Program-made: the position numbers and the translations under genes | Shown here: one piece after another, positions 1-64,000 of the stretch | Layout of the letters: the number at the start of each line of letters is the position of its first letter | Position numbering within the stretch: the stretch's first letter is position 1 | Notes under the pieces: generated by a model | Databases searched by the model: none | The model's input: the letters and a program-made list of their open reading frames with translations, nothing else | Told to the model about the DNA's origin: nothing | Source: Bdellovibrionales bacterium | Lineage (GTDB): Bacteria; Bdellovibrionota; Bdellovibrionia; Bdellovibrionales; JAUICD01 | Length of the DNA stretch: 64,000 nucleotides | Reading direction: 5' to 3' | Assembly: GCA_965203875.1 (NCBI GenBank) | Contig: OZ241914.1 | Span: forward strand, 269,209-333,208

Positions 1-152
1 TATAGAGTAGAGTACGAGAGTTCAGCAGGCTGCAAAGGGTACATGAACAAATTATTGGAAACAGAAGGTGGTCTAAGATCACCTTCCTCCGGGGCAGCCG
101 TTACGGTGCTGTAGCATGGGGTTTAGTATCATTAAAAATAGCTGCGGGTATT

Positions 153-344
153 TTGTTGGCATTGGAAACTGGTATACTAGTATATAGCCTGGTAAGAGAC
201 CTTAATCATTGCAATAATACTAATGTAGAAAGATGCAGAAGAGAACAATTTGCTAGAAGCCATAATAATGTATGGAAAGGTGTGTTGCAACTACCTACTC
301 ATGTAATAGGTTATGTTGCATCCATCTTCAGAAGAAAAGATTAG
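153..344 (+). CDS. Short hypothetical ORF or gene fragment with a hydrophobic stretch
   Basis: ORF track. The frame is open from nt 6, with a TAG at 3-5, and no homology is recognisable. Confidence 0.2.
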   Translation: MLALETGILVYSLVRDLNHCNNTNVERCRREQFARSHNNVWKGVLQLPTHVIGYVASIFRRKD

Positions 345-434
345 CAGGCTATTTTCTAGAAACGCTGTGGCAATGCTCTAATATGGAGGTTAGAAGTTAG
401 TTAGCAATTTCAGAAATTTACTATGCAGAAACAT

Positions 435-1100
435 CTAGCTAATTAGTCGATTATTTAGTTTGATCTCTTTTTTATTTGTTTCTTCATGCTGAATCCTTTT
501 ATCTATATATTCCTGAATAGCTAGTACAAAACCTTTTAGATAACTATCTGGGATCGTATATTGAACTTGATTATTGTCTCCTGTAAGGGTGAACGCAAAA
601 CTACCATTTGTAGCTTGTTCTTTAAGAGTTGCAAAGCTTTCGAAGTCTATGGCTACATGTTCATAGAACACACATGCTGTTGGATTGTCACAAAGCACTT
701 CCCCTGGAATCGTTGTTATATTTAGCTGGGTTTCATCGTAAAGTGCGTTGTTTAGGTTGGGCCAGTCGTTCTGGGAGCGATGGTGAAAGTGTGAAATTGT
801 ATAAATTTGTATAGATTCTACTTCGTTGTTACTTTTAATCCATGCTCTTAGCACAAATTGATTTCCTCTGCTAAATTTTCGTCTGGTCGTGGTTAGTATT
901 TCATCTGTGTATGTATTTTCGAAAGTAGTCTCTGTTTTGACCTTTAAAACTTGTTTATCTTCTGCCCAGCTATATATTTCTTCTTTTGTTACTTCGCCTT
1001 CGGTGGAAGAGTGAGTAACTGACTGGACTGTCCCATCATCAGATGAGCAGGCTGATAGTAAAAAACAAATAACTCCAATTTTACAGACTTTTAGGTTCAT
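435..1100 (-). CDS. Hypothetical lipoprotein, member of a local paralog family (1 domain copy)
   Basis: Signal peptide with lipobox LLSAC and AAGGAG RBS. Shares motifs IQIYT, C-x-C-x-EH and Y-x-I-x-x-S-Y-x-x-x-F-V with the ORFs at 1450 and 2054. Confidence 0.8.
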   Translation of the reverse strand: MNLKVCKIGVICFLLSACSSDDGTVQSVTHSSTEGEVTKEEIYSWAEDKQVLKVKTETTFENTYTDEILTTTRRKFSRGNQFVLRAWIKSNNEVESIQIYTISHFHHRSQNDWPNLNNALYDETQLNITTIPGEVLCDNPTACVFYEHVAIDFESFATLKEQATNGSFAFTLTGDNNQVQYTIPDSYLKGFVLAIQEYIDKRIQHEETNKKEIKLNNRLIS

Positions 1101-1127
1101 ATTTTCTCCTTTACATTGTTTTTATCT

Positions 1128-1154
1128 GGATCGGCATTTAGTCCAGAAAAGTTA
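1128..1154 (-). promoter_or_regulatory. Putative sigma28 (FliA)-type promoter
   Basis: Minus strand reads TAAC-N15-GCCGATCC, close to the TAAA-N15-GCCGATAA consensus, 27 nt upstream of the ATG at 1100. Confidence 0.5.
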
Positions 1155-1168
1155 AATTGAAGACCTTA
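1154..1168 (-). repeat. Isolated end fragment of the hairpin repeat family (AAATTGAAGACCTT)
   Basis: Matches the end of copy A2 (1401-1414) and the reverse complement of 56069-56082. Confidence 0.55.
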
Positions 1169-1190
1169 AGAAAACCTGTTTGGAGTCCAT

Positions 1191-1293
1191 CTTGAACGTT
1201 GCACAACTTTTTTAATAAACGCACTCTGGCTTCACTTTCGGCCTCTGGCCTAACCGTTTTGCCAGTGTACATTTATTAAAAACGAAGGGCCTT
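1191..1293 (-). repeat. Interspersed hairpin repeat, copy A1
   Basis: Reverse complement aligns end to end with 19600-19701. Outer stem TTTTTAATAAA / TTTATTAAAAA, core GGCC-AGA-GGCC. Confidence 0.85.
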
Positions 1294-1310
1294 AGTCTGT
1301 TGGAGCATAC

Positions 1311-1415
1311 CTTGAACGTTGGGCAACATTTTACCAAATGTTTTCGTAGCTTTCGTTTAAGACCTTCGGTCTTGCCACTAAGCTAATCAAACATTTGGTA
1401 AAATTGAAGACCTTT
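1311..1415 (-). repeat. Interspersed hairpin repeat, copy A2 (tandem with A1)
   Basis: Starts CTTGAACGTTGGGCAAC and ends AAATTGAAGACCTT. Stem ATTTTACCAAATGTTT / AAACATTTGGTAAAAT, core GACC-TTC-GGTC. Confidence 0.85.
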
Positions 1416-1441
1416 AACCTTTAGGACCAAAGTGCCGATCA
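1415..1441 (+). promoter_or_regulatory. Putative sigma28-type promoter
   Basis: TAAC-N15-GCCGATCA, 8 nt upstream of the ATG at 1450. Confidence 0.5.
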
Positions 1442-1449
1442 AAATCTAA

Positions 1450-1998
1450 ATGGCCCTTCTTTTATTGCTCTTTATTCCAAATCATCCACTTGTGGCATAC
1501 GAAATGCCAACCGACACAAAATCAACGGCTGCAAGTATCAAATTTGATCACTATGAAGGAATAAATAAAACAATAGCCTCTAGCCCATCGATAACCCAAG
1601 GCAAAACATCCTATAAACTAGTGGGAGTATTCAATAACAAAGGAGAATTATACGACCAACACCTTCACGTCACATCGCTTTTCTCTGACTGGGCATATCT
1701 AAATAAAGGACTGAGCTACGGACAACACCTCAACGTAACAAAGATAAAAAAAGAATTCACATGCAAAGTTAATCCATGTGTCTACTCAGAAACTATAACT
1801 GTTCACTTTGAAAACTTCGAAAAACTAAAAGAAGAATCTACAAAACCAGGAGTTTGGAGATTTGAACTTATAGGTGCTAACACTAAAAAACAATACACAG
1901 TGCCTAGGAGCTATCTAAGAACATTTGTATCTTCGATAGAGGCAAATAAAGATCTTATAAGACAAAGGGCAACCTTAAAGGCTGCTATGGAAAAATAA
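1450..1998 (+). CDS. Hypothetical exported protein, paralog family (1 domain copy)
   Basis: Hydrophobic N-terminus; motifs CKVNPCVYSE and YTVPRSYLRTFVSSIE are shared with its neighbours. Confidence 0.75.
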   Translation: MALLLLLFIPNHPLVAYEMPTDTKSTAASIKFDHYEGINKTIASSPSITQGKTSYKLVGVFNNKGELYDQHLHVTSLFSDWAYLNKGLSYGQHLNVTKIKKEFTCKVNPCVYSETITVHFENFEKLKEESTKPGVWRFELIGANTKKQYTVPRSYLRTFVSSIEANKDLIRQRATLKAAMEK

Positions 1999-1999
1999 A

Positions 2000-2015
2000 T
2001 GTTCCACGTGGAACA
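2000..2015. promoter_or_regulatory. parS: parS site
   Basis: Perfect palindrome TGTTCCACGTGGAACA, matching the bacterial parS consensus, 1.5 kb upstream of parA. Confidence 0.9.
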
Positions 2016-2018
2016 AGA

Positions 2019-2046
2019 TAAAGATCCTCAATCAAAATGCCGACCT
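2019..2046 (+). promoter_or_regulatory. Putative sigma28-type promoter
   Basis: TAAA-N16-GCCGACCT, 7 nt upstream of the ATG at 2054. Confidence 0.4.
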
Positions 2047-2053
2047 AGGGCCT

Positions 2054-3367
2054 ATGAACAAGACAAAGGTTTTTGTAGGACTGATCATATTAAGCATCAT
2101 TCTTGGTGTTATAAAGCTTAAGCGAGTGCAAACTCCCAAAACAGAGGATAGGTTACCTGCCAGTAAAACTAAGGCTTTTACATTTGCAAACGTAAAAATT
2201 GATAGAAAAACCCTCCCTTCTTCTAGAAACTTTGTGCATAACAAGATAGAAAACACAAGTACAGTGACAGGGTATTTGACGGCAAATCAAACGCCAAACC
2301 AAGCACCTAAAGGGGACTACTTTATAAGAGCCGCCATTAATTCACCAGATCAAATAGGTCCTGTGCAAATATACACAATAACAAAACTGCCCCGCACATG
2401 GCAGGATCTGTTACCAGGCACAGGGCTTGCCAGACCTGATGTAACCCGCCCAGGGCGAGACAATAATTGTGAAACTGCTAAAGCATCTGATGACAGCGAA
2501 AATCTTTGTATATCTGAACACATAGTGATGAGCTTTAAAACATTAGAAGACTTTAAGAAACATGTAGTTGCCAGTGTTCACAGTGGCCGTATTAATGAAT
2601 TGGGTAATTATAGGTTTTCTTTATTATCACCAGGAGCATTTTTTGATCGTAAGTATCACAAAGCTGTATACGATATTTCAGGAGACTATATAATGACTTT
2701 TATGTCAGAAATTCAAAAATACTTACCCGATGTTAAACCCACAGAAATAGAAAATGAGCTACTAACTTTTAGAAATACAAAAATTAACACGGAACAAATG
2801 CGTTCTGTTGAAGGCTTCGTACACAACAATCTAGAAAACATAAGCACAGTGACCGGATATTTAATGCCAAACCACGTGCCTGACCAAATGCGGACTTCTG
2901 CACAGCCAGCTACGGGAGATTACTTTATGAGAGCTGCCATTCTCCCACCTGGAAAATTAGAGTCTGTACAAATATACACAATAACAAAATTGCCTTTCAA
3001 ATGGCACTCCGGCAACTTATATGTTTTTGGCTTCGGAGAACATGTTTGGTTAGAAGCGGATGATGACTGTCAACCTATCGAAGTATCTAGTGATAGCCAA
3101 AACCTTTGTGTTTCTGAACACTTAGCAATAACCTTCGATGCGGATGAACTTGATCATTTTATCTCTAGACTCGAGAATGCAACAAACGCCCATGAATACC
3201 GTAGATTTTTAATATCAACACCAGGAGTAGGTAAGGTAGCCGAAAAATATCGTAACGTTGAGTATTTTATCGATAAATCTTATATTACAGAGTTTGTGTC
3301 AGCGATCCAACGACATACTCTACCTGCTAAAGCCGTAGCAGACGCAGACAGACAGGCCCAACTTTGA
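2054..3367 (+). CDS. Hypothetical membrane-anchored protein with two tandem copies of the paralog domain
   Basis: N-terminal TM segment. Internal duplication: FVHNKIENTSTVTGYL..GDYFIRAAI..VQIYTITKLP versus FVHNNLENISTVTGYL..GDYFMRAAI..VQIYTITKLP. Confidence 0.85.
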   Translation: MNKTKVFVGLIILSIILGVIKLKRVQTPKTEDRLPASKTKAFTFANVKIDRKTLPSSRNFVHNKIENTSTVTGYLTANQTPNQAPKGDYFIRAAINSPDQIGPVQIYTITKLPRTWQDLLPGTGLARPDVTRPGRDNNCETAKASDDSENLCISEHIVMSFKTLEDFKKHVVASVHSGRINELGNYRFSLLSPGAFFDRKYHKAVYDISGDYIMTFMSEIQKYLPDVKPTEIENELLTFRNTKINTEQMRSVEGFVHNNLENISTVTGYLMPNHVPDQMRTSAQPATGDYFMRAAILPPGKLESVQIYTITKLPFKWHSGNLYVFGFGEHVWLEADDDCQPIEVSSDSQNLCVSEHLAITFDADELDHFISRLENATNAHEYRRFLISTPGVGKVAEKYRNVEYFIDKSYITEFVSAIQRHTLPAKAVADADRQAQL

Positions 3368-3499
3368 TAATATCCTATCAAAACATCCAATGGCTTTGTA
3401 AAAGAGCAAGGCCTGACTATTTATTTGCGATCTATATTACTACCACCTGGTGTTGTGTGTTGCCATGGACATTGACTTAAAATAGCATAATGCCCGCAA

Positions 3500-3515
3500 T
3501 GTTCCACGTGGAACA
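3500..3515. promoter_or_regulatory. parS: parS site immediately upstream of parA
   Basis: Perfect palindrome TGTTCCACGTGGAACA, 12 nt before the parA ATG. Confidence 0.9.
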
Positions 3516-3527
3516 TCAGAGGATGTA

Positions 3528-4322
3528 ATGCCCAGAGTTATATGCGTGGTCAATCAAAAGGGAGGAGTTGGAAAAACAACTACCAGCATAAATCTTTCCT
3601 ATGCTTTGGCTAATTTAAACAGAAAAGTATTGTTGATAGACATGGATCCACAGGGTAATGCCTCTGGAGTTCTGTCAAAAGCTACAGATAAAACCGTATA
3701 CCACGTGCTTACAGGAGAAAGAGACATAACTTCTGCCTTGGTCAAAACTAGTGTTGAAAATCTAAAAGCCCTAGTGTCCAACGCTGATCTTGTAGGAGCA
3801 GAAGTTGAGTTAGTGCAATTTCCAGAAAGGGAGTTGCGGCTTAAAAATGCTTTAAATTCTCTATCAGAGCATTTCGACTATGTGCTTATCGATTGCCCTC
3901 CCAGTTTGGGGCTTTTGACCGTCAATGCTCTGTGTGCAGCGGATAGTTTTTTGGTACCTCTACAATGCGAGTACTATGCTTTGGAAGGTTTGGGTAAATT
4001 GTTAAATACCTCTGGGCTTATAAAAAATAGTCTTAATAAAAACTTAAAGTTAGAAGGGATAGTGCTAACCATGTTTGATACCAGAAATAGACTATCGCAC
4101 CAGGTTCTAAATGAGGTAAAAAAGCATTTTAAGGATCAGGTCTTTGAAACAATCATTCCCAGAAGTGTAAGACTTAGTGAGGCACCTAGCCATGGGATGT
4201 GTATATTTGACTATGATAAAGAATCTGTAGGAAGCAAACAATACCAAGCCTTAGCATTTGAACTAGATAGAAAGAATTTTTTAAAAACAAGTAAGGAGGA
4301 GTTTTGTCTACAGACATTGTAA
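3528..4322 (+). CDS. parA: Chromosome partitioning ATPase ParA/Soj
   Basis: Deviant Walker A NQKGGVGKTT, DMDPQGNAS and IDCPPSLG motifs. Confidence 0.97.
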   Translation: MPRVICVVNQKGGVGKTTTSINLSYALANLNRKVLLIDMDPQGNASGVLSKATDKTVYHVLTGERDITSALVKTSVENLKALVSNADLVGAEVELVQFPERELRLKNALNSLSEHFDYVLIDCPPSLGLLTVNALCAADSFLVPLQCEYYALEGLGKLLNTSGLIKNSLNKNLKLEGIVLTMFDTRNRLSHQVLNEVKKHFKDQVFETIIPRSVRLSEAPSHGMCIFDYDKESVGSKQYQALAFELDRKNFLKTSKEEFCLQTL

Positions 4323-5158
4323 AGGGTAAAAAAGGGTTGGGCAAAGGATTGGCTAGCTTGATACCTAGCGTACCTACAGAACAACTTTCAAAACAAAAAG
4401 TTTTAGAAATCGACATAGACTTGGTGATACAAAACAAAGCTCAGCCTAGAAAAAATTTTGAAAAAGAGAGCCTCCTAAAGTTGGCTGAATCTATTAAACA
4501 ACACGGGGTTGTGCAGCCTATAGTGGTTAGAAAAAAACAAAAACACTTTGAAATTATAGCAGGGGAAAGGCGTTGGAGAGCTGCTAATCTAGCAGGCCTT
4601 GCCACAATCCCAGTGGTGTTAAAGCAAATAAATAACCAGCAAGCCAAGGAAACAGCCATAATAGAAAATATTCAAAGAGAAGACCTAAACCCAATAGAAG
4701 AGGCCGAGGCGTATAAAGATCTCTTGGAAAACTACGACTTAACGCATAGCGAAATAGCCAAGCGTGTATCCAAAGATCGGGCAACCATATCTAATTTGCT
4801 TAGGATTTTATCTCTTCCTAGTAAGGTGAGAAGTTTTGTTGAACAAGGCAAGCTTTCCTTGGGCCATGCTAAAGCCTTGGCTTCTGTTAGAGACAAGTCT
4901 AGTCAAAATCGATATGCAGATATTGTGGTACAAAAAAAACTTAGTGTTAGAAGATTAGAATCTCTTATTTCAAAGCCTACCAATAAGAAATCGCAGGATA
5001 AAACTTTAAAACTAGTAGAGAGTATTGCACAAAAGCTTCAGAAAAAACTAGGTACAAAAATATCTATTAGTTATAGAAATGCAAAAGGCAGAATATGCAT
5101 ACACTACTATTCCTCAGAACAATTCAACGGCATTGTAGCTAGATTAGATGGAAACTAA
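4304..5158 (+). CDS. parB: Chromosome partitioning protein ParB/Spo0J
   Basis: IIAGERRWRAA arginine patch and IENIQREDLNPIEEA; directly follows parA. Confidence 0.97.
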   Translation: MSTDIVKGKKGLGKGLASLIPSVPTEQLSKQKVLEIDIDLVIQNKAQPRKNFEKESLLKLAESIKQHGVVQPIVVRKKQKHFEIIAGERRWRAANLAGLATIPVVLKQINNQQAKETAIIENIQREDLNPIEEAEAYKDLLENYDLTHSEIAKRVSKDRATISNLLRILSLPSKVRSFVEQGKLSLGHAKALASVRDKSSQNRYADIVVQKKLSVRRLESLISKPTNKKSQDKTLKLVESIAQKLQKKLGTKISISYRNAKGRICIHYYSSEQFNGIVARLDGN

Positions 5159-5492
5159 AGTGTCAGAAAATAGCTATAAGCACGTAACCGCTATTTTAGA
5201 CAAAGGCACTTCTTTTGAAGGTAACCTTACTTTTGAAGGCACTGTTCGTATAGGGGGAATTTTTAAAGGCGAAATATATACCAAGGACACTCTGATAATT
5301 GATCCAAATGCTGACATAGAAGCTCAGATAGAGGCAGAAGTTGTTATTATATCAGGCGTGGTCAAAGGAAACGTATTTGCACACAGACAAGTTGTGATGC
5401 ATCCACCTGCTGTTTTAAAAGGAACCGTAACTACTCCCAGCTTACAGATAGAAGAAGGCGTAGTATTTGAAGGTGCATCTTATATGTCTTAA
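5148..5492 (+). CDS. Bactofilin (polymer-forming cytoskeletal protein)
   Basis: Beta-helix pattern TAILDKGTSFEGNLTFEGTVRIGG...IEEGVVFEG. Confidence 0.9.
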   Translation: METKVSENSYKHVTAILDKGTSFEGNLTFEGTVRIGGIFKGEIYTKDTLIIDPNADIEAQIEAEVVIISGVVKGNVFAHRQVVMHPPAVLKGTVTTPSLQIEEGVVFEGASYMS

Positions 5493-5565
5493 AAATTCTT
5501 TTTTATTGGGTTCATTAAATTTGAACGTGTTGACTGTTTAAACAATTCTTAGTAATAGCCATTTT

Positions 5566-5997
5566 ATGTTGGGGATTTTGGATAAGTTAGGAGTGGATAG
5601 CACTGTATTTGTGCAAATATTGTTTTGGCTTATTGCATATTTGTTTGTAAAAAAAACTTTGTTAGACTCTTTGGTTCACAGAGTCAATTTAAGAAAAAAA
5701 TTAACAGTAGGCTCTGAAGAGCAAACCAATAGAATTATAGAAGATGTTAAAAGAAAAAAGACAGCATATGAAATGGCTGCGAAAAAACTGGATAATGAAA
5801 TCAAAGAAATTTTTAATAAAGATTTAAGAGAAACTGAAAAAGAAGTTGCAAGAAAAATAACTCTAGCCAATAAAGAAGCAACCAACAACTTACAACTTGC
5901 CAGGTCTGAAATTTTAAAGCAAAAGGAAGATGCTCAGATCGAACTTACCAAACAGGTGCCACATATATCCTCCCACATCAAAGAAAAGATTATTTGA
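5566..5997 (+). CDS. ATP synthase F0 subunit b'
   Basis: N-terminal TM followed by a charged coiled coil; first gene of the atp operon. Confidence 0.75.
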   Translation: MLGILDKLGVDSTVFVQILFWLIAYLFVKKTLLDSLVHRVNLRKKLTVGSEEQTNRIIEDVKRKKTAYEMAAKKLDNEIKEIFNKDLRETEKEVARKITLANKEATNNLQLARSEILKQKEDAQIELTKQVPHISSHIKEKII

Positions 5998-6000
5998 AAG

Positions 6001-6549
6001 ATGACTCCCATGTTTTATTTTTTTATTCCACAAACATTGTATGCAGCTTCAAGTGCTCAGGCACATGGCATACCAGACGTGGTTTGGTTTCAAGCTTTAA
6101 ACTTCATTTTGTTTGTAGGGCTACTATGGTTTCTTTTAAAAAATAAAATTACTAAATTTTATTTAAATAGAGAACTAAAATTCAAAGAACTTTTTAAAAG
6201 TGCCAGCGTAAAAAAAGATGAAGCTCTTAATGAGCTTAAAAACTTTGAAATGAAGTTAAGTGAAATTTCTAATACTAGGGATGCACAAATTGCAAAAGCC
6301 AAGGAAGATTCTCTAAAGTCAAATCAAAAATTACTAAGTCAGGCAGACACGCATGCTAATAGAATAAAAAAAGACAGCATCGAAACAGCCAATATAGAAC
6401 AGAAAAAAGTACATGAAATGTTAAAAGCTCACTTGCTACTTAGTGCTATAGAAAATGTATCTAACGAATTAAAAAGTCATGTATCATCTGACATACATTC
6501 TAAACTTCATAGCGAGTTCAAAAGTAGGGTAAAAAATGAACGTTTATAA
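6001..6549 (+). CDS. atpF: ATP synthase F0 subunit b
   Basis: QALNFILFVGLLWFLLK TM plus coiled coil; operon position. Confidence 0.85.
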   Translation: MTPMFYFFIPQTLYAASSAQAHGIPDVVWFQALNFILFVGLLWFLLKNKITKFYLNRELKFKELFKSASVKKDEALNELKNFEMKLSEISNTRDAQIAKAKEDSLKSNQKLLSQADTHANRIKKDSIETANIEQKKVHEMLKAHLLLSAIENVSNELKSHVSSDIHSKLHSEFKSRVKNERL

Positions 6550-7024
6550 TAGATATGCCCAAGCTTTATTTGATTTAGCTAAAGATGAAGGACAAATAAC
6601 TGATATTTATAATTTCAAATCTAACCTAGATAAAGAAGTTCAAGATTTTTTTAATAATCCAGTTATAAGCTCTGAGGATAAAAATAAAATTGTTGATATA
6701 ATGACAAAGACTGAACTTGTAAAAAAGTTTTTTAAACTTATGCTGGACAGAGGCAGGACGGATTTTCTTTCTTGCATTAAATCCTTTGAGAAGATAAGCG
6801 ATATAAAAAATAATATTGCAAGAGGAAAAGTTATTTCTGCTGTTTTTCTTTCAAAAGAAGAAAAAAAAATGTTAGAAACAGTTTTTTTGGAAAAAATTAA
6901 TAAAAAAGTAATTTTTGAGTATGAAATAGATAAATCTATTTTGGGCGGTATAAAAGTTATAATTGGCGGATTGATATTTGAAGATACTTTACTCAACAGA
7001 TTAAATAAATTGAAAGAAATATAA
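6536..7024 (+). CDS. atpH: ATP synthase F1 subunit delta
   Basis: RYAQALF N-terminus and [12 protein letters not shown]-terminal motif. Confidence 0.9.
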
Positions 7025-7035
7025 GGAGTTATTTT

Positions 7036-8544
7036 GTGAAAATTAGAGCTGATGAAATCGCAAGTGTCTTAAAAGATCAGATAAAAAACTTTACAACCAA
7101 GCTTGAAGTTAGTGAAACAGGAAGGGTTCTGTCTGTTGGAGATAACGTTGCTAAAGTTTATGGATTAGACAATGTTATGTCTGGTGAAATAGTAGAATTT
7201 TCTGGTGTATATGGCATGGCATTAAACTTGGAAGATTCATCTGTCGGGGTAGTTATTTTTGGTGATGATTCAGGGATTAAGGAAGGAGACATTGTCAAAA
7301 GAACTAAGCGAATAGTGCAAATTGACGTTGATGAAAATCTTTTGGGACGAGTAATAGATCCTCTAGGTGCACCTTTGGATGGAAAAGGTGAGATTAAATG
7401 TAAACATTCAAGGCGTATAGAATTAAAAGCTCCAGGTATTGTGAAAAGGCAGCCAGTAAATGAACCTCTTCAAACTGGAATCAAAGCTATCGATACTATG
7501 ATACCAATAGGAAGGGGCCAAAGAGAACTTATTATTGGAGACAGGCAAACAGGTAAAACAGCTATTGCTGTGGATACAATCATAAACCAAAAAGGAAAAG
7601 ATGTATACTGTGTCTATGTAGCTATAGGACAAAAACAATCTACGGTTGCACAGGTGTTTGAAAAGTTAAAAGAAACCGGAGCACTAGACTATACCACAAT
7701 AGTTTTTTCCAGTGCCACCAGTGCTGCTTCACTACAGTTTTTATCTGCCTACACTGGGTGTACGGTTGGAGAATATTTTAGAGATAAAGGTAAGCATGCA
7801 CTTATTGTTTATGATGATCTGACAAAACAGGCACAGGCTTATAGACAGTTGTCACTTTTACTTAGGAGGCCTCCTGGCAGAGAAGCTTATCCTGGAGATG
7901 TTTTTTACCTACATTCTAGATTGCTTGAAAGAGCATGTAAACTTAGCGATGCAGAAGGAGGCGGTTCGCTCACAGCTTTGCCTATCATTGAAACCCAAGC
8001 AGGAGATGTGTCAGCATATATACCTACAAATGTCATATCAATTACGGACGGACAAATTTTCTTAGAATCAGATTTATTTTATAAAGGAATACGACCTGCG
8101 GTTAATGTAGGTATATCTGTTTCAAGAGTTGGAGGAAATGCTCAGACAAAAGCAATTAGGCAAGTAGCCGGTAGTTTAAAACTAGACCTAGCTCAATTTA
8201 GAGAGCTAGAAGCTTTTGCAGCATTTGGTTCTGATTTGGATAAGTCTACACAGGCACAGTTAGATAGAGGCAAAAGATTAGTAGAATTATTAAAACAGCC
8301 TCAGTATGATCCGTGGCCAGTTCAAATGCAGGTAGCAATCATATTTGCTGGAATTCATGGATTTGTGGACAAGGTAGATGTAGGTAAAATATCAAAATAT
8401 AAAGAATCTTTAAGAGATTTTTTAAATCGCAAATTTTCAGATCTATTAAATGAGATAGAAAAAACAGGTAAGCTTGATGATAAGCTAAAAGCCGGATTAA
8501 AGAGTGCTTTAGAAGAGTTTGGAGCTGTATTTAAAAATGGCTAA
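7036..8544 (+). CDS. atpA: ATP synthase F1 subunit alpha
   Basis: GDRQTGKT Walker A and [23 protein letters not shown]. Confidence 0.99.
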
Positions 8545-9373
8545 TCTAAAAAGTTTAAGAGATAAAATAAACAGCACAAAAAAAACACAAGCTACTACTA
8601 AAGCTATGAAGATGGTTTCGGCTGCTAAACTTAGAAAAGCTCAGGATAATATAATAAACCAAAGACCTTATGCAAAAAAACTGTTGTCTGTAATTAGTCA
8701 AATAAAATCAAATCCCAATGTATCGCATCCGTTTATTAGGAAAAGTTCAAAGCATGGTAAAAATCTTGTGATTGTTTTAACAAGTGATAGAGGTCTTTGT
8801 GGAGGATTTAATAGTAGCATATGTAAATATGCCACTCAGGCATTAGAAAAAGAGGATGCAGAAGTCATCTTTATTGGCAAAAAAGGACAAAGCTACTTAA
8901 AAAAAAGAGGATATGTTCAAAAACATTCTGTTGTGAACTTGGACAGGATTATTTCTTATCAGACAGCATCAGATATTGCTAAATTAGTTCTTAAATACTA
9001 TGAAACTGGCAAGTATGAACAAGTTAAAATTATTTATAATGACTTTAAAACAGTAATGCTTCAGAAAGTAACAATGGAAACACTACTCCCTTTAGAACCT
9101 ATGGAAGGTGATAACAAAATTGATTTTATTTTCGAGCCTGAGGTAGACAAAATACTAGATACACTTATTCGGAAAAACTTTGTCATTCAATTATATAGAT
9201 GTTTACAAGAGAGCGTAGCTTCAGAGCATGGTGCTAGAATGACTGCTATGGAGAGTGCAACAAAAAATGCTAAGGAAATGATTGCAAAACTATCTTTAGA
9301 ATATAACAAAGAAAGACAAGCAAAAATAACAACTGAGCTTATTGAAATTACAAGCGGTAGTGAAGCTTTGTAA
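8537..9373 (+). CDS. atpG: ATP synthase F1 subunit gamma
   Basis: [11 protein letters not shown] start, [11 protein letters not shown], and [13 protein letters not shown]-terminus. Confidence 0.98.
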
Positions 9374-10788
<1,415 letters not shown>

Positions 10789-10789
<1 letters not shown>

Positions 10790-11100
10790 TGGAATCTTTA
10801 AATTTAAACCTTTTAACTCCTAAAAAAAAATTACTTATCGATCAAAAAACGTTAGAGATAAGAGTTGCTGCTTATAAAGGGGAGCTAACTATTTTACCGG
10901 GGCATGCCCCTTTAATAACAACTTTATCTTCTGGAATATTAGCTTATAAAACAACAGACAACAAAACTCAAAAAGCTCATCTGTCTTGGGGTTACTTAGA
11001 AGTTTTAGATGATGATGTGAATATCCTTGCAGAAGAAGTTAGAAAATCGGATCAAGACGATGAACGTGTTAACATAGACTTTGGAAAATTGAAAAATTAA
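10789..11100 (+). CDS. atpC: ATP synthase F1 subunit epsilon (short, 103 aa)
   Basis: GELTILPGHAPLITTL motif; last gene of the operon. Confidence 0.9.
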
Positions 11101-11110
11101 GACATTTTTC

Positions 11111-11803
11111 TCATCTACCTGTACGATTAATATAAAATAAATCACTTTCTAAAATCCAACCTGTGACGTTTTGATCTTTTACAAATACCCAATTACTATT
11201 TGATTTTTTAACAACCATCTTGCGTCCTATAGGTATGGTTAATATAGGGGCACTTGTTTTATCAGGTGCTGTATAGAGTGATGTATTTTGCTTTGATACA
11301 GCCAGAGTCTGATAACCCCTGCTAATTTTTATGAGAATCGTACTAGATAGTACAAAAAAACATACCCACGAAAAAATAAATTTTTTAAAATAAAACCCAG
11401 GTTTTTTATTATATAAAACAATAAACCTGCTATAGAATATAACAAGAAATAAAAAGCTTATAAATAAAAGTAAGTTCAAAGGAAGATCTAAGTTTCTATC
11501 TTTATAAATTTCAATTTCAGGATTTATGTTTTTAATCTTTTCTAAAACTGGCTTTGCCAGCTTGTGCCCTCTAAATAGTGCTGCATTTAAAAATCCTACA
11601 GCCTGACCAATTTCGTTGATCTTATAATTGATAACTCCTAAGTTATATAAAAGATTTGCATCATCTGGTTTTTTTTCTAAAAGCTCTTTAAAATGCAGCT
11701 CTGCCTGCCTATAATTTTTATTATTATAGGCTTGTACCCCAGAATCAAATAAAGCTTGGCTACAAAAAGCCTTGATAGTAAGTAAGGTTATTATGGAGAT
11801 CAT
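11111..11803 (-). CDS. TPR plus C-terminal SH3-like membrane protein (BatE-like architecture)
   Basis: TPR pattern LLYNLGVINY, two TM segments, C-terminal LYTAPD...WVFVK..TGWI. Confidence 0.7.
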   Translation of the reverse strand: MISIITLLTIKAFCSQALFDSGVQAYNNKNYRQAELHFKELLEKKPDDANLLYNLGVINYKINEIGQAVGFLNAALFRGHKLAKPVLEKIKNINPEIEIYKDRNLDLPLNLLLFISFLFLVIFYSRFIVLYNKKPGFYFKKFIFSWVCFFVLSSTILIKISRGYQTLAVSKQNTSLYTAPDKTSAPILTIPIGRKMVVKKSNSNWVFVKDQNVTGWILESDLFYINRTGR

Positions 11804-11848
11804 TATTCTTAAAGTTTATTCTTTCAGAAGGTACTAAATAAGGTGGTT

Positions 11849-13207
11849 ATGTCAAGTGAAATAGAAAACACAAAAGATATACTGATATCTAACTTGATGA
11901 ATGAAATAAAAAATCAAGATATAGATGCTATTAAAAAGCCTTCAGATCCAAATTTGGCTAAAGAATTTTGTAAAAAAGTGGCAGCCTTAAGGGGCAGACC
12001 ATTATTTTTGCCATACATGGGTAGTGGTAGAGGTAATGGTGTGTATGTAGAACTAGAAGATCTCAGCGTTAAGATGGATCTGGTAGGCGGAATAGGTATA
12101 CATATCTTAGGACATGGACACCCAGAAGTAACCAAGGCTGCACTCAAAGCAGCAACGTCAGATATTGTTATGCAAGGAAATTTACAAATGAATGTGGATT
12201 GGATTAAACTATCTGAAAAATTTGTGAAACTTGCTTCCAAAAATTCAAACCTACAACATTCATGGCTTACCACTTCAGGAACTATGGCTAACGAAAATGC
12301 TCTTAAGATTATACGCTCAAAGCATAGGCCAGCTAGAAAAATAATTGCTATGAAAAAGGCCTTTGCAGGACGAAGCACGATGATGAACGAAATTAGTGAT
12401 AATCCAGAATATAAAAAAGGTTTACCTACTTATGATGAAGTATTAAGGCTTGAGTTTTATAATAGCTCTATTAGCAATTCTTGCGAAAAAACTTTGGCTA
12501 AGCTTAGAGAACATATATCAAACAACAAAGACAATATAGCAGCATTTGTGTTTGAGCTAGTACAAGGTGAGGGCGGTTTTCGAACAGCTCCCCGTAAGTT
12601 CTTCCTACCTCTTTTAGAAGAGTGCAAAGCTAATGGCATCGCAATATGGGACGATGAAGTGCAGACGTTTGCTCGTACAGGAGAATTTTTTGCGTATGAA
12701 AAACTGGATTTAGGCAAATATGTAGACGTTGTTACTGTAGGCAAAGCTCCTCAAATAGCAACCACTTTATTTACAAAAGAATATAATCCCAGACCAGGCT
12801 TAATTGCAGGAACTTTTGCTGGTTCCACTGTTCAGATGGCCACAGGTCTTAAGATACTAGAAATATTAGAGCACGGTTTTATGGGAACAAATGGTAGGAT
12901 AAATGAGATTTATAACAGATTTACCTCTAATATATCTCATTTAAACAACACTGAATGTAAAGGATTGATAAATGACATAAGTGGAATGGGATTGATGATA
13001 TCGGTAACTCCATTTGATGGAACCAAGGAAAACCAAATAGGGCTTATTAAGACTTTTTATAAAAATGGATTAGTTACATTTGGATGTGGTAGGGATCCTT
13101 ATAAAATTAGATTTTTACCGCCAGCTATTATTACAGATAATCAAATAGATCTGGCTTGTGAGATTATAAAAAACTCGGTTTTAGAATATAAGCAAAAGGC
13201 AGATTGA
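11849..13207 (+). CDS. Class III PLP-dependent aminotransferase
   Basis: FELVQGEGG, WDDEVQT and VTVGK motifs, GTF. Substrate cannot be assigned from sequence. Confidence 0.88.
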   Translation: MSSEIENTKDILISNLMNEIKNQDIDAIKKPSDPNLAKEFCKKVAALRGRPLFLPYMGSGRGNGVYVELEDLSVKMDLVGGIGIHILGHGHPEVTKAALKAATSDIVMQGNLQMNVDWIKLSEKFVKLASKNSNLQHSWLTTSGTMANENALKIIRSKHRPARKIIAMKKAFAGRSTMMNEISDNPEYKKGLPTYDEVLRLEFYNSSISNSCEKTLAKLREHISNNKDNIAAFVFELVQGEGGFRTAPRKFFLPLLEECKANGIAIWDDEVQTFARTGEFFAYEKLDLGKYVDVVTVGKAPQIATTLFTKEYNPRPGLIAGTFAGSTVQMATGLKILEILEHGFMGTNGRINEIYNRFTSNISHLNNTECKGLINDISGMGLMISVTPFDGTKENQIGLIKTFYKNGLVTFGCGRDPYKIRFLPPAIITDNQIDLACEIIKNSVLEYKQKAD

Positions 13208-14202
13208 TGATAAGAATAATGCTAGCTCTAGGCATTTGTGGGTTTTTAGCTTTGGCTCTATTTGTGTGCTACAATATGTATCTTCCAAACCATCGTTCTT
13301 CTGAAAAAATCATTTTTGATGTAGCTCCAGGAGACAATTTTAATAAAATTTCTGATAAGCTAATTTTAAAAAAACTTATTAAAAACAAACAAATATTTTT
13401 ACTCTATACAAAAATATTTGGTTTTGAAAAAAATCTTAAGGTAGGTGAATACGAACTATATTACAACATGAGCCCTAGTAAAATAATTCATACACTAACT
13501 TCGAAAAATTCTTATGCTAGACTAGTTACTTTTATGGAAGGCTTGAATGTATATGAAATTGCTGATCTGTTAAGTAAAGAACAACTAGTTGATAAAGAAA
13601 AGTTTTTAGATCTCATAAAAGAACAGGCTTTCATAGAAAGTCTCATGGGAGAAAAACTAAACAGTTTAGAAGGATTTTTATTTCCTGAAACCTATAGGAT
13701 AGAAAAATACATGGGTTCTAAAGCTATTATTGCCATGATGGTTAATAATTTTCTAAAGGTATATAATAGCATTAATCCCAGATATAATAAATATATTAGA
13801 AATAGAAATGAAGTCATCATATTGGCAAGTATTATAGAAAAAGAAACAGGAGCTAGCTTTGAAAGACCTTTTATTTCTTCTGTTTTTTACAATAGATTAA
13901 GACGTGGCATGAAACTACAATCTGATCCTACTATAATATATGGAATACTAATGGATACAGGAATACATATAACAAATATTAGAAGACGAGACATTACATC
14001 ACAAAATGAATACAATACCTATCACATATACGGACTTCCCAAAGGACCTATAGCTAATCCGGGAGAAGATTCTATTAAAGCTGTGTTTAATCCAGAAAAC
14101 ACACAATACCTTTACTTCGTAAGTAAAAATGACGGAACACATAAGTTTTCCAAGAATTATAAAGAACATCAAAAAGCGGTAAACCTATATCAAAAACGAT
14201 AG
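13207..14202 (+). CDS. mltG: Endolytic transglycosylase MltG (YceG family)
   Basis: LEGFLFPETY, ASIIEKE, LQSDPT and YNTYHIYGLPKGPIANPG motifs. Confidence 0.95.
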   Translation: MIRIMLALGICGFLALALFVCYNMYLPNHRSSEKIIFDVAPGDNFNKISDKLILKKLIKNKQIFLLYTKIFGFEKNLKVGEYELYYNMSPSKIIHTLTSKNSYARLVTFMEGLNVYEIADLLSKEQLVDKEKFLDLIKEQAFIESLMGEKLNSLEGFLFPETYRIEKYMGSKAIIAMMVNNFLKVYNSINPRYNKYIRNRNEVIILASIIEKETGASFERPFISSVFYNRLRRGMKLQSDPTIIYGILMDTGIHITNIRRRDITSQNEYNTYHIYGLPKGPIANPGEDSIKAVFNPENTQYLYFVSKNDGTHKFSKNYKEHQKAVNLYQKR

Positions 14203-14246
14203 TGTTTAGGTGACTTTTAGAAGTTTTTTGCATATACTTAAAATAT

Positions 14247-14322
14247 GTGCTCATAGCTCAGTTGGTAGAGCACCACCTTGACGTGGTGGGGGCCATAGGT
14301 TCGAGTCCTGTTGAGCACACCA
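14247..14322 (+). tRNA. tRNA-Val (GAC)
   Basis: 76 nt cloverleaf: acceptor stem GTGCTCA/TGAGCAC, anticodon arm CCACC-TTGACGT-GGTGG, GGTTCGAG T-loop, encoded CCA. Confidence 0.97.
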
Positions 14323-14443
14323 TTGAGCTTGTGGTTTGATTTATTAAAAGTTTTTAAGTTAGCTTTGATAAAGATAAGTACTTAACTTTATCTTTACTTT
14401 TGTTATTTTGTCGGATAGAGTTCCCAGACTAAAGGAGATAATA

Positions 14444-14623
14444 ATGGCAAAAAAAGGCAAAGTTAAAATTATTACATTGGAGTGCACTCAAGCTAAAAAA
14501 TGCGGTAAGCCTGTGTCCAGATATACTACTACTAAAAATACACATACACATCCAGAAAGACTCGAAAAGAAAAAATATAATCCATTCTTAAAAAAACACA
14601 CCCTACACAAAGAAATTAAATAA
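14444..14623 (+). CDS. rpmG: 50S ribosomal protein L33
   Basis: IITLECT...[27 protein letters not shown]; AAGGAG RBS. Confidence 0.95.
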
Positions 14624-14765
14624 CCAGCATTTGATTTGACTCTTAAGCTCTATAACTACTTAAAATTTCAAGAACTTTTATACGCCAGATAAAATAATCT
14701 GAGGAAATTTGGCTTAAGACAGGCCCTTAAGATAAACCATAGATCTGTCCGAAAAGAAGGACTCT

Positions 14766-16214
14766 ATGAAAAAGTCTAGAACACTACTTGTATTACTGCT
14801 ATTACCCATGGCACTGGGCACGACTTCTTTGATTAATAGCATGAATTCAGGCTCTCAAGACTTCTCTTCTCTGACAGACGATGCAAGAGGGATCTTAGGT
14901 GTAATAAGTGAACAGCTAACAAACCAAGGAAAATTAGATCTAGATGGGGATGGAGACAAAGATACTAATCTTACTATATCATTTGTAGAGGCAGAAATAG
15001 AAGACGACTTTTGGACATCATCTAACGAAGATGGAAAACTTTTAGTTAAAATAGAAGCTCAAACAGAAAGTGATACAACCATAAATGATGGTACTTGTGA
15101 ATGCGAAACAACCCAAATAATTTATCTAGAAACTTCAGAAGAAATATCCAATCTGGCTAAAAAAGACTGTTCTAAAGATGCAGATGGAAATGATCTTCCA
15201 AACCCAGATGCTGATCCGAGCAAAACAGCTATAGAAAACTGTAAAACCGAGTTTAAAAATGCACTAGCAGCCTTTATCCGCAGCAAAAAAAGAGAGATAA
15301 AAAACAAACTAAATGACAAGCGTCTGGCACAACACGAACTAAGAATGGAAGAGAAAAACTGTGATAACAAACGCAATGTAGAAGTTAAACTTGAGTGCTT
15401 GATAAACTCAGTCGAAAACTTGAATAGAGAGCAAAGACAAGAGGTTTTTTCTAAAATAGAAGATGAAATGAAAGAATTAAATTATTCAAACGAAGATGAT
15501 AAAGAAATTTTTGAAGAGAGCTTAGAAAAATTGGCAGATGTTGATTATGCATCAGATCTAAGAAAGAAATTGAAAGGTCATAGAAATACAAGAGAGTTAG
15601 TTGATGATAAAAGATCAGAACTGGATGAAATCAATCAAACAATACTAGAGGCTAGAACCAGCCTAGAGTTGGCGGAAACTCAATATAATAGCTCAAACAA
15701 AACACCGTGGGATTTTTATCGTTATCAGCAAGATTCATATAAACATAACTTTGAACTAATGAATACCTCCAATCAGTTTGAGCGAAAAAAGCACCTGATG
15801 CAAAGAGATATCGAAAATCTAATAAACCAACTTAGATTTGAAGATAGAATCTTTGATCAAAGAGATACTGATCTTGCAATGAGATATGCCCAAACCGGAT
15901 ACAACTTTCCGCACAGCACAGATCAAACTTATCCTACAACCAGAAACAGAAGACCTAGAGGTGCTGCAATCAGAGTGAGGACAAATATATTTCAAAACTC
16001 AAGGTATTATGGTTTTGATACAGCAAGTTTGACCAATGACTTTGGACAACAAAACTCCAACAGGTATGACAACTATAACAACTATAATAACTATAACAAT
16101 TATAACAACTACATGGACTCAAATTTTCAAGCAACACCTATAATGGATGAGAGAAATCCGGACGGCACTAGCCGAGATAGAAGAAAACGTGGAAGAAACA
16201 CCGGCCGTCGTTAG
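14766..16214 (+). CDS. Hypothetical secreted coiled-coil protein with N/Y-rich C-terminal tail
   Basis: Signal peptide, DLDGDGDKD acidic loop, long charged helical region, (NYN)n tail. Confidence 0.75.
   Translation: MKKSRTLLVLLLLPMALGTTSLINSMNSGSQDFSSLTDDARGILGVISEQLTNQGKLDLDGDGDKDTNLTISFVEAEIEDDFWTSSNEDGKLLVKIEAQTESDTTINDGTCECETTQIIYLETSEEISNLAKKDCSKDADGNDLPNPDADPSKTAIENCKTEFKNALAAFIRSKKREIKNKLNDKRLAQHELRMEEKNCDNKRNVEVKLECLINSVENLNREQRQEVFSKIEDEMKELNYSNEDDKEIFEESLEKLADVDYASDLRKKLKGHRNTRELVDDKRSELDEINQTILEARTSLELAETQYNSSNKTPWDFYRYQQDSYKHNFELMNTSNQFERKKHLMQRDIENLINQLRFEDRIFDQRDTDLAMRYAQTGYNFPHSTDQTYPTTRNRRPRGAAIRVRTNIFQNSRYYGFDTASLTNDFGQQNSNRYDNYNNYNNYNNYNNYMDSNFQATPIMDERNPDGTSRDRRKRGRNTGRR
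16071..16112 (+). repeat. 9-bp coding tandem repeat (AACTATAAC, ~4.7 copies) encoding NYN
   Basis: aactataac aactataat aactataac aattataac aactac. Confidence 0.85.
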
Positions 16215-16222
16215 GCTCGAGG

Positions 16223-17413
16223 TTAGAAGCGATAACCAACTCCTACACTAAGTGCAATAGAATAATCTTCTATAGCCTTAGGAGTAGAATCCTTTAAAAA
16301 GTTGTTAAAAGGATAAGTAAAGCTTGCAGTAGCTGGGAAAAACCAAGGGTTGTTTGAAATGTTAATATCTAGACCCATGGCCACATGAAAAGCTCCTCTG
16401 ACAGGAGGGATCTCATTTTTGTTAAGAAACTCACTTTTCCAATCAAAAGGTATCAAGATGGCCATTCCAGCACCTATCCATGGATTAAGATCTTCATATA
16501 CATCCATTTTGTATCTAATAAGTCCGCTTAAAGAGATATAATCAATGTAGGCATAACATACACTCCTTCCGCCAGCATCTCCTGCCACTCTCATTCCATC
16601 TGGATTTAGCTTTGTGCTACAATCGACCAAGGTGGTGAGTCTATCTACGGCTGCCACACTACTTCCTACCGTATCTATGACACTAAAATGCTCCCATCCA
16701 TAAGTAATTCTTATTCCTAAAGTATCGTTGGCTGACCAATCTATGAATCCGTTTATAAGCATTCCAAAGCCTCTTGCCTTTAATTTAATTATGTCATCTA
16801 TATCATCTGGTATCTCTTCGGGGTTAATCCACTCATCTCCACCTGATTCTCTGTTGGTTATTAAATAGCAGGTGTTTTTGCTAGATATGTCGTAGCAATT
16901 TGCTCCCATAAAGTTGTAATTTACACCCAAGAGCCCTCCTACAGAAAAACGACTTTCAGAAGATGCTCTAATATCTTCAGGAGGCAAGGTTTCATCTACA
17001 TATGAAGGTTTTTGATTATCATTCATGCTTTCTATGTTTGGACTATCAACTTTTTCGTTGCCTACATCTGTATCTACATCATCTATGTTTGTACTGGCAT
17101 CAGGTAGATTTTGGTCAGGTGTATCTTCTGTAACATCTGCATCCAAGTCATCACTTGTATCTGAATCAACGGTATTTACGTTGTTATCTACATGATCTTC
17201 ATTTGGATCATCTTCATTATTTGGATGATCTTCATTTAGATCATTACCTGCGTCTAAATCCACCTGGTCGGTATCATCCATACCTTCGTCAGGCTCTTGA
17301 GGTGTATCTGAATCGCTCTGTATATTCCTAATTATTTCACTAAAACTTTGTGTTTCTGCCTTATGAGTAAATAAACACGATAAAATGAATATGATAAGCA
17401 AGATCCTATTCAT
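16223..17413 (-). CDS. Putative outer-membrane beta-barrel protein with an acidic low-complexity N-terminal region
   Basis: Signal peptide, D/E/N-rich segment, alternating beta-strands and terminal SVGVGYRF. ATG at 17413 follows a GGAGG RBS. Confidence 0.7.
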   Translation of the reverse strand: MNRILLIIFILSCLFTHKAETQSFSEIIRNIQSDSDTPQEPDEGMDDTDQVDLDAGNDLNEDHPNNEDDPNEDHVDNNVNTVDSDTSDDLDADVTEDTPDQNLPDASTNIDDVDTDVGNEKVDSPNIESMNDNQKPSYVDETLPPEDIRASSESRFSVGGLLGVNYNFMGANCYDISSKNTCYLITNRESGGDEWINPEEIPDDIDDIIKLKARGFGMLINGFIDWSANDTLGIRITYGWEHFSVIDTVGSSVAAVDRLTTLVDCSTKLNPDGMRVAGDAGGRSVCYAYIDYISLSGLIRYKMDVYEDLNPWIGAGMAILIPFDWKSEFLNKNEIPPVRGAFHVAMGLDINISNNPWFFPATASFTYPFNNFLKDSTPKAIEDYSIALSVGVGYRF

Positions 17414-17579
17414 CAGCACCCCCTCCAAGCAAAGTCCAGTTTAGACAAAAGAACGTTTAACGGCAAGATAAAAAACATTCAAAACATAATGCCCACTACA
17501 TAAGCCTTTTAGTTCATTGTAAATAATGCCACATTAGTTATGCTTGACATAATCGAATAACTTTCCGATCTGAATCAAG

Positions 17580-18143
17580 ATGAAGTACGCAGCCATCTTT
17601 AGTGTAGCATGTATAGCTTTAGTTTTAAGTCAACAACAGTGCTCAGTTTATAAAAATTCAGGTCTAAAGGGGGCCAGTAAAATAAAAGACCAGACCAATA
17701 TGTGCGACAACTATTTGACACCTAGCGACCTTAGTCCTCTAGCTCCTGATTCGCAAATCACACTTAGCAGTACTATTCAAATGCAAGGGTCAGAAGCAGT
17801 AGAAGTGTGCTCTATAGATATAGAAGATGAGATAACTAGCACTTGCAAAGTAGGGCAGACATATAAAGATATGATATATGACGAAGTAGATGAATCCAAT
17901 ACACTGACAATGTTTTCATATGGTTATGAATACACCTACTTTCATAATGATAGCCAAGGAACAACCGATCTTTATATGTACATGTCTGACTCAAATTCGA
18001 ATGAGTACGAATTTAGAAATGGCAAAGGGGTGATGTGTAGAGGAGATATAGAAGATGAAGTAGAAGATTCTATTATCTTCCAAATTGCTACTGCAATACT
18101 AGAAAATCTCTACGATAATTATAGATCACAGCAACAGCAATGA
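17580..18143 (+). CDS. Hypothetical exported protein
   Basis: Hydrophobic N-terminus ending SQQQC; overlaps the gpmI 3' end convergently by 18 nt. Confidence 0.65.
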   Translation: MKYAAIFSVACIALVLSQQQCSVYKNSGLKGASKIKDQTNMCDNYLTPSDLSPLAPDSQITLSSTIQMQGSEAVEVCSIDIEDEITSTCKVGQTYKDMIYDEVDESNTLTMFSYGYEYTYFHNDSQGTTDLYMYMSDSNSNEYEFRNGKGVMCRGDIEDEVEDSIIFQIATAILENLYDNYRSQQQQ

Positions 18144-19598
18144 TTTTCCAGTCATCTGATTTGGTACATCGACATCTAAAAGCTCTAGTACGGTGGGGGC
18201 AATATCACAAAGACCGCCTGAAGATAGCTGTTTTTTATCTTTAGAGATTAAGTATACAGGAACCGGGTTTGTTGTATGAGTTGTTACAGGCATTTTAGAA
18301 TCAATCATATGTTCACAGTTTCCATGATCAGAAGTTAATAAAATATCCCAACCTAAATCTACAAACGGTAAAATTTTACCTATACATTTATCCATTGATT
18401 CTACAGCAAGTACAGCAGCTTCAAAATTACCTGTATGACCTACCATATCTGCGTTTGCAAAATTGGTAACTACTAGGCTGTACAAATTTTTTTTCATTTT
18501 TGTAACTAAAGTATCTGTAATTTCAAAAACACTCATTTCAGGTTTTAGATCATATGTTTTTACGCTTTTGCAAGATGGAATCAATATACGATCTTCGTTT
18601 TCAAACTGCATTTCTACACCGCCGTTTAAAAAGTATGTCACATGTGCATACTTTTCTGTTTCTGCAAGTTTTAATTGCCTAAGACCTGCTCTTTGTATCG
18701 TTTCACTTAGAGTATTCTTAATTACATTTTTTTTAAACAGAACAGGAAAACTAAATTTCTTGGAATATTCAGTCATGGTAATAAAATTTTCTGGGTTGAT
18801 AAAATTTTTAGTTAATTCCATAGACAACTGTCTTGCTCTATCAGATCTAAAATTAAAAAATATAACTTGATCGTTTGACTTAACGCCGTCAAAGCCTATT
18901 AGGGAAGTTGGATTTATAAATTCATCATATATTCCATTATCATGTTGTGCCTTGATAGCATCTTGAAAACATGTATGTTGTTTTTTGCCAAATCCTTTTA
19001 TTGTTTCTAGAGCTTTATTGGTTCTTTCCCATCTTTTATCTCTGTCCATGGCAAAAAATCTACCTATCACAGAAGACGCAAATAAATTTTTATTTTTTGA
19101 AATTATTAAATCTAAATGTTGTGCAAATTTTAAAGAACTCTTAATAGACGTATCTCTTCCATCTGTGATCATATGTATACATAGCCTTTTTTGAGGAAAC
19201 TTTTCGGATATATGTTTAATTAATAGCTTTAAATGCTCTGCTGACGAATGTACATGTCCATCTGACACTAAACCTATCAGGTGCAGCCTGCCTGGCATGC
19301 TACATGCTCTATTTATATAAGCTATGTCTGTAAATTTACTATCCTTTAAAAAATTATTAATTCTTACCAAGTCTTGCGGTATTATTCTGCCGGCACCTAT
19401 TGTTAAGTGACCTACTTCAGAATTGCCCATTGTTTGATCTGGCAGACCTACGTCAAGACCACTAGCAGCAAGCTTGTCTCCAGAAAAATTGGCATGTATA
19501 TAATCTAGGTTAGGTGTCAAAGCGTGATGTATAGCATTGCCTTTGGAATTTGTTGAAATTCCAAAACCGTCTAATATCAAGAGTAGTACTTTATTCAT
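18126..19598 (-). CDS. gpmI: 2,3-bisphosphoglycerate-independent phosphoglycerate mutase
   Basis: LLILDGFG, MGNSEVGH, ETEKYAHVT and NADMVGHTG motifs. Start placed at MNKV (19598). Confidence 0.97.
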   Translation of the reverse strand: MNKVLLLILDGFGISTNSKGNAIHHALTPNLDYIHANFSGDKLAASGLDVGLPDQTMGNSEVGHLTIGAGRIIPQDLVRINNFLKDSKFTDIAYINRACSMPGRLHLIGLVSDGHVHSSAEHLKLLIKHISEKFPQKRLCIHMITDGRDTSIKSSLKFAQHLDLIISKNKNLFASSVIGRFFAMDRDKRWERTNKALETIKGFGKKQHTCFQDAIKAQHDNGIYDEFINPTSLIGFDGVKSNDQVIFFNFRSDRARQLSMELTKNFINPENFITMTEYSKKFSFPVLFKKNVIKNTLSETIQRAGLRQLKLAETEKYAHVTYFLNGGVEMQFENEDRILIPSCKSVKTYDLKPEMSVFEITDTLVTKMKKNLYSLVVTNFANADMVGHTGNFEAAVLAVESMDKCIGKILPFVDLGWDILLTSDHGNCEHMIDSKMPVTTHTTNPVPVYLISKDKKQLSSGGLCDIAPTVLELLDVDVPNQMTGKSLLLL

Positions 19599-19599
19599 A

Positions 19600-19701
19600 A
19601 AGCCCTTCGTTTTTAATAAATGTGCATTAGCGGAACGGTTAGGCCGGAGGCCGAAAGTATAGCTAAGGTACATTTATTAAAAAAGTTGTGCAACGTTCAA
19701 G
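19600..19701 (+). repeat. Interspersed hairpin repeat, copy B1
   Basis: AAGCCCTTCGTTTTTAATAAATG...GGCC-GGA-GGCC...CATTTATTAAAAAAGTTGTGCAACGTTCAAG; matches the reverse complement of A1. Confidence 0.85.
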
Positions 19702-19725
19702 ATAGATTATAAATAAATTTCCTCC

Positions 19726-19760
19726 AAGCCCTAAAGTTTTTAATAAGTGTATAATGAAGT
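19726..19760 (+). repeat. Truncated left end of the hairpin repeat, copy B2
   Basis: AAGCCCTAAAGTTTTTAATAAGTGTA matches the reverse complement of 56266-56280 and 56080-56094. Confidence 0.55.
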
Positions 19761-19841
19761 AATCCAGCTCGCAAATCTATTAGTTCCGGTATAACTTAAA
19801 CATTTGCTAAAGATTAAATAACTTGGCTATAATAAGTTTTG

Positions 19842-20327
19842 ATGAGTCCATTAAAAAATATAAAAGCAGTAATATTTGATGTAGATGGTACTATGACTGA
19901 TGGGACAATATGGCTGGACAAAGATAATGAATATAAGAGAAGTTTTTATGTGCAAGATGGAGAGGGGATAAAACAATTAATTAATGCAGGTTATACAACT
20001 GGAGTAATAACGGCTGCTGATTCAAATGACATAGATCATAGAATTAAATTTTTAAACATACAGCACTTTTATAAAAAATCTCTGGATAAGCTAAAAGACT
20101 TTTTAAATTTTTTGGAAAAAACAAAATATAAATCAAATGAAGTTTGTTACATAGGGGATGATCTAGCAGATATACCAGTACTAAATAAATGTGGATTTTC
20201 AGTTTGCCCTAAGAACGCTATCAACAAAGTAAAAGAAGTGTCATGCTATATAACCAAAAGTCTAGGGGGAAAAGGTGCAGTTCGTGAATTGTGTGATATT
20301 TTATTAAAATATGGGTATTATAAGTAA
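19842..20327 (+). CDS. kdsC: KDO 8-phosphate phosphatase (HAD family)
   Basis: FDVDGTMTDG, YIGDDLAD and GGKGAVRE motifs. Confidence 0.92.
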   Translation: MSPLKNIKAVIFDVDGTMTDGTIWLDKDNEYKRSFYVQDGEGIKQLINAGYTTGVITAADSNDIDHRIKFLNIQHFYKKSLDKLKDFLNFLEKTKYKSNEVCYIGDDLADIPVLNKCGFSVCPKNAINKVKEVSCYITKSLGGKGAVRELCDILLKYGYYK

Positions 20328-20343
20328 TCCAAAGATAGGTGAA

Positions 20344-21066
20344 ATGATGATAAGAATTCTATTTATACTAATATTGATCTCTCAGACTAGCGTTGCAGAA
20401 ACAATTAAATTTTCTGAAGATGAACTTGCTCCTGAATCTGTGCTCCCAATTTTTCCCAGGTCAGTTTATGTTAAAAACAGAAATATTGTTAAAACCAATT
20501 CCTTAGAAATACAACCAGTTGCAGGCATCTCTATGAATAATCCATTTTTTGATGCGTTTACTTTAGGAGGTTCTTTAGGGTTTTATTTTTCAGAAGAACA
20601 CGGCATAAATCTTATGGTTAGCAAAATGTTCGATAAAAAATCGAAGTATGCAGTAGCTTTGGAACAATATCAAGAAGGTGGGACGGTTAAACCACAACAA
20701 AAATTTGATGTTTTTCAAAGGCATGATATGGTTGCCCTGTTTAATTATGAGTACAGCCCTTTCTATGGAAAACTAAGTTTAGCTAAATGGATAAATCTTA
20801 ATACAGACATAGTGGCAACCTTAGGAGCAGGATATGTTTTTTTAAAGGATGCAGAATTTCCAGCAATATCTATAGGATTGGGACAAAGGTTTTATTTAGG
20901 AAAATCATTTGGATTTAGATTCAATATCTATTCTTTTTTCTATAAAGGAGTAGATTATCTAGCTAGAAAATATATAGAGCAAACAGGAAAGTTGGATAGC
21001 AATACAATAGATAAAGAACTCAAGTTAGATATTATATCTACAATGGGATTGATCGTATTGCTTTAG
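20344..21066 (+). CDS. Outer-membrane beta-barrel protein of the gliding cluster (GltA/GltB-like)
   Basis: Signal peptide, beta-strand pattern, YGKLS motif shared with the next gene; gliding-cluster context. Confidence 0.7.
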   Translation: MMIRILFILILISQTSVAETIKFSEDELAPESVLPIFPRSVYVKNRNIVKTNSLEIQPVAGISMNNPFFDAFTLGGSLGFYFSEEHGINLMVSKMFDKKSKYAVALEQYQEGGTVKPQQKFDVFQRHDMVALFNYEYSPFYGKLSLAKWINLNTDIVATLGAGYVFLKDAEFPAISIGLGQRFYLGKSFGFRFNIYSFFYKGVDYLARKYIEQTGKLDSNTIDKELKLDIISTMGLIVLL

Positions 21067-21178
21067 ACTAGTGTATGAAATTTAAAACTTATTGCTTTGG
21101 ACTAGTATTTAAATTTCATAAACTTATCTCATGATCAGGTCTTTTATTTAACAATAACTATAATAGAATTAAAATAGT

Positions 21179-22048
21179 ATGAAGAGTATACTGGTTGTAT
21201 TTCTATTAACTATTTCTGTCGAATCATTTGGTCAAACAGAAGAGGCTTTTTCCTTGGATGATGGATCAAACTCGGCAGATTCAATACAAGGATTAGATGA
21301 TGTATTAGAAGATTCTCCAGACGATACAGCATCTGATAATGAGTCTATAAGAAGCGAGCTTCCAGACTCTCCTTCTGACTTAGGCCAATTAATTCCTTAT
21401 AAAGATATAGCCGTAATACAAAGAAGGTACTTGTCTAAATCTAAAAGGGTAGAACTAACTCCGTTCATTGGATTGGTGGCAAATAATTCTTTTTACTTAA
21501 ATAATCCATTGGGTGCAAATATAAGTTATTACCTGTCAGACTATCTGAGCATCGAAGCTACCGCAGCTTATATACTTAAGTCTGATAGATCTGTAACTCG
21601 TAAACTTGCTTCAGACAAATGGATGGTGGGAATAGAAAGCGTAATGTTACCTAGATCATTTTATGATGTTGGTTTCAAGGTATCTCAGGCATATGGAAAA
21701 CTTGGATTTTTTAAAAATAAAATTGCTCCGTTTGATATGTACCTTGGATTAGGAGTAGGACAAACTTACACAAATCAAACTCTTGGAAATACTAAACCAA
21801 TGTCTTATCGAATAAACACAGGCCAAATATTTGCAATAAATAAAATGATGGCTTTTAAGTGGGATATATCTTGGAGGATTTATTATTACGATAATACAGG
21901 GCATATAAATAGAGGTAATCAAAATAATGTTGTTTCAGAAACAAGCGAAGAACAAACTTCTGCTCCTATCAAAATGAAAGGTTGGAATACCGACATATAT
22001 TTTACTTTAGGACTAAGTCTCTTTTTTCCAGATGCGGAGTATAGATAA
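21179..22048 (+). CDS. Outer-membrane beta-barrel protein of the gliding cluster (GltA/GltB-like)
   Basis: IAVIQRRYLSKSKRVE and YGKLGF..PFDMY motifs; paralog of the preceding gene. Confidence 0.75.
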   Translation: MKSILVVFLLTISVESFGQTEEAFSLDDGSNSADSIQGLDDVLEDSPDDTASDNESIRSELPDSPSDLGQLIPYKDIAVIQRRYLSKSKRVELTPFIGLVANNSFYLNNPLGANISYYLSDYLSIEATAAYILKSDRSVTRKLASDKWMVGIESVMLPRSFYDVGFKVSQAYGKLGFFKNKIAPFDMYLGLGVGQTYTNQTLGNTKPMSYRINTGQIFAINKMMAFKWDISWRIYYYDNTGHINRGNQNNVVSETSEEQTSAPIKMKGWNTDIYFTLGLSLFFPDAEYR

Positions 22049-23700
22049 TGAAACACCTAGTATTTATCCTGATATTTGCATTTATTCTGCCCTCTGCTGG
22101 ACAGGCCAACGTAGGGGGCTCTTTTTTGGAAGTAGCTCAAGCACAGGTGAAAAAATCCAAGAAAAGATCAGTTAGAACTAAAAGAAAAGCTAGAAAAACA
22201 AGATCCAACAGAAAGAGAGCAAGAAGATCTAAGTCACAAGCTGCACAAATAAGAAAACTAAATAGCATAGAAGCCATGATAGCCTCTGATAACAATCAAG
22301 GTGCACTTAAGGAATTATTCAAAATAAGAAGAAGTTTTAGGTTTAGATCCCATAGATCAAAAATTTATTATCTTATGGGTTTAGCGTTTTATAATCTTAA
22401 TTTTTACCAAACAGCTGCTTTTCAATTTGGAATGGCTGTGACTGGCTCTAGAGGACGCAACTTAGTAGAGAGCATAAATAAACTAGAACATATAAGCACA
22501 AATATTTTACATTCGAGTGCTATGCTAAACTACGCCTTAAGTAAAGTAGAACTGAGTACTTTTCCTAAAGAATACCAAAATAAATTAAGGGTAGTAATAT
22601 CGGAAGTTTATTTAACCAATAAACAATATGACAGTGTTATAAAAATATTAAGTAAAGTAGACAGAAATAGCGAAGAATACTTAAGAGCCAAATATATTCA
22701 AAGTTTGGCTTATGCAGAAATAAATAAACCCAAGCAAGCATATAAAGGGTTTTCTGAACTAGCTAACATTAGAAATAATCATGCTACGACTGATGTAATT
22801 AGGGTTAATGCAACTTTAGGCATGGCTAGAGCTGCTTACCAAGCCAAAGACTGGAAAGAGGCCATTAGAAAATATAAAATGATACCAAGGGACACTATCC
22901 AGTGGCACGACTCTATATTTGAACTAAGTTGGGCACAGATGCGGGCTGCTCAGTTCAGATCAGCACTTAGTAATTTTCACTCCCTACACTCGCCATATTA
23001 CAAGGAAATGTATCAACCTGAATCACTAATCTTAAGAGCTATAATATATCTCTATATCTGCAAGTATGACGAACTAGATAAAGTGTTAAAAGTGTTCAAA
23101 AACACATATTTTCCAATAAAAGAGAAGCTAGTTAGCTACACTGCTGGCAGTAAAAATCCGAAAGAGGTGTTTGATGATCTAGTTAGTGTTCAAAGGCAAT
23201 ACGAGGAAGGTGTGGAAATAGAACATATAGGCTCAAAATTACCAGTTGTTGGGGCTCTTTCCATTTTAAGAGATCCTAAGATAAAGAATTACTTAAAATA
23301 TGCCCAAATGCTTCAGGCAGAGAAAGTAGTTTTACAAAATGCGTCTTGGGCAAGCTCTGCTATGCAAAGGTATGTGTCTAATATGCTAAACAAAAGACTT
23401 GAAAATACAAAAAAAGCAGCCGGCAGAAGCATTATAAATACCCTGGGTTTGATGAGGTCTCATTTAATAGAGCTCTCAGATCAACAGTACGATTTTATTA
23501 GATATGAAATGTTAGGAGCACAAAAAAGTAAAGCTAATAAGACAACTGATGAAGGTAAAAAATCTAAACAAAGAATAGATGCCAAAATCAACAGAGGATT
23601 TTACGTCAGAAATGGCTATGAGTACTGGCCTTTTGGCGGTGAATATTGGTTAGACGAAATAGGGAACTATTACTTTTTAGGGGTGTCTAACTGTGAATAA
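22048..23700 (+). CDS. gltC: TPR protein, adventurous gliding GltC-like
   Basis: TPRs, FELSWAQM..ALSNFHSLHSPY and C-terminal YWPFGGEYWLDEIGNY. Confidence 0.75.
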   Translation: MKHLVFILIFAFILPSAGQANVGGSFLEVAQAQVKKSKKRSVRTKRKARKTRSNRKRARRSKSQAAQIRKLNSIEAMIASDNNQGALKELFKIRRSFRFRSHRSKIYYLMGLAFYNLNFYQTAAFQFGMAVTGSRGRNLVESINKLEHISTNILHSSAMLNYALSKVELSTFPKEYQNKLRVVISEVYLTNKQYDSVIKILSKVDRNSEEYLRAKYIQSLAYAEINKPKQAYKGFSELANIRNNHATTDVIRVNATLGMARAAYQAKDWKEAIRKYKMIPRDTIQWHDSIFELSWAQMRAAQFRSALSNFHSLHSPYYKEMYQPESLILRAIIYLYICKYDELDKVLKVFKNTYFPIKEKLVSYTAGSKNPKEVFDDLVSVQRQYEEGVEIEHIGSKLPVVGALSILRDPKIKNYLKYAQMLQAEKVVLQNASWASSAMQRYVSNMLNKRLENTKKAAGRSIINTLGLMRSHLIELSDQQYDFIRYEMLGAQKSKANKTTDEGKKSKQRIDAKINRGFYVRNGYEYWPFGGEYWLDEIGNYYFLGVSNCE

Positions 23701-26700
23701 AACCACCATCTTTATTTTAGCATTAATAACTTTCTTGCAAGCAGAAGCCTTGGGAAGAAATTCTAAGACTGTTGAACAGTTACTTAGAAATGTGAACAAA
23801 AAAAGTATAGAGAAAAAGGCAACGGTTATTAGAGCCGGCAAGGTAGAAGAAAAAAAGATCAAAAGATCACAACCTAAAAACATCATGCCTAAATCTGAAG
23901 ACTTTAGGATAAACACCACAGGTGAAGATGCTGTATCTGAACAATTTTTGAATGAACAAATAAGAATTATGTCGGGTTTAGTTAAAAAGCACAAAAGTGC
24001 TAGCACTAGAGGCGAACTATGGCTTAGGTTAGCTGAACTGTATATACAAAAGGCTAGTTACCTAGACAAAGCCATACAGACTAAATTTGATAATGAGCTG
24101 GCCAAGTGGGAAGCTAGAAATAGAACTGGTAAAAGGCCTGTTTTAAATACTTCTTCTGTGAATGAATACAGCATTAGATCTATAAAACTGTGTGAAGCTT
24201 TTCTGACTCAATTTCCTAAAGATTCTAAAGTTGACAGAGTGCTATACTTTTTAGGTCTAAATTATATGGAATTAGGAAAAAGTAAACAGGCGATTAAACA
24301 TTTTAATCAACTGAAGGCCAAATACAAAAACAGTGAGTATATAGGCCTTGCTAGTTTTGTTTTGGCCACACACTACTTTGACACCAGACAATGGACACAA
24401 GCTAAACAGAACTATCTGGCGGTGATAAAAAATAAATACATTGCAAAACCTATAAAACAAAATCTTGTTCCAAATGCACTTTATAAATACGCATGGTCCG
24501 ATCTTCAACTAGACAACCCGGACAGGGCCTTGGTGAATCTTGAAAAGATATATAGACTATCAAAATCTAAAAACTCACTGGAAGGCTATAAAAGATTAAA
24601 AAAACCTGTGTTATTTGACATAGTGCAGATCTATAGCAGAACAAAAAAATCAGCAAGTTCGGCAGAAAGGTATCTAACAAACACATTAGGTTTATCTGAA
24701 AAGAACATTTCAAAATATTTAAAGGCAATAGCATATCAATACAGTGATAATGGAAATCTATCTTCTGCAAGGCTGTTATTTAAAAGATTGATACAAATAA
24801 AACCTAACTCTAAAGAAGCATTGGATTATCAAGAGGAAATTGTCAAAATGTATAGACATGCTGATAATAAAATATTCTTAGCCGAGTTGAACATATACAT
24901 AACAAGATTTGCTAAAGGATCTGATTGGTATAAAGCAAATGTGCAGAATCAAGAACTAATAAATGAGTCTGCTAAAACCAGAGAAATACTTCTTAGAAAT
25001 TATATATTGAACAACCATCAGTTGTATCAAAAAAGCAGAACTAAGGCTAGTAAAAACAGAATCTTAGGCGCATATCCTATCTATCTGAGAGAATTTTCAA
25101 ATAGTAAAGAAGCTTCAACTATGCATTTTTACTATGCAGAACTTATGTATGATTTAAAAAATTATGACAAAGCAATGAAGCATTATATGATTGTTGCTGA
25201 TGGAGATACAAAAAGTAAACATTACGATACAGCTTTGCTTAACGCATTACTTGCAGCAGATGAAACTATTAAGAAAGTTAAGACCAGTAAGAGAACTAAT
25301 TCTATAGAGAAAATTCCATATACCCAAGCAGAAAGTAACTTTGTCAAACTTGCTAAAAAATATGTGGCAACTATAAAAAATGATAAAAACAGTGCCAGCA
25401 TCCATATGAAACTTGCTAGATTATACTATCTAAAAAATAATTTTGACGAAGCTTTGGTAAATTTCTGGGATATAATTAAGAAATTTCCAAAGAGTAAACA
25501 AGCTACTTATTCAGCCAACCTGATATTAGATGTTTATAATTTGAAAAAAGACTATCAAGGCTTAGCCGAAGCTGGTAAGAAGTTATTAAAATATGAAACC
25601 CTTATAGCTAGTGCAGAAGGCGGTAAAAGTGAAATCAAAAACATTAAAAACATTGTCAATAATGCTAGACTTAAGAATGTTCAAGATATTGAAAAGAAAG
25701 GAGATCATTTACTAGCAGCCAGAGAATACATAAAGTTTGCAAAACAAAGTAATGACCTAGATTTAAAAAATAAAGTAACATTCAATGCTGCTATAAACTT
25801 TGAGAAAGCAAATGCTGCTCTAAAAGCTATAGATCAATACGAAGCTTACCTAAAAATAAATAGAGATACCAGTGATGAAACGGTCAAAAAAGCTAATAGG
25901 CTACTAGCAAATCTATATGAGCAAACAGGAAATTTGCAAAAGGCAGCTGTAGAATTTGAAAAGTATGCAAAAAGCTACCCTTCTGATCAATATGCAGATG
26001 AATCTATTTTAAATTCAGCAAGAATTTTTAGAGGTTTCAAACAGTATCAAAAAGCTCTTAATAACTTTAGAACATATCGCAATAAAGTAACATCAAAAGC
26101 CAAAAAAGATAAGATCCTCTTTGAAATAGCAGAGACTAAAGAAGAGATGAGAAACAGATCGCAAGCGTATACAGATTATTCAAATTATGTTACTTCTAAT
26201 CCTTCAGATGGACATATGCTGATGTCTTCTCTTCTAAAATTGTTTAGAATGGCTCAGAAATTTAGAAAGAATGACATTGTCAAATGGCGTGATAAAATAA
26301 TAGGAACGCAAAAAGCTCTTAGTAATATTGGTATGCCTGAAGCAGCTGAGGCAAGGTTTCATAAAGCAAAGCAGTTATATTCAACATTTGCAAAATCCAA
26401 AATATCACACAACCCTGCTAAGCAAGCAGCTACTATTGTGTCAAAACAAAAGTTGTTAGACAAGTTGGCTGCAGAGCTATCTGCAATCATAAAATATGAT
26501 GATGGTCACCATGTGGTGCGATCAGTTGCTATGATTGCAGAAGCAAATGAAGATTTTATTAAAGCAATAGAAGCAGTCCCTGTTCCAAAAGTTCTTAAAA
26601 CAAAACAACAAATTGCTGAATATAAGCAAGGTATAGAACAACAATTACTATCTCCACGTAGAAAAATAGTAATGGAAAATTATAAACTAGCAATAGATAA

Positions 26701-27511
26701 AGCATTTGAGCTCCATGCCTATAATGAAAGTGTAACCAGATCCTTTAAAAGGCTGGCTAAATTAGAACCAAACCAATATTCTTTTATGTCGGAAAAAGTT
26801 ATGCCAGTAGAAAAACTGGACACTTACGGTTTAAACAAAAAAAAGAATAGGGAAAAATATAAAGGTTTGCTAGCTTCGCTAAAGGCAAGAGATCTCAAAT
26901 TAGCAATAAAAGAAGCAGCCAAAATTTTGGCAAAAAATCCTAAGGATGCAGTAGTTTATAACACGCTTGCGGTCATAGCTTTAAACAAAGGTAATAATTA
27001 CCTGGCAGCACTTTATCTAGGTAAAATCCATAAGTCTAGAGGAATTCCTAGCACTACTAAAAAGAATAATATGGCTATGGTGCTGCTAAAAAAAGGAGGC
27101 GCTAATAGATCATTTTCTGAATTTTATGGTTCCGCTTTAAAAAATGAAAATGTAGTAGCTAGTGCAAATGCAGGAACTATTCTTTTAAAATATCAAAATT
27201 TTAAAGATGCCTTGCCATATTTAGCTAAGGCAGCCAGAACATACTCAAAGGATGTAGCAGTACTAAATAACTACGCCATTGCACTTAAATATTCTGGCAG
27301 AACTAGAAAATCGGCAAATGTGTATAAAAAGGCATTAAAATTGGCCTCTTCTAAAAAAGCTGGGTGGATCAAATTAAATTATGCAAGATTAATGCAAAAT
27401 ACCGATAAAAATAAAGCAATTGCTAAAAAAACTTTAAATGAGATTACTTTTAATGAAAGCGACACAAAACTTATTTCCGAGGCTAAAGTACTGTTAAGGC
27501 AAATGAATTAG
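23693..27511 (+). CDS. Large TPR protein, GltD/AgmU-like, possibly with a fused GltE/AglT-like C-terminus
   Basis: 1272 aa with many TPRs (LWLRLAELY, VLYFLG, LYKYAWS); gliding-cluster position. Confidence 0.75.
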   Translation: MNKTTIFILALITFLQAEALGRNSKTVEQLLRNVNKKSIEKKATVIRAGKVEEKKIKRSQPKNIMPKSEDFRINTTGEDAVSEQFLNEQIRIMSGLVKKHKSASTRGELWLRLAELYIQKASYLDKAIQTKFDNELAKWEARNRTGKRPVLNTSSVNEYSIRSIKLCEAFLTQFPKDSKVDRVLYFLGLNYMELGKSKQAIKHFNQLKAKYKNSEYIGLASFVLATHYFDTRQWTQAKQNYLAVIKNKYIAKPIKQNLVPNALYKYAWSDLQLDNPDRALVNLEKIYRLSKSKNSLEGYKRLKKPVLFDIVQIYSRTKKSASSAERYLTNTLGLSEKNISKYLKAIAYQYSDNGNLSSARLLFKRLIQIKPNSKEALDYQEEIVKMYRHADNKIFLAELNIYITRFAKGSDWYKANVQNQELINESAKTREILLRNYILNNHQLYQKSRTKASKNRILGAYPIYLREFSNSKEASTMHFYYAELMYDLKNYDKAMKHYMIVADGDTKSKHYDTALLNALLAADETIKKVKTSKRTNSIEKIPYTQAESNFVKLAKKYVATIKNDKNSASIHMKLARLYYLKNNFDEALVNFWDIIKKFPKSKQATYSANLILDVYNLKKDYQGLAEAGKKLLKYETLIASAEGGKSEIKNIKNIVNNARLKNVQDIEKKGDHLLAAREYIKFAKQSNDLDLKNKVTFNAAINFEKANAALKAIDQYEAYLKINRDTSDETVKKANRLLANLYEQTGNLQKAAVEFEKYAKSYPSDQYADESILNSARIFRGFKQYQKALNNFRTYRNKVTSKAKKDKILFEIAETKEEMRNRSQAYTDYSNYVTSNPSDGHMLMSSLLKLFRMAQKFRKNDIVKWRDKIIGTQKALSNIGMPEAAEARFHKAKQLYSTFAKSKISHNPAKQAATIVSKQKLLDKLAAELSAIIKYDDGHHVVRSVAMIAEANEDFIKAIEAVPVPKVLKTKQQIAEYKQGIEQQLLSPRRKIVMENYKLAIDKAFELHAYNESVTRSFKRLAKLEPNQYSFMSEKVMPVEKLDTYGLNKKKNREKYKGLLASLKARDLKLAIKEAAKILAKNPKDAVVYNTLAVIALNKGNNYLAALYLGKIHKSRGIPSTTKKNNMAMVLLKKGGANRSFSEFYGSALKNENVVASANAGTILLKYQNFKDALPYLAKAARTYSKDVAVLNNYAIALKYSGRTRKSANVYKKALKLASSKKAGWIKLNYARLMQNTDKNKAIAKKTLNEITFNESDTKLISEAKVLLRQMN

Positions 27512-27519
27512 GAAGTGAT

Positions 27520-27771
27520 ATGACTAGATTTTTAATTTTTGTTTTTATAATTTTATTTTCTTTTAATTCTCATGCTCAGAAGAAAAGGAATAAAAGAACA
27601 ACTATAAACTTTGAAGATCAGTTGATCGAGGGCAGTGCTCAAAGCCCTGATCTATTTTTCCTAATGCAAAAAGGAAAATTTGACTTCAAAAAACTTATTA
27701 AACTTAGAGAGAATTTCTTGCCTGAGATGAGAAGATCCACGGAAGAAATAGTAATTAAACGAGGAGAATAG
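27520..27771 (+). CDS. Small exported gliding protein CglF/GltF-like
   Basis: Signal peptide then TTINFEDQLIEG..PD..LIKLRENF. Confidence 0.7.
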   Translation: MTRFLIFVFIILFSFNSHAQKKRNKRTTINFEDQLIEGSAQSPDLFFLMQKGKFDFKKLIKLRENFLPEMRRSTEEIVIKRGE

Positions 27772-27775
27772 TTAA

Positions 27776-30082
27776 GTGAAGCTGGTTTTTATTAGAGTAT
27801 ATAAGGAAGATAAATTATTGTTTGTTAAACAATATCCGTCAACTGACTATATCCTTATAGGGAGTGATCCAGAAGCGTCTCTTAAACTTGATTCTGATAG
27901 TGTTTCATTAGCACATGCAATGATCGAACTTAGAGAAGAAGAATTTTTTATATCTGACTTAGGTGCAGAACAAGGGGTACTTGTAAACGACATCAAAACC
28001 GTAGATCAAGCTATTAAATATGGAGATAATATTCAAGTTGGAGAATTTAGATTGGAATTTTTTGATAAAATTCCAAGGGTAAATAAAGCACCAACTAAAA
28101 AACCTGCTAAAATAAGTGCTCCGGCAAAGACAGCATCTAATGTAGTAGAGACAGATGCAGTAGAAACAGATAATGTTGAATCTGAACAAAAAAAAGCTAA
28201 ACCTAAAAAACCTAAGTCTTTACCTAAGGTTCCTAAAACTCCTAAAGCTCCTCCAAAACTTAAAACCACAGCAGTTAAGCTAAAAAAACCTGTCGCTAGT
28301 CCTGGTAAAGTTAAACCTAGCATAAAACCTCCGCCACCTCCCTCTGCTTTGAATGCAGAACAAACTACAAAAGACTCTACAAAACCTTCTTTAAAAGATA
28401 GAATTAAAGAGAAAACTAAAAAACTAAGAACAAAACCAGCAGCGGCCATAAAAAAGATTATACCTCCTAAGGTAGAAGAATTTCATACTGCTGAAATTAC
28501 CCCAGATGAACAAGTCACTGAAATATCCAAAAATTCTAAAGTAGCGGAAACTCCTGCCAAACCAAGTGTCCCTCCAGCCAAAGTATCAAAGAGTTTTGAT
28601 AATGAAGGTGATAAAATCAATATTAACAACATAAAACCTGGCAAAGGATCCGTTGTTGAGGTGTTAGTAGCATGGGGTAATAGAATAATAGATTCTAATC
28701 ACTTTACTAAAAAATCGGTGACCATAGGATCGAGACAAGGCAATGATATTTTACTTCCTTATGTCGTGGGTGCTGATCATGAGTTATTGAGTATATCACC
28801 TACTCAAACTAAAGTTTTTGTACCTAATGGTATGAATGCATCTGTAATTACTGCTACTAAAAAGTTGAGCTTAGAGCAAATAGAAAAGTCAGGGGGAACA
28901 CTTACTAGTGCAGGTGGTCTGTATGTGATTTTAAAACAAACAGAGATGGTTAAAGTAGAGCTGAGTGATAATATATCATTACTTGTTAGATATGTACCTC
29001 CTACAATTAGACCGTTGATGCTTCCACTGACAGGCCTTTCTGTTCAAGAGCTTACCAATGTGATACTAACAATAGGACTTTCGATTTTGATGTCGTTGTT
29101 TTTTGTTATGTCGGATCAAAAAAATGTAGCAGCAAAAGAAAAAGATCTAGAAGATAAAAAAGAAAGAAAAGCTCTGTTTGTATATAAACCGCCTCCTAGA
29201 CCGCAGACAAGGATTAAGCCACCTCCACCTCCTCCACCTACGACAGTAAAAGTTGTTAAAGTAAAGGAGCAGACTAGAAAACGAAAAATAAAGGCCCCTG
29301 TTAAAAGAAAAGTGGTCAAAAGAGCTGCTAAAAAAGGTAAAGCTAGTGACGCTCCTAGAACAAAAAGCAAATCCAACAAAAAAGTACTAACTGCAAAAAA
29401 TCCAGGTACAGGCAAAGGTATAAGTCGTGGTACAAGTCCCAAAAAAGCTCCAATAGATACACAAAAAGTTGGTCTGTTAGGGTTATTTGCTAAGGGAGGA
29501 ACTCAGAAAAGTTTAAGAAATGCCACTGATGGTTCAGGTGTATCCGCCGCTGCAAAAGGTGCTACAGGCATTGGTTCTAAGAAAGCTGCTGGTTCGGGTA
29601 CAGTTGTTGGTAGTGGATTAAATCAGGTAGGTAAAAGCGGTAAAGGAGAAAGTACGTTTGGAATTGCAGGTGTTAAAACCAGAGGAAGAGGAAGCGGAAA
29701 CAGCGGATATGGAAGCGGAGGAAATCTTGGAGGTAGAGGAGGCACCAACATAGAAGCAGGTGGTGCAGAAGAAGCCTTCGAAGGATCTATTGATAGAGAA
29801 GCAATAAAAAGAGTCGTGCAAAGACATCTAAATCAACTCAGAACTTGTTACAAAAGAGCATTGGATAAGAGGCCAACTGCTCAAGGAAAAGTTGTAATTA
29901 ACTGGACAATTTTATCTGGAGGTAAAGTTGGAAGAGCTAGAACAGTTAGCAACGAAATGAACGATTCAGCTATGTCACGCTGTATGGTATCAAGGTTGCG
30001 TTCATGGCGGTTCCCATCTCCACCAGATGGTCAAGTTGGAGATATTACTTATCCGTTTGTGTTTACACCAGCATCTAACTAA
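27776..30082 (+). CDS. FHA domain plus TM plus TonB-like C-terminal protein (GltG/AgmX/PglI family)
   Basis: N-terminal FHA (VSLAHAMIE..ISDLG..G), Pro/Lys-rich linker, TM, Gly-rich region, C-terminal IKRVV..LRTCY..W.FP..YPFVF. Confidence 0.85.
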   Translation: MKLVFIRVYKEDKLLFVKQYPSTDYILIGSDPEASLKLDSDSVSLAHAMIELREEEFFISDLGAEQGVLVNDIKTVDQAIKYGDNIQVGEFRLEFFDKIPRVNKAPTKKPAKISAPAKTASNVVETDAVETDNVESEQKKAKPKKPKSLPKVPKTPKAPPKLKTTAVKLKKPVASPGKVKPSIKPPPPPSALNAEQTTKDSTKPSLKDRIKEKTKKLRTKPAAAIKKIIPPKVEEFHTAEITPDEQVTEISKNSKVAETPAKPSVPPAKVSKSFDNEGDKININNIKPGKGSVVEVLVAWGNRIIDSNHFTKKSVTIGSRQGNDILLPYVVGADHELLSISPTQTKVFVPNGMNASVITATKKLSLEQIEKSGGTLTSAGGLYVILKQTEMVKVELSDNISLLVRYVPPTIRPLMLPLTGLSVQELTNVILTIGLSILMSLFFVMSDQKNVAAKEKDLEDKKERKALFVYKPPPRPQTRIKPPPPPPPTTVKVVKVKEQTRKRKIKAPVKRKVVKRAAKKGKASDAPRTKSKSNKKVLTAKNPGTGKGISRGTSPKKAPIDTQKVGLLGLFAKGGTQKSLRNATDGSGVSAAAKGATGIGSKKAAGSGTVVGSGLNQVGKSGKGESTFGIAGVKTRGRGSGNSGYGSGGNLGGRGGTNIEAGGAEEAFEGSIDREAIKRVVQRHLNQLRTCYKRALDKRPTAQGKVVINWTILSGGKVGRARTVSNEMNDSAMSRCMVSRLRSWRFPSPPDGQVGDITYPFVFTPASN

Positions 30083-30094
30083 AAGGAGGATATT

Positions 30095-30775
30095 GTGGAA
30101 GAAGAAGTAATGCAGGAAGTGGTAGAGCGAAACTTTATAGCACAGGCATTTATAGATGGCGGAATACCAACAATGACCGCTATTGCTATAGTTGGTGTGC
30201 TAACCGCACTACTTATAGTAGAAAGATTTATGACGCTTAGTAAATTTGGAGTTGATAAGAGAAGCGTAACAGATGGAGTATTTAATGCGATACTTCGTGG
30301 GGACATAGCAACTGCTATTTCGTTTTGCGATTCAAAAATAACTCCGCTTACTGATACTCTTAAGGCTGGGCTTGTTCAGGTTATGAATAAAAGAAATGAC
30401 GAAGAAGTTCAGGTAGCTATGGATGCTGCTGTGTTAAGACATACTCCTAAAGTGGAAGGTTGGACAGGATTTTTGGCTGTCTTTGGTAACGTTGCAACTT
30501 TGGCAGGACTACTTGGAACAATCATAGGTTTGATAAAAGGTTTTGGAGCACTTGCAGAAGTTGATCCAGCAGAAAAAGCAAACATCCTATCTGCAGCAAT
30601 ATCTCACGCACTGAACTGTACAGCATTTGGTTTGATTGTGGCAATACCGGCTATTATTGGATATGGATTTTTCCAAGTTCGTGTTGGAAGACTTCTAAAT
30701 GATATGACCGAAAGCTCTATGAGTTTGATGAATGTAGTAGTTTCTAATAGAGATAAAATCTATAAAGGTAAGTAA
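30095..30775 (+). CDS. MotA/TolQ/ExbB proton channel (AglR-like)
   Basis: ATLAGLLGTIIGLI..F and ALNCTAFGLIVAIP motifs. Confidence 0.92.
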   Translation: MEEEVMQEVVERNFIAQAFIDGGIPTMTAIAIVGVLTALLIVERFMTLSKFGVDKRSVTDGVFNAILRGDIATAISFCDSKITPLTDTLKAGLVQVMNKRNDEEVQVAMDAAVLRHTPKVEGWTGFLAVFGNVATLAGLLGTIIGLIKGFGALAEVDPAEKANILSAAISHALNCTAFGLIVAIPAIIGYGFFQVRVGRLLNDMTESSMSLMNVVVSNRDKIYKGK

Positions 30776-31242
30776 TGGCAAATGTTGAAGAAAGTGGTGG
30801 TGGAAGGGAGATAAACTCAGAACCTAACATCATACCTTTTATAGATTTGATGAGTGTGTGTATTATATTCTTGCTTTTAACAGCAGTGTGGACACAAGTA
30901 TCTATGATCCAAATAGGTAGCTCTGTATACGGCAAAAAAACTAGCGAAGAAGAAAAACCTCCTCCGCCTCCAAAAGTACCAATGGTGCTTCAAGTATATG
31001 ATAGAGGTTTTGTAATAAACCTGGCAGGAACTAGAACAAGTATACCTAAGGCAGATGATGAATTTGATCAAAGATCATTGATATTAGCCCTTCAAGACAT
31101 AAAAGATAAATATCCTGACAAAAAAGATGCAATGATCTCAGTTGATGAAAAACTTAATTACGAAAATCTCATTGTAGGTATGGATAGCCTTTTGTTATCC
31201 GGATTTCCAGATGTGACAATACAAACTGGGAGAGTTAGGTAA
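30775..31242 (+). CDS. ExbD/TolR family protein (AglQ/AglS-like)
   Basis: NIIPFIDLMSVCIIFLL TM segment with the conserved Asp. Confidence 0.9.
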   Translation: MANVEESGGGREINSEPNIIPFIDLMSVCIIFLLLTAVWTQVSMIQIGSSVYGKKTSEEEKPPPPPKVPMVLQVYDRGFVINLAGTRTSIPKADDEFDQRSLILALQDIKDKYPDKKDAMISVDEKLNYENLIVGMDSLLLSGFPDVTIQTGRVR

Positions 31243-31868
31243 TGCCTATATACGCTCCTGGAAAAAGATATAAAGGAAGAGCAGCGGGGTTTAAATCGGG
31301 TAGAAAATTAGTTGCACAACTTTCCTTAACAGCCATGGTGGATATGTTCACAGTCTTGGTGGTGTTTTTGCTTATGAACTATAAAACTACTGAAACGGTT
31401 TTATATATTCCAAAAGAAGTAACTCTTCCAGAAGCCAGCGAAATTAAAGAATTACAGCCAGCACATGTTGTTACAGTAACCGATGCAGAAGTGTATTTAG
31501 ATAAAGAGTTAGTAGCTACTTATGAAGAAGTCAAGCAGCAAACTAGCTGGATGATTGAAAGACTTAGATATAGAATTCAAGAGATGTTTAGAGAAGATGA
31601 TGTAGAATTTAACGAAAGATTAAATACTGTTTTGAGATCAGCTGTTGGCCAAATAGATGAAGAAGAAAAACTCAGAGAAAAAGACAACAGACGAAAGATC
31701 ACAATACAAGCTGATAAAGAAACAGATTTTCTAACAATTAAAAAAGTTATGTATACAGTTAGTGAAGCAGGAGCTAAAGAAATTAGCTTTGCTGTTAATT
31801 CTATACCACCTGATAAAGGTATAACCGAGATACTTAGACATTTTGATCTAAAAGATCTGCCTAATTGA
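31242..31868 (+). CDS. ExbD/TolR family protein (AglQ/AglS-like)
   Basis: LTAMVDMFTVLVVFLL and IQADK motifs. Confidence 0.9.
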   Translation: MPIYAPGKRYKGRAAGFKSGRKLVAQLSLTAMVDMFTVLVVFLLMNYKTTETVLYIPKEVTLPEASEIKELQPAHVVTVTDAEVYLDKELVATYEEVKQQTSWMIERLRYRIQEMFREDDVEFNERLNTVLRSAVGQIDEEEKLREKDNRRKITIQADKETDFLTIKKVMYTVSEAGAKEISFAVNSIPPDKGITEILRHFDLKDLPN

Positions 31869-31872
31869 TCAT

Positions 31873-32463
31873 TTATTCTGGTTTTTTAGCAGTCAGCCAC
31901 CCTGTAACACATTGACTTAATGCTCTGTCAGCCGGAATATCAACCTCAGTTACCTGTTCTTTAGGTAACAAAACAGTGTAACCGCCTATTTGATAACTCA
32001 TTGGCAAATATACAGCAACATAACCGCTGTTGTCTTTTACTAAATTTAGCCCATCTAAATTATCTCTTGTTAAAAAGCCTACTAACTTTCTATTTTGATC
32101 AAAATCTACTGTAACAACTTTCCCTATATCGCCTTTAGACTGAGCAAACATGGCGGTTATATCTTTAACAGAGTTATAGATGGTTTTTATGAGTGGTATT
32201 TTCCCAACAATTTTTTCACCAAGATTAAACAGCCATCTTGCTACCCATGCATTTAAAACAAATCCAATAATAAAGATAAGTATTAATATAAATATTAACC
32301 CCATACCTGGAACGTAAGCTATGTTATTAGGAAGAAGGCTTTTGATAGTGTTAGCCAGAATTTTTTCGGTAGTTTGAAACAACCATACTAATAAGAAGAC
32401 TGTTGCAGTGATAGGTACAATAGTAATAAGGCCTTTTATAAAAGTTCTTTTTATGCTTGCCAT
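31873..32463 (-). CDS. DUF502 family membrane protein
   Basis: FIKGLITIVPI, IPLIKTIYNSVKD, VGFLT and VYLP motifs. Confidence 0.85.
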   Translation of the reverse strand: MASIKRTFIKGLITIVPITATVFLLVWLFQTTEKILANTIKSLLPNNIAYVPGMGLIFILILIFIIGFVLNAWVARWLFNLGEKIVGKIPLIKTIYNSVKDITAMFAQSKGDIGKVVTVDFDQNRKLVGFLTRDNLDGLNLVKDNSGYVAVYLPMSYQIGGYTVLLPKEQVTEVDIPADRALSQCVTGWLTAKKPE

Positions 32464-32506
32464 TTACTCTCCTTTTTAACTTATAACTAGGATTATTAAA
32501 GAAGGA

Positions 32507-34864
32507 TTAGCTGCCACATGAAATACATTCTTCATTGTTTTCGATGGAGCAAATCATGGATTCCATATTTACTTCGTTGTTATCTGTGTTATCTAATTCT
32601 GATTTATCTACACTAAATTGAATAGCCTGTGCTGCCGCTTGTGTTCTTAGGTAATACATTCCAGTTTTTAAACCACGTTCCCAGGCATAAAAATGCATGG
32701 ACGACATTTTTCCAAAATCTGGCTTTTGTAAGAAAAGATTTAAACTTTGACTTTGATCAATAAATGCCCCTCTATCCATCGCCATATCAATCAGAGTTTT
32801 TTGAGAAATCTCCCAGACAGTCTTATATAGAGGTTTTATCTTATCAGGAATCTCTTCAATATTTTGTATAGAACCATTGTTTAAAATAATTTTATCTTTT
32901 AGGCGACTATTCCATAAACCCAAATCTATCAAATCGTTCATTAAATGTTTGTTTACTATAGTAAACTCGCCAGATAAAACACGTCTTGTATAAATATTAG
33001 TGGTGTAGGGTTCTATACATTCATTATTTGCTAACATCTGAGAAGTAGAAGCGGTTGGCATAGGAGCTATCAATAGACTGTTTCTTATTCCATGCTTTTT
33101 GATATCAGCTTTTAATTCCTCCCAATTCCACATTGAAGAAGACGGTTTAATTCCCCACATATCAAACTGTAAGATACCTTTGCTGGCAGGAGAGCCTTTA
33201 AATGAACTATAAGGACCATATTTTTTGGCCAACTCCATACTCTTTTTTAGTGATGCAAAGTAAATAGTTTCAAAAATATTTTTATTTAAAGTTTTTGCTT
33301 TTTCAGATTCAAATGGCATTCTCAATAAGATAAATGCATCTGCTAATCCCTGCACACCTATTCCAATTGGTCTATGTCTGAAGTTTGAATTTTCAGATTC
33401 TTTAATGGGATAAAAATTTAGATCTATTATTTTGTTTAAGTTTTCGGTTATTGTCTGAGTAACCTCAAATAAGCGTTTATAGTCAAATTGATTTTTGTTA
33501 CAGAATTTTGGAAGGGCTATCGATGCTAGATTGCAGACTGCTACTTCATCTTTTGAAGTGTATTGAATTATCTCCGTACAAAGGTTGCTAGACTTTATTG
33601 TACCTAGGTTTTTTTGGTTTGATTTATGGTTGGCACTATCCTTGTAGAGCATATAAGGAGTACCTGTTTCTATTTGTGATTCTAAAATTTTGAACCAAAG
33701 CTCTCTTGCAGGTAGAGTTTTTCTGGCTTTATTTTCGTTTTCATATTTTGTATACAGCTTTTCAAACTCTTCGCCATAACAGTCACTCAAACCAGGTGCT
33801 TCATTTGGACAAAATAACGACCAGTTTTTACTTTCCTTTACTCTTCTCATAAATAGATCAGGTGTCCAGAGTGCATAGAACAAATCTCTAGCCCTGTTTT
33901 CTTCTTTACCGTGATTCTTCTTTAGGTCTAAGAAATCAAAAATATCAGCGTGCCATGGTTCAAGGTAAATAGCAAAAGCACCTTTTCGTTTTCCACCACC
34001 TTGATCGACATACCTAGCGGTGTCGTTATATACTCTCAACATTGGCAGAATTCCATTAGAGACGCCGTTTGTTCCACTGATATAACTGCCCTTAGCTCTT
34101 ATGTTATGTATGCTAAGCCCAACGCCTCCTGCGGATTGAGAAATCAATGCACATCTTTTTAAAGTTTCATATATTCCATCAATACTATCATCTGTCATGG
34201 ATAACAAAAAACATGATGACATCTGTGGTTTTGGAGTTCCAGAATTAAACAATGTAGGTGAAGCATGTGTAAACCATTTTTCAGACAGTAAATTATAGGT
34301 TTTGATAGCTGCATCTATGTCTTCTTTGTGTATACCTACAGCTACTCTCATCAACATATGCTGAGGCCTTTCTGCAACCTTGCCATTTAATTTTAGAAGG
34401 TAAGATCTTTCTAGAGTTTTAAACCCAAAATAGTCATATTCAAAATCTCTGCTGTATATGATAGAGGAATCTAAAATATCTTTGTTATCCAGTATTATTT
34501 TATAAACATCATCTGAGAGCAGAGGGGATTTCTGATTATTTTTAGGATTGATGTACTTATACAGTTTAGTCATGGTTTTGGAAAAAGACTTTTCTGTATT
34601 TTTATGTAAATTAGAAACCGCAATTCTAGCTGCCAATATAGCAAAATCTGGATGGGTTGTGGCTAAATAGGCTGCTGTTTCTGCAGCTAGATTGTCCAGC
34701 TCACTGGTCGAAACTCCGTCATAAACTCCTATAATTACCTTTTTTGCAACTTCTGTGGGGTCCACATATTCACTATCTAAAGAATAACAGAGCTTTCTTA
34801 TTCTTGAGGTAATCTTATCGAATTTGACAGCCTCTTTTTTACCACTTCTTTTTACCACATACAT
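32507..34864 (-). CDS. nrdA: Class Ia ribonucleotide reductase alpha subunit with ATP-cone
   Basis: N-terminal VVKRSG ATP-cone, [29 protein letters not shown] and C-terminal CISCGS. Confidence 0.97.
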
Positions 34865-35131
34865 ATCAAACCCACATCCACGTATAGCTTAGGACAAGAC
34901 ACATTTATTAGCACTGCTTAGTGCAAGGTGTATATATAAAAGTTGAATGTCGCAATAGCAAAATTTCATGTGGCCTTGTAAATTCAAGCAGTTAAAGAAA
35001 TCTTGCTTAAAACTCCCTATACTATAGTATGAATTTAGATGTTGAAATAAGGCCACATCACCAGATCGTAAGTCTAGTTTTAGACTGATCACAAAATAGT
35101 TAAGTTTTTACTTGACCATTTAAGTACGGAT

Positions 35132-36097
35132 TTAAAAGTCAGCATCCAGCTTAAATACTTGATCCGTTCTATCAGCTCGCACACCTGATTTTTGATAATC
35201 ACCTACTCTTTTTTCAAAGAAGTTGGTTTTTCCCTGTAGAGATATAAGTTCCATCCAGTCAAATGGATTCTTAGCTTTGTATACTTTGTCAGAACCTAGG
35301 TTTAACAAAAGCCTATCTGCAACAAATTCAATATACTGACTCATCAATTCAGCGTTCATACCTATTAAACTCACTGGAAGAGCTGATGTAACAAAACTTT
35401 TTTCAATTTCTACAGCTTCTGTGATTATCTCTCTTACCACATCTATGTGAGGTTTTTGGTTAAGCAAATTAAACAACAAGCAGGCAAAGTCTGTGTGTAA
35501 ACCTTCATCTCTGCTTATAAGTTCGTTAGAAAACGTAAGGCCTGGCATAAGGCCACGTTTTTTTAACCAGAATATAGAACAAAAACTACCTGAGAAGAAA
35601 ATTCCTTCAACAGCAGCAAAGGCTATAAGTCTATGTGCAAATGAATCGCTGTCGTTTATCCATCTAAGAGCCCACTCGGCTTTTTGTTTTACAGCAGGGA
35701 TGGTCTCTATGGCATCAAACAGATATTGTTTTTCTTTTTCATCTTTTATGTAAGTATCGATAAGCAGGCTATAAGTCTCAGAATGTATGTTCTCCATCGC
35801 CATTTGAAAACCATAAAAACATCTGGCTTCTGGTATTTGAACTTCACTACAAAATTGTATTGCTAAGTTTTCGTTTACTATTCCGTCACTAGCGGCAAAA
35901 AATGCCAACACATGTTTTATAAAATGTTTTTCGTCCGAGTTCAGCTTAGCCCAATCACTCATATCGGCAGAAAGGTCTATTTCCTCCGCAGTCCAAAAAC
36001 TGGCCTCTGCCTTTTTATACATCTCCCAAACAGTAGGGTACTTTATTGGCAGTAATACAAATCTGTTCTTATTTTCTTTTAAAATTGGCTCTTGCAT
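35132..36097 (-). CDS. nrdB: Class Ia ribonucleotide reductase beta subunit
   Basis: [32 protein letters not shown] and SRDEGLH motifs. Confidence 0.97.
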
Positions 36098-36306
36098 ACT
36101 CTACCTCTCTAGATAAGTAGTTTCTAACTTGAACCCATCTATGTAACAAGTCCATAATTGCATAAGGCTATAAAATTTTTATGAACCTATATTTAAACCC
36201 ATGATTATACTTAGAAGCTCTACTTGATTATGTCACGCTGGGTCTTAGCTTAAATATTAAACCTAACACTTGACAGATATTACACCTCCAACATTTTATT
36301 TTGTAA

Positions 36307-37125
36307 ATGAGCTGGTATGTGAACATAATTTTTCTCTTAACTGTGTCAGTGGCGAAAGCACAAACAGGGCCTGTAGAGACTGCTTTATCTGCGGCAGCAG
36401 TGGCAAAAAAAGGGGCTTATGCCGAACTTTTGATGCTTAACCCAGCGTCTATTTCTAGAGTGCATAGTGTGTATATGGGGGGATCAGCTCTATACGGGCA
36501 TGATGATAGATTTACATTTGATAATGATAAAGAGCATGAATATGTTTATCATGCTTATGCAATAGATACAGGTAGAGACTTATTATTTCCAGCCGCATTT
36601 TTTTACTCTAGAAAAGCTATAAAAGGTGGAGGTTATAAGAACAACTATTATATTGCGACCCTTTATGATATTAACCCAAACTTTACTGCTGGTTTAGGAG
36701 TCCATAGCTCTGATCGATTCTCAAATAACGATTTAAGGTTGGGGGTTATGTATAGCCCGTCTGATTTTGTAAATTTGGCAGCTTCCTACTATGGTTTTAT
36801 TAATAAAAATCACCTGGTTGTATTAGGAATAGAGTCCAAGCCAATCGAAAAAGTAAGTATACTTTTTGGAGCTAAACGCAGGAACTTGCCATACGCTACA
36901 TATAATGTAACAGACTTGGATACACAACTGAGCTTGGCTGTAGAGAATAGAATCTCTGATTTTACTATAAGACTGGGGGTAAATTCTTTTTTCTCCAAAC
37001 ATATTAAACAAAATAAGATACACATGTCTGGTGGATTAGGATACGAGGGACCAAAGATAAGCGCTAACTATGGACTTAATCTGGCTAATATGATACATAG
37101 TTTTGACTTAAACATTTACTTTTGA
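36307..37125 (+). CDS. Hypothetical outer-membrane beta-barrel-like protein
   Basis: Signal peptide, NPAS motif, amphipathic strands, terminal aromatic residue (NIYF). Confidence 0.6.
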   Translation: MSWYVNIIFLLTVSVAKAQTGPVETALSAAAVAKKGAYAELLMLNPASISRVHSVYMGGSALYGHDDRFTFDNDKEHEYVYHAYAIDTGRDLLFPAAFFYSRKAIKGGGYKNNYYIATLYDINPNFTAGLGVHSSDRFSNNDLRLGVMYSPSDFVNLAASYYGFINKNHLVVLGIESKPIEKVSILFGAKRRNLPYATYNVTDLDTQLSLAVENRISDFTIRLGVNSFFSKHIKQNKIHMSGGLGYEGPKISANYGLNLANMIHSFDLNIYF

Positions 37126-37142
37126 TAGGGACATCTACTTAT

Positions 37143-37271
37143 ATGGCATCTCCAACAAAGCAAACCAGATTAAGACGAAAAATGAAAAAGGCAAAAGCAG
37201 GTGCCTTGCGTAAAAAACGCAACAAAAATAAAGGCACGACCAAATCCAGACAAGAGCTATTTAAAGACTAG
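37143..37271 (+). CDS. Small highly basic protein (42 aa), absent from the ORF track
   Basis: ATG...TAG frame MASPTKQTRLRRKMKKAKAGALRKKRNKNKGTTKSRQELFKD, with AGGGA upstream. Confidence 0.6.
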   Translation: MASPTKQTRLRRKMKKAKAGALRKKRNKNKGTTKSRQELFKD

Positions 37272-37314
37272 AATACAGTGTTATATGCTTGGTTTCTAGC
37301 TACTCTGTAAAACA

Positions 37315-37524
37315 CTACAAGTGATCTACAGGAATGTCTCTATCCATAACGGTTTTTCGTTTTTGGGATTTAGCATTGTCCACACCTCTTTTGCACATAG
37401 CTTCCACCGCTTTTGAAAGCTGTTGTATAGCTGAGTTGGAAGTGCTGAACCCAAAATTATCCTTTATGTGTTTCTTGATCTTGCTAGTGACAACCAAAAC
37501 ACTCGCTAACAGAATTTCCGACAT
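37315..37524 (-). CDS. Bacterial histone-fold protein (Bd0055/HBb-like)
   Basis: VLVVTSKIKK..STS..AIQQLSKAVE.MC..GVDNAK..RKTVMDRDI..DHL closely resembles B. bacteriovorus Bd0055 as recalled from memory; AGGAGG RBS. Confidence 0.88.
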   Translation of the reverse strand: MSEILLASVLVVTSKIKKHIKDNFGFSTSNSAIQQLSKAVEAMCKRGVDNAKSQKRKTVMDRDIPVDHL

Positions 37525-37654
37525 CTAAACCTCCTTAAGCATAGTTGCCTTAAATGAAAGATTTTCAGAATACGATCAATGAACTAATTCAATTAATTAA
37601 GTCAATTAATTAAAGGATTTTTTAAAAGTATTTCTAAAAAAACAGCAAATTTGA

Positions 37655-38899
37655 CTATTCTCTGTGGATGGTTGCCCCCAAATTTTCCAATTTTTTGGCT
37701 ATTTTGTCATATCCTCGGTCTATATGATACGCCCTTTCAATGTGCGTGGTCCCCTTGGCTGCCAATCCTGCCAGCAATAAACTAGCACTGGCTCTTAGAT
37801 CTGTGGCCATAACTTGTGCTCCACGTAGCTGGCTTTTACCTCTTACAATAGCCACTCTGGCTTTGGAGGTTATATTAGCCCCTAGCCGATTAAGCTCCAA
37901 AACATGCATGAATCTATTTTCGAATATTGTTTCTGTAATCACGCTGCTTCCTGAGGCCTGAGTCATCAACGCCATAAATTGTGCCTGTAAATCTGTAGCA
38001 AATCCAGGGTAGGGAGTGGTGATAACATCAACTGGCTTTATTGTAGAGTCGCAAGTTATGTGAATATAGTCTGATGTTTTATTAATATTACATCCAGCTT
38101 CTACTAATTTTACTATCAAAGAATCCAGATGGTTGGGGTTACATATAACTTTAACATCGCCTTTGGTTATCGCACCGGCTATTAAGAATGTGCCAGCTTC
38201 CACTCTGTCTGGCATTATTTCATAAGTTGATGGTATTAGCTCCTTAACTCCTTCTATCTTTAAGACACTTGTTCCAATACCTTCTATATGAGCACCCATT
38301 TTTTTTAAATAGTGTGCAAGATCCATAATTTCAGGCTCTTTTGCTGCATTTTCTATAATTGTTGTACCGCAAGCAAGTACAGCAGCCATTAGTACATTTT
38401 CCGTCCCTCCAACACTGACTCCATCAAACACAACTCTGGAACCTTTCATATTATTACAGTGGGCATGTACATAGCCGTTTTTAATTTCGATACTAGCACC
38501 TAAACTTTTTAAACCATCTATGTGTTGATCTATAGGGCGTGTTCCAATAGCACACCCGCCAGGCAAACTGACATTCGCTTCTTTGTGCTTTACCAATAAT
38601 GGAGCCAAGCACAATATGCCTGCTCTCATCTGCTTAACCAAGTCATAAGGAGCTGTGGTGTTTGAAACATTGGTTGTGTCTACGGTTATCCTGTTAGCGT
38701 TTTGACTGGTAACAGCTCCAAAACCATCCAGTAATTTCAGAGCTAGATCTACGTCTTTTAAATTTGGAGTATTTGTAAATTCATGCTTTCCTTCAGCAAG
38801 TAAGGTAGAAAATAAAATAGGTAAAACAGAGTTTTTAGCTCCACTAACCTTTACCTCACCAACAAGTCTATTTTGACCTTCAATTACTATTTTTTGCAT
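37655..38899 (-). CDS. murA: UDP-N-acetylglucosamine 1-carboxyvinyltransferase
   Basis: SGAKNS, LPGGCAIGTRP with catalytic Cys, and TDLRAS motifs. Confidence 0.98.
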   Translation of the reverse strand: MQKIVIEGQNRLVGEVKVSGAKNSVLPILFSTLLAEGKHEFTNTPNLKDVDLALKLLDGFGAVTSQNANRITVDTTNVSNTTAPYDLVKQMRAGILCLAPLLVKHKEANVSLPGGCAIGTRPIDQHIDGLKSLGASIEIKNGYVHAHCNNMKGSRVVFDGVSVGGTENVLMAAVLACGTTIIENAAKEPEIMDLAHYLKKMGAHIEGIGTSVLKIEGVKELIPSTYEIMPDRVEAGTFLIAGAITKGDVKVICNPNHLDSLIVKLVEAGCNINKTSDYIHITCDSTIKPVDVITTPYPGFATDLQAQFMALMTQASGSSVITETIFENRFMHVLELNRLGANITSKARVAIVRGKSQLRGAQVMATDLRASASLLLAGLAAKGTTHIERAYHIDRGYDKIAKKLENLGATIHRE

Positions 38900-39702
38900 T
38901 TTTTTGCCTTTATCACTCTAGGCGTTCTTGATAAATCATCTAAGGACTCTATCATATAAAACCCATTTTTTCTAAAAATATCCCTAGCTTTATCGCTCTG
39001 ACCATCACCTATTTCAAAAAATACTAAACCGTCCGGTTTTAAAAAGTTATTTGCAAGCTTTGACCATTTATCAATACATTCCAAACCAGACATTCCAGAG
39101 AACAGTGCTTCCCATGGTTCATGATCTTTTACACAAGATTCTAGATCATCTAAATAAGAAACATAGGGAGGATTTGCAACCACACAATCATAATTTAAAC
39201 CTTCAAAATCTAGAACATCTATTCTTTCATATGAAAAGTTATTTGGATTGTGTAAAAGAAAATTTTTTTTAATAACTTGCACTGCTGCATCTGAACGTTC
39301 TATTGCATGTACTCTCACACTTTTTTTGCTCAATGCAACTGACATACCTATACAGCCAGAGCCTGAACCCATATCTAGAACAGAATGACCTGGCTTTAAA
39401 ACTTTTAAAACATTTTCAACTAATATCTCTGTTTCAACTCTTGGAATTAATACATCGGAAGTTATAAAAAAATTAAAACCATAAAACTGTGTTGAATTAA
39501 TCACATACTCCAAAGGTGTACCGTTATTTCTTCTGTCGATTAATTTTTTAAGCTTCATTTTTTGAGTTTTTGTCAGAGTTTTATCGACAAAAGGCAGCTG
39601 ATCTCTTTCTACTTGTAATACATAGCTTAACAGATACTGTGCATCTGATTTTGCATGTGTTACGTTGAGTGTTTTAGCTATGTCTTGTATGATTTTAACC
39701 AT
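38887..39702 (-). CDS. prmC: Release factor glutamine methyltransferase
   Basis: VLIPRVETE, DMGSGSG and NPPY motifs; follows prfA. Confidence 0.95.
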   Translation of the reverse strand: MVKIIQDIAKTLNVTHAKSDAQYLLSYVLQVERDQLPFVDKTLTKTQKMKLKKLIDRRNNGTPLEYVINSTQFYGFNFFITSDVLIPRVETEILVENVLKVLKPGHSVLDMGSGSGCIGMSVALSKKSVRVHAIERSDAAVQVIKKNFLLHNPNNFSYERIDVLDFEGLNYDCVVANPPYVSYLDDLESCVKDHEPWEALFSGMSGLECIDKWSKLANNFLKPDGLVFFEIGDGQSDKARDIFRKNGFYMIESLDDLSRTPRVIKAKKCKK

Positions 39703-40762
39703 CTTTTAAAGATTGAGTTTGAAAATGAGTTGTTACATGGTCTATCAGATCAGACATTTGTCCATTCATAACAGCACCTAAAGATTTAGTCGTATATCCC
39801 ATTCTATGATCGGTTATTCTGGATTGTGGAAAATTATATGTCCTTATTCGCTCTGATCTGTCTCCGGTTCCTATCTGTTGTAGTCGTTTTTTTGAAGCGT
39901 CTTGCATTTGTTTTTTGTTTTCCATATCCAGAAGCCGTGCATATAAAACTTTCATTGCTTTATTTTTATTTTTTAGTTGTGATTTTTCATCCTGACAAGA
40001 AACTACCATACCAGATGGAATGTGTTTGATCCTAACAGCAGAGTCGGTGGTATTTACATGTTGTCCTCCGCTTCCACTAGATCTATATACATCTATTTTT
40101 AGATCTTCTGGTTCTATTTTAATATCTATTTCGTTTGCTTCTGGTAATACCGCAACTGTGATAGTTGATGTATGGATTCTTCCTTGACTTTCGGTTTTAG
40201 GAACTCTTTGGACTCTATGTACTCCGCTTTCATATTTTAATTTGCTAAAAACTTTGTTCCCACTTAGAGCTGCTATTACTTCTTTGTAACCACCGGAATT
40301 TCCTTCGGATATTGAAATCACATCTACTTTCCATTTGTTGTTTAATGCGTACAGCCCATATGCTCTAAATAATTCTTCTGTGAATAAGCTAGCCTCATCC
40401 CCACCTGCTCCAGCTCTTAATTCTAAAATAATATTTTTATCATCGTTAGGGTCTTTAGGAGTAAGAAGCAATTTGAGTTGTGTCTCTAGCTTTTCTTTTT
40501 CTATTTTAAGGTCTGTAATTTCACTTTTGGCTAATTTACTTAATTCTGGATCATCTGTTTCATTAATTATTTCTTGGCTAGATTTTATTTGTTCTTCAAC
40601 TTTCTTAAATTGTCTATATACTTCTACGGTCTCTTTGATTTCTGAAAAATCTTTAATCAGTTTTTGATATAGAATTTTATCTTTGGCAACGTCCATTTTG
40701 GACAGTTTTTCTTCTATCTCTTCAAATCTACGACTGATGTCGTCTAAATTTTTAAACAACAT
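39695..40762 (-). CDS. prfA: Peptide chain release factor 1
   Basis: GVHRVQRVPKTE, GGQHVNTTDSAV and RIRTYNFPQ motifs. Confidence 0.98.
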   Translation of the reverse strand: MLFKNLDDISRRFEEIEEKLSKMDVAKDKILYQKLIKDFSEIKETVEVYRQFKKVEEQIKSSQEIINETDDPELSKLAKSEITDLKIEKEKLETQLKLLLTPKDPNDDKNIILELRAGAGGDEASLFTEELFRAYGLYALNNKWKVDVISISEGNSGGYKEVIAALSGNKVFSKLKYESGVHRVQRVPKTESQGRIHTSTITVAVLPEANEIDIKIEPEDLKIDVYRSSGSGGQHVNTTDSAVRIKHIPSGMVVSCQDEKSQLKNKNKAMKVLYARLLDMENKKQMQDASKKRLQQIGTGDRSERIRTYNFPQSRITDHRMGYTTKSLGAVMNGQMSDLIDHVTTHFQTQSLKDG

Positions 40763-40968
40763 TACTTTTTAACGTTGAATTTGGCGTATCGTTTGTTAAA
40801 TCTCTCAACCCTGCCTTCTACGTCTACCAATTTTTGCTTACCGGTATAGAATGGGTGGCATGCATTACAGATATCTATATTTATTTCGGGTAAAGTTGAA
40901 CCTGTAGAAAAAGAATTTCCACAAACACATTTTACCTTAGCATCTTTATACCAATTTATTGTTTTCAT
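40762..40968 (-). CDS. rpmE: 50S ribosomal protein L31 (zinc-binding type)
   Basis: [19 protein letters not shown]. Confidence 0.96.
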
Positions 40969-41051
40969 ATCTTAGCTACCAGAACCTATAAAAAATTTGT
41001 TTTTATTGCAAGCCAAGCCTGCACATGTAGTATAAAATTTTCTATATTTTA

Positions 41052-42590
41052 TTAGCCGCTCATATTGTTTATAAATTCTTCGTTAGTTTTTGTGTTTTTT
41101 AGCTTATCCAACAAAAATTCCATGCTATCTACCACATTCATAGGTGCTAGTACCTTTCTTAAAATCCATAATCTTTGTAAATGATTGTTATCTAAAAGCA
41201 AGTCTTCTTTTCTTGTTCCGGATTTATTAATGTCCATACAAGGGAAAATACGTTTTTCCATAAGTTTTCTATCAAGATTGATTTCGGAATTACCTGTACC
41301 TTTAAACTCTTCAAAGATCACTTCATCCATCCTAGAGCCGGTATCTATCAAGGCAGTTGCAATTATTGTAAGGCTTCCACCTTCTTCAATATTTCTAGCA
41401 GCTCCAAAAAATCTCTTTGGCTTATGTAATGCATTTGAATCCACACCACCTGATAGGATTTTCCCAGAAGGTGGAACAACCGTATTATAAGCTCTGGCCA
41501 ATCTAGTTATTGAGTCTAGCAATATTACAACATCATGTTTGTGCTCAACCAATCGCTTTGCTTTTTCTAAAACCATCTCGGCAACTTGGACGTGTCTTGT
41601 TAAAGGTTCATCAAATGTTGAGCTTATTACCTCTCCTTTTACACTTCTGGACATATCGGTAACTTCTTCAGGTCTTTCATCTATAAGAAGCACTATCAAG
41701 GATACTTCTGGGTGGTTTACAGAAATTGCATTGGCTATATCTTGCAAAAGTACAGTTTTGCCTGTTCTAGGAGGTGCCACAATTAATGCTCTTTGCCCCT
41801 TGCCTAGAGGGGCCATCATATCTACAACTCTTGTGGTGAAATTAGAGGGATTGTGTTCAAGTTTAAGTCTGGTTTTGGGGTACAGTGGTGTGAGGTTGTC
41901 AAATAGAAGTTTATCTTTTGAGGTTTCCAGCTTTTCCTTATTTAAAGTCTCAACTTTTAGAAGAGCAAAGTACCTTTCGTTATCTTTTGGAGGTCTCACT
42001 GTTCCAGCTATGTCATCCCCAGTTCTTAAGCCAAATCTCTTGATTTGTGAGGGGCTTACATAGATGTCGTCAGGCCCTGGCAGATAATTATAGTCAGGAG
42101 ATCTTAAAAAACCATAACCATCGGATAAAATTTCTAATACACCATGCCCATAAATATCTCCAAACTTAGCAGCTCTTTTTAAGACTTCAAAAACAAGGTC
42201 TTGTCTTCTAAGACCTGCGGCATGTTCTATGTGCAGTTTGGTTGCAAGATCAGCCAGCTCGTTTATTTTTTTAGATTTTAAGTCTTTGGAGTTTAGAGAT
42301 TTTTTATCTTCGTCTGTTAACGCCGCCTTTATTTGCTCTATCTGTTCTTCTGACAGCTCACGTTTAACTTCTTCCAAAGGGTCTGTGCTCTCAGCACTTT
42401 TGTTGTTAGGCGAATTTTCATATTTTCTTTTCGGTCTTTCGTGATAGTTGTCGTTGTTAAATCTTCTGGGGTTGCTAGAGCCAGATCTTCTCATAGAACC
42501 CTGGTGGTTTTTGCCTCTTCTCTTGTCGCTTTTTGCAGACTTGTGAGGCGAAGAAACCTGACCTATATTTTCTTCCTTGTTATCCGACAT
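41052..42590 (-). CDS. rho: Transcription termination factor Rho with N-terminal extension
   Basis: [29 protein letters not shown] and EEFKGTGN motifs. Confidence 0.98.
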
Positions 42591-42884
42591 TTCCTTTATT
42601 CCTGATGCATAAACGTTACCTAAGATTGGTATAGAATTAAGCCTTTATCCTATCGCAAAGCTTCGATGAGCGAACCTAGCATATCAGTTTTAGCACATTA
42701 GTCTCAGCACACCAGTTATCTACATACATTATTTACGTACACCATTTGCATACGATGATAAGACAGGCCTTCTTTCAAGAAAGGTAAAACCTTATAGGGC
42801 ACAAGCCTATCAGCCAAAAGTCTTGTAGTCAAGATATTAATCGCATCCTGTGGATAGAGTAAACACAGGCTTAAATTTTTGTGT

Positions 42885-44309
42885 TTAAATTTGTGTTTCA
42901 CCAAACCCTGTAGCTTCTAGGCTTTTTTTCCTAGATTTGGACTTTCTTCTTACTGCCAGTAGCAGAACCACCATTATTAGCACTACTCCAGCTGCCAATA
43001 CGGTAACTTTGTCCCCACCGCCAGGGAGTTTTTCAAGTAGTCCTGCGATTCCACCCTCTTCACTATCCATGTCTGCCATTTCGGTTGGCGGCGGAGGTAC
43101 TTCTGCTGGTGGAGGGGGTGGTACGTCTGCCATATCGGGAAGCGGAGGTGGAGGCGGCGGAGGAGGTGGTGCACCCATATCATCCATACCAGGCGGAGGA
43201 GGAGGCGGTGGCATACCCATATCGTCCATACCAGGAGGCGGAGGCATGTCTGCCATTTCAGTTGGAGGCGGAGGAGGCATACCCATATCATCAGAAGGAG
43301 GCATATCTGTCATATCAGGTGGTGGAGGTTCGTTCATTACATCAGGCGGTGGCTCTTGAGTATTTTCTGCCACTTCTATAGGAGCACTAGGAGCTTGCCC
43401 AACCGGCCAATATGTTATTTCTCTATCTTGAGTTAAGGTCCATTTCTCTGATTCGTTAAGGTCAGGATTTTTTGCCCAAAGTTCTTTCCATGATTCTCTA
43501 TTTCCCAGTAAGTTTTCTGCAATATCTCGTATGTTCTCACCTTTTTTGGCACTATAGACATTTGAGTTTATATTTGCGTCTTCATAATAGGGCACGAGCC
43601 TGCCTCTATCGTTTGGTCTGTTAGGTGAGTTGTAATAGACTTTGTCGCCTACAGAAATTTTCCTAGCCAATGTTGTGTTTATTTCCAAAAGTTCGGACTC
43701 TCTTTGAGGATCACCGTATATTTTACCGCTTATGGAAGCCAGAGTGTCACCTTCTCTTACTATGTAAACCGCATTTATCAGGCGGGCTGCTTTTTCAAAT
43801 GTTTCAAATTTTATTTTCTTTACAGGGACGTAGCCTTTAGGCTCAACTTCTGTTGTATCATCAGAATATGACTGAGTGTCATCTGTTTGTGCAAAGGAAT
43901 CCTCGCTTTCTTCGCTATATGAATAATCTTGGCTATCTTGGCTTTCTGTTTCTTCAGTTTCCTCTGAATCTTGGTATCCAAAATCATCGCCACTTTCGCC
44001 TTCTTGTGTATCATCTGATCCATACTCTGAAGTTTCATCCATCGAGTCGTCTGCTTCGTCTGAATCGTAGGTATCACCATCTGCTGCGGAGATGTCTTCG
44101 TTTGCATCTTCATCTAAAGGGTCTTCAGGAAATTCTGATTCACTTTCGTCATATTCGTCAAAATTTTCAGACACAGTATCTGTTTCATTTGAAGTATCTT
44201 GGACATCTTCTTTTTTGTTAGAAGTACAACCAACAAAACATATCAAAACTAAAAGTAAAAATAAGTGCTTCAACAGCCGATCTCTTTTAAATTTTTTAAT
44301 CACAACCAA
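42885..44309 (-). CDS. LysM-domain envelope protein with acidic and proline-rich regions and a C-terminal TM
   Basis: Lipobox FVGC, YIVREGDTLASIS..IYG LysM, second LysM-like GENIRDIAENLLG..W, (PPP..DM)n and C-terminal TM followed by RRK. Confidence 0.8.
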   Translation of the reverse strand: MVVIKKFKRDRLLKHLFLLLVLICFVGCTSNKKEDVQDTSNETDTVSENFDEYDESESEFPEDPLDEDANEDISAADGDTYDSDEADDSMDETSEYGSDDTQEGESGDDFGYQDSEETEETESQDSQDYSYSEESEDSFAQTDDTQSYSDDTTEVEPKGYVPVKKIKFETFEKAARLINAVYIVREGDTLASISGKIYGDPQRESELLEINTTLARKISVGDKVYYNSPNRPNDRGRLVPYYEDANINSNVYSAKKGENIRDIAENLLGNRESWKELWAKNPDLNESEKWTLTQDREITYWPVGQAPSAPIEVAENTQEPPPDVMNEPPPPDMTDMPPSDDMGMPPPPPTEMADMPPPPGMDDMGMPPPPPPPGMDDMGAPPPPPPPPPLPDMADVPPPPPAEVPPPPTEMADMDSEEGGIAGLLEKLPGGGDKVTVLAAGVVLIMVVLLLAVRRKSKSRKKSLEATGFGETQI

Positions 44310-44407
44310 AGGTATATAATAAAGGAAGCAGCTTAATACTTAGAAGCTTTAGTCTAGTAAGTTTGAAAATTTGAGACTAAGGTCAAGCTCTTATTTGTGT
44401 GAAGACT

Positions 44408-44863
44408 CTAGTAGAATACAATTTCTCTATTTCTACAATCCAGTTTGTCTCCAAGCTGGACTTTATTTTTAGCAAACCAACCTTGATTTACCTCGAGTGC
44501 ATATTTTGCTGGTTTCTTGCTAGTGTATGTAGGTAGGTCTTTTACAAGAAGGCTATGCGGATTCATCTTTTGAATATCTACTATTACACAGTTTGAGTTT
44601 ACAAAAGCTATACTCAATGGTATAAAGGTGTTTTTCATCCAAAAAGATAGAGGTTTTTCTTGATCAAAAACAAACAACATACCGCTATTTTCATCCAGCT
44701 GTCTTCTATGCATCAAACCTGCTGATCTCTGTTTATCGGTTCTAGCTACTTCGACTTCTATTTCATGGTTAGAAATTTTTAATTTTCTGGTATTAGATTT
44801 TGCTGTTAGATCGTTTGAATAAGAAAGTAGTATAAATGAAGTAAGCGTAGCTATTTTTATCAT
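44408..44863 (-). CDS. DUF192 family protein
   Basis: VEVA..R..GLM.R..GMLFVF..FWMKNT.IPLSIAF..YALEVNQG. Confidence 0.92.
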   Translation of the reverse strand: MIKIATLTSFILLSYSNDLTAKSNTRKLKISNHEIEVEVARTDKQRSAGLMHRRQLDENSGMLFVFDQEKPLSFWMKNTFIPLSIAFVNSNCVIVDIQKMNPHSLLVKDLPTYTSKKPAKYALEVNQGWFAKNKVQLGDKLDCRNREIVFY

Positions 44864-44896
44864 TTGTCTTGTGCCATTTTATAATATTCAATATTC

Positions 44897-45775
44897 TTAT
44901 TTATTAAACAACAGCTGTATTGCTAGTGCTAGTCTTATTCCACCGTAGCTAGGTTCAATTCTATTAATACCTAAGTATTTTAGAATTTCAATCAATATTA
45001 AATTTCCTGCAATTATTATGTCAGCTCTTTTGGGATGTAATCCTTTAATTTTCATCCTATCTTCTAGCTTCGTTGAGGATAGTTTTTTAAAAATTTTGAC
45101 TATATCTTGTAATAAAATTGTGTCTTGTGTGAGGTTAAATTCTTTCTGTAGTTCTAAAAGAGTGTAGATTGTCCCACCTATACCAAGATTATATTTAGTA
45201 CTAGTTTTTTTAATTTTAGATAAATGGTTTTTTATTTCAAAAGATAAATTCTCTATTTCATTTTGTGTAATTGGATCGTGTAAGATATGTTTTTCTGTTA
45301 GGGTTACAGCCCCTATATTTAAGCTATGGAATATAAACTCATCTTTTTTATAAGTTATTTCGGTAGAGCCGCCGCCTATATCTATGACTGTGCAATTATT
45401 TTTATATGGTTTAGAATATACAGCACTGTTGTATGCCAGTATAGCCTCTTGCTCTCCTGAGATAACATCTACATCAATGCCATATTTATTTGTTAATTTG
45501 ATAAATTCGGTTGAATTTTTAGAATCCCGTACAGCACTTGTGGTCACCGCCTTAATTTTTTGTACTTTATGTTCATCAATTTTTTGTTTAAAGAAACTTA
45601 AAACCTCGGCTGCTTTTTCTAAGGATTGATTGTTTATGAACCCTTCTTTTGCTACGCCTTGTCCAATTCTTACTATCTGTGAATTATCAAACAGGATTTT
45701 TAATTTATTTTCTTTTACAGTTGCAATCATGCATTTAAAAGAATTTGTCCCTAAGTCTATTGTTGCTACAATCAT
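44897..45775 (-). CDS. Ppx/GppA family phosphatase
   Basis: IDLGTNS, TSAVRD, SGEQEA, DIGGGSTE and RADII motifs. Confidence 0.92.
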   Translation of the reverse strand: MIVATIDLGTNSFKCMIATVKENKLKILFDNSQIVRIGQGVAKEGFINNQSLEKAAEVLSFFKQKIDEHKVQKIKAVTTSAVRDSKNSTEFIKLTNKYGIDVDVISGEQEAILAYNSAVYSKPYKNNCTVIDIGGGSTEITYKKDEFIFHSLNIGAVTLTEKHILHDPITQNEIENLSFEIKNHLSKIKKTSTKYNLGIGGTIYTLLELQKEFNLTQDTILLQDIVKIFKKLSSTKLEDRMKIKGLHPKRADIIIAGNLILIEILKYLGINRIEPSYGGIRLALAIQLLFNK

Positions 45776-47148
45776 TTGGATTTTAGTTTTTCTATTATCT
45801 TAATAACAATATTTGGATTTGCCTTGCCTTTAGTTTTTGACATAACTTTACCTACAAAAAACTCTCTTATTTTAGCATTTCCTTTAAGATATTCTTTCCA
45901 CTGATTGTTATTTTCTTCTATTATATTTTTCACTATGTTTAAGATTTCTGTATCATCAGAAAGTTGTTTTTTTTGTTCAATTAGGTTACCTATATCTGCA
46001 TTATTTAATGAACTTTTTTCCAAAATAAGTTTAGCTGATCGTATAGAAATTTCTTTTTTATCAACACAGTCTATTATTTTTCTTAGTGCTTTAATATTAT
46101 TATAGGTATCATGTTTTTTAGCAATGGTGTATAGATAATCTTTAATCCAATCGATATTGTTGTAGTTTTTAAAAAGTTCTAATGAGTGATCAGCTAAATC
46201 TGGAGTTTTAGCAATTTGAATCGCTTCTGTAGTTGGCATATATTGTGATAGCTTTTTAATTTTATCTATTTGTGGTTCCGGAATATTTATTATTAAATCT
46301 TTTTTTGATAATTCTATAGGAGATAGGTCAGGATCAGGAAAATATTTGTAATCTTCTGAATCTTCTTTTGATCTCATTGATGTAGTTTTATTAGTGGCAC
46401 TGTCGTATAATCTGGTTTCTTGTGTTATCTCACTTTTGAGATCTAATACTTGGTTTTGTCGGGCTATTTCATATTCTAGAGCTTTTTCTATAAATCTAAA
46501 GGAGTTTAAATTTTTAAGTTCAACTTTTGTACCTAGAGGTTCATTTTTTTTTCTCAAGCTAATATTACAATCACATCTCAAAGAGCCTTCTTCTAAATTC
46601 CCGTCAGAGATCCCAATATAAACCACCAAGTCTTTTATTGCTCTTGCGTAGTCAGATGCATGTTTTGGCGATTGAATCTCTGGTTCAGATACTATTTCTA
46701 ACAGAGGGATTCCTGCTCTGTTGAAATTTAATACACTGGATTCTCCTTGGTGTATTAATTTACCTGCATCTTCTTCTATATGTACTCGAGTTATATGTAC
46801 TTTGTTTAAAATGTCATTTGAATAAAATTCTATCGATCCTTTTTCACAAATAGGTTCTTTGTACTGGGATATTTGATAGCCTTTTGGTAAATCTGGATAA
46901 AAATAATTTTTTCTTTCAAATACGGAGCGTGTATTGATCTTACAGTTAAGCATCTTACCTGCTAGTATGGCTTTTTGTACAACGTTATGGTTTATTACTG
47001 GCAAACTTCCGGGAAGTCCTAGACATACTGGGCAGATGTTTTGGTTATCACGATCCCCAAATTTGGTGGAACAATCGCAAAATAATTTTGTAGAGGTGTT
47101 GAGTTGAACATGAATTTCTATACCTATTGTAGGGATGTAAACTGACAT
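45772..47148 (-). CDS. gatB: Asp/Glu-tRNA amidotransferase subunit B
   Basis: IGIEIHVQL, RKNYFYPDLPKGYQISQ and YFPDPDL motifs. Confidence 0.97.
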   Translation of the reverse strand: MSVYIPTIGIEIHVQLNTSTKLFCDCSTKFGDRDNQNICPVCLGLPGSLPVINHNVVQKAILAGKMLNCKINTRSVFERKNYFYPDLPKGYQISQYKEPICEKGSIEFYSNDILNKVHITRVHIEEDAGKLIHQGESSVLNFNRAGIPLLEIVSEPEIQSPKHASDYARAIKDLVVYIGISDGNLEEGSLRCDCNISLRKKNEPLGTKVELKNLNSFRFIEKALEYEIARQNQVLDLKSEITQETRLYDSATNKTTSMRSKEDSEDYKYFPDPDLSPIELSKKDLIINIPEPQIDKIKKLSQYMPTTEAIQIAKTPDLADHSLELFKNYNNIDWIKDYLYTIAKKHDTYNNIKALRKIIDCVDKKEISIRSAKLILEKSSLNNADIGNLIEQKKQLSDDTEILNIVKNIIEENNNQWKEYLKGNAKIREFFVGKVMSKTKGKANPNIVIKIIEKLKSK

Positions 47149-48524
47149 ACGCCCTCTATTGCTTTTGCAACATTAAATAATGTTTGTTCTTTAAACTGTT
47201 TAGCCATCAACTGGATACTTACAGGGAGGTTGTTTTTGGACAACTTTATTGGTAAACTTATGCTAGGAATTCCCGCAAGATTTGCAGGTACTGTGTAATA
47301 GTCATCCCAATACAGCTCTAGTTTATCTTTTATTTCACCATGTTTAAAAGCTAACCCTGATGTTACAGGAGACAATATCACATCACATTTGCTAAAACAT
47401 TTGTCAAAATCATTTTTTATCAGCCGTCTTACTCTGCTAGCTTTTAAATAAAATTCTTCATAATAACCAGAGGACAGAGCTAATGTTCCCATCATAATTC
47501 TAAGCTTAACCTCTTTACCGAATCCGCTGCTTCTTGTTTTTGAAATAAAGTTCATTGTATTATCTTTTCTTAGCCCGAATCTAACCCCATCATAACGGGC
47601 CAAATTGCTAGAAGCTTCGCTAGTGCAAATTAAATAATAAGTTGGAACTGCATACTTTGCATGTTTCAATTCAATATTTACTAAAGAACAGCCTAAATCT
47701 TTTAGGATTTTTTTTGTTTCATCTAAAGAAGATTTTATTTCTTCATGAATGTCTTGATGTTTTAGCACTCCTATGGTCAACCCTTTTAGATCTGTGTTTA
47801 TGTCTTGATCCCAGTTTGGAACAGGGATATTTACGGTGGTGGAATCTTTATGATCGTATCCGCTTATCACTTTAGCCAACAGTGCAGCATCGGTCACATT
47901 ATTTGCTATAGGACCTGCCTGATCCAGGCTGGATGCAAATGCTATCATACCATATCTACTCACTCTACCATAAGTTGGCTTTAATCCTACAACACCGCAG
48001 AAACTTGCAGGTTGCCTGACGGACCCACCTGTATCTGTCCCAATAGATCCATATACCATATCATCAGCTACACTTGCTGCAGAACCGCCACTTGAACCAC
48101 CAGCCGTGTGTTTTTTATTCCAAGGGTTTTTTACTGTACCAAAACAGGAAGTTTCATTATTAGATCCCATAGCAAATTCGTCACAATTATTTTTGCCCAT
48201 AATTATAGCCCCTGCGTTTATCAGTTTATGGATTATTGTTGCAGAATATGGACAAATAAAATTCTTTAATATTTTGGAACATGCGGTGGTAGGCATACCT
48301 TTAACACAAAACATGTCTTTTATGGAAATAGGAACTCCTAGCAGAGGAAGATCTTTCTCGTGGTCTATCTTACCTAACTGTTCTAAAGGATCTTTTGCTA
48401 TATAGACAAAAGAATTTATATCCTTGTCTTGTTTTTTTATTTTTTCTAGTGAACGCTCAACAGCGTGTGCAGAGGGCATACTTTTATTTTTAATAGAATA
48501 TACTAAATTTTTAATAGATCTCAT
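47124..48524 (-). CDS. gatA: Asp/Glu-tRNA amidotransferase subunit A
   Basis: GGSSGGSAA and GTDTGGSVRQPA amidase signature. Confidence 0.97.
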   Translation of the reverse strand: MRSIKNLVYSIKNKSMPSAHAVERSLEKIKKQDKDINSFVYIAKDPLEQLGKIDHEKDLPLLGVPISIKDMFCVKGMPTTACSKILKNFICPYSATIIHKLINAGAIIMGKNNCDEFAMGSNNETSCFGTVKNPWNKKHTAGGSSGGSAASVADDMVYGSIGTDTGGSVRQPASFCGVVGLKPTYGRVSRYGMIAFASSLDQAGPIANNVTDAALLAKVISGYDHKDSTTVNIPVPNWDQDINTDLKGLTIGVLKHQDIHEEIKSSLDETKKILKDLGCSLVNIELKHAKYAVPTYYLICTSEASSNLARYDGVRFGLRKDNTMNFISKTRSSGFGKEVKLRIMMGTLALSSGYYEEFYLKASRVRRLIKNDFDKCFSKCDVILSPVTSGLAFKHGEIKDKLELYWDDYYTVPANLAGIPSISLPIKLSKNNLPVSIQLMAKQFKEQTLFNVAKAIEGVCQFTSLQ

Positions 48525-48784
48525 AATTTAAATGGAACCTTAAAACATCTGCCAATTTTATCTGGAGCATTTTTTAAAAAATCTTCTTTTGTTGTTTGTT
48601 GATTCACTTTATCTTCTCTGTATAGGTTTGTAGGTTCAGTGGGATTAATCAACGGTGTTACTTTTTTAGTATCGACATGCTTTACTTCTTTGAATGCATC
48701 TAATATTGAGACAAGTAAATTTTTGTTTATACGAACGTCCTCTTTGTCAAGTGAACTTAATTTGGCCAATTTTTCTATATCCAT
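48521..48784 (-). CDS. gatC: Asp/Glu-tRNA amidotransferase subunit C
   Basis: LAKLSSL..REDK..LKNAP..FKVP; precedes gatA. Confidence 0.88.
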   Translation of the reverse strand: MDIEKLAKLSSLDKEDVRINKNLLVSILDAFKEVKHVDTKKVTPLINPTEPTNLYREDKVNQQTTKEDFLKNAPDKIGRCFKVPFKL

Positions 48785-48856
48785 AAATGATGTTATACCT
48801 AAACACTTTATAATCTGTAAAGCCTTGTATTTTTGAGATAGGATTGATAGTGTAAT

Positions 48857-50875
48857 TTGGTGAGTTCTTATAAAAATGATATTGACAAACTTGCATCAGA
48901 GATCAATCAGCATGACTATTGTTACTATGCTCTAGACAATCCAACTATAAGTGACCTAGAATACGACAAGAAATATAAAAAGCTTCTAGAGCTTGAAAAA
49001 AAACATAATTACACACCAGCCAATTCTCCCACCCAGAGGGTAAGCGGTGTAGTCTCTAAAAGATTTGGCAAAAGCTCTCATACAGAGCCTATGTTGTCTA
49101 TTCAAAACTGTTTTTTGGATGAGGAACTTGTGGCATTTGATTCCAGGGTAAGAAAATTTTTGTCCACAGAGCTTGCAGGTCAAAATTTAGAATATTTTTG
49201 TCAGCCTAAATTAGACGGTTTAGCTATGGAACTTGTGTATGAGAATGGCAAACTGACCAAGGCTATAACTAGAGGGGACGGTTATACAGGCGAAAATGTA
49301 ACAGAAAATATAAAAACAATAAAGTGCATACCGCTATACATTGCAGATGCCCCCAATCTTTTGGAAGTTAGAGGTGAGGTTATCATGAAGAAAAATGATT
49401 TTAGATCTCTTAACAAAATACAAGAAGCAGAAGAGGGTATAGTTTTTTCCACACCTAGAAATGCAGCAGCTGGTTCTGTAAGACAGCTCAATTCTGCTAT
49501 AACAGCTCAAAGAAAATTATTTTTTTATGCATATGCTTGTGGGTCAGTAAAAGGAGTACAATTTGAAACTCACAAAGATATGGAAGAGCGTCTAAGGACT
49601 CTAGGTATACCTATATTACCTGTCAGAAAATCTTTAAAAACTAAAGCAGCGGATAATCACCTATCTTTTTTAGCAAATTCGCTTGATGAGGTGATACAAT
49701 ATAGAAATTTTATTTATAACATAAAGCCAAGTTTGGATTTTGATGTCGATGGTGTGGTGATAAAAGTAAACAGAATAAATTGGCAAAGAAAAATTGGAAT
49801 GACTGCAAAATATCCTAGATGGGTATGTGCTGCTAAATTTAAAGCAGAAGAAGCTAAAACAAGAATTTTAGATATTAAAGTACAAGTTGGCAGAACTGGG
49901 GTACTGACCCCAGTAGCTATACTGGAACCTGTAAGAGTGGCAGGAGTGTTAATAACTTATGCTTCCTTACATAATCAAGATGAAATAGATAGAAAAGATA
50001 TCAGAATATCGGATACAGTGAATGTTCAAAGGGCGGGTGATGTAATACCTTATATTACAGGCGTTGAGTTTTCCAAAAGAAAAAAAGGTGCAGCCAAATA
50101 TACTATTCCAGATAAATGCCCTTCTTGTAATAAGAAGGCTGACAAGTCAGAAACTTTAATTAGATGTAAAAATTCAAATTGTGGATCTCAACTTAAACAA
50201 AAGTTAAAACATTTTGTATCTAGAAGAGCTATGAATATTGATCAGCTAGGAGATAAACTTGTAGAAAAATTATCAGATGCTAATTTGGTTAAAAATTACT
50301 CCGACTTTTATAAATTAAAAGAAGAGCATATTTTAGGTCTTGAGGGTTATAAAGATAAATCTGCTAACAATATAATTTCTAGCATACAAAAAACAAAAAA
50401 ACAGAGGATGGATAAATTTATATATGCTCTAGGTATACGGCATGTTGGAGAGAACACTGCAAAACTAATAGCTAAACACTTTAAAAGCATAGATAAATTT
50501 TTATCTGCTAAAGAAGAAGATTTTTCTAAAATAGATGGGTTAGGTGATAGGACAAGTCATACCATAGCTCAATATTTGTCAGGTTCAGGCATGGAAGAGA
50601 TCAAAAAATTAATGAAAGTACTAGAATTATCATATGAAAATTATAATGAGCAAAATAAAACTGTTGTTTTAACTGGTAGATTAAGTTTGCCAAAACATCA
50701 AATAAAAGAAATTTTAGAGGCTAAAGGGTTTAATGTGTTAAATTCAGTTTCCAAGAATACTGATTTTGTTTTATATGGCGAGAAGGCCGGCACCAAGTTA
50801 GATACAGCAAAACGGCTTGGCATTCAAATAATAGATGAATCTACCATAGATTGGAATGACTTTAATGACTTTTAA
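48857..50875 (+). CDS. ligA: NAD-dependent DNA ligase
   Basis: PKLDG (KxDG), EVRGEV, DGVVIK, VGRTG, Zn finger and C-terminal BRCT. Confidence 0.97.
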   Translation: MVSSYKNDIDKLASEINQHDYCYYALDNPTISDLEYDKKYKKLLELEKKHNYTPANSPTQRVSGVVSKRFGKSSHTEPMLSIQNCFLDEELVAFDSRVRKFLSTELAGQNLEYFCQPKLDGLAMELVYENGKLTKAITRGDGYTGENVTENIKTIKCIPLYIADAPNLLEVRGEVIMKKNDFRSLNKIQEAEEGIVFSTPRNAAAGSVRQLNSAITAQRKLFFYAYACGSVKGVQFETHKDMEERLRTLGIPILPVRKSLKTKAADNHLSFLANSLDEVIQYRNFIYNIKPSLDFDVDGVVIKVNRINWQRKIGMTAKYPRWVCAAKFKAEEAKTRILDIKVQVGRTGVLTPVAILEPVRVAGVLITYASLHNQDEIDRKDIRISDTVNVQRAGDVIPYITGVEFSKRKKGAAKYTIPDKCPSCNKKADKSETLIRCKNSNCGSQLKQKLKHFVSRRAMNIDQLGDKLVEKLSDANLVKNYSDFYKLKEEHILGLEGYKDKSANNIISSIQKTKKQRMDKFIYALGIRHVGENTAKLIAKHFKSIDKFLSAKEEDFSKIDGLGDRTSHTIAQYLSGSGMEEIKKLMKVLELSYENYNEQNKTVVLTGRLSLPKHQIKEILEAKGFNVLNSVSKNTDFVLYGEKAGTKLDTAKRLGIQIIDESTIDWNDFNDF

Positions 50876-51326
50876 AGTATGCCGTTAGCCTAGCTTCAGA
50901 TACTTTTGATCCATCTTCTTTGCAAATATTAGTTTCAAAGATATATACTCTGTCTGATCTAATTTTTACAACTTTGGCCTCTATATTTAATATATCTCCA
51001 GGTACTACAGGAGCTCTAAATTTTGCCTTATCAACACCGGTTATCAAAGTAGAGTTGTTTGAGTTGGGCTTTAATACCAAAATTGCTGCTGCTTGAGCCA
51101 TTGCTTCTATTTGTAAAACACCTGGCATTATCGGATTGTTTGGGAAATGTCCTACAAAGAATGGTTCATTGATAGTTATATTTTTTCTTGCGATTAAATA
51201 TGCATTTTCCCAATTTTTTAAATCTTCAGATCTTACTCTTTTTAATACACTGTCTATAAGTAAAAATGGGTATCTATGAGGTAATATGTCCAATATTTCT
51301 TTTATTGATAGTTTATCTTCTATCAT
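50862..51326 (-). CDS. fabZ: 3-hydroxyacyl-ACP dehydratase
   Basis: LPHRYPFLLID and GHFP..PIMPGVLQIEAMAQ motifs. Confidence 0.95.
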   Translation of the reverse strand: MIEDKLSIKEILDILPHRYPFLLIDSVLKRVRSEDLKNWENAYLIARKNITINEPFFVGHFPNNPIMPGVLQIEAMAQAAAILVLKPNSNNSTLITGVDKAKFRAPVVPGDILNIEAKVVKIRSDRVYIFETNICKEDGSKVSEARLTAYFKSH

Positions 51327-51823
51327 TTTTTACCATCTATCTTTTTTATAACCTCTTGAGTTAAATCTAAAGAAGATTTTCCCCATAGAACGGATACTTC
51401 ATTTTTTTGTAAAATAAGATCATATCCTTTTTTGGTTCCAATTTCATTTGCAATGTTTAGAATTCTGTCTAGGATTGGTTTAGTCAGTTCTTGCTCTCTT
51501 TTTTGAATGTTCATTTGACTCTGAGCCAATTTATTCTGTAAGGCTACAAATTTTCTTTGAAGTGCAGCTTGTTGTTGCATAAAGATATCTCTTGATAAAA
51601 CAGTTTCCTTTCGTTTTAAATCTTCGCTTTCTTTTTTTAAACTAGCCTCTTCTTTTTTAATGTCGTCTTTTACTTTTTTTATCTCTTTTTCCAATTTATT
51701 TTTTGCTGCAATACCAGCTTTAGTAGTTTGTAAGGCTTTTGCTACGTCTACAAAACCTACCTTCATTTCTGCTTCAGATGATGAAATAAGTACCGTAGAT
51801 AACAATGTAAGTAATATATGCAT
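51323..51823 (-). CDS. skp: Periplasmic chaperone Skp/OmpH
   Basis: KVGFVD, coiled coil, DLTQEVI; follows bamA. Confidence 0.9.
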   Translation of the reverse strand: MHILLTLLSTVLISSSEAEMKVGFVDVAKALQTTKAGIAAKNKLEKEIKKVKDDIKKEEASLKKESEDLKRKETVLSRDIFMQQQAALQRKFVALQNKLAQSQMNIQKREQELTKPILDRILNIANEIGTKKGYDLILQKNEVSVLWGKSSLDLTQEVIKKIDGKK

Positions 51824-51844
51824 TTTTCCTCCAAAAAAATAACT

Positions 51845-54145
51845 TTAAAACGGGGTTCCCATGGAAAATTGAAACTGAGAGCTATCTTCACCTTGTCTTC
51901 TATCTACAGGAAAGCCCCACTCAAATCTCAAAGGTCCCATTGGAGAGAACCACCTCAAACCTAGTCCAAAATTAGATCTTAAATTTTCTAGTTTCAATTT
52001 GTCCTCTGCCATTCCTATATCGTAAAATATCACGCCAAAAATACCGTTAGAATCTACCATAGGAAATTGTAATTCAATATTATAAAACATCTGGCTTGTT
52101 CCACCTCCAACAATGTCTTCATATTCTCTGGTGCTTTCATTTTCTTCCTCACCTTCATTTTCTTCAGTATCTCTCCTAACAACTCTTTTAACAGTCTTTC
52201 CTATACCAAACCATTCAAATCCACGCAATGTATTTGATCCACCTAGCCTGTATAATTCATTAAAAGGAATTCTTTCATTATTAAACGGGAGCAAATTAGA
52301 GTAAGTTAAATTATTTCTTAAAATCAATCTTCTCCATACAGGTTTATAAAATCTTACATTGAAAGAATGCTCTGTATATTTTTTATCACCGCCTAAACCT
52401 ACGTACTTTAGCGATGCACTAGCAAATAACCCATCGCTGGGCATCCATCTGTCGTTTCGTTTGTCGTACTCAAAGGATAAAGTTACGGAGCTAGAGATAC
52501 CTTCCGCTTCTTCTTCATCGTTAGCATCAAAAAGAGAATCTTTTAATATTTCAATTCCTACATCTTCATATGAATATTTTATAAAACTATGAAAATATTT
52601 AGTTAATGGATGCCCGAGTCTTAATGCTCCTCCGGTTCTAAAATCTTTGTACTGATCTTGTATTCTGTATTCTGTTTTATAAAGTTCTAGTCCAGATGAC
52701 AATTTGGTGTCTAATAGATATGGTTCTGTAAAGTTTAAAGAAAAAATAGTTTCCAATTCAGAAGCATTTGCGTTGAGTGAAAAACTTTGTCCTTTTCCAA
52801 ATAAATTTGTTTTCCCAACCATACCAGAAAATATTAATTTGGAAGATGATCCATAACCTCCTGTTACTTGTAAACTTCCTGTTTTTCTCTCTTCTACTAC
52901 CAAGTCGTAATTCACTACACTTGGGTTTTCTGGATCTATTTTCTGTTGAAAATTTACGTCACTAAAAAAACCTAATCTTTTGATATCTTCTAGCGATCTG
53001 CGTTTATTTGTTTCGTTATACAGCTCACCTTCCAATATACTCATCTCTCTTCTTATTACTTTATCCCTGGTGCTTTGATTGCCTACAATATTAAATTGAC
53101 CAAAATGAACTTTTTCTCCTTTATCAATAGCAAAATCTATATCAATCAAATTGTTTTCGTTATCTACATTAGTTCCAGGTATGATGTTTACAAATGCATA
53201 TCCAAGGTCACCATACATCGCCTGTAAACTACTAAGATCGTTCTGTAAAACATTATAAGCAAATATTTTTCCTGACTCTGTTTTTATCCTTTCTGTGAAT
53301 TGATCTATTGTGAATAATAAATCTCCACTGAAATTTATTTGTCCAACAGTGTGTTGGACCCCTTCTTCAATTTGCATGTTTATCATAATATCTTTTTTAT
53401 TAGGAGAGATAAAAATTTGATAATCTTTTACACTAGCTTCAATAAACCCCTCATTATAATATAAATATTTTATTGCCTGAATATCTCTTTCAAAAGCGGC
53501 TTTACTATAAAGTCCACCTCCTGAAATAATGCTAAAGAAAGTTTTTTCTTTAGTAAGCATATTTGATTTTATTATTTCATCAGTGATGGAATTATTTCCT
53601 AGGATATTTATCTTTTTTACTTTTACTTTTTTATTTTCACTTATTTTAAAAATTAATTCTACCGAATCTTTATCTTGTTCTTTTATCTCGTACAATATAT
53701 TGGCTAGGAAAAATCCTTTAGATTCGTATAATTCTAGCATGTTGCTTATTGCATCGTTTACTTTGGATATATCCAAAAACTCGTCTTTACTAAGCTCGGA
53801 TATCTCAAACAGCTCATCTGAATCTATTTTCTTATTGCCTTCAAAAATTATCTCGGATACGGAAGGTTTTTCTACCACCACATACCTCAGTACACCTGGT
53901 GCTTTGTGAATTTCTATGTCATAAAAATGACCCATTTCAAAGATTTTTTTTAGGTCGTCTGTAACTTTGTTTTTTGAATAAAGCTTGCCTACTTCATTCG
54001 TAATTTTAGAGCGTATTGCTTCTTCACCTATTTTTTTATTGCCTTCAATTTTAATATCTTTAATGATTTCTGCATGACAGACAGTATGCCCTACATAAGA
54101 TAGAGTAAAAAATATTATGAAAAGATACTTCTTGGACGTGAGCAT
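51845..54145 (-). CDS. bamA: Outer-membrane protein assembly factor BamA
   Basis: POTRA repeats, GGSNTLRGF, GLRWFSPMGPLRF and C-terminal FQFSMGTPF. Confidence 0.96.
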   Translation of the reverse strand: MLTSKKYLFIIFFTLSYVGHTVCHAEIIKDIKIEGNKKIGEEAIRSKITNEVGKLYSKNKVTDDLKKIFEMGHFYDIEIHKAPGVLRYVVVEKPSVSEIIFEGNKKIDSDELFEISELSKDEFLDISKVNDAISNMLELYESKGFFLANILYEIKEQDKDSVELIFKISENKKVKVKKINILGNNSITDEIIKSNMLTKEKTFFSIISGGGLYSKAAFERDIQAIKYLYYNEGFIEASVKDYQIFISPNKKDIMINMQIEEGVQHTVGQINFSGDLLFTIDQFTERIKTESGKIFAYNVLQNDLSSLQAMYGDLGYAFVNIIPGTNVDNENNLIDIDFAIDKGEKVHFGQFNIVGNQSTRDKVIRREMSILEGELYNETNKRRSLEDIKRLGFFSDVNFQQKIDPENPSVVNYDLVVEERKTGSLQVTGGYGSSSKLIFSGMVGKTNLFGKGQSFSLNANASELETIFSLNFTEPYLLDTKLSSGLELYKTEYRIQDQYKDFRTGGALRLGHPLTKYFHSFIKYSYEDVGIEILKDSLFDANDEEEAEGISSSVTLSFEYDKRNDRWMPSDGLFASASLKYVGLGGDKKYTEHSFNVRFYKPVWRRLILRNNLTYSNLLPFNNERIPFNELYRLGGSNTLRGFEWFGIGKTVKRVVRRDTEENEGEEENESTREYEDIVGGGTSQMFYNIELQFPMVDSNGIFGVIFYDIGMAEDKLKLENLRSNFGLGLRWFSPMGPLRFEWGFPVDRRQGEDSSQFQFSMGTPF

Positions 54146-54177
54146 TTGGGTACACCTAGCACAAGTTTATATAACAA

Positions 54178-54846
54178 TCAAACTAACCATTGACCATCTT
54201 TCATATTTAATACTCTAGGGAACATTTTGGAAAACCCTATGTCATGAGTGACAACTACCAGAGTTATCCCCCTTTTTTGATTTAGCTCCAATAGCATATT
54301 TTTTATGATTTCTTCATTTTTGCTATCTAAATTACCTGTAGGTTCATCTGAGAACAGAATATCGGGGTTTTGCATTAAGGCTCTGGCTATGGCTACCCTT
54401 TGTTGTTCACCTCCACTTAGTTCTTTGGGTAAGTGGTTGCTTCTGTGTGCTAGTTTTAAGTTTTCTAAAAGTTCCATTGCTCGTTGTTTGCTTTCAGGTT
54501 GTCTTGCAATTTGTGCAGGTAGCATCACATTTTCAAGAGCTGTAAATTCTTTTAATAAATGGTATGCTTGAAAAACAAATCCCATGGTTTTGTTTCTGAA
54601 CATTGCTAATTTTTCAGATTTATAGTCGTACACATCCTGGCCGTTGTATAGTACTTGTCCGCTGGTTGGTTTATCCAATGTTCCCAGAATATGTAGGAGC
54701 GTACTTTTTCCTGCACCTGAAGATCCCATTATACATAGCGCTTCTGTTTTATTAACTTTTAGGCATATTTCATGTAATACACGAACAGTTTTAACGTTTG
54801 TGGTATAAGTTTTAGAAATATCGATGGCTTCTATTAGAGGTGTCAT
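54178..54846 (-). CDS. lolD: Lipoprotein-releasing ABC transporter ATPase
   Basis: [23 protein letters not shown] and DEPTGNLD motifs. Confidence 0.9.
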
Positions 54847-56042
54847 GTGCTACGAAAGCCTTCCACTGGGTTTAAATTTGCACCTTTTAGAGCGGGTAAT
54901 ATAGTCGATATGAAGCATATAAGCAAGGTTGATATAATTATTATCCCAATATCAAAAAATTCTATTTTTACTGGTAAATAACTGAATTGGTAGACGTCTG
55001 CCGGCACTTCTATTATTTTTAGATTTTTTATAACCAAGCATGAAATTAGGCCTAAAATCGTGCCAATTACTGAGCCTATTATGCCAATTATGAGGCCTTG
55101 GCTTATAAAAAGTTTTACCAGAAAATTTTCTGAAGCTCCTAAGGTTTTTAGGATACTGATATCATAAAATCGTTTGATAACGTAGATGAACAAAGTGCTA
55201 CATACATTAAAGCATGCAACCAGTATGATAAATGATAGTATTACAAATATTGCCCATTTTTCTAATTCTAAAGAGGAGAAAAAGTTATAGTTCATGTCAA
55301 ACCAGTTTTGCATATGATATTCGTAGCCTAATTTTTCTATTAATTTATTTTCCAGTCCAATCGCAGTTTTGGCATCATTTAAAAGAAGTTTTATTCCTGA
55401 ATAGACTCCGCCTAGTCCTAGAATATTTTGTGCAGCTTTGTCTTCAATAAATATGAGACGTTCGTTGTAGTCATATTTTCCTAAGTCTAATATTCCTGCT
55501 AGGTAAAAATTTCTGGATTGAGGGGCAAATGATCCTTCTAGTACGCTGTTACCTGTTCTAGGGACAACAACTTGGAATGTATCGCCTACTTCGAGGTTTA
55601 GTTTTTTTGATAGTACGTTGCCTATCATTGCTGCGTCCATATTATTTTTTTTGAAGGCGAATTGTCCGGAAGTCACTCTGTTATCTAGGTTTAGAGTTTT
55701 AGAGTAGGTGTTTTTGTTTAATCCATTTATTAGTACACCGCCTATGTCGCCTTTATTAATTGCCAAGGCTTCCATGGTTATAAATGGACTAATTTGGTCT
55801 AATGTAGGTACTTCTTTTTTGATTATTTGTTCTTCTCTAGGAGTTATGTTGCCGTAGATGATGAAATGTCCGTTGATATCTATCACGGATTTTTTGATAA
55901 CTTGTTCAACTCCGTTCATAATAGACATTGCTAGTATTAAGCAAGCTACTCCTACTATGATGCCTAAGGTTCCGAATAGCGAGGTCCACGTGACAAATTT
56001 TCCTCCGCCTTTTAGGTATTTTATTACCATTTTAAAATACAT
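54843..56042 (-). CDS. Lipoprotein-releasing ABC transporter permease LolC/E
   Basis: FtsX-type permease pattern (SIMNG, EK..FVILSFIILVACFN, ILKTLGA, NPVEG); adjacent to lolD. Confidence 0.9.
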   Translation of the reverse strand: MYFKMVIKYLKGGGKFVTWTSLFGTLGIIVGVACLILAMSIMNGVEQVIKKSVIDINGHFIIYGNITPREEQIIKKEVPTLDQISPFITMEALAINKGDIGGVLINGLNKNTYSKTLNLDNRVTSGQFAFKKNNMDAAMIGNVLSKKLNLEVGDTFQVVVPRTGNSVLEGSFAPQSRNFYLAGILDLGKYDYNERLIFIEDKAAQNILGLGGVYSGIKLLLNDAKTAIGLENKLIEKLGYEYHMQNWFDMNYNFFSSLELEKWAIFVILSFIILVACFNVCSTLFIYVIKRFYDISILKTLGASENFLVKLFISQGLIIGIIGSVIGTILGLISCLVIKNLKIIEVPADVYQFSYLPVKIEFFDIGIIIISTLLICFISTILPALKGANLNPVEGFRST

Positions 56043-56045
56043 ATT

Positions 56046-56515
56046 TAAGGTCCTTCGTTTTTGAATTAAAGGTCTTCAATTTTTAATAAGTGTACATGAC
56101 GAATCAATAAGGCCGCAGGTCAAGCGAAGTTATGTACACTTTTAAAAATGTTTACCAGCTCTCAAGGTAAACTCCAAAAGATTATCTAAAGGTCTTTAAA
56201 TTTTGTCAAAGATTAGCGAAGCGGTAAGGCATACAGTTTAAAGCGTAGCTATGAAAACATTTGGTAAAACTTTAGGGCTTTAAGACAATCTGTCGTAGTT
56301 TACCTTGAACGTTGGTTAACATTTTATCAAATAATAGCTTAGCACCCAAGCCCTTCAATTCTTATCAAAGCTAGCGAAGTGGTTAGACCGCAGGTCAAAC
56401 GAAGCTAGGTTTTGATAAGAATGTTGTGCACCATTCAAGGTAAACTACGAAAACTTTTCTCGACCTTTGGTCTTACCACTACGCTAGCTATTATTTGATA
56501 AAATTAAAAAGCTTT
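56046..56515. repeat. Cluster of hairpin-repeat copies: C0 end fragment 56046-56061, C1 56068-56175, C2 56188-56280, C3 ~56293-56515 (minus strand, interrupted), C4 56348-56450 (nested in C3)
   Basis: Same AAGG(T/C)CTTCAATT left end, G(A/G)CC-GCA-GGTC core and TTCAAGGTAAACT right end as copies A and B; the outer stems are self-complementary. Confidence 0.85.
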
Positions 56516-56921
56516 AGTGTCTCAATGTGATAATTTATATGTGTGTGAGGGGTATTTTTCTGGACTTAGTTTTGTTTTTCTTTGTGAAAAGGGTTTTTTG
56601 TCGTAGAATTTAGAGTTTGGTAAGTTTGGTTTTAAGTTTTAGGTTTTTATTTTGTTTTTTTTAAGATCTTTATTTATTCGTTTTAAAAATACTTTTCTTT
56701 TAAAGGGCCGGCTGAAAGCCGGCAGATTGATTGGGCCGAAGGTTGGTTTTTATAAAGCTCCGCAGTCGCAAGTTAATTTTTTGTTTAAGAGGCTGGCCGA
56801 AGGCCAGCAAACTGATCCAACCGTAGGTAAGCCAGCAAATGCGTCCAGTCGCCATGGATGGTTCAAAAGCTTATGTGAATCACGAAAAACTTGGTTACTC
56901 CGAAGTTCTGCAGCCGTTAGG

Positions 56922-57230
56922 TTGCAAAAGCTTCCAACCGCAGGTTGTGGATTTACGATGTTGGAGACATTGATAGGATTGGCGTTGGTATCAGCTACAG
57001 GTTTTGTGGTTACGTTTATGACGGCTAACATGACGACTTTAACTCAGAGGAAGCATGATACTTATATGTGTTCATCTGTAGCTGGTAATGTATTGGCTCA
57101 TTTTTCTAAGAATGGCAGTAAGGTTTCTCCTAAGAAAGAAGTAGCTACTATATCTACTGTTTCTACTACCTCTACTACCCAAAATTTGGGGGGGGGGGGG
57201 CGACCAAAATTTAAGCAAGATTGGTCATAA
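56922..57230 (+). CDS. Type IV prepilin-like N-terminal segment, out of frame with the downstream ORF at a poly-G tract
   Basis: Prepilin motif G|FTMLETLIGLALVS plus hydrophobic helix. TTG start at 56922 is inferred. Confidence 0.7.
   Translation: MQKLPTAGCGFTMLETLIGLALVSATGFVVTFMTANMTTLTQRKHDTYMCSSVAGNVLAHFSKNGSKVSPKKEVATISTVSTTSTTQNLGGGGRPKFKQDWS
57188..57200 (+). repeat. G13 homopolymer, candidate contingency locus
   Basis: Thirteen consecutive G at the frame switch between the two ORFs in an AT-rich genome. Confidence 0.85.
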
Positions 57231-57318
57231 TACTTCTGTAGATTCTCCATTAAGTGCTTCATCTAGTGGAGTTACTTTACATTTAGATAGGTTATATGAT
57301 GGTTCAGATGTTGGAGTT

Positions 57319-60300
57319 TTGGAGGACTTGTATAATAAGTATTTAAAGACATCTTCTACTAATCCTATTTCTATATGTCCATCAGATGCTCAAATTAGTA
57401 ACAGTTCAGCTTTGACTTTTGATCTAGTGAAGATGGAGTTTAAGTCTCATGAGTCTTCTGCTCCTTTGATAAAGTTAGGTGATTTAGACAAGTGGGTTGA
57501 AGAGAATCCTAATAAATATCGTAAGCTTAAGGATGAAGATAAACGGACAGCTCATCAAGGGCTAGCAGACAACAATGGTTCATCTTCAGATGGATATAAG
57601 TGGGATAGGTTGACCGGAGAGTCGTTATTTTTGTTAAGTGAGCGTTTATCTGATATATCGTCCTTATCCTTTGGTCCAGTTGAGCCTGTGAGTAGTTATA
57701 CTCCTGTAAGTAATTACATAGCTAAGTCTAAGTATGATGTTCGTATTGGTATAAGGCCTTGGGATATAAGCAAGAATGAGAAGACAGATAGTTGTAACAG
57801 GCATAAGAGTAAGGCTATACATCCTATTTTTGTTCGTCCTCGTTCTGTTTATGATAAACCTGAGAATTCAGATAAGAGTAAGTTAGGTTATAAGCTTGCT
57901 TCTAGTTTATCAGGTTTGCCTGAGGCTAATATTCGTCATGATCTTGGATTTAAGTTATTTGTGGAGGTTGAGGAGAGGAAGGCAGTATCTAGTTATGATC
58001 CTATCAGATGCAGAGCTGAGAAGGTATTTTCTTATTCTCAGAGGTATGTAACAGCACGCAATAAGACAATAGTAAAGACTACTTCAGTTACTACTACGAC
58101 CCCACCTGTTAGTAGTTTTCAAGCTAATTTAGCTAGTAACAAAAATAACAACAAGTTAGTTAGTAGCAAAGCTAATAACAACAAGTTAGTTAGTAACAAC
58201 TTAGTTAGTAATCTGGCTAATAAAGCTAATAGTAAGCATAATCCATCTACAATATCTCTATCTTCTGTGTCTAATTCTGAGGCTGATTCTTCAGACAGTT
58301 CATCAACTTCAACAACGACCACTACCCTTCAATGTACTACAAATTCTGATAATTCTACGACATGTAGGTTTAAGCTAGAAGGTCGTGTGTGGGATAGGGG
58401 TTATAGGTGTCCAGATGGTAATGATGATAATGATGAAGGATATTGTTTAAATTCCAGTTTTAGTAAGGGAGTATTTTTATGTCGTTTGAACAAAAAGATT
58501 AGTGGTATAGATTATCCAGTTGGAGATTGGTTTTTATGTGATGATTTATCTGGTAGCTCCTTTACTATTGGTGATGATACACATCCTGTGACTGCCCAGC
58601 TATATGCGAGTGATCCTAGTGATCCTGAAGATGGCGATCGTAGTAAAGATAAGGAGTTACATTTAAGATTTACTGAGTTGCCTGCACCTGATTCTAGTAT
58701 TGAGTATAGTATAGAGCTCAGGTTAGTGGATGAGTATGGTAACTACTCTCCATCGCCTCAAGAAGATGCACTTATTTTCTCTACGACTACTACAACGGAT
58801 CCATGTGCTGGGGTAACATGCACTGGCATTCAGAGGTGTAATAGTGCTACTGGCCGTTGTGAATGTCCAGCTAATCATGCTAGTTGTCGTAATAATGCTA
58901 TTTGCTGTGATCCTGGTAGTATTTGCGTAAATAATGGTTGTGCTTGTGATGATACTGCTTGTGGGCTTCTTGGAAAAGTTTGTGTAAATGGCCATTGTGT
59001 AAATCAACAAACCCAGCAAACCTGTGAGCAAAAGAGAGGTGTGGATAATTGTAAAACATGTGTTGGCGTAAGTACTCATGGAAATCCTGTAACTAAAACA
59101 TGTCCTTCAAGTCAGACTTTAAATACCAACACTTGTGTTTGTGAAGCTAGTGGTTGTACACCTGCAAGCTGTCCTTCTGGATGGGGCACAGATGCACCTT
59201 GTAGTGGTGGGAGTTCACAGCAAGTTACTGGAGGATGTAATGATACAATAACTTGCTATCGTGGAGGTACTGTATGTTCTAGCCCTACTCCTTATTGTAG
59301 TAGTGGAAGTTGTGTACGATGTACTGATGACTGGCACTGTTCTGGTAGGAAGGTTTGTGAGAATAATAGTTGTGTAGATCCTCCTCCTGCTTGCAATAAG
59401 AGTTGTTCTAATTGTTCAGGTGCATGTGATAGTTGTGATACATGTACAGGAACATGTACTAAATGTCTACCAAACTACACTTGCAACACAAGCACAAGAA
59501 GGTGTGAGCGTGATGATCCATGTGATGGTGTAACCATAACCTGTGGTTCTGGAAGTATGCGTGGTTATCCACACGGTTTACGACAAACTTGTAACTCTGA
59601 TCCAAGAACAGAATGCGGAACAACTTGCTATAGTGGAAGTGGTTCTACCTGCACCGCAAATGATTGTTATAAGTGTCGTGGTGGTCAGTGTGGTTCACGT
59701 GTGAAGAAAACATCAAGTGAAGTATCTTGTCCAAGTACTCATCCAAATACTTCACAACAAACTTGTAATAGTCGTTCAACCAGAGTATGTGGTGTAAAAA
59801 CATGCTGGAATGGAAGCGGTCCTACCTGCATCCCAAATGATTGTTATAAGTGTCGTGGTGGTCAGTGTGGTTCACGTGTAGCTAAAACAGCAAGTGAAGT
59901 ATCTTGTCCAAGTACTCATCCATATACTTCAAAACAAACTTGTAAGAGTACTAAAAAAACACCGCTAGTATGTGGTGTAAAAACATGCTGGAATGGAAGT
60001 GGTCCTACCTGCATCCCAAATGATTGTTATAAGTGTAATCCTGATCAATGCGGTACACGTGTAGCTAAAACAGCAAGTGAAGTATCTTGTCCAGCTTCTC
60101 ATCCACATACTTCACAACAAACTTGTAATAGTCGTTCAACCAGAGTATGTGGTGTAAAAACCTGTTGGGATGGAGAAAATTGCTCTGAAGGTTATAGCTG
60201 TAACAGCAATGGTGACTGTGAGGAGGATGACGACTCAGACTCCTGTGATGATGCTGATTGTGCCAAATTGGATAGTACATGTGGTGGAAGCTGCGGTACG

Positions 60301-60492
60301 AATGGGAGATGCACAGGAGGTTCTAAATGTAAAAATAATACTTCATATTGCAGTCGTCTAACAAAGCTTAACGGAGAAGTAGAGTATACATGCACACAAT
60401 GTGAAGCTAATAAGAGTTCTGGCGGTTGCCCGGATGAACATTACTGTAATGCACTAGGAGTATGTGTACCAGATAATCGACCGTGGATATAA
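57319..60492 (+). CDS. Large cysteine-rich repeat protein, probable C-terminal body of the prepilin-like protein (frame open from 57145)
   Basis: ORF track. No own signal peptide, S/T-rich linkers, dense C-x-C modules and tandem ~59-61 aa Cys repeats. Confidence 0.8.
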   Translation: MEDLYNKYLKTSSTNPISICPSDAQISNSSALTFDLVKMEFKSHESSAPLIKLGDLDKWVEENPNKYRKLKDEDKRTAHQGLADNNGSSSDGYKWDRLTGESLFLLSERLSDISSLSFGPVEPVSSYTPVSNYIAKSKYDVRIGIRPWDISKNEKTDSCNRHKSKAIHPIFVRPRSVYDKPENSDKSKLGYKLASSLSGLPEANIRHDLGFKLFVEVEERKAVSSYDPIRCRAEKVFSYSQRYVTARNKTIVKTTSVTTTTPPVSSFQANLASNKNNNKLVSSKANNNKLVSNNLVSNLANKANSKHNPSTISLSSVSNSEADSSDSSSTSTTTTTLQCTTNSDNSTTCRFKLEGRVWDRGYRCPDGNDDNDEGYCLNSSFSKGVFLCRLNKKISGIDYPVGDWFLCDDLSGSSFTIGDDTHPVTAQLYASDPSDPEDGDRSKDKELHLRFTELPAPDSSIEYSIELRLVDEYGNYSPSPQEDALIFSTTTTTDPCAGVTCTGIQRCNSATGRCECPANHASCRNNAICCDPGSICVNNGCACDDTACGLLGKVCVNGHCVNQQTQQTCEQKRGVDNCKTCVGVSTHGNPVTKTCPSSQTLNTNTCVCEASGCTPASCPSGWGTDAPCSGGSSQQVTGGCNDTITCYRGGTVCSSPTPYCSSGSCVRCTDDWHCSGRKVCENNSCVDPPPACNKSCSNCSGACDSCDTCTGTCTKCLPNYTCNTSTRRCERDDPCDGVTITCGSGSMRGYPHGLRQTCNSDPRTECGTTCYSGSGSTCTANDCYKCRGGQCGSRVKKTSSEVSCPSTHPNTSQQTCNSRSTRVCGVKTCWNGSGPTCIPNDCYKCRGGQCGSRVAKTASEVSCPSTHPYTSKQTCKSTKKTPLVCGVKTCWNGSGPTCIPNDCYKCNPDQCGTRVAKTASEVSCPASHPHTSQQTCNSRSTRVCGVKTCWDGENCSEGYSCNSNGDCEEDDDSDSCDDADCAKLDSTCGGSCGTNGRCTGGSKCKNNTSYCSRLTKLNGEVEYTCTQCEANKSSGGCPDEHYCNALGVCVPDNRPWI
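59659..60172 (+). repeat. Coding tandem repeat, about 3 copies of 177-183 bp
   Basis: AATGATTGTTATAAGTGT recurs at 59659, 59836 and 60019 with near-identical intervening DNA. Confidence 0.9.
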
Positions 60493-60638
60493 TACTAAAT
60501 ATTACTGTAACAACTAGTAGAGTGTATACTCATCAAAACGAAGGGTCTTATTTATAAATACTACATTTTTATAGTGAAATTGAGTTTTTTAACTAAATTA
60601 TAAACAATTATGCTAATATCACCTTCTAAAGAAACAAC

Positions 60639-63446
60639 ATGAAACTCAAATTTATTAGACATATTTTAAAAGCAGATATTGGTAGAACAAAAGAGTTTTT
60701 GTTCTTTGCAGTGTCTTTTGTGGTGTTTTTTGTATTTACTTATGCCAAAGCTCAAACTACCTACACAGAACCTAGTTCTTATGACTTGCAGCTAGCTAAT
60801 AGAGCTGTCTCCTCTTGCAGAGTCTTACAAGATGTTATTAGCAAAAATAGTCAAATTGAAGACATACCAGCTATTCAAGCTTTTGTTGAATTACAAAAAA
60901 CAGAAGATAGGAATCTTCTAATAGATAACGAATCTTGTAGAGAAAGTATTTTAGAGTTTATTTCAAGTTTATGTAGTTCTAGTTCTTCTAAGAACAATCT
61001 TTATTGCGAAAGCTTAGGTATTAAAAAGAGCTACGATAATGGTGATACTGGAATTGATGACGGTATTAACGATTATAAGAACTTTGGTCAATCTGCTATA
61101 GATAACTTAGGTATAGATCTATCAGATAATATAAGCTTTGAGTCAGGATTAGGTGAAGAAGAAAAAGAAGAAGAGCAGAGCAAACTAAAGTTTTTAGCAG
61201 CAGGTACATTATTTTATTTAAGTCCTGTAAAAAAGCTTAGAACTGCTTCAAATGTAGCTGCTAGAATAAAACCTGTTCTGAGTGGAGCATTGTTAATATT
61301 AGCTACCTTAGGTTTATCGTCTTGTAGTGATGCCACAGGTCCTGAGCCAGTTAAACCTCCAACTGTAGTAGAAACTCCCTGTACTAGAAGAGAATCTGGT
61401 TATTTTCAACTATCAGGCACCGACAACGAATGTATAAAGCTTCCAAGCTTAACTTATTCCTTCATAGCTAATGATGGCACAGAGTCAGATTCATCAAACG
61501 GTGATCCTGATATCAGTATAAAACTAAAGTTTAATTCTGAGGTTGTTTTTATAAATAACTCCGGATGGCAAGAATTAACCGAAGAAAATATTCTAGAGAT
61601 TCTTGAGATCAAAAAGAATGACGCAGACAATGATTTGACTACTCAAGATGGACCTATAACACAAGATAACATAGCTATAACCCAAGAAAGCTCTAACACA
61701 GTTATTACTATATCTCCTCCAAGTAGTCCTAATGGAAAAATCTATCATGTTGGGGATTATTCTATTTTAACCAAAAACTATGCTCCAAGGACAGATGCTG
61801 CAAAAGTACAACAAAGTAGTAATACTGATGCTTATATAACTGCTATAACAAAAGAATCTTCATTTAGTATTACTGGTAATAATCCATGTGTTAGAGGCCA
61901 AGAAGGCCACTTTTATTTTAGAGATGCCAATAATACTGCAAGGTGTGAAAATTTAATCCCAAGCACAACGTACACTGTTAGCTCAAACAATGATCCTCAA
62001 GCTACTTTAGAAATAAGCTTTGGTACTGATATAGTATACATAGACGAAACAGGATGGTCTGAAATAGATGAAAACAAAATTTTAGACATACTATCTATTA
62101 ACCCTGTTGATATTGGTGCTGATTATACCATTAATACTGACGATTTGTTAGTAGAAGATGGTCCTATTAATATAGATCAAATCACCGTAACCAAAACAAA
62201 TTCAAACATCACTATTGAAATAGATCCTCCTAACACCGGATTAAATCCACATGGAGTACATCAGGTTGGTCTATATCAAGCTGGTGATTATATAATATCT
62301 GCTACTAATTATATTAAAAGATCAGATATGGATATAGTGACTCAACATAATATCTTTGGAAGTTATTTAGAAGCTGTAAAAAATAGTAATAGTAAAAGCT
62401 TTAGTATTGATGCTGTAGCAAATTTAGCTTGTGGAGTAGAATCATCTCAGGGTTATGTACCCACAATACCTATTGATGATGAAAACCAAGAGCAATCTTT
62501 TTGCAAAGCTTATGTGCATGATCTACCGCCTGAATTAGCTATGGCAGCACATCATAACTATCAACCTAGAAGAGCTGATCCTAATAAAACTTATGTGATA
62601 GATATTGGCTTTGTAATGTCCGAAAGATATTCTACACCTGGTTGGGATGGCTTTGTGATGAATGAAGTAATTCCTCACGTGAATGGTATTTTTCAAAGAT
62701 CAGGAGTGAATGTGGAATTTAGAGCTGCAGCTATTGTACCCTTCCAAAATTATAGGTATTACTTACCTTGTCAGATTGATACTATAGATTTAAAAAATAG
62801 AAGTGCTGTATCTAGTGTTGTATTTAATATGATTCCCGTAATACGTCAGCATTATGGAGCTGATCTCATTTATACAATACAAAATTATAACAAAAATGTA
62901 GAAGCTTGTGGGATAGCTGCTGCCAGGCTAGATGGTTTTACATCAGAACGAGCGAGCAGAGCTGCCTATGGCTCAGTCGACCCTAGTTGTTCCAGTGAGA
63001 TAATGCCTGATATGTCTAGTCATTCGCAACATCATGTTTTTATAGAAACTTTATCTCATGAAATTGGCCATAACTTAGGATTAGCTCATAACAAAGAAGA
63101 GTTTTCGACATTTCCTGTTAAAGGTATCCCTCCTAAGGCTTACGGGTATAGAGGTGAAGCTAACACGGTATATGGACAAACTTTAGCATATGGAACCATA
63201 ATGTCAGTTCGGACAGCTGCTGTACCTTTCTTTAGTGCCAACAAAACCGTAACTAAAGAAGAATTATGCGTGGATGAAGATAGGCATGATAATCAACTTG
63301 ATGCTGGGTTTTGCCCATCTCATTACGATAAACTGGTTGATGATCAGCTACTTCGTTTAGGAGATGACCAAGTGGATGCTGCGGAAGCTTTGCAGTACAC
63401 AATAGAAGATGCCTCTAAATATTCTTGTAACCCTGGCTCCTGCTAG
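60639..63446 (+). CDS. Secreted metzincin (reprolysin/M12B-like) zinc metalloprotease with a duplicated middle domain
   Basis: HEIGHNLGLAH (HExxHxxGxxH, 63057-63089), YGTIMS Met-turn, N-terminal signal peptide. Confidence 0.85.
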   Translation: MKLKFIRHILKADIGRTKEFLFFAVSFVVFFVFTYAKAQTTYTEPSSYDLQLANRAVSSCRVLQDVISKNSQIEDIPAIQAFVELQKTEDRNLLIDNESCRESILEFISSLCSSSSSKNNLYCESLGIKKSYDNGDTGIDDGINDYKNFGQSAIDNLGIDLSDNISFESGLGEEEKEEEQSKLKFLAAGTLFYLSPVKKLRTASNVAARIKPVLSGALLILATLGLSSCSDATGPEPVKPPTVVETPCTRRESGYFQLSGTDNECIKLPSLTYSFIANDGTESDSSNGDPDISIKLKFNSEVVFINNSGWQELTEENILEILEIKKNDADNDLTTQDGPITQDNIAITQESSNTVITISPPSSPNGKIYHVGDYSILTKNYAPRTDAAKVQQSSNTDAYITAITKESSFSITGNNPCVRGQEGHFYFRDANNTARCENLIPSTTYTVSSNNDPQATLEISFGTDIVYIDETGWSEIDENKILDILSINPVDIGADYTINTDDLLVEDGPINIDQITVTKTNSNITIEIDPPNTGLNPHGVHQVGLYQAGDYIISATNYIKRSDMDIVTQHNIFGSYLEAVKNSNSKSFSIDAVANLACGVESSQGYVPTIPIDDENQEQSFCKAYVHDLPPELAMAAHHNYQPRRADPNKTYVIDIGFVMSERYSTPGWDGFVMNEVIPHVNGIFQRSGVNVEFRAAAIVPFQNYRYYLPCQIDTIDLKNRSAVSSVVFNMIPVIRQHYGADLIYTIQNYNKNVEACGIAAARLDGFTSERASRAAYGSVDPSCSSEIMPDMSSHSQHHVFIETLSHEIGHNLGLAHNKEEFSTFPVKGIPPKAYGYRGEANTVYGQTLAYGTIMSVRTAAVPFFSANKTVTKEELCVDEDRHDNQLDAGFCPSHYDKLVDDQLLRLGDDQVDAAEALQYTIEDASKYSCNPGSC

Positions 63447-63480
63447 ATATTTTCATTTAGCAACTTGTTGCTGGATCAAT

Positions 63481-64000
63481 CTATTTTTCATTTGCTAACT
63501 TAGAGCTTAAAAAGCCATGGATAAACAGTTCTATGTTTCCATCCATAACTCCATCAACATCAGCAGTTTCAATCTTAGTTCTATGATCCTTTACCAGTCT
63601 ATAAGGGTGCATAACATAAGACCTTATTTGACTGCCCCATTCATTTGCCATTTTTGTAGAATGTAATTTATCTTTTTCTTGCTCCTTTTTGTTAAGCTCT
63701 TTTTCATACAAAGCTGACCTAAGCATTTTCATAGCTCTTTTTTTGTTTGCATGTTGAGATCTTTCTTTTTGACAACTCACCACTATACCTGTTGGAGCAT
63801 GAGTAATTCTAATAGCAGAATCTGTTTTGTTTACATGCTGCCCTCCTGCACCACTAGCTCTAAAGGTATCTATTTTGAGATCTTCATTTTTGATCTCAAC
63901 TTCTATATCATCCTTGATATCAGGAGTGGCAAATACAGCAGCAAAAGAAGTGTGCCTTCTTGCATTTGAGTCAAAGGGGCTAATTCTAACAAGCCTGTGA
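63481..64000 (-). CDS. prfB: Peptide chain release factor 2 (3' part; runs off the window)
   Basis: [20 protein letters not shown] (SPF), [13 protein letters not shown] and [13 protein letters not shown]. Confidence 0.96.

Follow-up and report, generated by a model that had tools for sequence, protein, structure and literature searches.

Hairpin repeats forming a probable non-autonomous mobile element in a small-genome lineage related to Bdellovibrionota

A family of hairpin-forming repeats was found in the window, i.e. the whole 64-kb stretch of DNA analysed here, and probably represents a lineage-specific, non-autonomous mobile DNA element of ~107-126 nt, which depends on its structure and works in a manner similar to REPINs or to the Rickettsia palindromic elements (RPE). 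The family includes five intact copies (107-126 nt), one split copy, two degenerate ones and three orphan left ends, distributed over three intergenic loci and one remnant and totalling ~1 kb, or 1.6% of the window. It is previously undescribed and lineage-specific, no descriptions of such repeats in Bdellovibrionota having been found in the literature, and it is recently active or recently unstable. Three rival explanations, namely structured RNA, host recombination and MITEs moved by a DDE transposase, are judged less likely than a mobile element. The host is an uncultured lineage related to Bdellovibrionota with a genome of 1.24 Mb and a GC content of ~35%, and the nearest named homologues are found in Bdellovibrionales, Bdellovibrionota and Oligoflexia MAGs at 34-48% identity.

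All copies are written here as 5'-AAGSYCTTC ... TTCAAGG-3'. Locus A (1151-1415, minus strand) consists, head to tail, of A2, A1 and an orphan left end. A2 (1294..1415, minus strand) is intact, scores 109.2 bits with the covariance model and folds as DNA with a z-score of -4.8, the corresponding values for the intact, 126-nt A1 (1168..1293, minus strand) being 115.9 bits and -2.9. The tail of A2 abuts the left end of A1, and the two copies belong to different subfamilies (65% identity). The orphan left end A0, AAGGTCTTCAATTTAAC (1151..1167, minus strand), recognised by its match to the left-end motif, adjoins the tail of A1. Locus B (19600 to ~19815, plus strand) begins with the intact, 126-nt B1 (19600..19725, plus strand; 120.8 bits), which is 84% identical to A1 and whose bounds are set by the empty site of a second strain, in which A1 was also found. 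The left end of B1 touches the start codon of gpmI, which lies on the opposite strand. Immediately 3' of B1, the degenerate B2 (19726..~19815, plus strand) retains the left end AAGCCCTAAAG and a decayed hairpin with weak BLAST matches to C1 and A1, and is present in both strains.

Locus C (56047-56515) opens with the orphan left end C0, AAGGTCCTTCGTTTTTGAATT (56047..56067, plus strand), which matches the left-end motif, and continues with C1 (56068..56187, plus strand; 106.8 bits, DNA fold z-score -4.5), an intact copy with the variant tail CCAGCTCTCAAGG. C2 (56188..56281, no strand assigned) is a chimeric or degenerate unit which scores 37.1 bits and forms no hairpin (z-score -0.4); the tails of C1 and C3 abut its ends, and since it carries the left-end motif at both ends, without a tail, it was probably assembled from two half copies. 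C3 (minus strand) is interrupted by C4 (plus strand): its tail-side half, made of the tail and the 3' stem arm, occupies 56282..56347 (minus strand; 39.2 bits), and its left-end-side half, with the left end AAAGCTTTTTA, the 5' arm and a GACC-AAA-GGTC hairpin, occupies 56455..56515 (minus strand; 41.7 bits for the region). The intact C4 lies between them at 56348..56454 (plus strand; 115.2 bits, DNA fold z-score -2.95), with a right boundary uncertain by ~6 nt. Finally, the truncated remnant D1 (60510..60549, minus strand), detected by a BLAST match, consists of the left end AAGACCCTTCG and ~25 nt of the 5' arm, and is located between the stop codon of the ORF at 57319-60492 and the next gene.

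Five parts make up each unit: the left end, conserved as (A)AAG(G/C)(T/C)C(C)TTC(G/A); an outer stem, 12-22 bp long; a further stem (YTRGC/GCYAR) of 4-5 bp; an internal loop rich in purines, which carries an apical G(G/A)CC-NNN-GG(T/C)C mini-hairpin; and a conserved tail which is not palindromic, (A/T)GTTGNNCAACGTTCAAG(G/A)T..ACTCCAAACAG.TT.TCTT. The apical loops are AGA in A1, GGA in B1, GAA in A2, GCA in C1 and C4, and AAA in C3. C-GNA-G triloops occur in four of seven copies, and we take them to match a very stable DNA mini-hairpin motif. A first-pass annotation of this DNA had already described a left end, four outer-stem pairs, a central hairpin with its various loops, a small palindrome and a tail, all of which were confirmed on reading the loci, the left end as AA(A)G(G/C)(T/C)C(C)TTC(G/A), the hairpin as G(A/G)CC-NNN-GG(T/C)C and the palindrome as GTTG-NN-CAACGTTCAAG. 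The copies which it listed are likewise all present, but the units are longer than it had reported, the tail running on for ~25 nt beyond TCAAG. Its comparison with IS608, whose right end finishes in TCAA, does not hold, as the strain comparison places the end of the unit ~25 nt past TCAAG. Two ideas on the apical hairpin were discarded: a tRNA-like origin of the apical AGTGGTTAGAC, as ARAGORN finds only tRNA-Val and there is no matching D-stem, and a role of GGA loops as a CsrA decoy, as GGA is present in only some copies.

The window hairpin repeats are a real family. As the first-pass annotation had proposed, covariance models were built, and two of them were scored across the whole 64 kb with filters off; the intact copies (n=5) obtained 75-121 bits, C2 and the halves of C3 22-42 bits, and no other place in the 64-kb window exceeded 16 bits. 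The left-end motif has 11 matches against 2.8 expected from shuffled sequence, and GRCCNNAGGYC has nine against 0.5. The hairpins of the intact copies have z-scores of -2.9 to -4.8. Copies of the family also account for the four strongest local inverted repeats of the window, and a repeat finder reports the family too. Pairwise identity among copies ranges from 63 to 84%. Every covariance-model match in the window is intergenic, and the ORFs crossing the units are short and non-conserved, the units encoding nothing and keeping no reading frame.

The pairing of the stems is maintained despite this divergence. A structure-guided alignment was made for six copies of the window and one of a relative; because the fold guided its manual construction, it leans towards structure. 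Over these seven copies, standard pairs occupy 98.2% of the cells and both sides have changed at 17 of the 29 pairs. None of 500 shuffles equalled the observed values, and sliding the partners left 27-44% of them paired. A model-free comparison of the arms gave a concordant picture, each 5' arm being closer to its reverse-complemented 3' partner than to the arms found in other copies, and in C4 the insertion of one base pair is compensated (ATTCTT / AAGAAT). Copies differ by 16-37%, yet almost no stem pair is broken, whereas neutral change after insertion would have broken roughly a quarter of the pairs; this argues that the variants were already paired at insertion and that the fold is needed for propagation. 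The claim that the element is selected for its structure, made when the repeats were first noticed, is thus borne out by the covariation counts.

The two strands of the element are not equivalent. On the written strand the folded stems contain eight G·T and no A·C pairs, and the arm alignment contains 5-8 G·T against 0-1 A·C, an asymmetry which consists of few events; moreover, the opposite strand folds worse in six of the seven copies. Folding of one strand may thus be what matters, and the folded hairpin, together with the left end, the apical mini-hairpin and the tail, would constitute the substrate of a trans-acting enzyme encoded elsewhere.

Movement is visible in array C, where C4 is nested, in reverse orientation, within the apical part of C3. 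Once C4 is removed, the canonical hairpin of C3 is restored (-21.3 kcal/mol as DNA), and the junction has no flanking repeat, no target-site duplication and no shared end motif. Further evidence was obtained from the assembly of a second strain of this species (ENA ERZ25067941 contig_1, 1.24 Mb), which was reached via the proteins of the window and is 98.2-99.96% identical to it. Arrays A and C are the same in both strains except for two SNPs, and B1 is absent from the second strain, with a clean 126-nt gap at 19600-19725 as the sole change in 600 nt. Since the strains are otherwise 1 SNP apart over the 15 kb between 8 and 23 kb, the event at B1 was recent. The nested copy and the clean presence or absence of B1 between near-identical strains uphold the initial suggestion of a mobile element, and the empty sites which it had recommended looking for are found both in the second strain and in the element-free spacer of a distant relative.

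The gap at B1 is bounded on both sides by the 7-nt AAGCCCT, which constitutes the left ends of B1 and B2, so that an insertion of B1 5' of B2 and a slipped-strand deletion are equally possible. No two copies are near-identical, and the copies read include no donor for a recent insertion of B1. Slipped-strand deletion across this direct repeat would explain the empty allele if the repeats were passive palindromes without an enzyme of their own, shaped by host recombination at AAGSYC ends, hairpin slippage and arm-matching repair. The resemblance of C2 to a recombinant of two half copies and the lack of a transposase among the window ORFs tested would both agree with this explanation, as would the RPE, which likewise have no known transposase. 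It is nevertheless improbable that the family arose in this way, given that neither a flanking repeat nor a shared end motif accompanies C4 where it lies in the C3 loop region, that unlinked loci hold interleaved subfamilies, and that correction from arm to arm would not give G·T pairs on one strand.

The layout of the arrays bears on how copies of a mobile element would accumulate. In five of the six complete copies an AAGSYC left end, oriented alike, directly follows the tail, even though array neighbours belong to different subfamilies, which interleave across unlinked loci; this arrangement indicates a putative preference for insertion immediately 5' of a resident left end, as opposed to tandem duplication. 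New copies would land at this position and head-to-tail arrays would result. The tetranucleotides adjoining the copies on the 5' side are GGTT, TCAT, ATTT, ACCC, AAAT, CACT and GATC, and the comparison of these seven flanks revealed no conserved target sequence.

Copies which insert into one another have been described for several bacterial MITEs (PMC10969869), and the window repeats share with these elements a small size, an AT-rich and non-coding sequence, an intergenic location and clustering. They could accordingly be regarded as deletion derivatives of an IS, moved by a DDE transposase which binds terminal inverted repeats (TIRs) and duplicates its target. Their termini, AAGSYCTTC and ...CAAACAGGTTTTCTT, are however not inverted repeats, and the inverted arms lie inside the unit and differ from copy to copy, the opposite of what is found in TIRs bound by a protein. 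Furthermore, target-site duplication is lacking at C4, and the 7-nt repeat at B1 corresponds to the left end of the neighbouring B2, which makes classical MITEs a very unlikely explanation. As to the mechanism by which a mobile element of this kind would move, a single-stranded DNA intermediate, processed by an HUH/Y1-type or other structure-reading recombinase, is tentatively favoured over double-strand cut-and-paste because of the one-strand G·T pairs, the C-GNA-G triloops, the absence of TIRs and target-site duplications (TSDs) and the seamless filled and empty alleles, and it is given a less than even chance. The element would in this respect work in the manner of REPIN/RAYT or IS200/IS605 systems.

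Related genomes extend these observations beyond the species. A relative with 66% (gpmI) and 77% (lolE) amino acid identity keeps the kdsC-gpmI synteny and carries, directly upstream of gpmI, one diverged copy with the same plan and an entirely different stem sequence, which is oriented opposite to the window copy with respect to gpmI. The gpmI product called in this relative, 511 aa long, has its start at a GTG which belongs to the element (L179 10001-10067). Alignment with the window protein places the true start at the ATG at L179 10068, so that residues 1-22 of the database protein are translated from the element. In a more distant relative (59% identity) the spacer at the gpmI site is element-free. 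A search of 77.5 kb from four relatives with a broader model (R2), which included the copy of the relative, returned no further copies beyond the one at gpmI; the family therefore expanded in the focal species.

All three arrays are located in spacers between divergently transcribed genes, of which the window has ~7. Read as its reverse complement, the left end provides a GAAGG which lies 5-9 nt upstream of two start codons, those of gpmI and of a lolE-like gene; for the latter, the GAAGGA supplied by C0 is at a distance of 9 nt. Effects on the host would be side effects of the element, which could arise from its presence in promoter-bearing divergent spacers and from the Shine-Dalgarno-like GAAGG box before gpmI and the lolE-like gene. 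Consensus scans for promoters and terminators at the three loci gave nothing consistent or above shuffled controls, and a function of the units as outward promoters or terminators was rejected on this basis.

The position of the arrays, upstream of genes in divergent spacers, also invites an explanation in terms of structured RNA, with the units being small regulatory RNA genes or cis modules such as 5'-UTR elements, selected for their RNA fold and multiplied by duplication and recombination instead of transposition. Conserved unpaired regions, covarying stems and one-strand G·U pairs are typical of functional RNAs, and the RNA folds of the units reach -31 to -39 kcal/mol; the G·U pairs and the covariation would in fact fit RNA equally well. 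RNA alone, on the other hand, does not account for the insertion evidence, such as C4 inside C3, nor does it sit well with the change in orientation to gpmI between the focal species and its relative, or with truncated and decayed copies being common. No consistent promoter or terminator is present in or beside the units, and 3-nt loops closed by C-G favour DNA hairpins. At the gathering threshold the only Rfam match was the tRNA-Val at 14247, and a permissive search of loci A and C returned only generic miRNA-hairpin noise far below threshold. On balance, structured RNA is an unlikely origin for the family.

If the repeats are mobile, the enzyme acting on them would be encoded outside the region covered. 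No transposase, recombinase, HUH or reverse-transcriptase domain was detected in the window ORFs tested, in agreement with the first-pass annotation, which had seen no transposase in the window, and no Y1/HUH domain and no RAYT gene in the window and ~20 kb of flanks, corresponding to ~7% of the 1.24-Mb genome. Array A had no BLAST match in E. coli genomes or in plasmids. The 21-base pattern CTTGAACGTTGNNYAACWTTT returned single matches, 16 of them in GTDB genomes, 20 in JGI metagenomes and 1 in viral contigs, numbers which are close to chance expectation. The GTDB set has a best gpmI identity of 46% and lacks the source genome and its close relatives. The pattern matches were rejected as family members, since they score at most 29 bits with the covariance model and the best two (L168 and L189) have no hairpin. 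A 15-base tail pattern proved too unspecific as a search key against the genome collection.

An undescribed mobilisation system, based on a structure-reading single-strand nuclease or recombinase or on an RNA-mediated route, or else functional guide-like or regulatory RNAs which transpose, would be a more novel interpretation, to which only a small chance is assigned. Such a system would recognise an asymmetric module formed by the AAGSYC left end, the covarying stem, the apical C-GNA-G mini-hairpin and the AAGGT-containing tail. It would target resident left ends, so that arrays would grow like those of integron cassettes with neither cassette nor integrase.

The family is not a demonstrable member of any named one, and it falls within the known class of small palindromic mobile repeats. 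With regard to the named families, the absence of matches in Rfam, E. coli genomes and plasmids supports the original assessment; its likening of the repeats to REP, BIME and PATE elements stands for the hairpin, the clustering and the lack of TIRs and TSDs, but not for the ends, the target and the subterminal hairpins, which differ. In REPs, a palindrome of 20-50 nt follows a conserved tetranucleotide, which is usually GTAG (PMC8266576). Their recognition is strand-specific on folded single-stranded DNA, and some of them are short palindromes with 3-nt loops (PMC8266576). REPINs form clusters via insertion into or next to resident copies and are excised at the population level (PMC3116915). 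With REPINs and REP-BIMEs, which are moved by RAYT (TnpA-REP) HUH transposases whose genes typically lie between such repeats, the window family shares an extragenic location, a length of ~100 nt, the absence of coding capacity, a hairpin with compensatory stem changes and clustering in or next to other copies. A REPIN is however made of two inverted REPs with conserved mirror-image ends, whereas the window family has asymmetric ends, a variable stem base and a conserved apical mini-hairpin; its left end AAGSYCTTC and its tail GTTGNNCAACGTTCAAGGTAAACTCC... are not reverse complements. GTAG precedes the apical mini-hairpin only in C3, the other copies having GAAG, TTAG, AAAA, GGAA or GAAT.

RPE are similar in being palindromic repeats of 100-150 bp, divided into several subfamilies, in a small AT-rich genome. 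They are noted for inserting in frame into protein-coding genes and for encoding a conserved peptide (PMC10969869), whereas the window copies are all intergenic and have no conserved frame; the hosts also differ, Rickettsia in one case and a Bdellovibrionota-like lineage in the other, and the family is set apart from RPE by description. A review of the subject names no transposase for RPE (PMC10969869). Correia/NEMIS and ERIC elements have in common with the window repeats a size of ~100-200 bp, an intergenic position which is frequently close to the 5' side of a gene, transcripts which fold into long hairpins, and variation between strains. They differ in their conserved TIRs and target duplication, neither of which is present in the window family; the target duplication of Correia elements is TA. 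Moreover, E. coli genomes carrying ERIC and REP have no sequence match to the family.

PATEs, which derive from IS200/IS605, lack TIRs and TSDs as the window family does, and further resemble it in their asymmetric ends, one meaningful strand and seamless presence or absence. Each end of a PATE, however, has a small subterminal hairpin, and insertion occurs 3' of a fixed tetra- or pentanucleotide, in contrast to the one long central hairpin, the non-conserved 5' flanks and the TCAA lying ~25 nt inside the unit which characterise the window family. The attC sites, e.g. the 123-126 bp Vibrio VCRs, are comparable in length, in the prevalence of structure over sequence, in the folding of one strand and in head-to-tail arrays which grow by insertion upstream of the previous unit. 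The RYYYAAC/GTTRRRY core pair found at the base of their stem is absent from the window family, in which GTTG and CAAC are adjacent in the tail instead of lying at opposite ends, and GTTRRRY fits only A2. Unlike attC sites, the window units have no cassettes or ORFs between them, no integrase in the window, and arrays at several loci and in both orientations.

Small hairpin repeats such as REP, REPIN, RPE, ERIC and Correia are widespread, and how they move is mostly unknown or disputed. The window family offers several handles on movement, namely exact filled and empty boundaries, a nested insertion, a landing rule and a covarying stem with fixed flanks and apex. In a genome of 1.24 Mb with few candidate genes, the search for a partner enzyme should be tractable, and the family may help to explain the persistence of such elements in reduced genomes. 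Those copies which lie directly against the start codons of gpmI and of the lolE-like gene may shape the expression of essential genes. Should an ordinary RAYT encoded elsewhere turn out to move a REPIN-like parasite, the result would be a routine annotation of a new repeat family.

Several other features of the window were recorded. A block of ~7.4 kb (window 56754-63446) lies between lolE and prfB, genes which are adjacent in three relatives, and looks like an acquired or lineage-specific island. It contains a type IV pilin-like gene, a Cys-rich protein of 1057 aa and a reprolysin-like metalloprotease; array C is at its edge and D1 inside it. Short GC-rich hairpins with GNA-type loops (GCCGGC-TGAAA-GCCGGC, GCTGGCC-GAA-GGCCAGC and CAACC-GCA-GGTTG) occur at 56700-56950, partly upstream of the pilin-like gene and partly within its 5' portion, and may represent another REP-like type of repeat, related to the main family's apical hairpin; here the second strain has a patch of substitutions at 56707-56760 and lacks 56853-56885 and 56895-56948. 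The gene of the Cys-rich protein includes three tandem repeats of 177-183 nt (59619-60174), a stretch which is the most divergent between the strains (~450 differing positions in 1 kb), and its product is shorter in the second strain (985 aa) than in the window (1057 aa).

At the other end of the window, the genes at 435-1100 (minus strand) and 1450-1998 (plus strand), which diverge from array A, share the C-terminal QYT[IV]P[DR]SYL and their products look like paralogues, as judged from this motif; among 5.8 billion proteins, a search with the protein encoded at 1450-1998 found only itself. The gene at 2054-3367 has an internal 100-nt duplication (2304-2403 and 2907-3006). parB (4304-5158) and the ATP synthase delta/OSCP gene (6536-7024) are intact ORFs in the window, whereas in the second assembly (L166) parB is called as two pieces (10777-11632) and the delta gene as a shorter one (13010-13375). 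These differences are either real frameshifts or long-read indel errors, which bears on the reliability of small differences in the second assembly.

A Glt-type adventurous-gliding-motility cluster is located at 20311-31868, with OMP_myx_plus, GltC-like, GltG-like with an AgmX/PglI tail and TolQ/ExbD-like genes, and is thus carried by a genome of only 1.24 Mb. Divergence between the strains is patchy: the single SNP between 8 and 23 kb is followed, at 23000-28000, by 20-43 differences per kb in the gene of a 1272-aa TPR protein, which suggests recombination import or diversifying selection. Finally, the gene at 42885-44309 (minus strand) encodes a Pro/Gly-rich protein with a weak LysM match and contains repeats of ~54 nt at 43068-43331.

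Follow-up and report, generated by a model that had tools for sequence, protein, structure and literature searches.

An undescribed family of mobile-looking hairpin repeats piled up beside a lolE-like gene in an uncultured marine relative of Bdellovibrionales

The intergenic pile-up and its surroundings

The window (the whole stretch of 64,000 nt that was analysed) contains a 1.27-kb spacer bordered on one side by a lolE-like permease gene (54843-56042, minus strand) and on the other by a prepilin-type gene and a 1057-aa ORF (plus strand). The left 470 nt of this spacer consist of copies of one repeat family, and we regard this C1-C4 region, with moderate confidence, as a pile-up of lineage-specific, small, non-coding and non-autonomous repeat elements. 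The host is an uncultured marine bacterium from a poorly sampled lineage related to Bdellovibrionales. The sole taxonomic hint comes from one Bdellovibrionales MAG that has 76% of LolE residues in common and contains neither the elements nor the synteny, and a search for relatives with the neighbouring iPGM protein as a query returned none closer than 51%. The window adjoins the replication origin, with dnaA-dnaN and a 951-bp spacer beside yidC located ~6-8 kb left of position 1 (L062 16913-20501), and GC skew is positive across its first 31 kb (1-31 kb).

Each unit is 115-130 nt long and comprises three parts, a left end (LE), one long hairpin, and a conserved tail. In total, the window holds nine copies or fragments of the family in three clusters. 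They are given below with the features next to them; bit scores are those of the covariance model described in the next section, and z is the fold z.

1157-1167, minus strand: X, solo LE AAGGTCTTCAA, an exact 11-nt repeat of the LE of B (1404-1414)
1168-1293, minus strand: A, complete (123 bits, z -3.1)
1294-1415, minus strand: B, complete, first of the head-to-tail array B-A-X (z -4.9)
19600-19725, plus strand: D, complete element of 126 nt with AAGCCCT on both sides (125 bits)
19726-19752, plus strand: E, LE and left-arm fragment AAGCCCTAAAGTTTTTAATAAGTGTA, the sequence remaining at the empty site
56050-56060, plus strand: solo LE-like motif AAGGTCCTTCG; the divergent lolE-like gene has its start codon 8 nt away, and the reverse complement of the motif includes GAAGGA, 9 nt upstream of the ATG at 56042
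56068-56187, plus strand: C1, complete, with LE AAAGGTCTTCAA, an 18-bp outer stem, inner hairpin and tail (120.4 bits; DNA fold -17.7 kcal/mol, z -4.8)
56181-56209, minus strand: promoter-like TTGACA-17-GATAAT (11/12), a consensus match only, facing the lolE-like gene
56188-56281, plus strand: C2, decayed hybrid copy, with no fold (z -0.14) and no covariance model match
56282-56346, minus strand: 3' half of C3, with tail (56282-56321), right arm (56322-56339) and loop remnant TAGCACC (partial match at 56280-56387, 45 bits)
56347-56461, plus strand: C4, complete, inserted inverted into the 3' internal loop of C3 (119.5 bits over 56345-56463, z -3.0)
56462-56515, minus strand: 5' half of C3, with LE AAAGCTTTTTAA (56504-56515), left arm (56486-56503) and 5' loop, its apical hairpin being GACCAAAGGTC (56462-56472) (partial match at 56400-56517, 48.5 bits)
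56516-58900, plus strand: neighbouring segment of ~2.4 kb, present in ~4-5 copies per genome (word depth 128-142 vs 25-32)

The neighbouring segment comprises an upstream non-coding region, the prepilin-type gene, and the 5' part of the 1057-aa ORF, with paralogous proteins P0002-P0011. It begins exactly at the LE of C3 and represents the context of the elements rather than a part of them. In the first cluster, two exact copies of AAGGTCTTCAA (1157-1167 and 1404-1414) bracket the B-A array. They lie just inside two outward-facing GCCGATC motifs (1118-1140 and 1425-1445), each with TTTAAC ~16 nt upstream, and these pairs resemble sigma-28 -10 boxes for two divergent genes.

Anatomy and folding of the unit

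The LE reads AAAGSYCTTCRA and has a palindromic core, AAG-NN-CTT. The hairpin has three stems: an outer one of 12-18 bp that is rich in AT, an inner one, TAGC/GCTA, and an apical one, GRCC-NNN-GGYC. The tail, TGTTGYGCAACGTTCAAGGTAGACTMCAAACAGATTGTCT, is 35-42 nt long and non-palindromic, and its proximal part is the best conserved segment of the unit (75%). Where a tail meets the next LE, the joint reads CTT-AAG. Both LE and tail are unstructured, and each unit has one central hairpin. Terminal inverted repeats are rejected: the local alignment of the LE with the reverse complement of the tail scores at the shuffled mean in 13/13 copies, i.e., the two ends are not complementary. A covariance model built from six copies found none in the window beyond those listed above, and 12 or more further copies in two additional loci, L120 (sister strain) and L121 (third assembly), both reached through paralogues of the 1057-aa protein. 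In short-read contigs, tail k-mers occur at ~40x single-copy depth.

The fold itself is conserved. In a MAFFT alignment of 13 full copies, analysed with a 24-pair structure, 88% of the cells are paired and 17/24 pairs exhibit compensatory double changes, a count reached by 0/500 shuffles, and pairing falls to 27-50% when the partners are slid. Together, covariation and controls indicate that folding is maintained while the sequence drifts. The hairpins are probably selected for folding alone; alternatively, the covariation could reflect selection on an RNA. Intact copies have a fold z of -3 to -4.9. The mismatches show an excess of G.T (14) over A.C (5), a weak hint that the strand as written is the folding strand. 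Regarding orientation, the top strand is the lagging-strand template for 12/16 copies on the replichore of the window, which is a weak bias since it amounts to only 5/6 when counted by cluster.

No match was returned for the window by Rfam 15 at gathering scores, and a permissive Rfam search of 55900-57400 reports only chance-level microRNA models. Scanning 185,579 reference genomes and JGI metagenome contigs with the signature GTTGNNCAACGTTCAAGRTR yields single chance matches with dissimilar flanks, suggesting that the family is restricted to this lineage or that the lineage is absent from those collections. The literature on repeats in Halobacteriovorax, Bacteriovorax and Bdellovibrio, and on the tail sequence, provides nothing relevant. 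The hairpin repeats are an undescribed, recently active and mobile-looking family, new as a family but of a familiar kind, and do not represent a new kind of biology.

Nested, hybrid and polymorphic copies

A preliminary description had proposed that the arms of C3 are split by a complete copy of opposite strand, and this holds. The arms, 56321-56339 (ATTTTATCAAATAATAGCT) and 56486-56504, are complementary at 19/19 positions, whereas ~2e-4 such 19-bp repeats within 200 nt are expected by chance anywhere in the window. Between them lies a complete plus-strand C4, with its own arms (56358-56369 and 56411-56422) complementary at 12/12 positions and a covariance model score equal to that of uninterrupted copies. 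The limits first given for C4 (56348-56450) are slightly too narrow: the best ones are 56347 (or 56344) to 56455-56461, with a core at 56347-56455, and residues 56456-56461 can be read either as the end of the C4 tail or as C3 loop. The two halves of C3 do belong together, as C3 aligns at full length with the family once C4 is removed, and C3-like loops that are uninterrupted occur in other genomic copies (TAGC-TTCGCTTTG-GACC). C4 is inserted, inverted, 8-12 nt past the apical stem of C3 in the 3' internal loop. Its flanks do not form a clean duplicated LE, CAAGCCCTTCAA and AAAACTTTTCTC having 7/12 positions in common. The perfect 17-bp inverted repeat formed by 56293-56309 and 56434-56450 (17/17) is likewise real; it is the conserved tail TTCAAGGTAAACTACG of two opposed copies rather than a separate feature, and as an additional sign of mobility it says nothing beyond the presence of two copies in opposite orientation.

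A second, independent nest lies at another locus of the sister strain (L120 8763-9005). There, a complete inner unit (8823-8947) starts 6 nt past the outer apical stem, and the right arm and tail of the outer unit follow. The position in the loop is the same as in the C3/C4 nest, while the relative orientation is opposite.

Nested repeats of a multi-copy family may arise by collapse or chimerism during assembly, and the short-read data leave room for this reading: Logan contigs break at every element, and 56342-56530 is uncovered at >=99% in every run, so that the junctions are neither confirmed nor contradicted. However, Logan contigs also show such a gap in the loop of copy D, a copy with an otherwise supported junction, and the gap is therefore read as the loss of single-copy stretches between 40-fold repeats and not as absence. 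More directly, the independent assembly of a sister strain (ENA ERZ25067941 contig_1), 99.1% identical over 12.7 kb, has the C1-C2-C3[C4] copies in identical order and orientation with identical junctions. Over the C1-C4 region it differs from the window by two SNPs only, 56104 T>G and 56339 T>C, the latter breaking the perfect 19-bp repeat. Gene calling on this assembly splits dnaB into three pieces and ftsK into four (L120 297-4435). Such fragmentation suggests long-read-type indel errors, and the assembly is hence treated as technically independent. An origin of the nest in assembly is thus extremely improbable, given that a ~1% diverged strain reproduces the architecture and that another nest, built in the same way, is found at a different locus; the comparison of the two sequences indicates that the C3/C4 nest is not a misassembly. 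Since it is fixed in both strains, it represents a past event.

C2 does carry a left end at both termini, as had been proposed: AAAGGTCTTTAA at 56188-56199 and the reverse complement of AAAGCCCTAAAG at 56270-56281. The second one is the 15/15 reverse complement, over 56266-56280, of the LE of E (19726-19740), and it is directly adjoined by the tail of C3. From left to right, C2 comprises an LE, a shortened B-type left arm, and the inner region and right arm of the B subfamily, with the inverted LE standing where a tail would be; matches to both arms of copy B are found at 56247-56269 and 56255-56269. Since the two arms of a hairpin form inverted repeats, a plus copy's right arm and the left arm of a minus member of its subfamily read as direct repeats on one strand. 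If we assume a tail-to-tail pair of B-subfamily copies, loss of the DNA between the right arm of C2 and the left arm of the inverted copy would leave LE-arm-loop-arm-inverted LE, which matches C2. We infer that C2 is probably such a secondary deletion between inverted copies, a recombination product rather than a transposition intermediate. The proposal that nesting and end-swapping reflect insertion or recombination is supported, except that C2 fits this deletion better than end-swapping driven by a transposase.

A recent change is seen at D. The sister strain lacks exactly the 126 nt of this copy: CATA-AAGCCCT-TCG...CTCC-AAGCCCT-AAAG is the sequence of the filled site in the window, and CATA-AAGCCCT-AAAG that of the empty one. 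The 6.3 kb around the indel are 100% identical, the nearest SNPs being at 17072 and 23397, and a stretch of 13 kb has a single SNP, pointing to a recent event. A location of D at a strain recombination breakpoint is rejected, as divergence resumes only 3.7 kb away. The flanking 7-nt repeat, AAGCCCT, is part of the conserved LE motif of the neighbouring fragment, and may hence stem from homology rather than from duplication. The empty joint is present in the short reads of the sister lineage, to which X4 belongs, sharing its SNPs with L060. Three runs of one sample (S1), the sample that matches the window, contain the empty joint as well as the D-to-E junction, and this mixture of alleles could correspond to two strains rather than to ongoing movement. 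As the two strain lineages compared leave the change unpolarised, the polymorphism could be a precise deletion instead of a new insertion, and the absence of D could also result from slippage between the 7-nt repeats on either side of its strong hairpin, a deletion requiring no transposase.

Divergence from the sister strain is patchy along the window, with 0-1 SNP over 13 kb (10185-23397) and then 1.5-5% in blocks, one of which (23.4-27.5 kb) is located inside the gene of a 1272-aa TPR protein. This patchiness (window 23397-30500 and 47000-56900 vs L061/L060) is the pattern expected from inter-strain recombination.

The arrays have a recurrent design. All five junctions in the window are seamless, the tail running into the next LE (B-A-X, D-E, C1-C2, C3-C2'), and the loose ends of other genomic copies mostly read tail then LE. 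In some cases a tail ends in TTTTGT and a 5'-truncated unit comes next instead of an LE, which indicates that the LE-targeting rule is not absolute. Most units, solo ones among them, have the LE core on either side (L120 15911-16035, followed by AAAGCTCTAAAA, and L121 9729-9858, followed by AAAGACCTTAC). In 4/5 copies that lead an array, the 5' flank ends in TA, but no clear motif is apparent. Neighbours within arrays come from different subfamilies and are hence not local duplications, and the sets of elements in front of three paralogous copies of the 2.4-kb segment all differ. Moreover, unrelated hairpin bodies are enclosed by the same LE and tail (L120 8437-8555 and 18843-18945), and L121 contains longer composite units; unrelated bodies between common ends are the pattern of elements where only the ends matter. 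L120 8437-8640 and 18843-19052 contain the same composite, in which a type II hairpin unit leads straight into a C1-like unit truncated at its 5' end, and such composite forms seem to be propagated as units.

The presence or absence of D, the second nest, and the shared ends on unrelated bodies support the earlier suggestion that the elements are mobile rather than purely regulatory. The converse, that they are structured regulatory or architectural modules (e.g., transcript-stabilising or -processing RNA hairpins, or protein-binding sites) spread only by ordinary recombination or duplication, is very unlikely. The strong covariation, which points to selection for folding, would suit such modules, and REP/BIME elements bind gyrase and other proteins (PMC2817692). 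The window also places 3/3 clusters in divergent promoter regions, next to start codons, and a near-consensus promoter, the TTGACA-17-GATAAT site, is made by the left arm of C2 together with the C1/C2 junction. However, a confinement to divergent promoter regions is rejected: it is true for the three clusters of the window, but in L120 and L121 the elements also lie in co-directional and convergent spacers, so the pattern seen in the window is attributed to chance. A role as shared sigma-70 promoters or terminators is rejected as well, as scans of the elements stay at background level except for the one junction-made site. Varied spacers, the lack of a shared signal, and a promoter made at a junction indicate that effects on genes are likely incidental. 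Further arguments against regulatory modules are the lack of an Rfam match, array neighbours of different subfamilies, a unit that comes and goes in identical flanks, and elements located inside one another in both orientations.

Candidate modes of movement and known repeat systems

Taken as a whole, the observations are probably best explained, again with moderate confidence, by non-autonomous hairpin repeats that are moved in trans and joined at the LE core, C2 being a secondary deletion. The units would be mobilised by an enzyme encoded elsewhere in the genome, which would recognise the two asymmetric ends and the folded hairpin as single-stranded or extruded DNA. Joining or cutting at the LE core would confer a preference for LE-like AAG/CTT sites next to or inside resident copies, and insertion at the LE-like sites of these copies would build arrays and nests. 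Any influence on genes nearby, for instance through a possible lolE promoter, would be a by-product. No transposase or recombinase gene was found in ~175 kb of the window and related loci, and this counts against movement in trans as well as against both enzyme types considered below.

In its behaviour the family is like REP/BIME, BOX and long-hairpin MITEs, yet it fails the defining tests of each. REPs are imperfect palindromes, 20-35 nt long and carrying a GT(A/G)G head; neighbouring repeats within a BIME have alternating orientations, and the elements are thought to be non-autonomous and moved in trans (PMC2817692). The elements of the window resemble them in being abundant, short, non-coding, hairpin-forming and only intergenic, in forming clustered mosaics with other small motifs, and in having no DDE-type terminal inverted repeats. 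In contrast, their units are of 115-130 nt, with the LE AAAGSYCTTCRA instead of the GT(A/G)G head and a 35-42-nt tail; B-A-X, D-E, C1-C2 and all L120/L121 arrays are head-to-tail, only C3 being inverted; and a 7-nt direct repeat flanks the polymorphic D. A rayt gene flanked by two inverted repeats was sought in ~175 kb across two genomes, and none was detected.

One candidate type of enzyme is a single-strand-DNA HUH/Y1 protein (IS200/IS605-type TnpA or RAYT-like), which would attach to the hairpin folded on the lagging-strand template and cleave at adjacent short motifs. Mobilisation of this type has been proposed for REP/BIME elements (PMC2817692), and the absent terminal inverted repeats, the hairpin kept by compensatory change, the insertions into loops of other hairpins, the excess of G.T mismatches (14 vs A.C 5) as a hint at one folding strand, and the 12/16 copies with the top strand on the lagging-strand template agree with it. 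We nevertheless consider it rather unlikely. Besides the REP-like head and the alternating orientation that the family does not exhibit, its units contain one central hairpin and not a subterminal hairpin at each end, which also sets them apart from IS200/IS605-derived miniatures; the orientation bias is weak by cluster (5/6), and the HUH/Y1 family makes no direct repeat such as the 7 nt around D.

The second type of enzyme would act by conservative site-specific recombination via a circle, with a DEDD IS110/IS492-like enzyme or a tyrosine recombinase and the LE core as the crossover. Integration at an LE-like site would leave a unit bracketed by hybrid LEs, and excision would be precise. Elements of the IS110 family are devoid of terminal inverted repeats, insert into hairpin or REP sequences as their targets, and are excised with precision. 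IS110, IS1111 and IS492 are autonomous, span 1.2-1.5 kb, and encode a DEDD recombinase and a guide RNA. The family has in common with them asymmetric ends with no terminal inverted repeats, short direct repeats at junctions, precise loss, and hairpin or REP-like targets; but as its units are non-coding, ~120 nt long, and have no recombinase gene within, the analogy is one of junction behaviour only. A circle would account for the single AAGCCCT copy left by the precise absence of D, for the LE-like motif on both sides of nearly every unit, including the solo ones of L120 and L121 mentioned above, and for the exact 11-nt repeat around array B-A, and a palindromic core would permit either orientation, as seen when C4 is compared with the L120 nest. 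On the other hand, the two motifs flanking C4 agree at 7/12 positions only, tails ending in TTTTGT lack a following LE, and slippage explains the same D junction. We thus hold this reading, too, to be rather improbable.

It is decidedly unlikely that the family reveals an undescribed mode of movement, in which small circles or single strands would be handled by a site-specific recombinase with its crossover at the AAG-NN-CTT / CTT-AAG joint and be guided by structure to the loops and ends of resident copies. If true, the elements would be self-targeting pure-hairpin cassettes that assemble mosaics before a paralogous pilin/adhesin gene family.

Other systems offer partial parallels to the favoured non-autonomous repeats moved in trans. 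The BOX elements of Streptococcus pneumoniae are intergenic, consist of dissimilar conserved end modules, boxA and boxC, around a variable middle of repeated boxB units, and are predicted to form stable stem-loops. Like BOX, the family is modular and intergenic, with conserved dissimilar ends, a variable middle, folding, and no known mobilising enzyme. Unlike BOX, with which it has no sequence similarity, its middle is a single long hairpin or one of the alternative hairpin types rather than boxB repeats, and nested and tandem self-targeted insertions are prominent. In the Correia elements of Neisseria, ERIC/IRU of enterobacteria, and RUP, the hairpin arises from conserved terminal inverted repeats, and target duplications are fixed ones such as TA. 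Such long-hairpin MITEs are 100-160 nt long and strain-variable, sometimes donate promoters, and occasionally have internal insertions. The size, one long hairpin, the non-coding and multi-copy character, and the strain-variable presence are all found here; however, the termini are not complementary, and the stem is located inside the conserved ends and drifts by compensatory change. Lastly, the length range, the folded single-strand hairpin, the conserved structure with variable sequence, and the arrays of units are reminiscent of integron attC sites, but the ends are not complementary RYYYAAC/GTTRRRY boxes and no cassette ORFs lie between units. The window contains no integrase, and its element clusters are scattered among housekeeping genes.

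Asymmetric ends with no inverted termini, together with a palindromic LE core recurring at junctions, are unusual among intergenic hairpin repeats. The family provides clean material on movement, with one unit that is polymorphic between identical flanks, two nests sharing a loop position, and seamless arrays. In practice, the repeats break short-read assemblies, every Logan contig ending there, and mark differences between strains. If the enzyme is found, it could show how hairpin repeats spread with no linked transposase, a question that is open for BOX, ERIC, and many REP-like families.

The 2.4-kb segment, whose word depth is 4-5x that of flanking DNA in three runs, is one of several paralogous cassettes comprising a prepilin-type gene, a ~1000-aa protein with no Pfam match, and an M12B-like metallopeptidase; six or more of these paralogues are located in the same 1.6-Mb contig. 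Upstream of its GFTMLE prepilin motif, 56700-56950 contains small GC-rich hairpins with GNRA-type loops (GCCGGC-TGAAA-GCCGGC, CTGGCC-GAAG-GCCAG, CCAACC-GTAG-GT...). Similar GC-rich modules occur among the hairpin elements at L121 22400-22520 and may be a further module type of the mosaic system. The 96 nt just upstream of the prepilin motif (56852-56949) are replaced by AAGACTGGG in the sister strain and in the contigs of 4/4 runs, and 56707-56760 is also replaced in the sister strain. Within the 1057-aa ORF, 59567-60174 consists of three to four tandem repeats of 177-183 nt that are 74-86% identical. This region is rearranged in the sister strain, where the protein comprises 985 aa.

Follow-up and report, generated by a model that had tools for sequence, protein, structure and literature searches.

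A length-variable poly-G tract as a candidate phase-variation switch in a family of large prepilin-like proteins

Introduction

Does a run of 13 guanines that splits a long bacterial gene act as a phase-variation switch, or does it reflect a faulty assembly, a recoded message or a gene in decay? The 64-kb stretch of DNA analysed here (the window) raises this question with a G13 tract lying between a short prepilin-like reading frame and a much longer one. Poly-G of at least 9 nucleotides is an accepted predictor of phase variation (PMC5953494), and the original prediction for this locus was an ON/OFF tract controlling one giant pilin-like adhesin. Our search of the accessible literature found no phase variation by simple sequence repeats (SSRs) in Bdellovibrionota. 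To our knowledge, nearly all documented simple-sequence contingency loci come from cultured pathogens adapted to a host, among them Neisseria, Haemophilus, Campylobacter, Helicobacter and Mycoplasma. The locus described here would be a clear candidate SSR switch from an uncultured bacterium with a genome of 1.2-1.6 Mb near Bdellovibrionota, although the surprise is limited because the slippage mechanism itself is textbook.

Results

The G13 tract separates two open reading frames

The features of the locus, all on the forward (+) strand of the window, are as follows.

56527..56651, +: conserved 5′ cassette upstream of the long open reading frame (ORF), essentially invariant in an alignment of 7 loci
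56652..56948, +: variable leader region, in frame with the prepilin motif, with GC-rich hairpin-forming modules
56949..57187, +: prepilin-like N-terminal module, with the motif G|FTxxE and a hydrophobic helix
56949-51, 56952-54 and 56964-66, +: Gly(-1), Phe(+1) and Glu(+5) of this motif
57188..57200, +: G13 homopolymer, candidate slipped-strand switch (exact count in the sequence), +1 out of frame as assembled
57201..57230, +: out-of-frame tail RPKFKQDWS and stop TAA (57228-57230) of the truncated product
57202..58983, +: conserved domain of the large protein in the +1 frame, from DQNLSKIGHN to the first Cys-rich block
58984..60492, +: variable Cys-rich C-terminal region with modules shuffled among paralogs, ending in the stop at 60490-60492
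59634-60174, +: three tandem 177-nt (59-aa) repeats in the Cys-rich region
60639..63446, +: gene for a Reprolysin-like (M12B-type) zinc metalloprotease with the motif HEIGHNLGLAH (Pfam PF13582, PF13583)

The tract is located between the prepilin frame and the downstream frame with the length and coordinates originally given. At 35% GC, the window contains no other G or C run longer than 6, the next longest being exactly 6, and about 1.7e-5 G/C runs of at least 13 would be expected in its 64 kb. The search for further long G/C runs, proposed with the prediction, was extended to about 149 kb comprising the window and related loci, where the only runs of at least 7 are the eight homologous tracts of the family described below. 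The G13 run is also an intragenic G/C tract of at least 9, as found in SSR phase-variable genes.

The upstream frame (ORF 56652-57230) reads ...TTQNLGGGGRPKFKQDWS across the tract and stops at 57228-57230. The tract sets this frame apart from a large open frame of 1,096 codons. The downstream frame is open from 57145, next to the stop codon at 57142-57144, and ends with the TAA at 60490-60492. Both the stop of the prepilin frame and the opening of the downstream frame were verified in the sequence. In-silico editing reproduced the predicted consequence of removing one G: tracts of G12, G15 and G9 yield a single ORF of 1189, 1190 and 1188 aa, respectively, counted from the TTG at 56922 and reading ...QNLGGGGDQNLSK... 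over the junction.

The tract belongs to a paralogous family paired with metalloproteases

The original prediction treated the locus as a single switching gene. We find instead six to seven independently interrupted paralogs per genome: the orphan family has 7 copies in the 1.6-Mb genome of the window and 6 in a related 1.24-Mb genome. The copies all have in common a near-identical 5′ part of 2.4 kb that includes the tract, and each ends in a shuffled Cys-rich 3′ region. The tract occupies the same position in every paralog and ortholog. One divergent paralog (P0011/P0036 type) is continuous in both genomes. A paralog of the metalloprotease adjoins every family member examined (L001, L002, L003, L084, L085 and L086).

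The conserved domain is common to all paralogs with 88-98% DNA identity (blastn against the paralog loci). Neither this domain nor the 1096-aa C-terminal part as a whole has a match in Pfam, and the large protein scores above no cut-off in Pfam and NCBIfam; Myxo_Cys_RPT matches weakly in one paralog. Exact flank-pattern scans of genome and metagenome contig collections gave zero matches, and protein-seeded locus searches of such collections retrieved no true relatives. Among 1.84 billion representative proteins, the sole homolog outside the family is P0022 (41% identity, 1398 aa), an uninterrupted protein that contains ARKVG|FTLIETLIGLALV and lacks poly-Gly at the junction. Because this distant homolog is continuous and free of poly-Gly there, the single-protein architecture is ancestral. 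As judged by these comparisons, the protein family is previously undescribed, orphan and lineage-restricted, with a prepilin-type N-terminus.

Tract length varies between conserved flanks

We collected 15 alleles from at least five assemblies, with tract lengths of 9, 10, 11 (three alleles), 12 (two), 13 (three) and 14 (five). Eight lengths were read from DNA: G13 in the window, G14 in L001, L003 and L086, then G9, G11 and G14 in L002, L084 and L085, which come from one metagenome assembly, and G10 in the JGI contig L087. The remaining lengths were inferred from proteins, comprising G13, G13 and G11 for other paralogs on the 1.6-Mb contig of the window, where the lengths derive from the protein ends, G11 and G12 in the 1.24-Mb genome, and G14 and G12 elsewhere.

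The orthologous locus of a related strain (L001, about 0.9% SNP divergence) has G14 where the window has G13. The two sequences align without indels over flanks of 12.7 kb and 3.5 kb, differ by one SNP in the ~480 nt around the tract, and have equal lengths at 23 of 23 homopolymers checked (A/T runs of 7-9 and C runs of 5). A second pair, L002 and L085, shows no difference in the 504 codons that follow the tract, although the tracts measure G9 and G14.

Full-length forms exist naturally. Three alleles encode one uninterrupted protein: P0006 (G9, 1198 aa), P0025 (G12, 1286 aa) and P0031 (G12, 1193 aa). They read KKSGGG(G)DQNLSK at the junction, which is the fusion originally predicted; P0022 is continuous with no tract. 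Tract length thus sets whether a full-length or a truncated form is encoded, it is polymorphic between conserved flanks, and out-of-frame alleles are otherwise intact, the pattern of phase-variable genes.

The lengths themselves could be questioned. In an assembly artefact, the count of a real tract would be off by one or two bases in long-read consensus; the genes would then be in frame with constitutive expression, and annotation would have produced the split ORFs. Contig names such as 'contig_1' and 'ctg..._7.32x_l', together with 5-7x coverage, suggest long-read assemblies, and the long tracts of a closed genome all have one length (three of 13 in the first genome, three of 14 in the second). 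These uniform 13s and 14s could be a systematic consensus error because nanopore consensus still has trouble with homopolymers of at least 10-11, which gives rise to false frameshifts (PMC9262707). Moreover, the most reliable call, that of the shortest tract (G9), is in frame. Against this, the two assemblies of different strains agree at the 23 other homopolymers and show no indels in 16 kb. One genome also has G11 and G12, and one metagenome assembly holds G9, G11 and G14. The out-of-frame G10 of the JGI contig is matched by an independent Logan assembly that holds the same truncated N-fragment. Nearly every paralog would need an error, and runs of 9-14 G within coding sequence are hypermutable by nature even if single calls are wrong (PMC5953494). 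We therefore regard an artefact as rather unlikely.

Split alleles keep an intact and selected downstream frame

The downstream frames of the split alleles run for 1018-1096 codons without a stop in six complete loci at 35% GC, and all 792 codons of L087, a short contig, are open to the contig end. Downstream of the tract, dN/dS is 0.27-0.68. Three of the 15 alleles are in frame, which is indistinguishable from the one third expected at random (P = 0.21), and the data are therefore silent on selection on the state of the switch.

Gene decay would explain the interruptions as the first irreversible lesion in redundant paralogs that are being lost, with only the continuous copies (P0011/P0036 type and P0025) still functional. 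The small genomes (1.24-1.6 Mb) fit reductive evolution, and the divergent paralog is continuous in both of them. We nevertheless find decay highly improbable: none of the seven split alleles read from DNA has a second lesion, dN/dS is below 1, the in-frame paralogs differ between strains (for example, P0031 and P0025), and tract lengths spread over both out-of-frame phases.

Recoding would instead keep the downstream frame in use: slippage of RNA polymerase on the G run, or frameshifting by ribosomes there, would give some full-length protein at any tract length. The tract would then serve as a rheostat of expression level, or one gene would make two products, a short stub and the long protein. 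Twelve of the 15 alleles are out of frame, in both alternative frames, and their downstream frames are still intact and selected. Long homopolymers are known sites of transcriptional slippage, which is established for long A/T runs in bacteria and endosymbionts. Efficient slippage is documented mainly for A/T rather than G runs, and neither a downstream stimulatory structure nor a slippery heptamer was identified here. Since in-frame DNA alleles exist and DNA length varies, retention of the frame is sufficiently explained without recoding, which we consider very unlikely.

Taken together, the family probably consists of slipped-strand contingency ON/OFF switch genes, with the window allele assembled in the OFF state. 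Of the original prediction, the ON/OFF tract assembled OFF is strongly supported by its constant position, lengths of 9-14 between conserved flanks, natural in-frame alleles and intact, selected split frames; the restriction to one gene is not.

The N-terminus is prepilin-like by motif

The N-terminal module follows the prepilin pattern of Gly(-1), Phe/Met(+1), Glu(+5) and then a hydrophobic stretch of about 20 residues, reading G|FTMLETLIGLALVSATGFVVTF. After Glu(+5), a hydrophobic helix passes into an amphipathic stretch and then a Ser/Thr-rich linker (ISTVSTTSTTQN). Even members with as little as 40% identity keep the residues G, F, T, E, T, L, I, G and L without exception, and the motif reads G|FTLIE in P0022 and G|FTLLE in P0011.

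Profile scores stay under the curated cut-offs. PF07963 scores 13.9, 14.7 and 17.4 bits, all below its cut-off of 21.2, TIGR02532 is sub-threshold at 12.7 against 16.3, and the ComGF, GspI and PilV models give weak matches confined to the N-terminus. A PDB profile search with the module returned no pilin and only chance antibody matches (E ~8), and the AlphaFold2 model of P0006 (15-sequence family alignment) is unusable at a mean pLDDT of 30.5. Prepilins have a short basic leader of ~5-30 aa directly after the start; the leader here would be unusually long at 45-100 aa. No pilus genes were seen among the window ORFs scanned or among the flank genes with Pfam matches at the paralog loci. The earlier label 'pilin-like' is thus upheld by the invariant G|FTxxE plus hydrophobic motif and not by the Pfam and NCBIfam scores, and we call the N-terminus putatively prepilin-like by motif.

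The predicted start codon is not conserved

Translation had been predicted to begin at the TTG at 56922. This choice fails because the codon falls inside an 87-nt in-frame deletion of the orthologous locus L001, where the nearest possible start is 45 codons upstream. Further in-frame TTGs of the leader region are located at 56652, 56727 and 56781; the one at 56652 is the only in-frame start common to all loci and would imply a leader of ~100 aa. Leader indels among the loci measure 87, 87, 117 and 66 nt, all multiples of 3, in addition to one 1-nt insertion in L003.

Folding of the leader RNA is no more stable than that of shuffled sequences (z = -1.16), and a riboswitch-like role is therefore not claimed. 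The 5′ cassette has one sigma-70-like match (TTGTGA-16-TAGAAT, 56582-56609), no more than chance would give, and promoter and terminator scans were at chance level overall. We also considered the tract as a promoter spacer for the downstream ORF and rejected this role because continuous in-frame homologs exist and the downstream ORF has neither a signal sequence of its own nor a nearby start.

Discussion

A proposed mechanism for the switch

Each protein of ~1,200-1,300 residues would combine a type-IV-prepilin-like signal and helix, a conserved domain of ~590 residues and a module-shuffled Cys-rich C-terminus, with the tract placed in the linker. Slipped-strand mispairing during replication would shift tract length by about one G per event, and each paralog would toggle on its own between two states. 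In frame (G9, G12 or G15 in the window context), a full-length exported protein would be made; out of frame, as with G13 in the window, the product would be a pilin-like stub of ~90 residues. Tract lengths may change at high frequency within a population. Neither mutS nor mutL was seen in the 64-kb window, the part of the genome covered by this search. A prepilin peptidase presumably processes the protein, which would be displayed on or by a type IV filament and, as a putative adhesin, may mediate recognition of a host, prey or surface.

A more far-reaching idea, which we hold to be unlikely, is combinatorial surface variation on type IV filaments, with independent paralogs toggling between 'bare' and 'decorated' pilin subunits. 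Each subunit would join a Cys-rich 'head', shuffled by recombination, to a conserved pilin-like anchor, and each of the six or seven paralogs would have its own metalloprotease. The OFF state would not be null because the tract directly follows the alpha-1 anchor, and it would release a free helix-only mini-pilin of ~90 residues. If so, toggling could alter which host or prey surfaces the cell binds.

Relation to known phase-variable systems

A direct precedent for the proposed switch family is Neisseria pilC1/pilC2, in which an intragenic G tract near the 5′ end of a gene for a large type IV pilus-associated protein causes ON/OFF frameshifts in more than one independently switching paralog. 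In pilC, the tract lies in the signal-peptide coding region. The family tract lies instead ~80 codons after the putative cleavage site, with the result that the OFF state would leave a pilin-like stub, and it recurs in 6-7 copies per genome in an uncultured lineage. PilC/PilY1 also differs in that it is not a pilin and has a C-terminal beta-propeller domain; Pfam found no PilY1-type beta-propeller in the 1096-aa C-terminal part or in full-length homologs. The genic G tract of pilC is given as 9-20 nucleotides (Jonsson et al., 1991, as cited in PMC5953494).

Neisseria opa, another direct precedent, and the variable surface families of mycoplasmas resemble the present family in their many paralogs. 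Each paralog has its own 5′ coding repeat and combines a conserved 5′ portion with surface-exposed portions that vary; at any given time, the majority of copies are OFF, and recombination takes place among paralogs. Mycoplasma repeat units are poly-A or GAA. The proteins are unrelated, being beta-barrel outer-membrane proteins in one case and lipoproteins in the other, and pairing with a metalloprotease gene is a trait of the window's family. The opa repeat units are CTTCT pentamers (PMC5953494).

Campylobacter jejuni and Helicobacter pylori likewise have small AT-rich genomes in which long G/C runs are rare, concentrate in surface-structure genes and cause ON/OFF frameshifts. In these species, the runs occur mostly in glycosyltransferase, outer-membrane protein and restriction-modification genes of many families, whereas all tracts seen here belong to a single family and share one conserved position.

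Modular type IV pilins such as Streptococcus sanguinis PilB/PilC and ETEC CofB share the order of class III signal plus pilin helix, linker and large modules, and a role in adhesion, with display at the pilus tip, has been proposed for their grafted modules (PMC8179133). The present family differs in its motif-only pilin module with no identifiable beta-sheet head, its apparent leader of 45-100 aa and its orphan Cys-rich passenger. We know of no description of phase variation in modular pilins.

Significance and origin

If the switch is confirmed, the proteins of this family would form a variable interface between the organism and its host, prey or environment. The family would also allow phase variation in metagenomes to be tested concretely at the level of reads and warn annotators that each 'split' gene pair is one gene.

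As a marker for placing the organism, AtpD was rejected as too conserved. The best LigA matches are Bdellovibrionales-type MAGs at only 44-47% identity, consistent with a placement near Bdellovibrionota.

Tract and reading frames

The window (35% GC) carries an unbroken run of 13 G at positions 57188-57200. No other G or C run in the window exceeds six, and the computed expectation for runs of at least 13 is about 2e-5. An ORF at 56652-57230 reads ...GCG/FTMLETLIGLALVSATGFVV...TTQNLGGGGRPKFKQDWS-stop through the tract (the slash marks the putative prepilin cleavage site), while the +1 frame is free of stops from 57145 up to the stop codon at 60490-60492. Editing the tract in silico to G12, G15 or G9 joins both frames; the fused ORF then has 1189, 1190 or 1188 codons when its start is taken as the TTG at 56922, with the junction ...QNLGGGGDQNLSK.... 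Coordinates and edits agree with the original prediction, which had accurately described a G13 tract, two frames and their fusion by G12, G9 or G15.

The tract is located in a Ser/Thr/Gly linker about 80 codons past the putative cleavage site. Out-of-frame translation would therefore still yield a stub, some 90 residues of helix plus linker. The tails of this stub would read RPKFKQDWS or ATKI, and the in-frame junction peptide GGGGDQNLSK. The linker sequence by the tract is type-specific (TCTACT...AAAATTT or AAAAAAATC). The window also contains A9 and T9 runs at 6861, 10822 and 46544.

A multi-copy gene family

Used as a query, the fused protein matched close relatives only. Five further C-terminal fragments (P0003, P0007, P0008, P0010 and P0033), all starting just downstream of the tract position, are encoded on the window's own 1,600,901-bp contig together with one continuous paralog (P0011). 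A 1,239,795-bp contig (ENA ERZ25067941) and several contigs from metagenomes encode further members. Searching with the N-terminal ORF identified a corresponding set of short N-fragments which, except for P0019 and P0020, stop right after the poly-Gly as ...GGGGRPKFKQDWS-stop or ...GGG(G)ATKI-stop; these are both possible out-of-frame read-throughs of a G tract. The locus and tract stand as first described, and the homolog searches replace the view of a single gene with a multi-copy family.

When the conserved domain (57202-58983) was run with HMMER exhaustively against 1.84 billion representatives, the family itself and one out-group, P0022 (1398 aa, 41% identical), were the only matches. This protein has a prepilin signal of the textbook type (ARKVG/FTLIETLIGLALV). 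It is continuous and has no poly-Gly at the junction. The single-protein architecture is therefore ancestral, and the tract was inserted in this sub-lineage only.

Tract length across alleles

The DNA of the tract was read for eight loci:

Tract length and frame in the eight loci read as DNA
Window, 1.6-Mb genome: G13, out of frame
L001, 1.24-Mb genome, orthologous locus: G14, out of frame
L003, 1.24-Mb genome, paralog: G14, out of frame
L086, 1.24-Mb genome, paralog: G14, out of frame
L002, ERZ25070167: G9, in frame, 1198-aa protein
L084, ERZ25070167: G11, out of frame
L085, ERZ25070167: G14, out of frame
L087, JGI 3300006527: G10, out of frame (context requires G8 or G11)

Other lengths were deduced from protein ends, on the assumption that the glycines are encoded by GGG, as they are in all loci read. 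The window's genome has further paralogs with G13, G13 and G11 on this basis, the 1.24-Mb genome has G11 and G12 (P0025, 1286 aa, continuous), and alleles elsewhere have G14 (P0026) and G12 (P0031, 1193 aa, continuous). Together the 15 alleles have lengths of 9 (one), 10 (one), 11 (three), 12 (two), 13 (three) and 14 (five). Three of the 15 are in frame, no different from a random one third (P = 0.21). The out-of-frame N-fragment of the JGI contig recurs in an independent Logan assembly. Apart from these tracts, about 149 kb (window and loci) contain no G/C run of 7 or longer.

Lengths of this order may in part be miscalled in long-read consensus sequences. Nanopore consensus is still unreliable for homopolymers of 10-11 or more (PMC9262707), the contig names suggest long-read assemblers, and the long tracts are suspiciously uniform per closed genome (13, 13, 13 and 14, 14, 14). 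Set against such errors is the comparison of the window with L001, which differ by 115 SNPs in 12.7 kb and are therefore different strains. No indel interrupts their alignment in the 12.7 kb or in a further 3.5 kb of flank, and every one of the 23 homopolymers compared (A/T runs of 7-9, C runs of 5) has the same length in both. Close to the tract (~480 nt), a single SNP and the tract length are the only differences. Likewise, L002 and L085 are identical over the 504 codons after the tract, yet have G9 and G14. Tract-length polymorphism, and hence hypermutability, is well supported. The exact state called for any single long tract, and with it the OFF (out-of-frame) call for the window allele, is uncertain.

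The split copies are not pseudogenes: each keeps a stop-free downstream frame in an AT-rich genome, of 1018-1096 codons in the six complete loci and of 792 codons up to the contig end in L087; the conserved domain gives dN/dS values of 0.27-0.68 between pairs; and the in-frame paralog differs from strain to strain. Intact split alleles are the pattern expected if each copy is ON (in frame) part of the time. Each paralog would alternate between ON and OFF by slipped-strand changes in tract length, and the mechanism is probably a classical slipped-strand contingency switch. The tract-length spectrum, the conserved flanks and the natural in-frame alleles support the poly-G frame switch at the core of the original prediction.

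Likely prepilin-type signal and the start codon

Gly(-1), Phe(+1), Thr(+2) and Glu(+5), followed by TLIGL, are invariant in the family, including members only 40% identical. Pfam N_methyl and TIGR02532 scored under their cut-offs, a PDB profile search returned no pilin, and the AlphaFold2 model, with a mean pLDDT of 30.5, is too poor to use. A prepilin-type signal is likely from the motif; that the family protein is a pilin is unproven. An adhesin role is suggested by the architecture, compared with that of modular pilins (PMC8179133), and by the variability. For the pilin-like adhesin first proposed, both the adhesin and the pilin label need qualifying in this sense.

The proposed start, TTG 56922, is absent in the ortholog L001, where it falls inside an 87-nt in-frame deletion. 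In-frame starts 5' of the motif are TTG 56652, 56727, 56781 and 56922, of which only 56652 is present in all loci. Indels in the leader between loci measure 87, 87, 117 and 66 nt, each divisible by three, in addition to one 1-nt insertion in L003. Because the indels come in threes and 56652 is shared, the leader appears to be translated, at 45-100 aa, which is atypical for prepilins. The L003 insertion, the only non-triplet leader indel seen, is an extra G at 5322-5324 (window ~56709; GGGCCGGGCTG vs GGGCCGGCTG) that interrupts the long leader frame of this paralog alone (1.24-Mb genome). A true mutation, a minor second slippage site and an assembly error are all conceivable.

Gene anatomy and the paired protease

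Paralogs have in common a near-invariant 5' cassette (from at least 56527), along with the leader, pilin-like module, tract and ~1.8 kb of coding DNA to ~58983. Over 2.4 kb, this 5' part is almost the same from one paralog to the next. The Cys-rich 3' 1.5 kb is a mosaic of modules in combinations that vary among paralogs. In the window, it includes three 177-nt tandem repeats (59634-60174, 85% matches) encoding a 59-aa Cys-rich unit. Copy number and order of such repeats vary among paralogs; P0004, P0005 and P0033, for instance, have another repeat, of 50 aa, present four to five times.

A Reprolysin-like zinc metalloprotease gene adjoins every family gene examined, on the same strand in the window and convergent in five other loci:

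Position of the protease gene
Window: 60639-63446
L002: 9681-13007
L003: 8980-11814
L084: from 8963
L085: from 7017
L086: from 8704

The arrangement looks like a two-gene cassette. The proteases are 935-1123 aa long with an HExxHxxGxxH motif. Several loci have DsbA-like and ankyrin-repeat genes just upstream.

Organism and known systems

The best LigA matches (44-47% identity) come mainly from MAGs of Bdellovibrionales and Pseudobdellovibrionaceae, and no GTDB species representative has a LigA more than 47% identical; the AtpD match was uninformative for placement. The family is encoded in none of the GTDB representative genomes searched. This is a deep lineage. With single-contig genomes of 1.60 and 1.24 Mb at 35% GC, it is a reduced-genome lineage, possibly host- or prey-dependent.

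The closest precedents are Neisseria pilC1/pilC2, with genic G9-20 tracts, and, on the multigene side, the opa family (PMC5953494). The present system differs from known ones in its orphan, prepilin-like, Cys-rich proteins, a tract placed downstream of the anchor helix, the copy number, the paired proteases and the phylogenetic setting. Our literature search found no report of SSR phase variation for Bdellovibrio or Bdellovibrionota.

Other features of the window

The intergenic region from a lolC/E-like gene to the family gene (window 56043-56650; also L002 5400-5900) contains nested inverted repeats. A unit containing CCGCAGGTCAA[GA]CGAAG occurs there in two copies ~275 nt apart (two motif matches in the window vs 0.01 expected), and similar units lie upstream of a paralog. 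These units resemble MITE-like elements or a structured RNA.

The leader (window 56700-56950; L002 6140-6170; L087 826-850) consists of short hairpins rich in GC, among them GGCCGGCTGAAAGCCGGC and GGCTGGCCGAAGGCCAGC. One arm pair covaries between loci (CTGGCC...GGCCAG vs CTGGCT...AGCCAG). The hairpins may represent DNA or RNA structure overlaying the open frame; the RNA fold of the whole leader region is not more stable than shuffles (z = -1.16).

Elsewhere, the gene cluster at window 21179-31868 may specify a motor of Tol/Exb or gliding type. It codes for a TPR protein of 1272 aa, a protein of 768 aa that combines FHA and YscD-like domains, one homolog of MotA/ExbB and two of ExbD, and it includes several ORFs that match no Pfam family.
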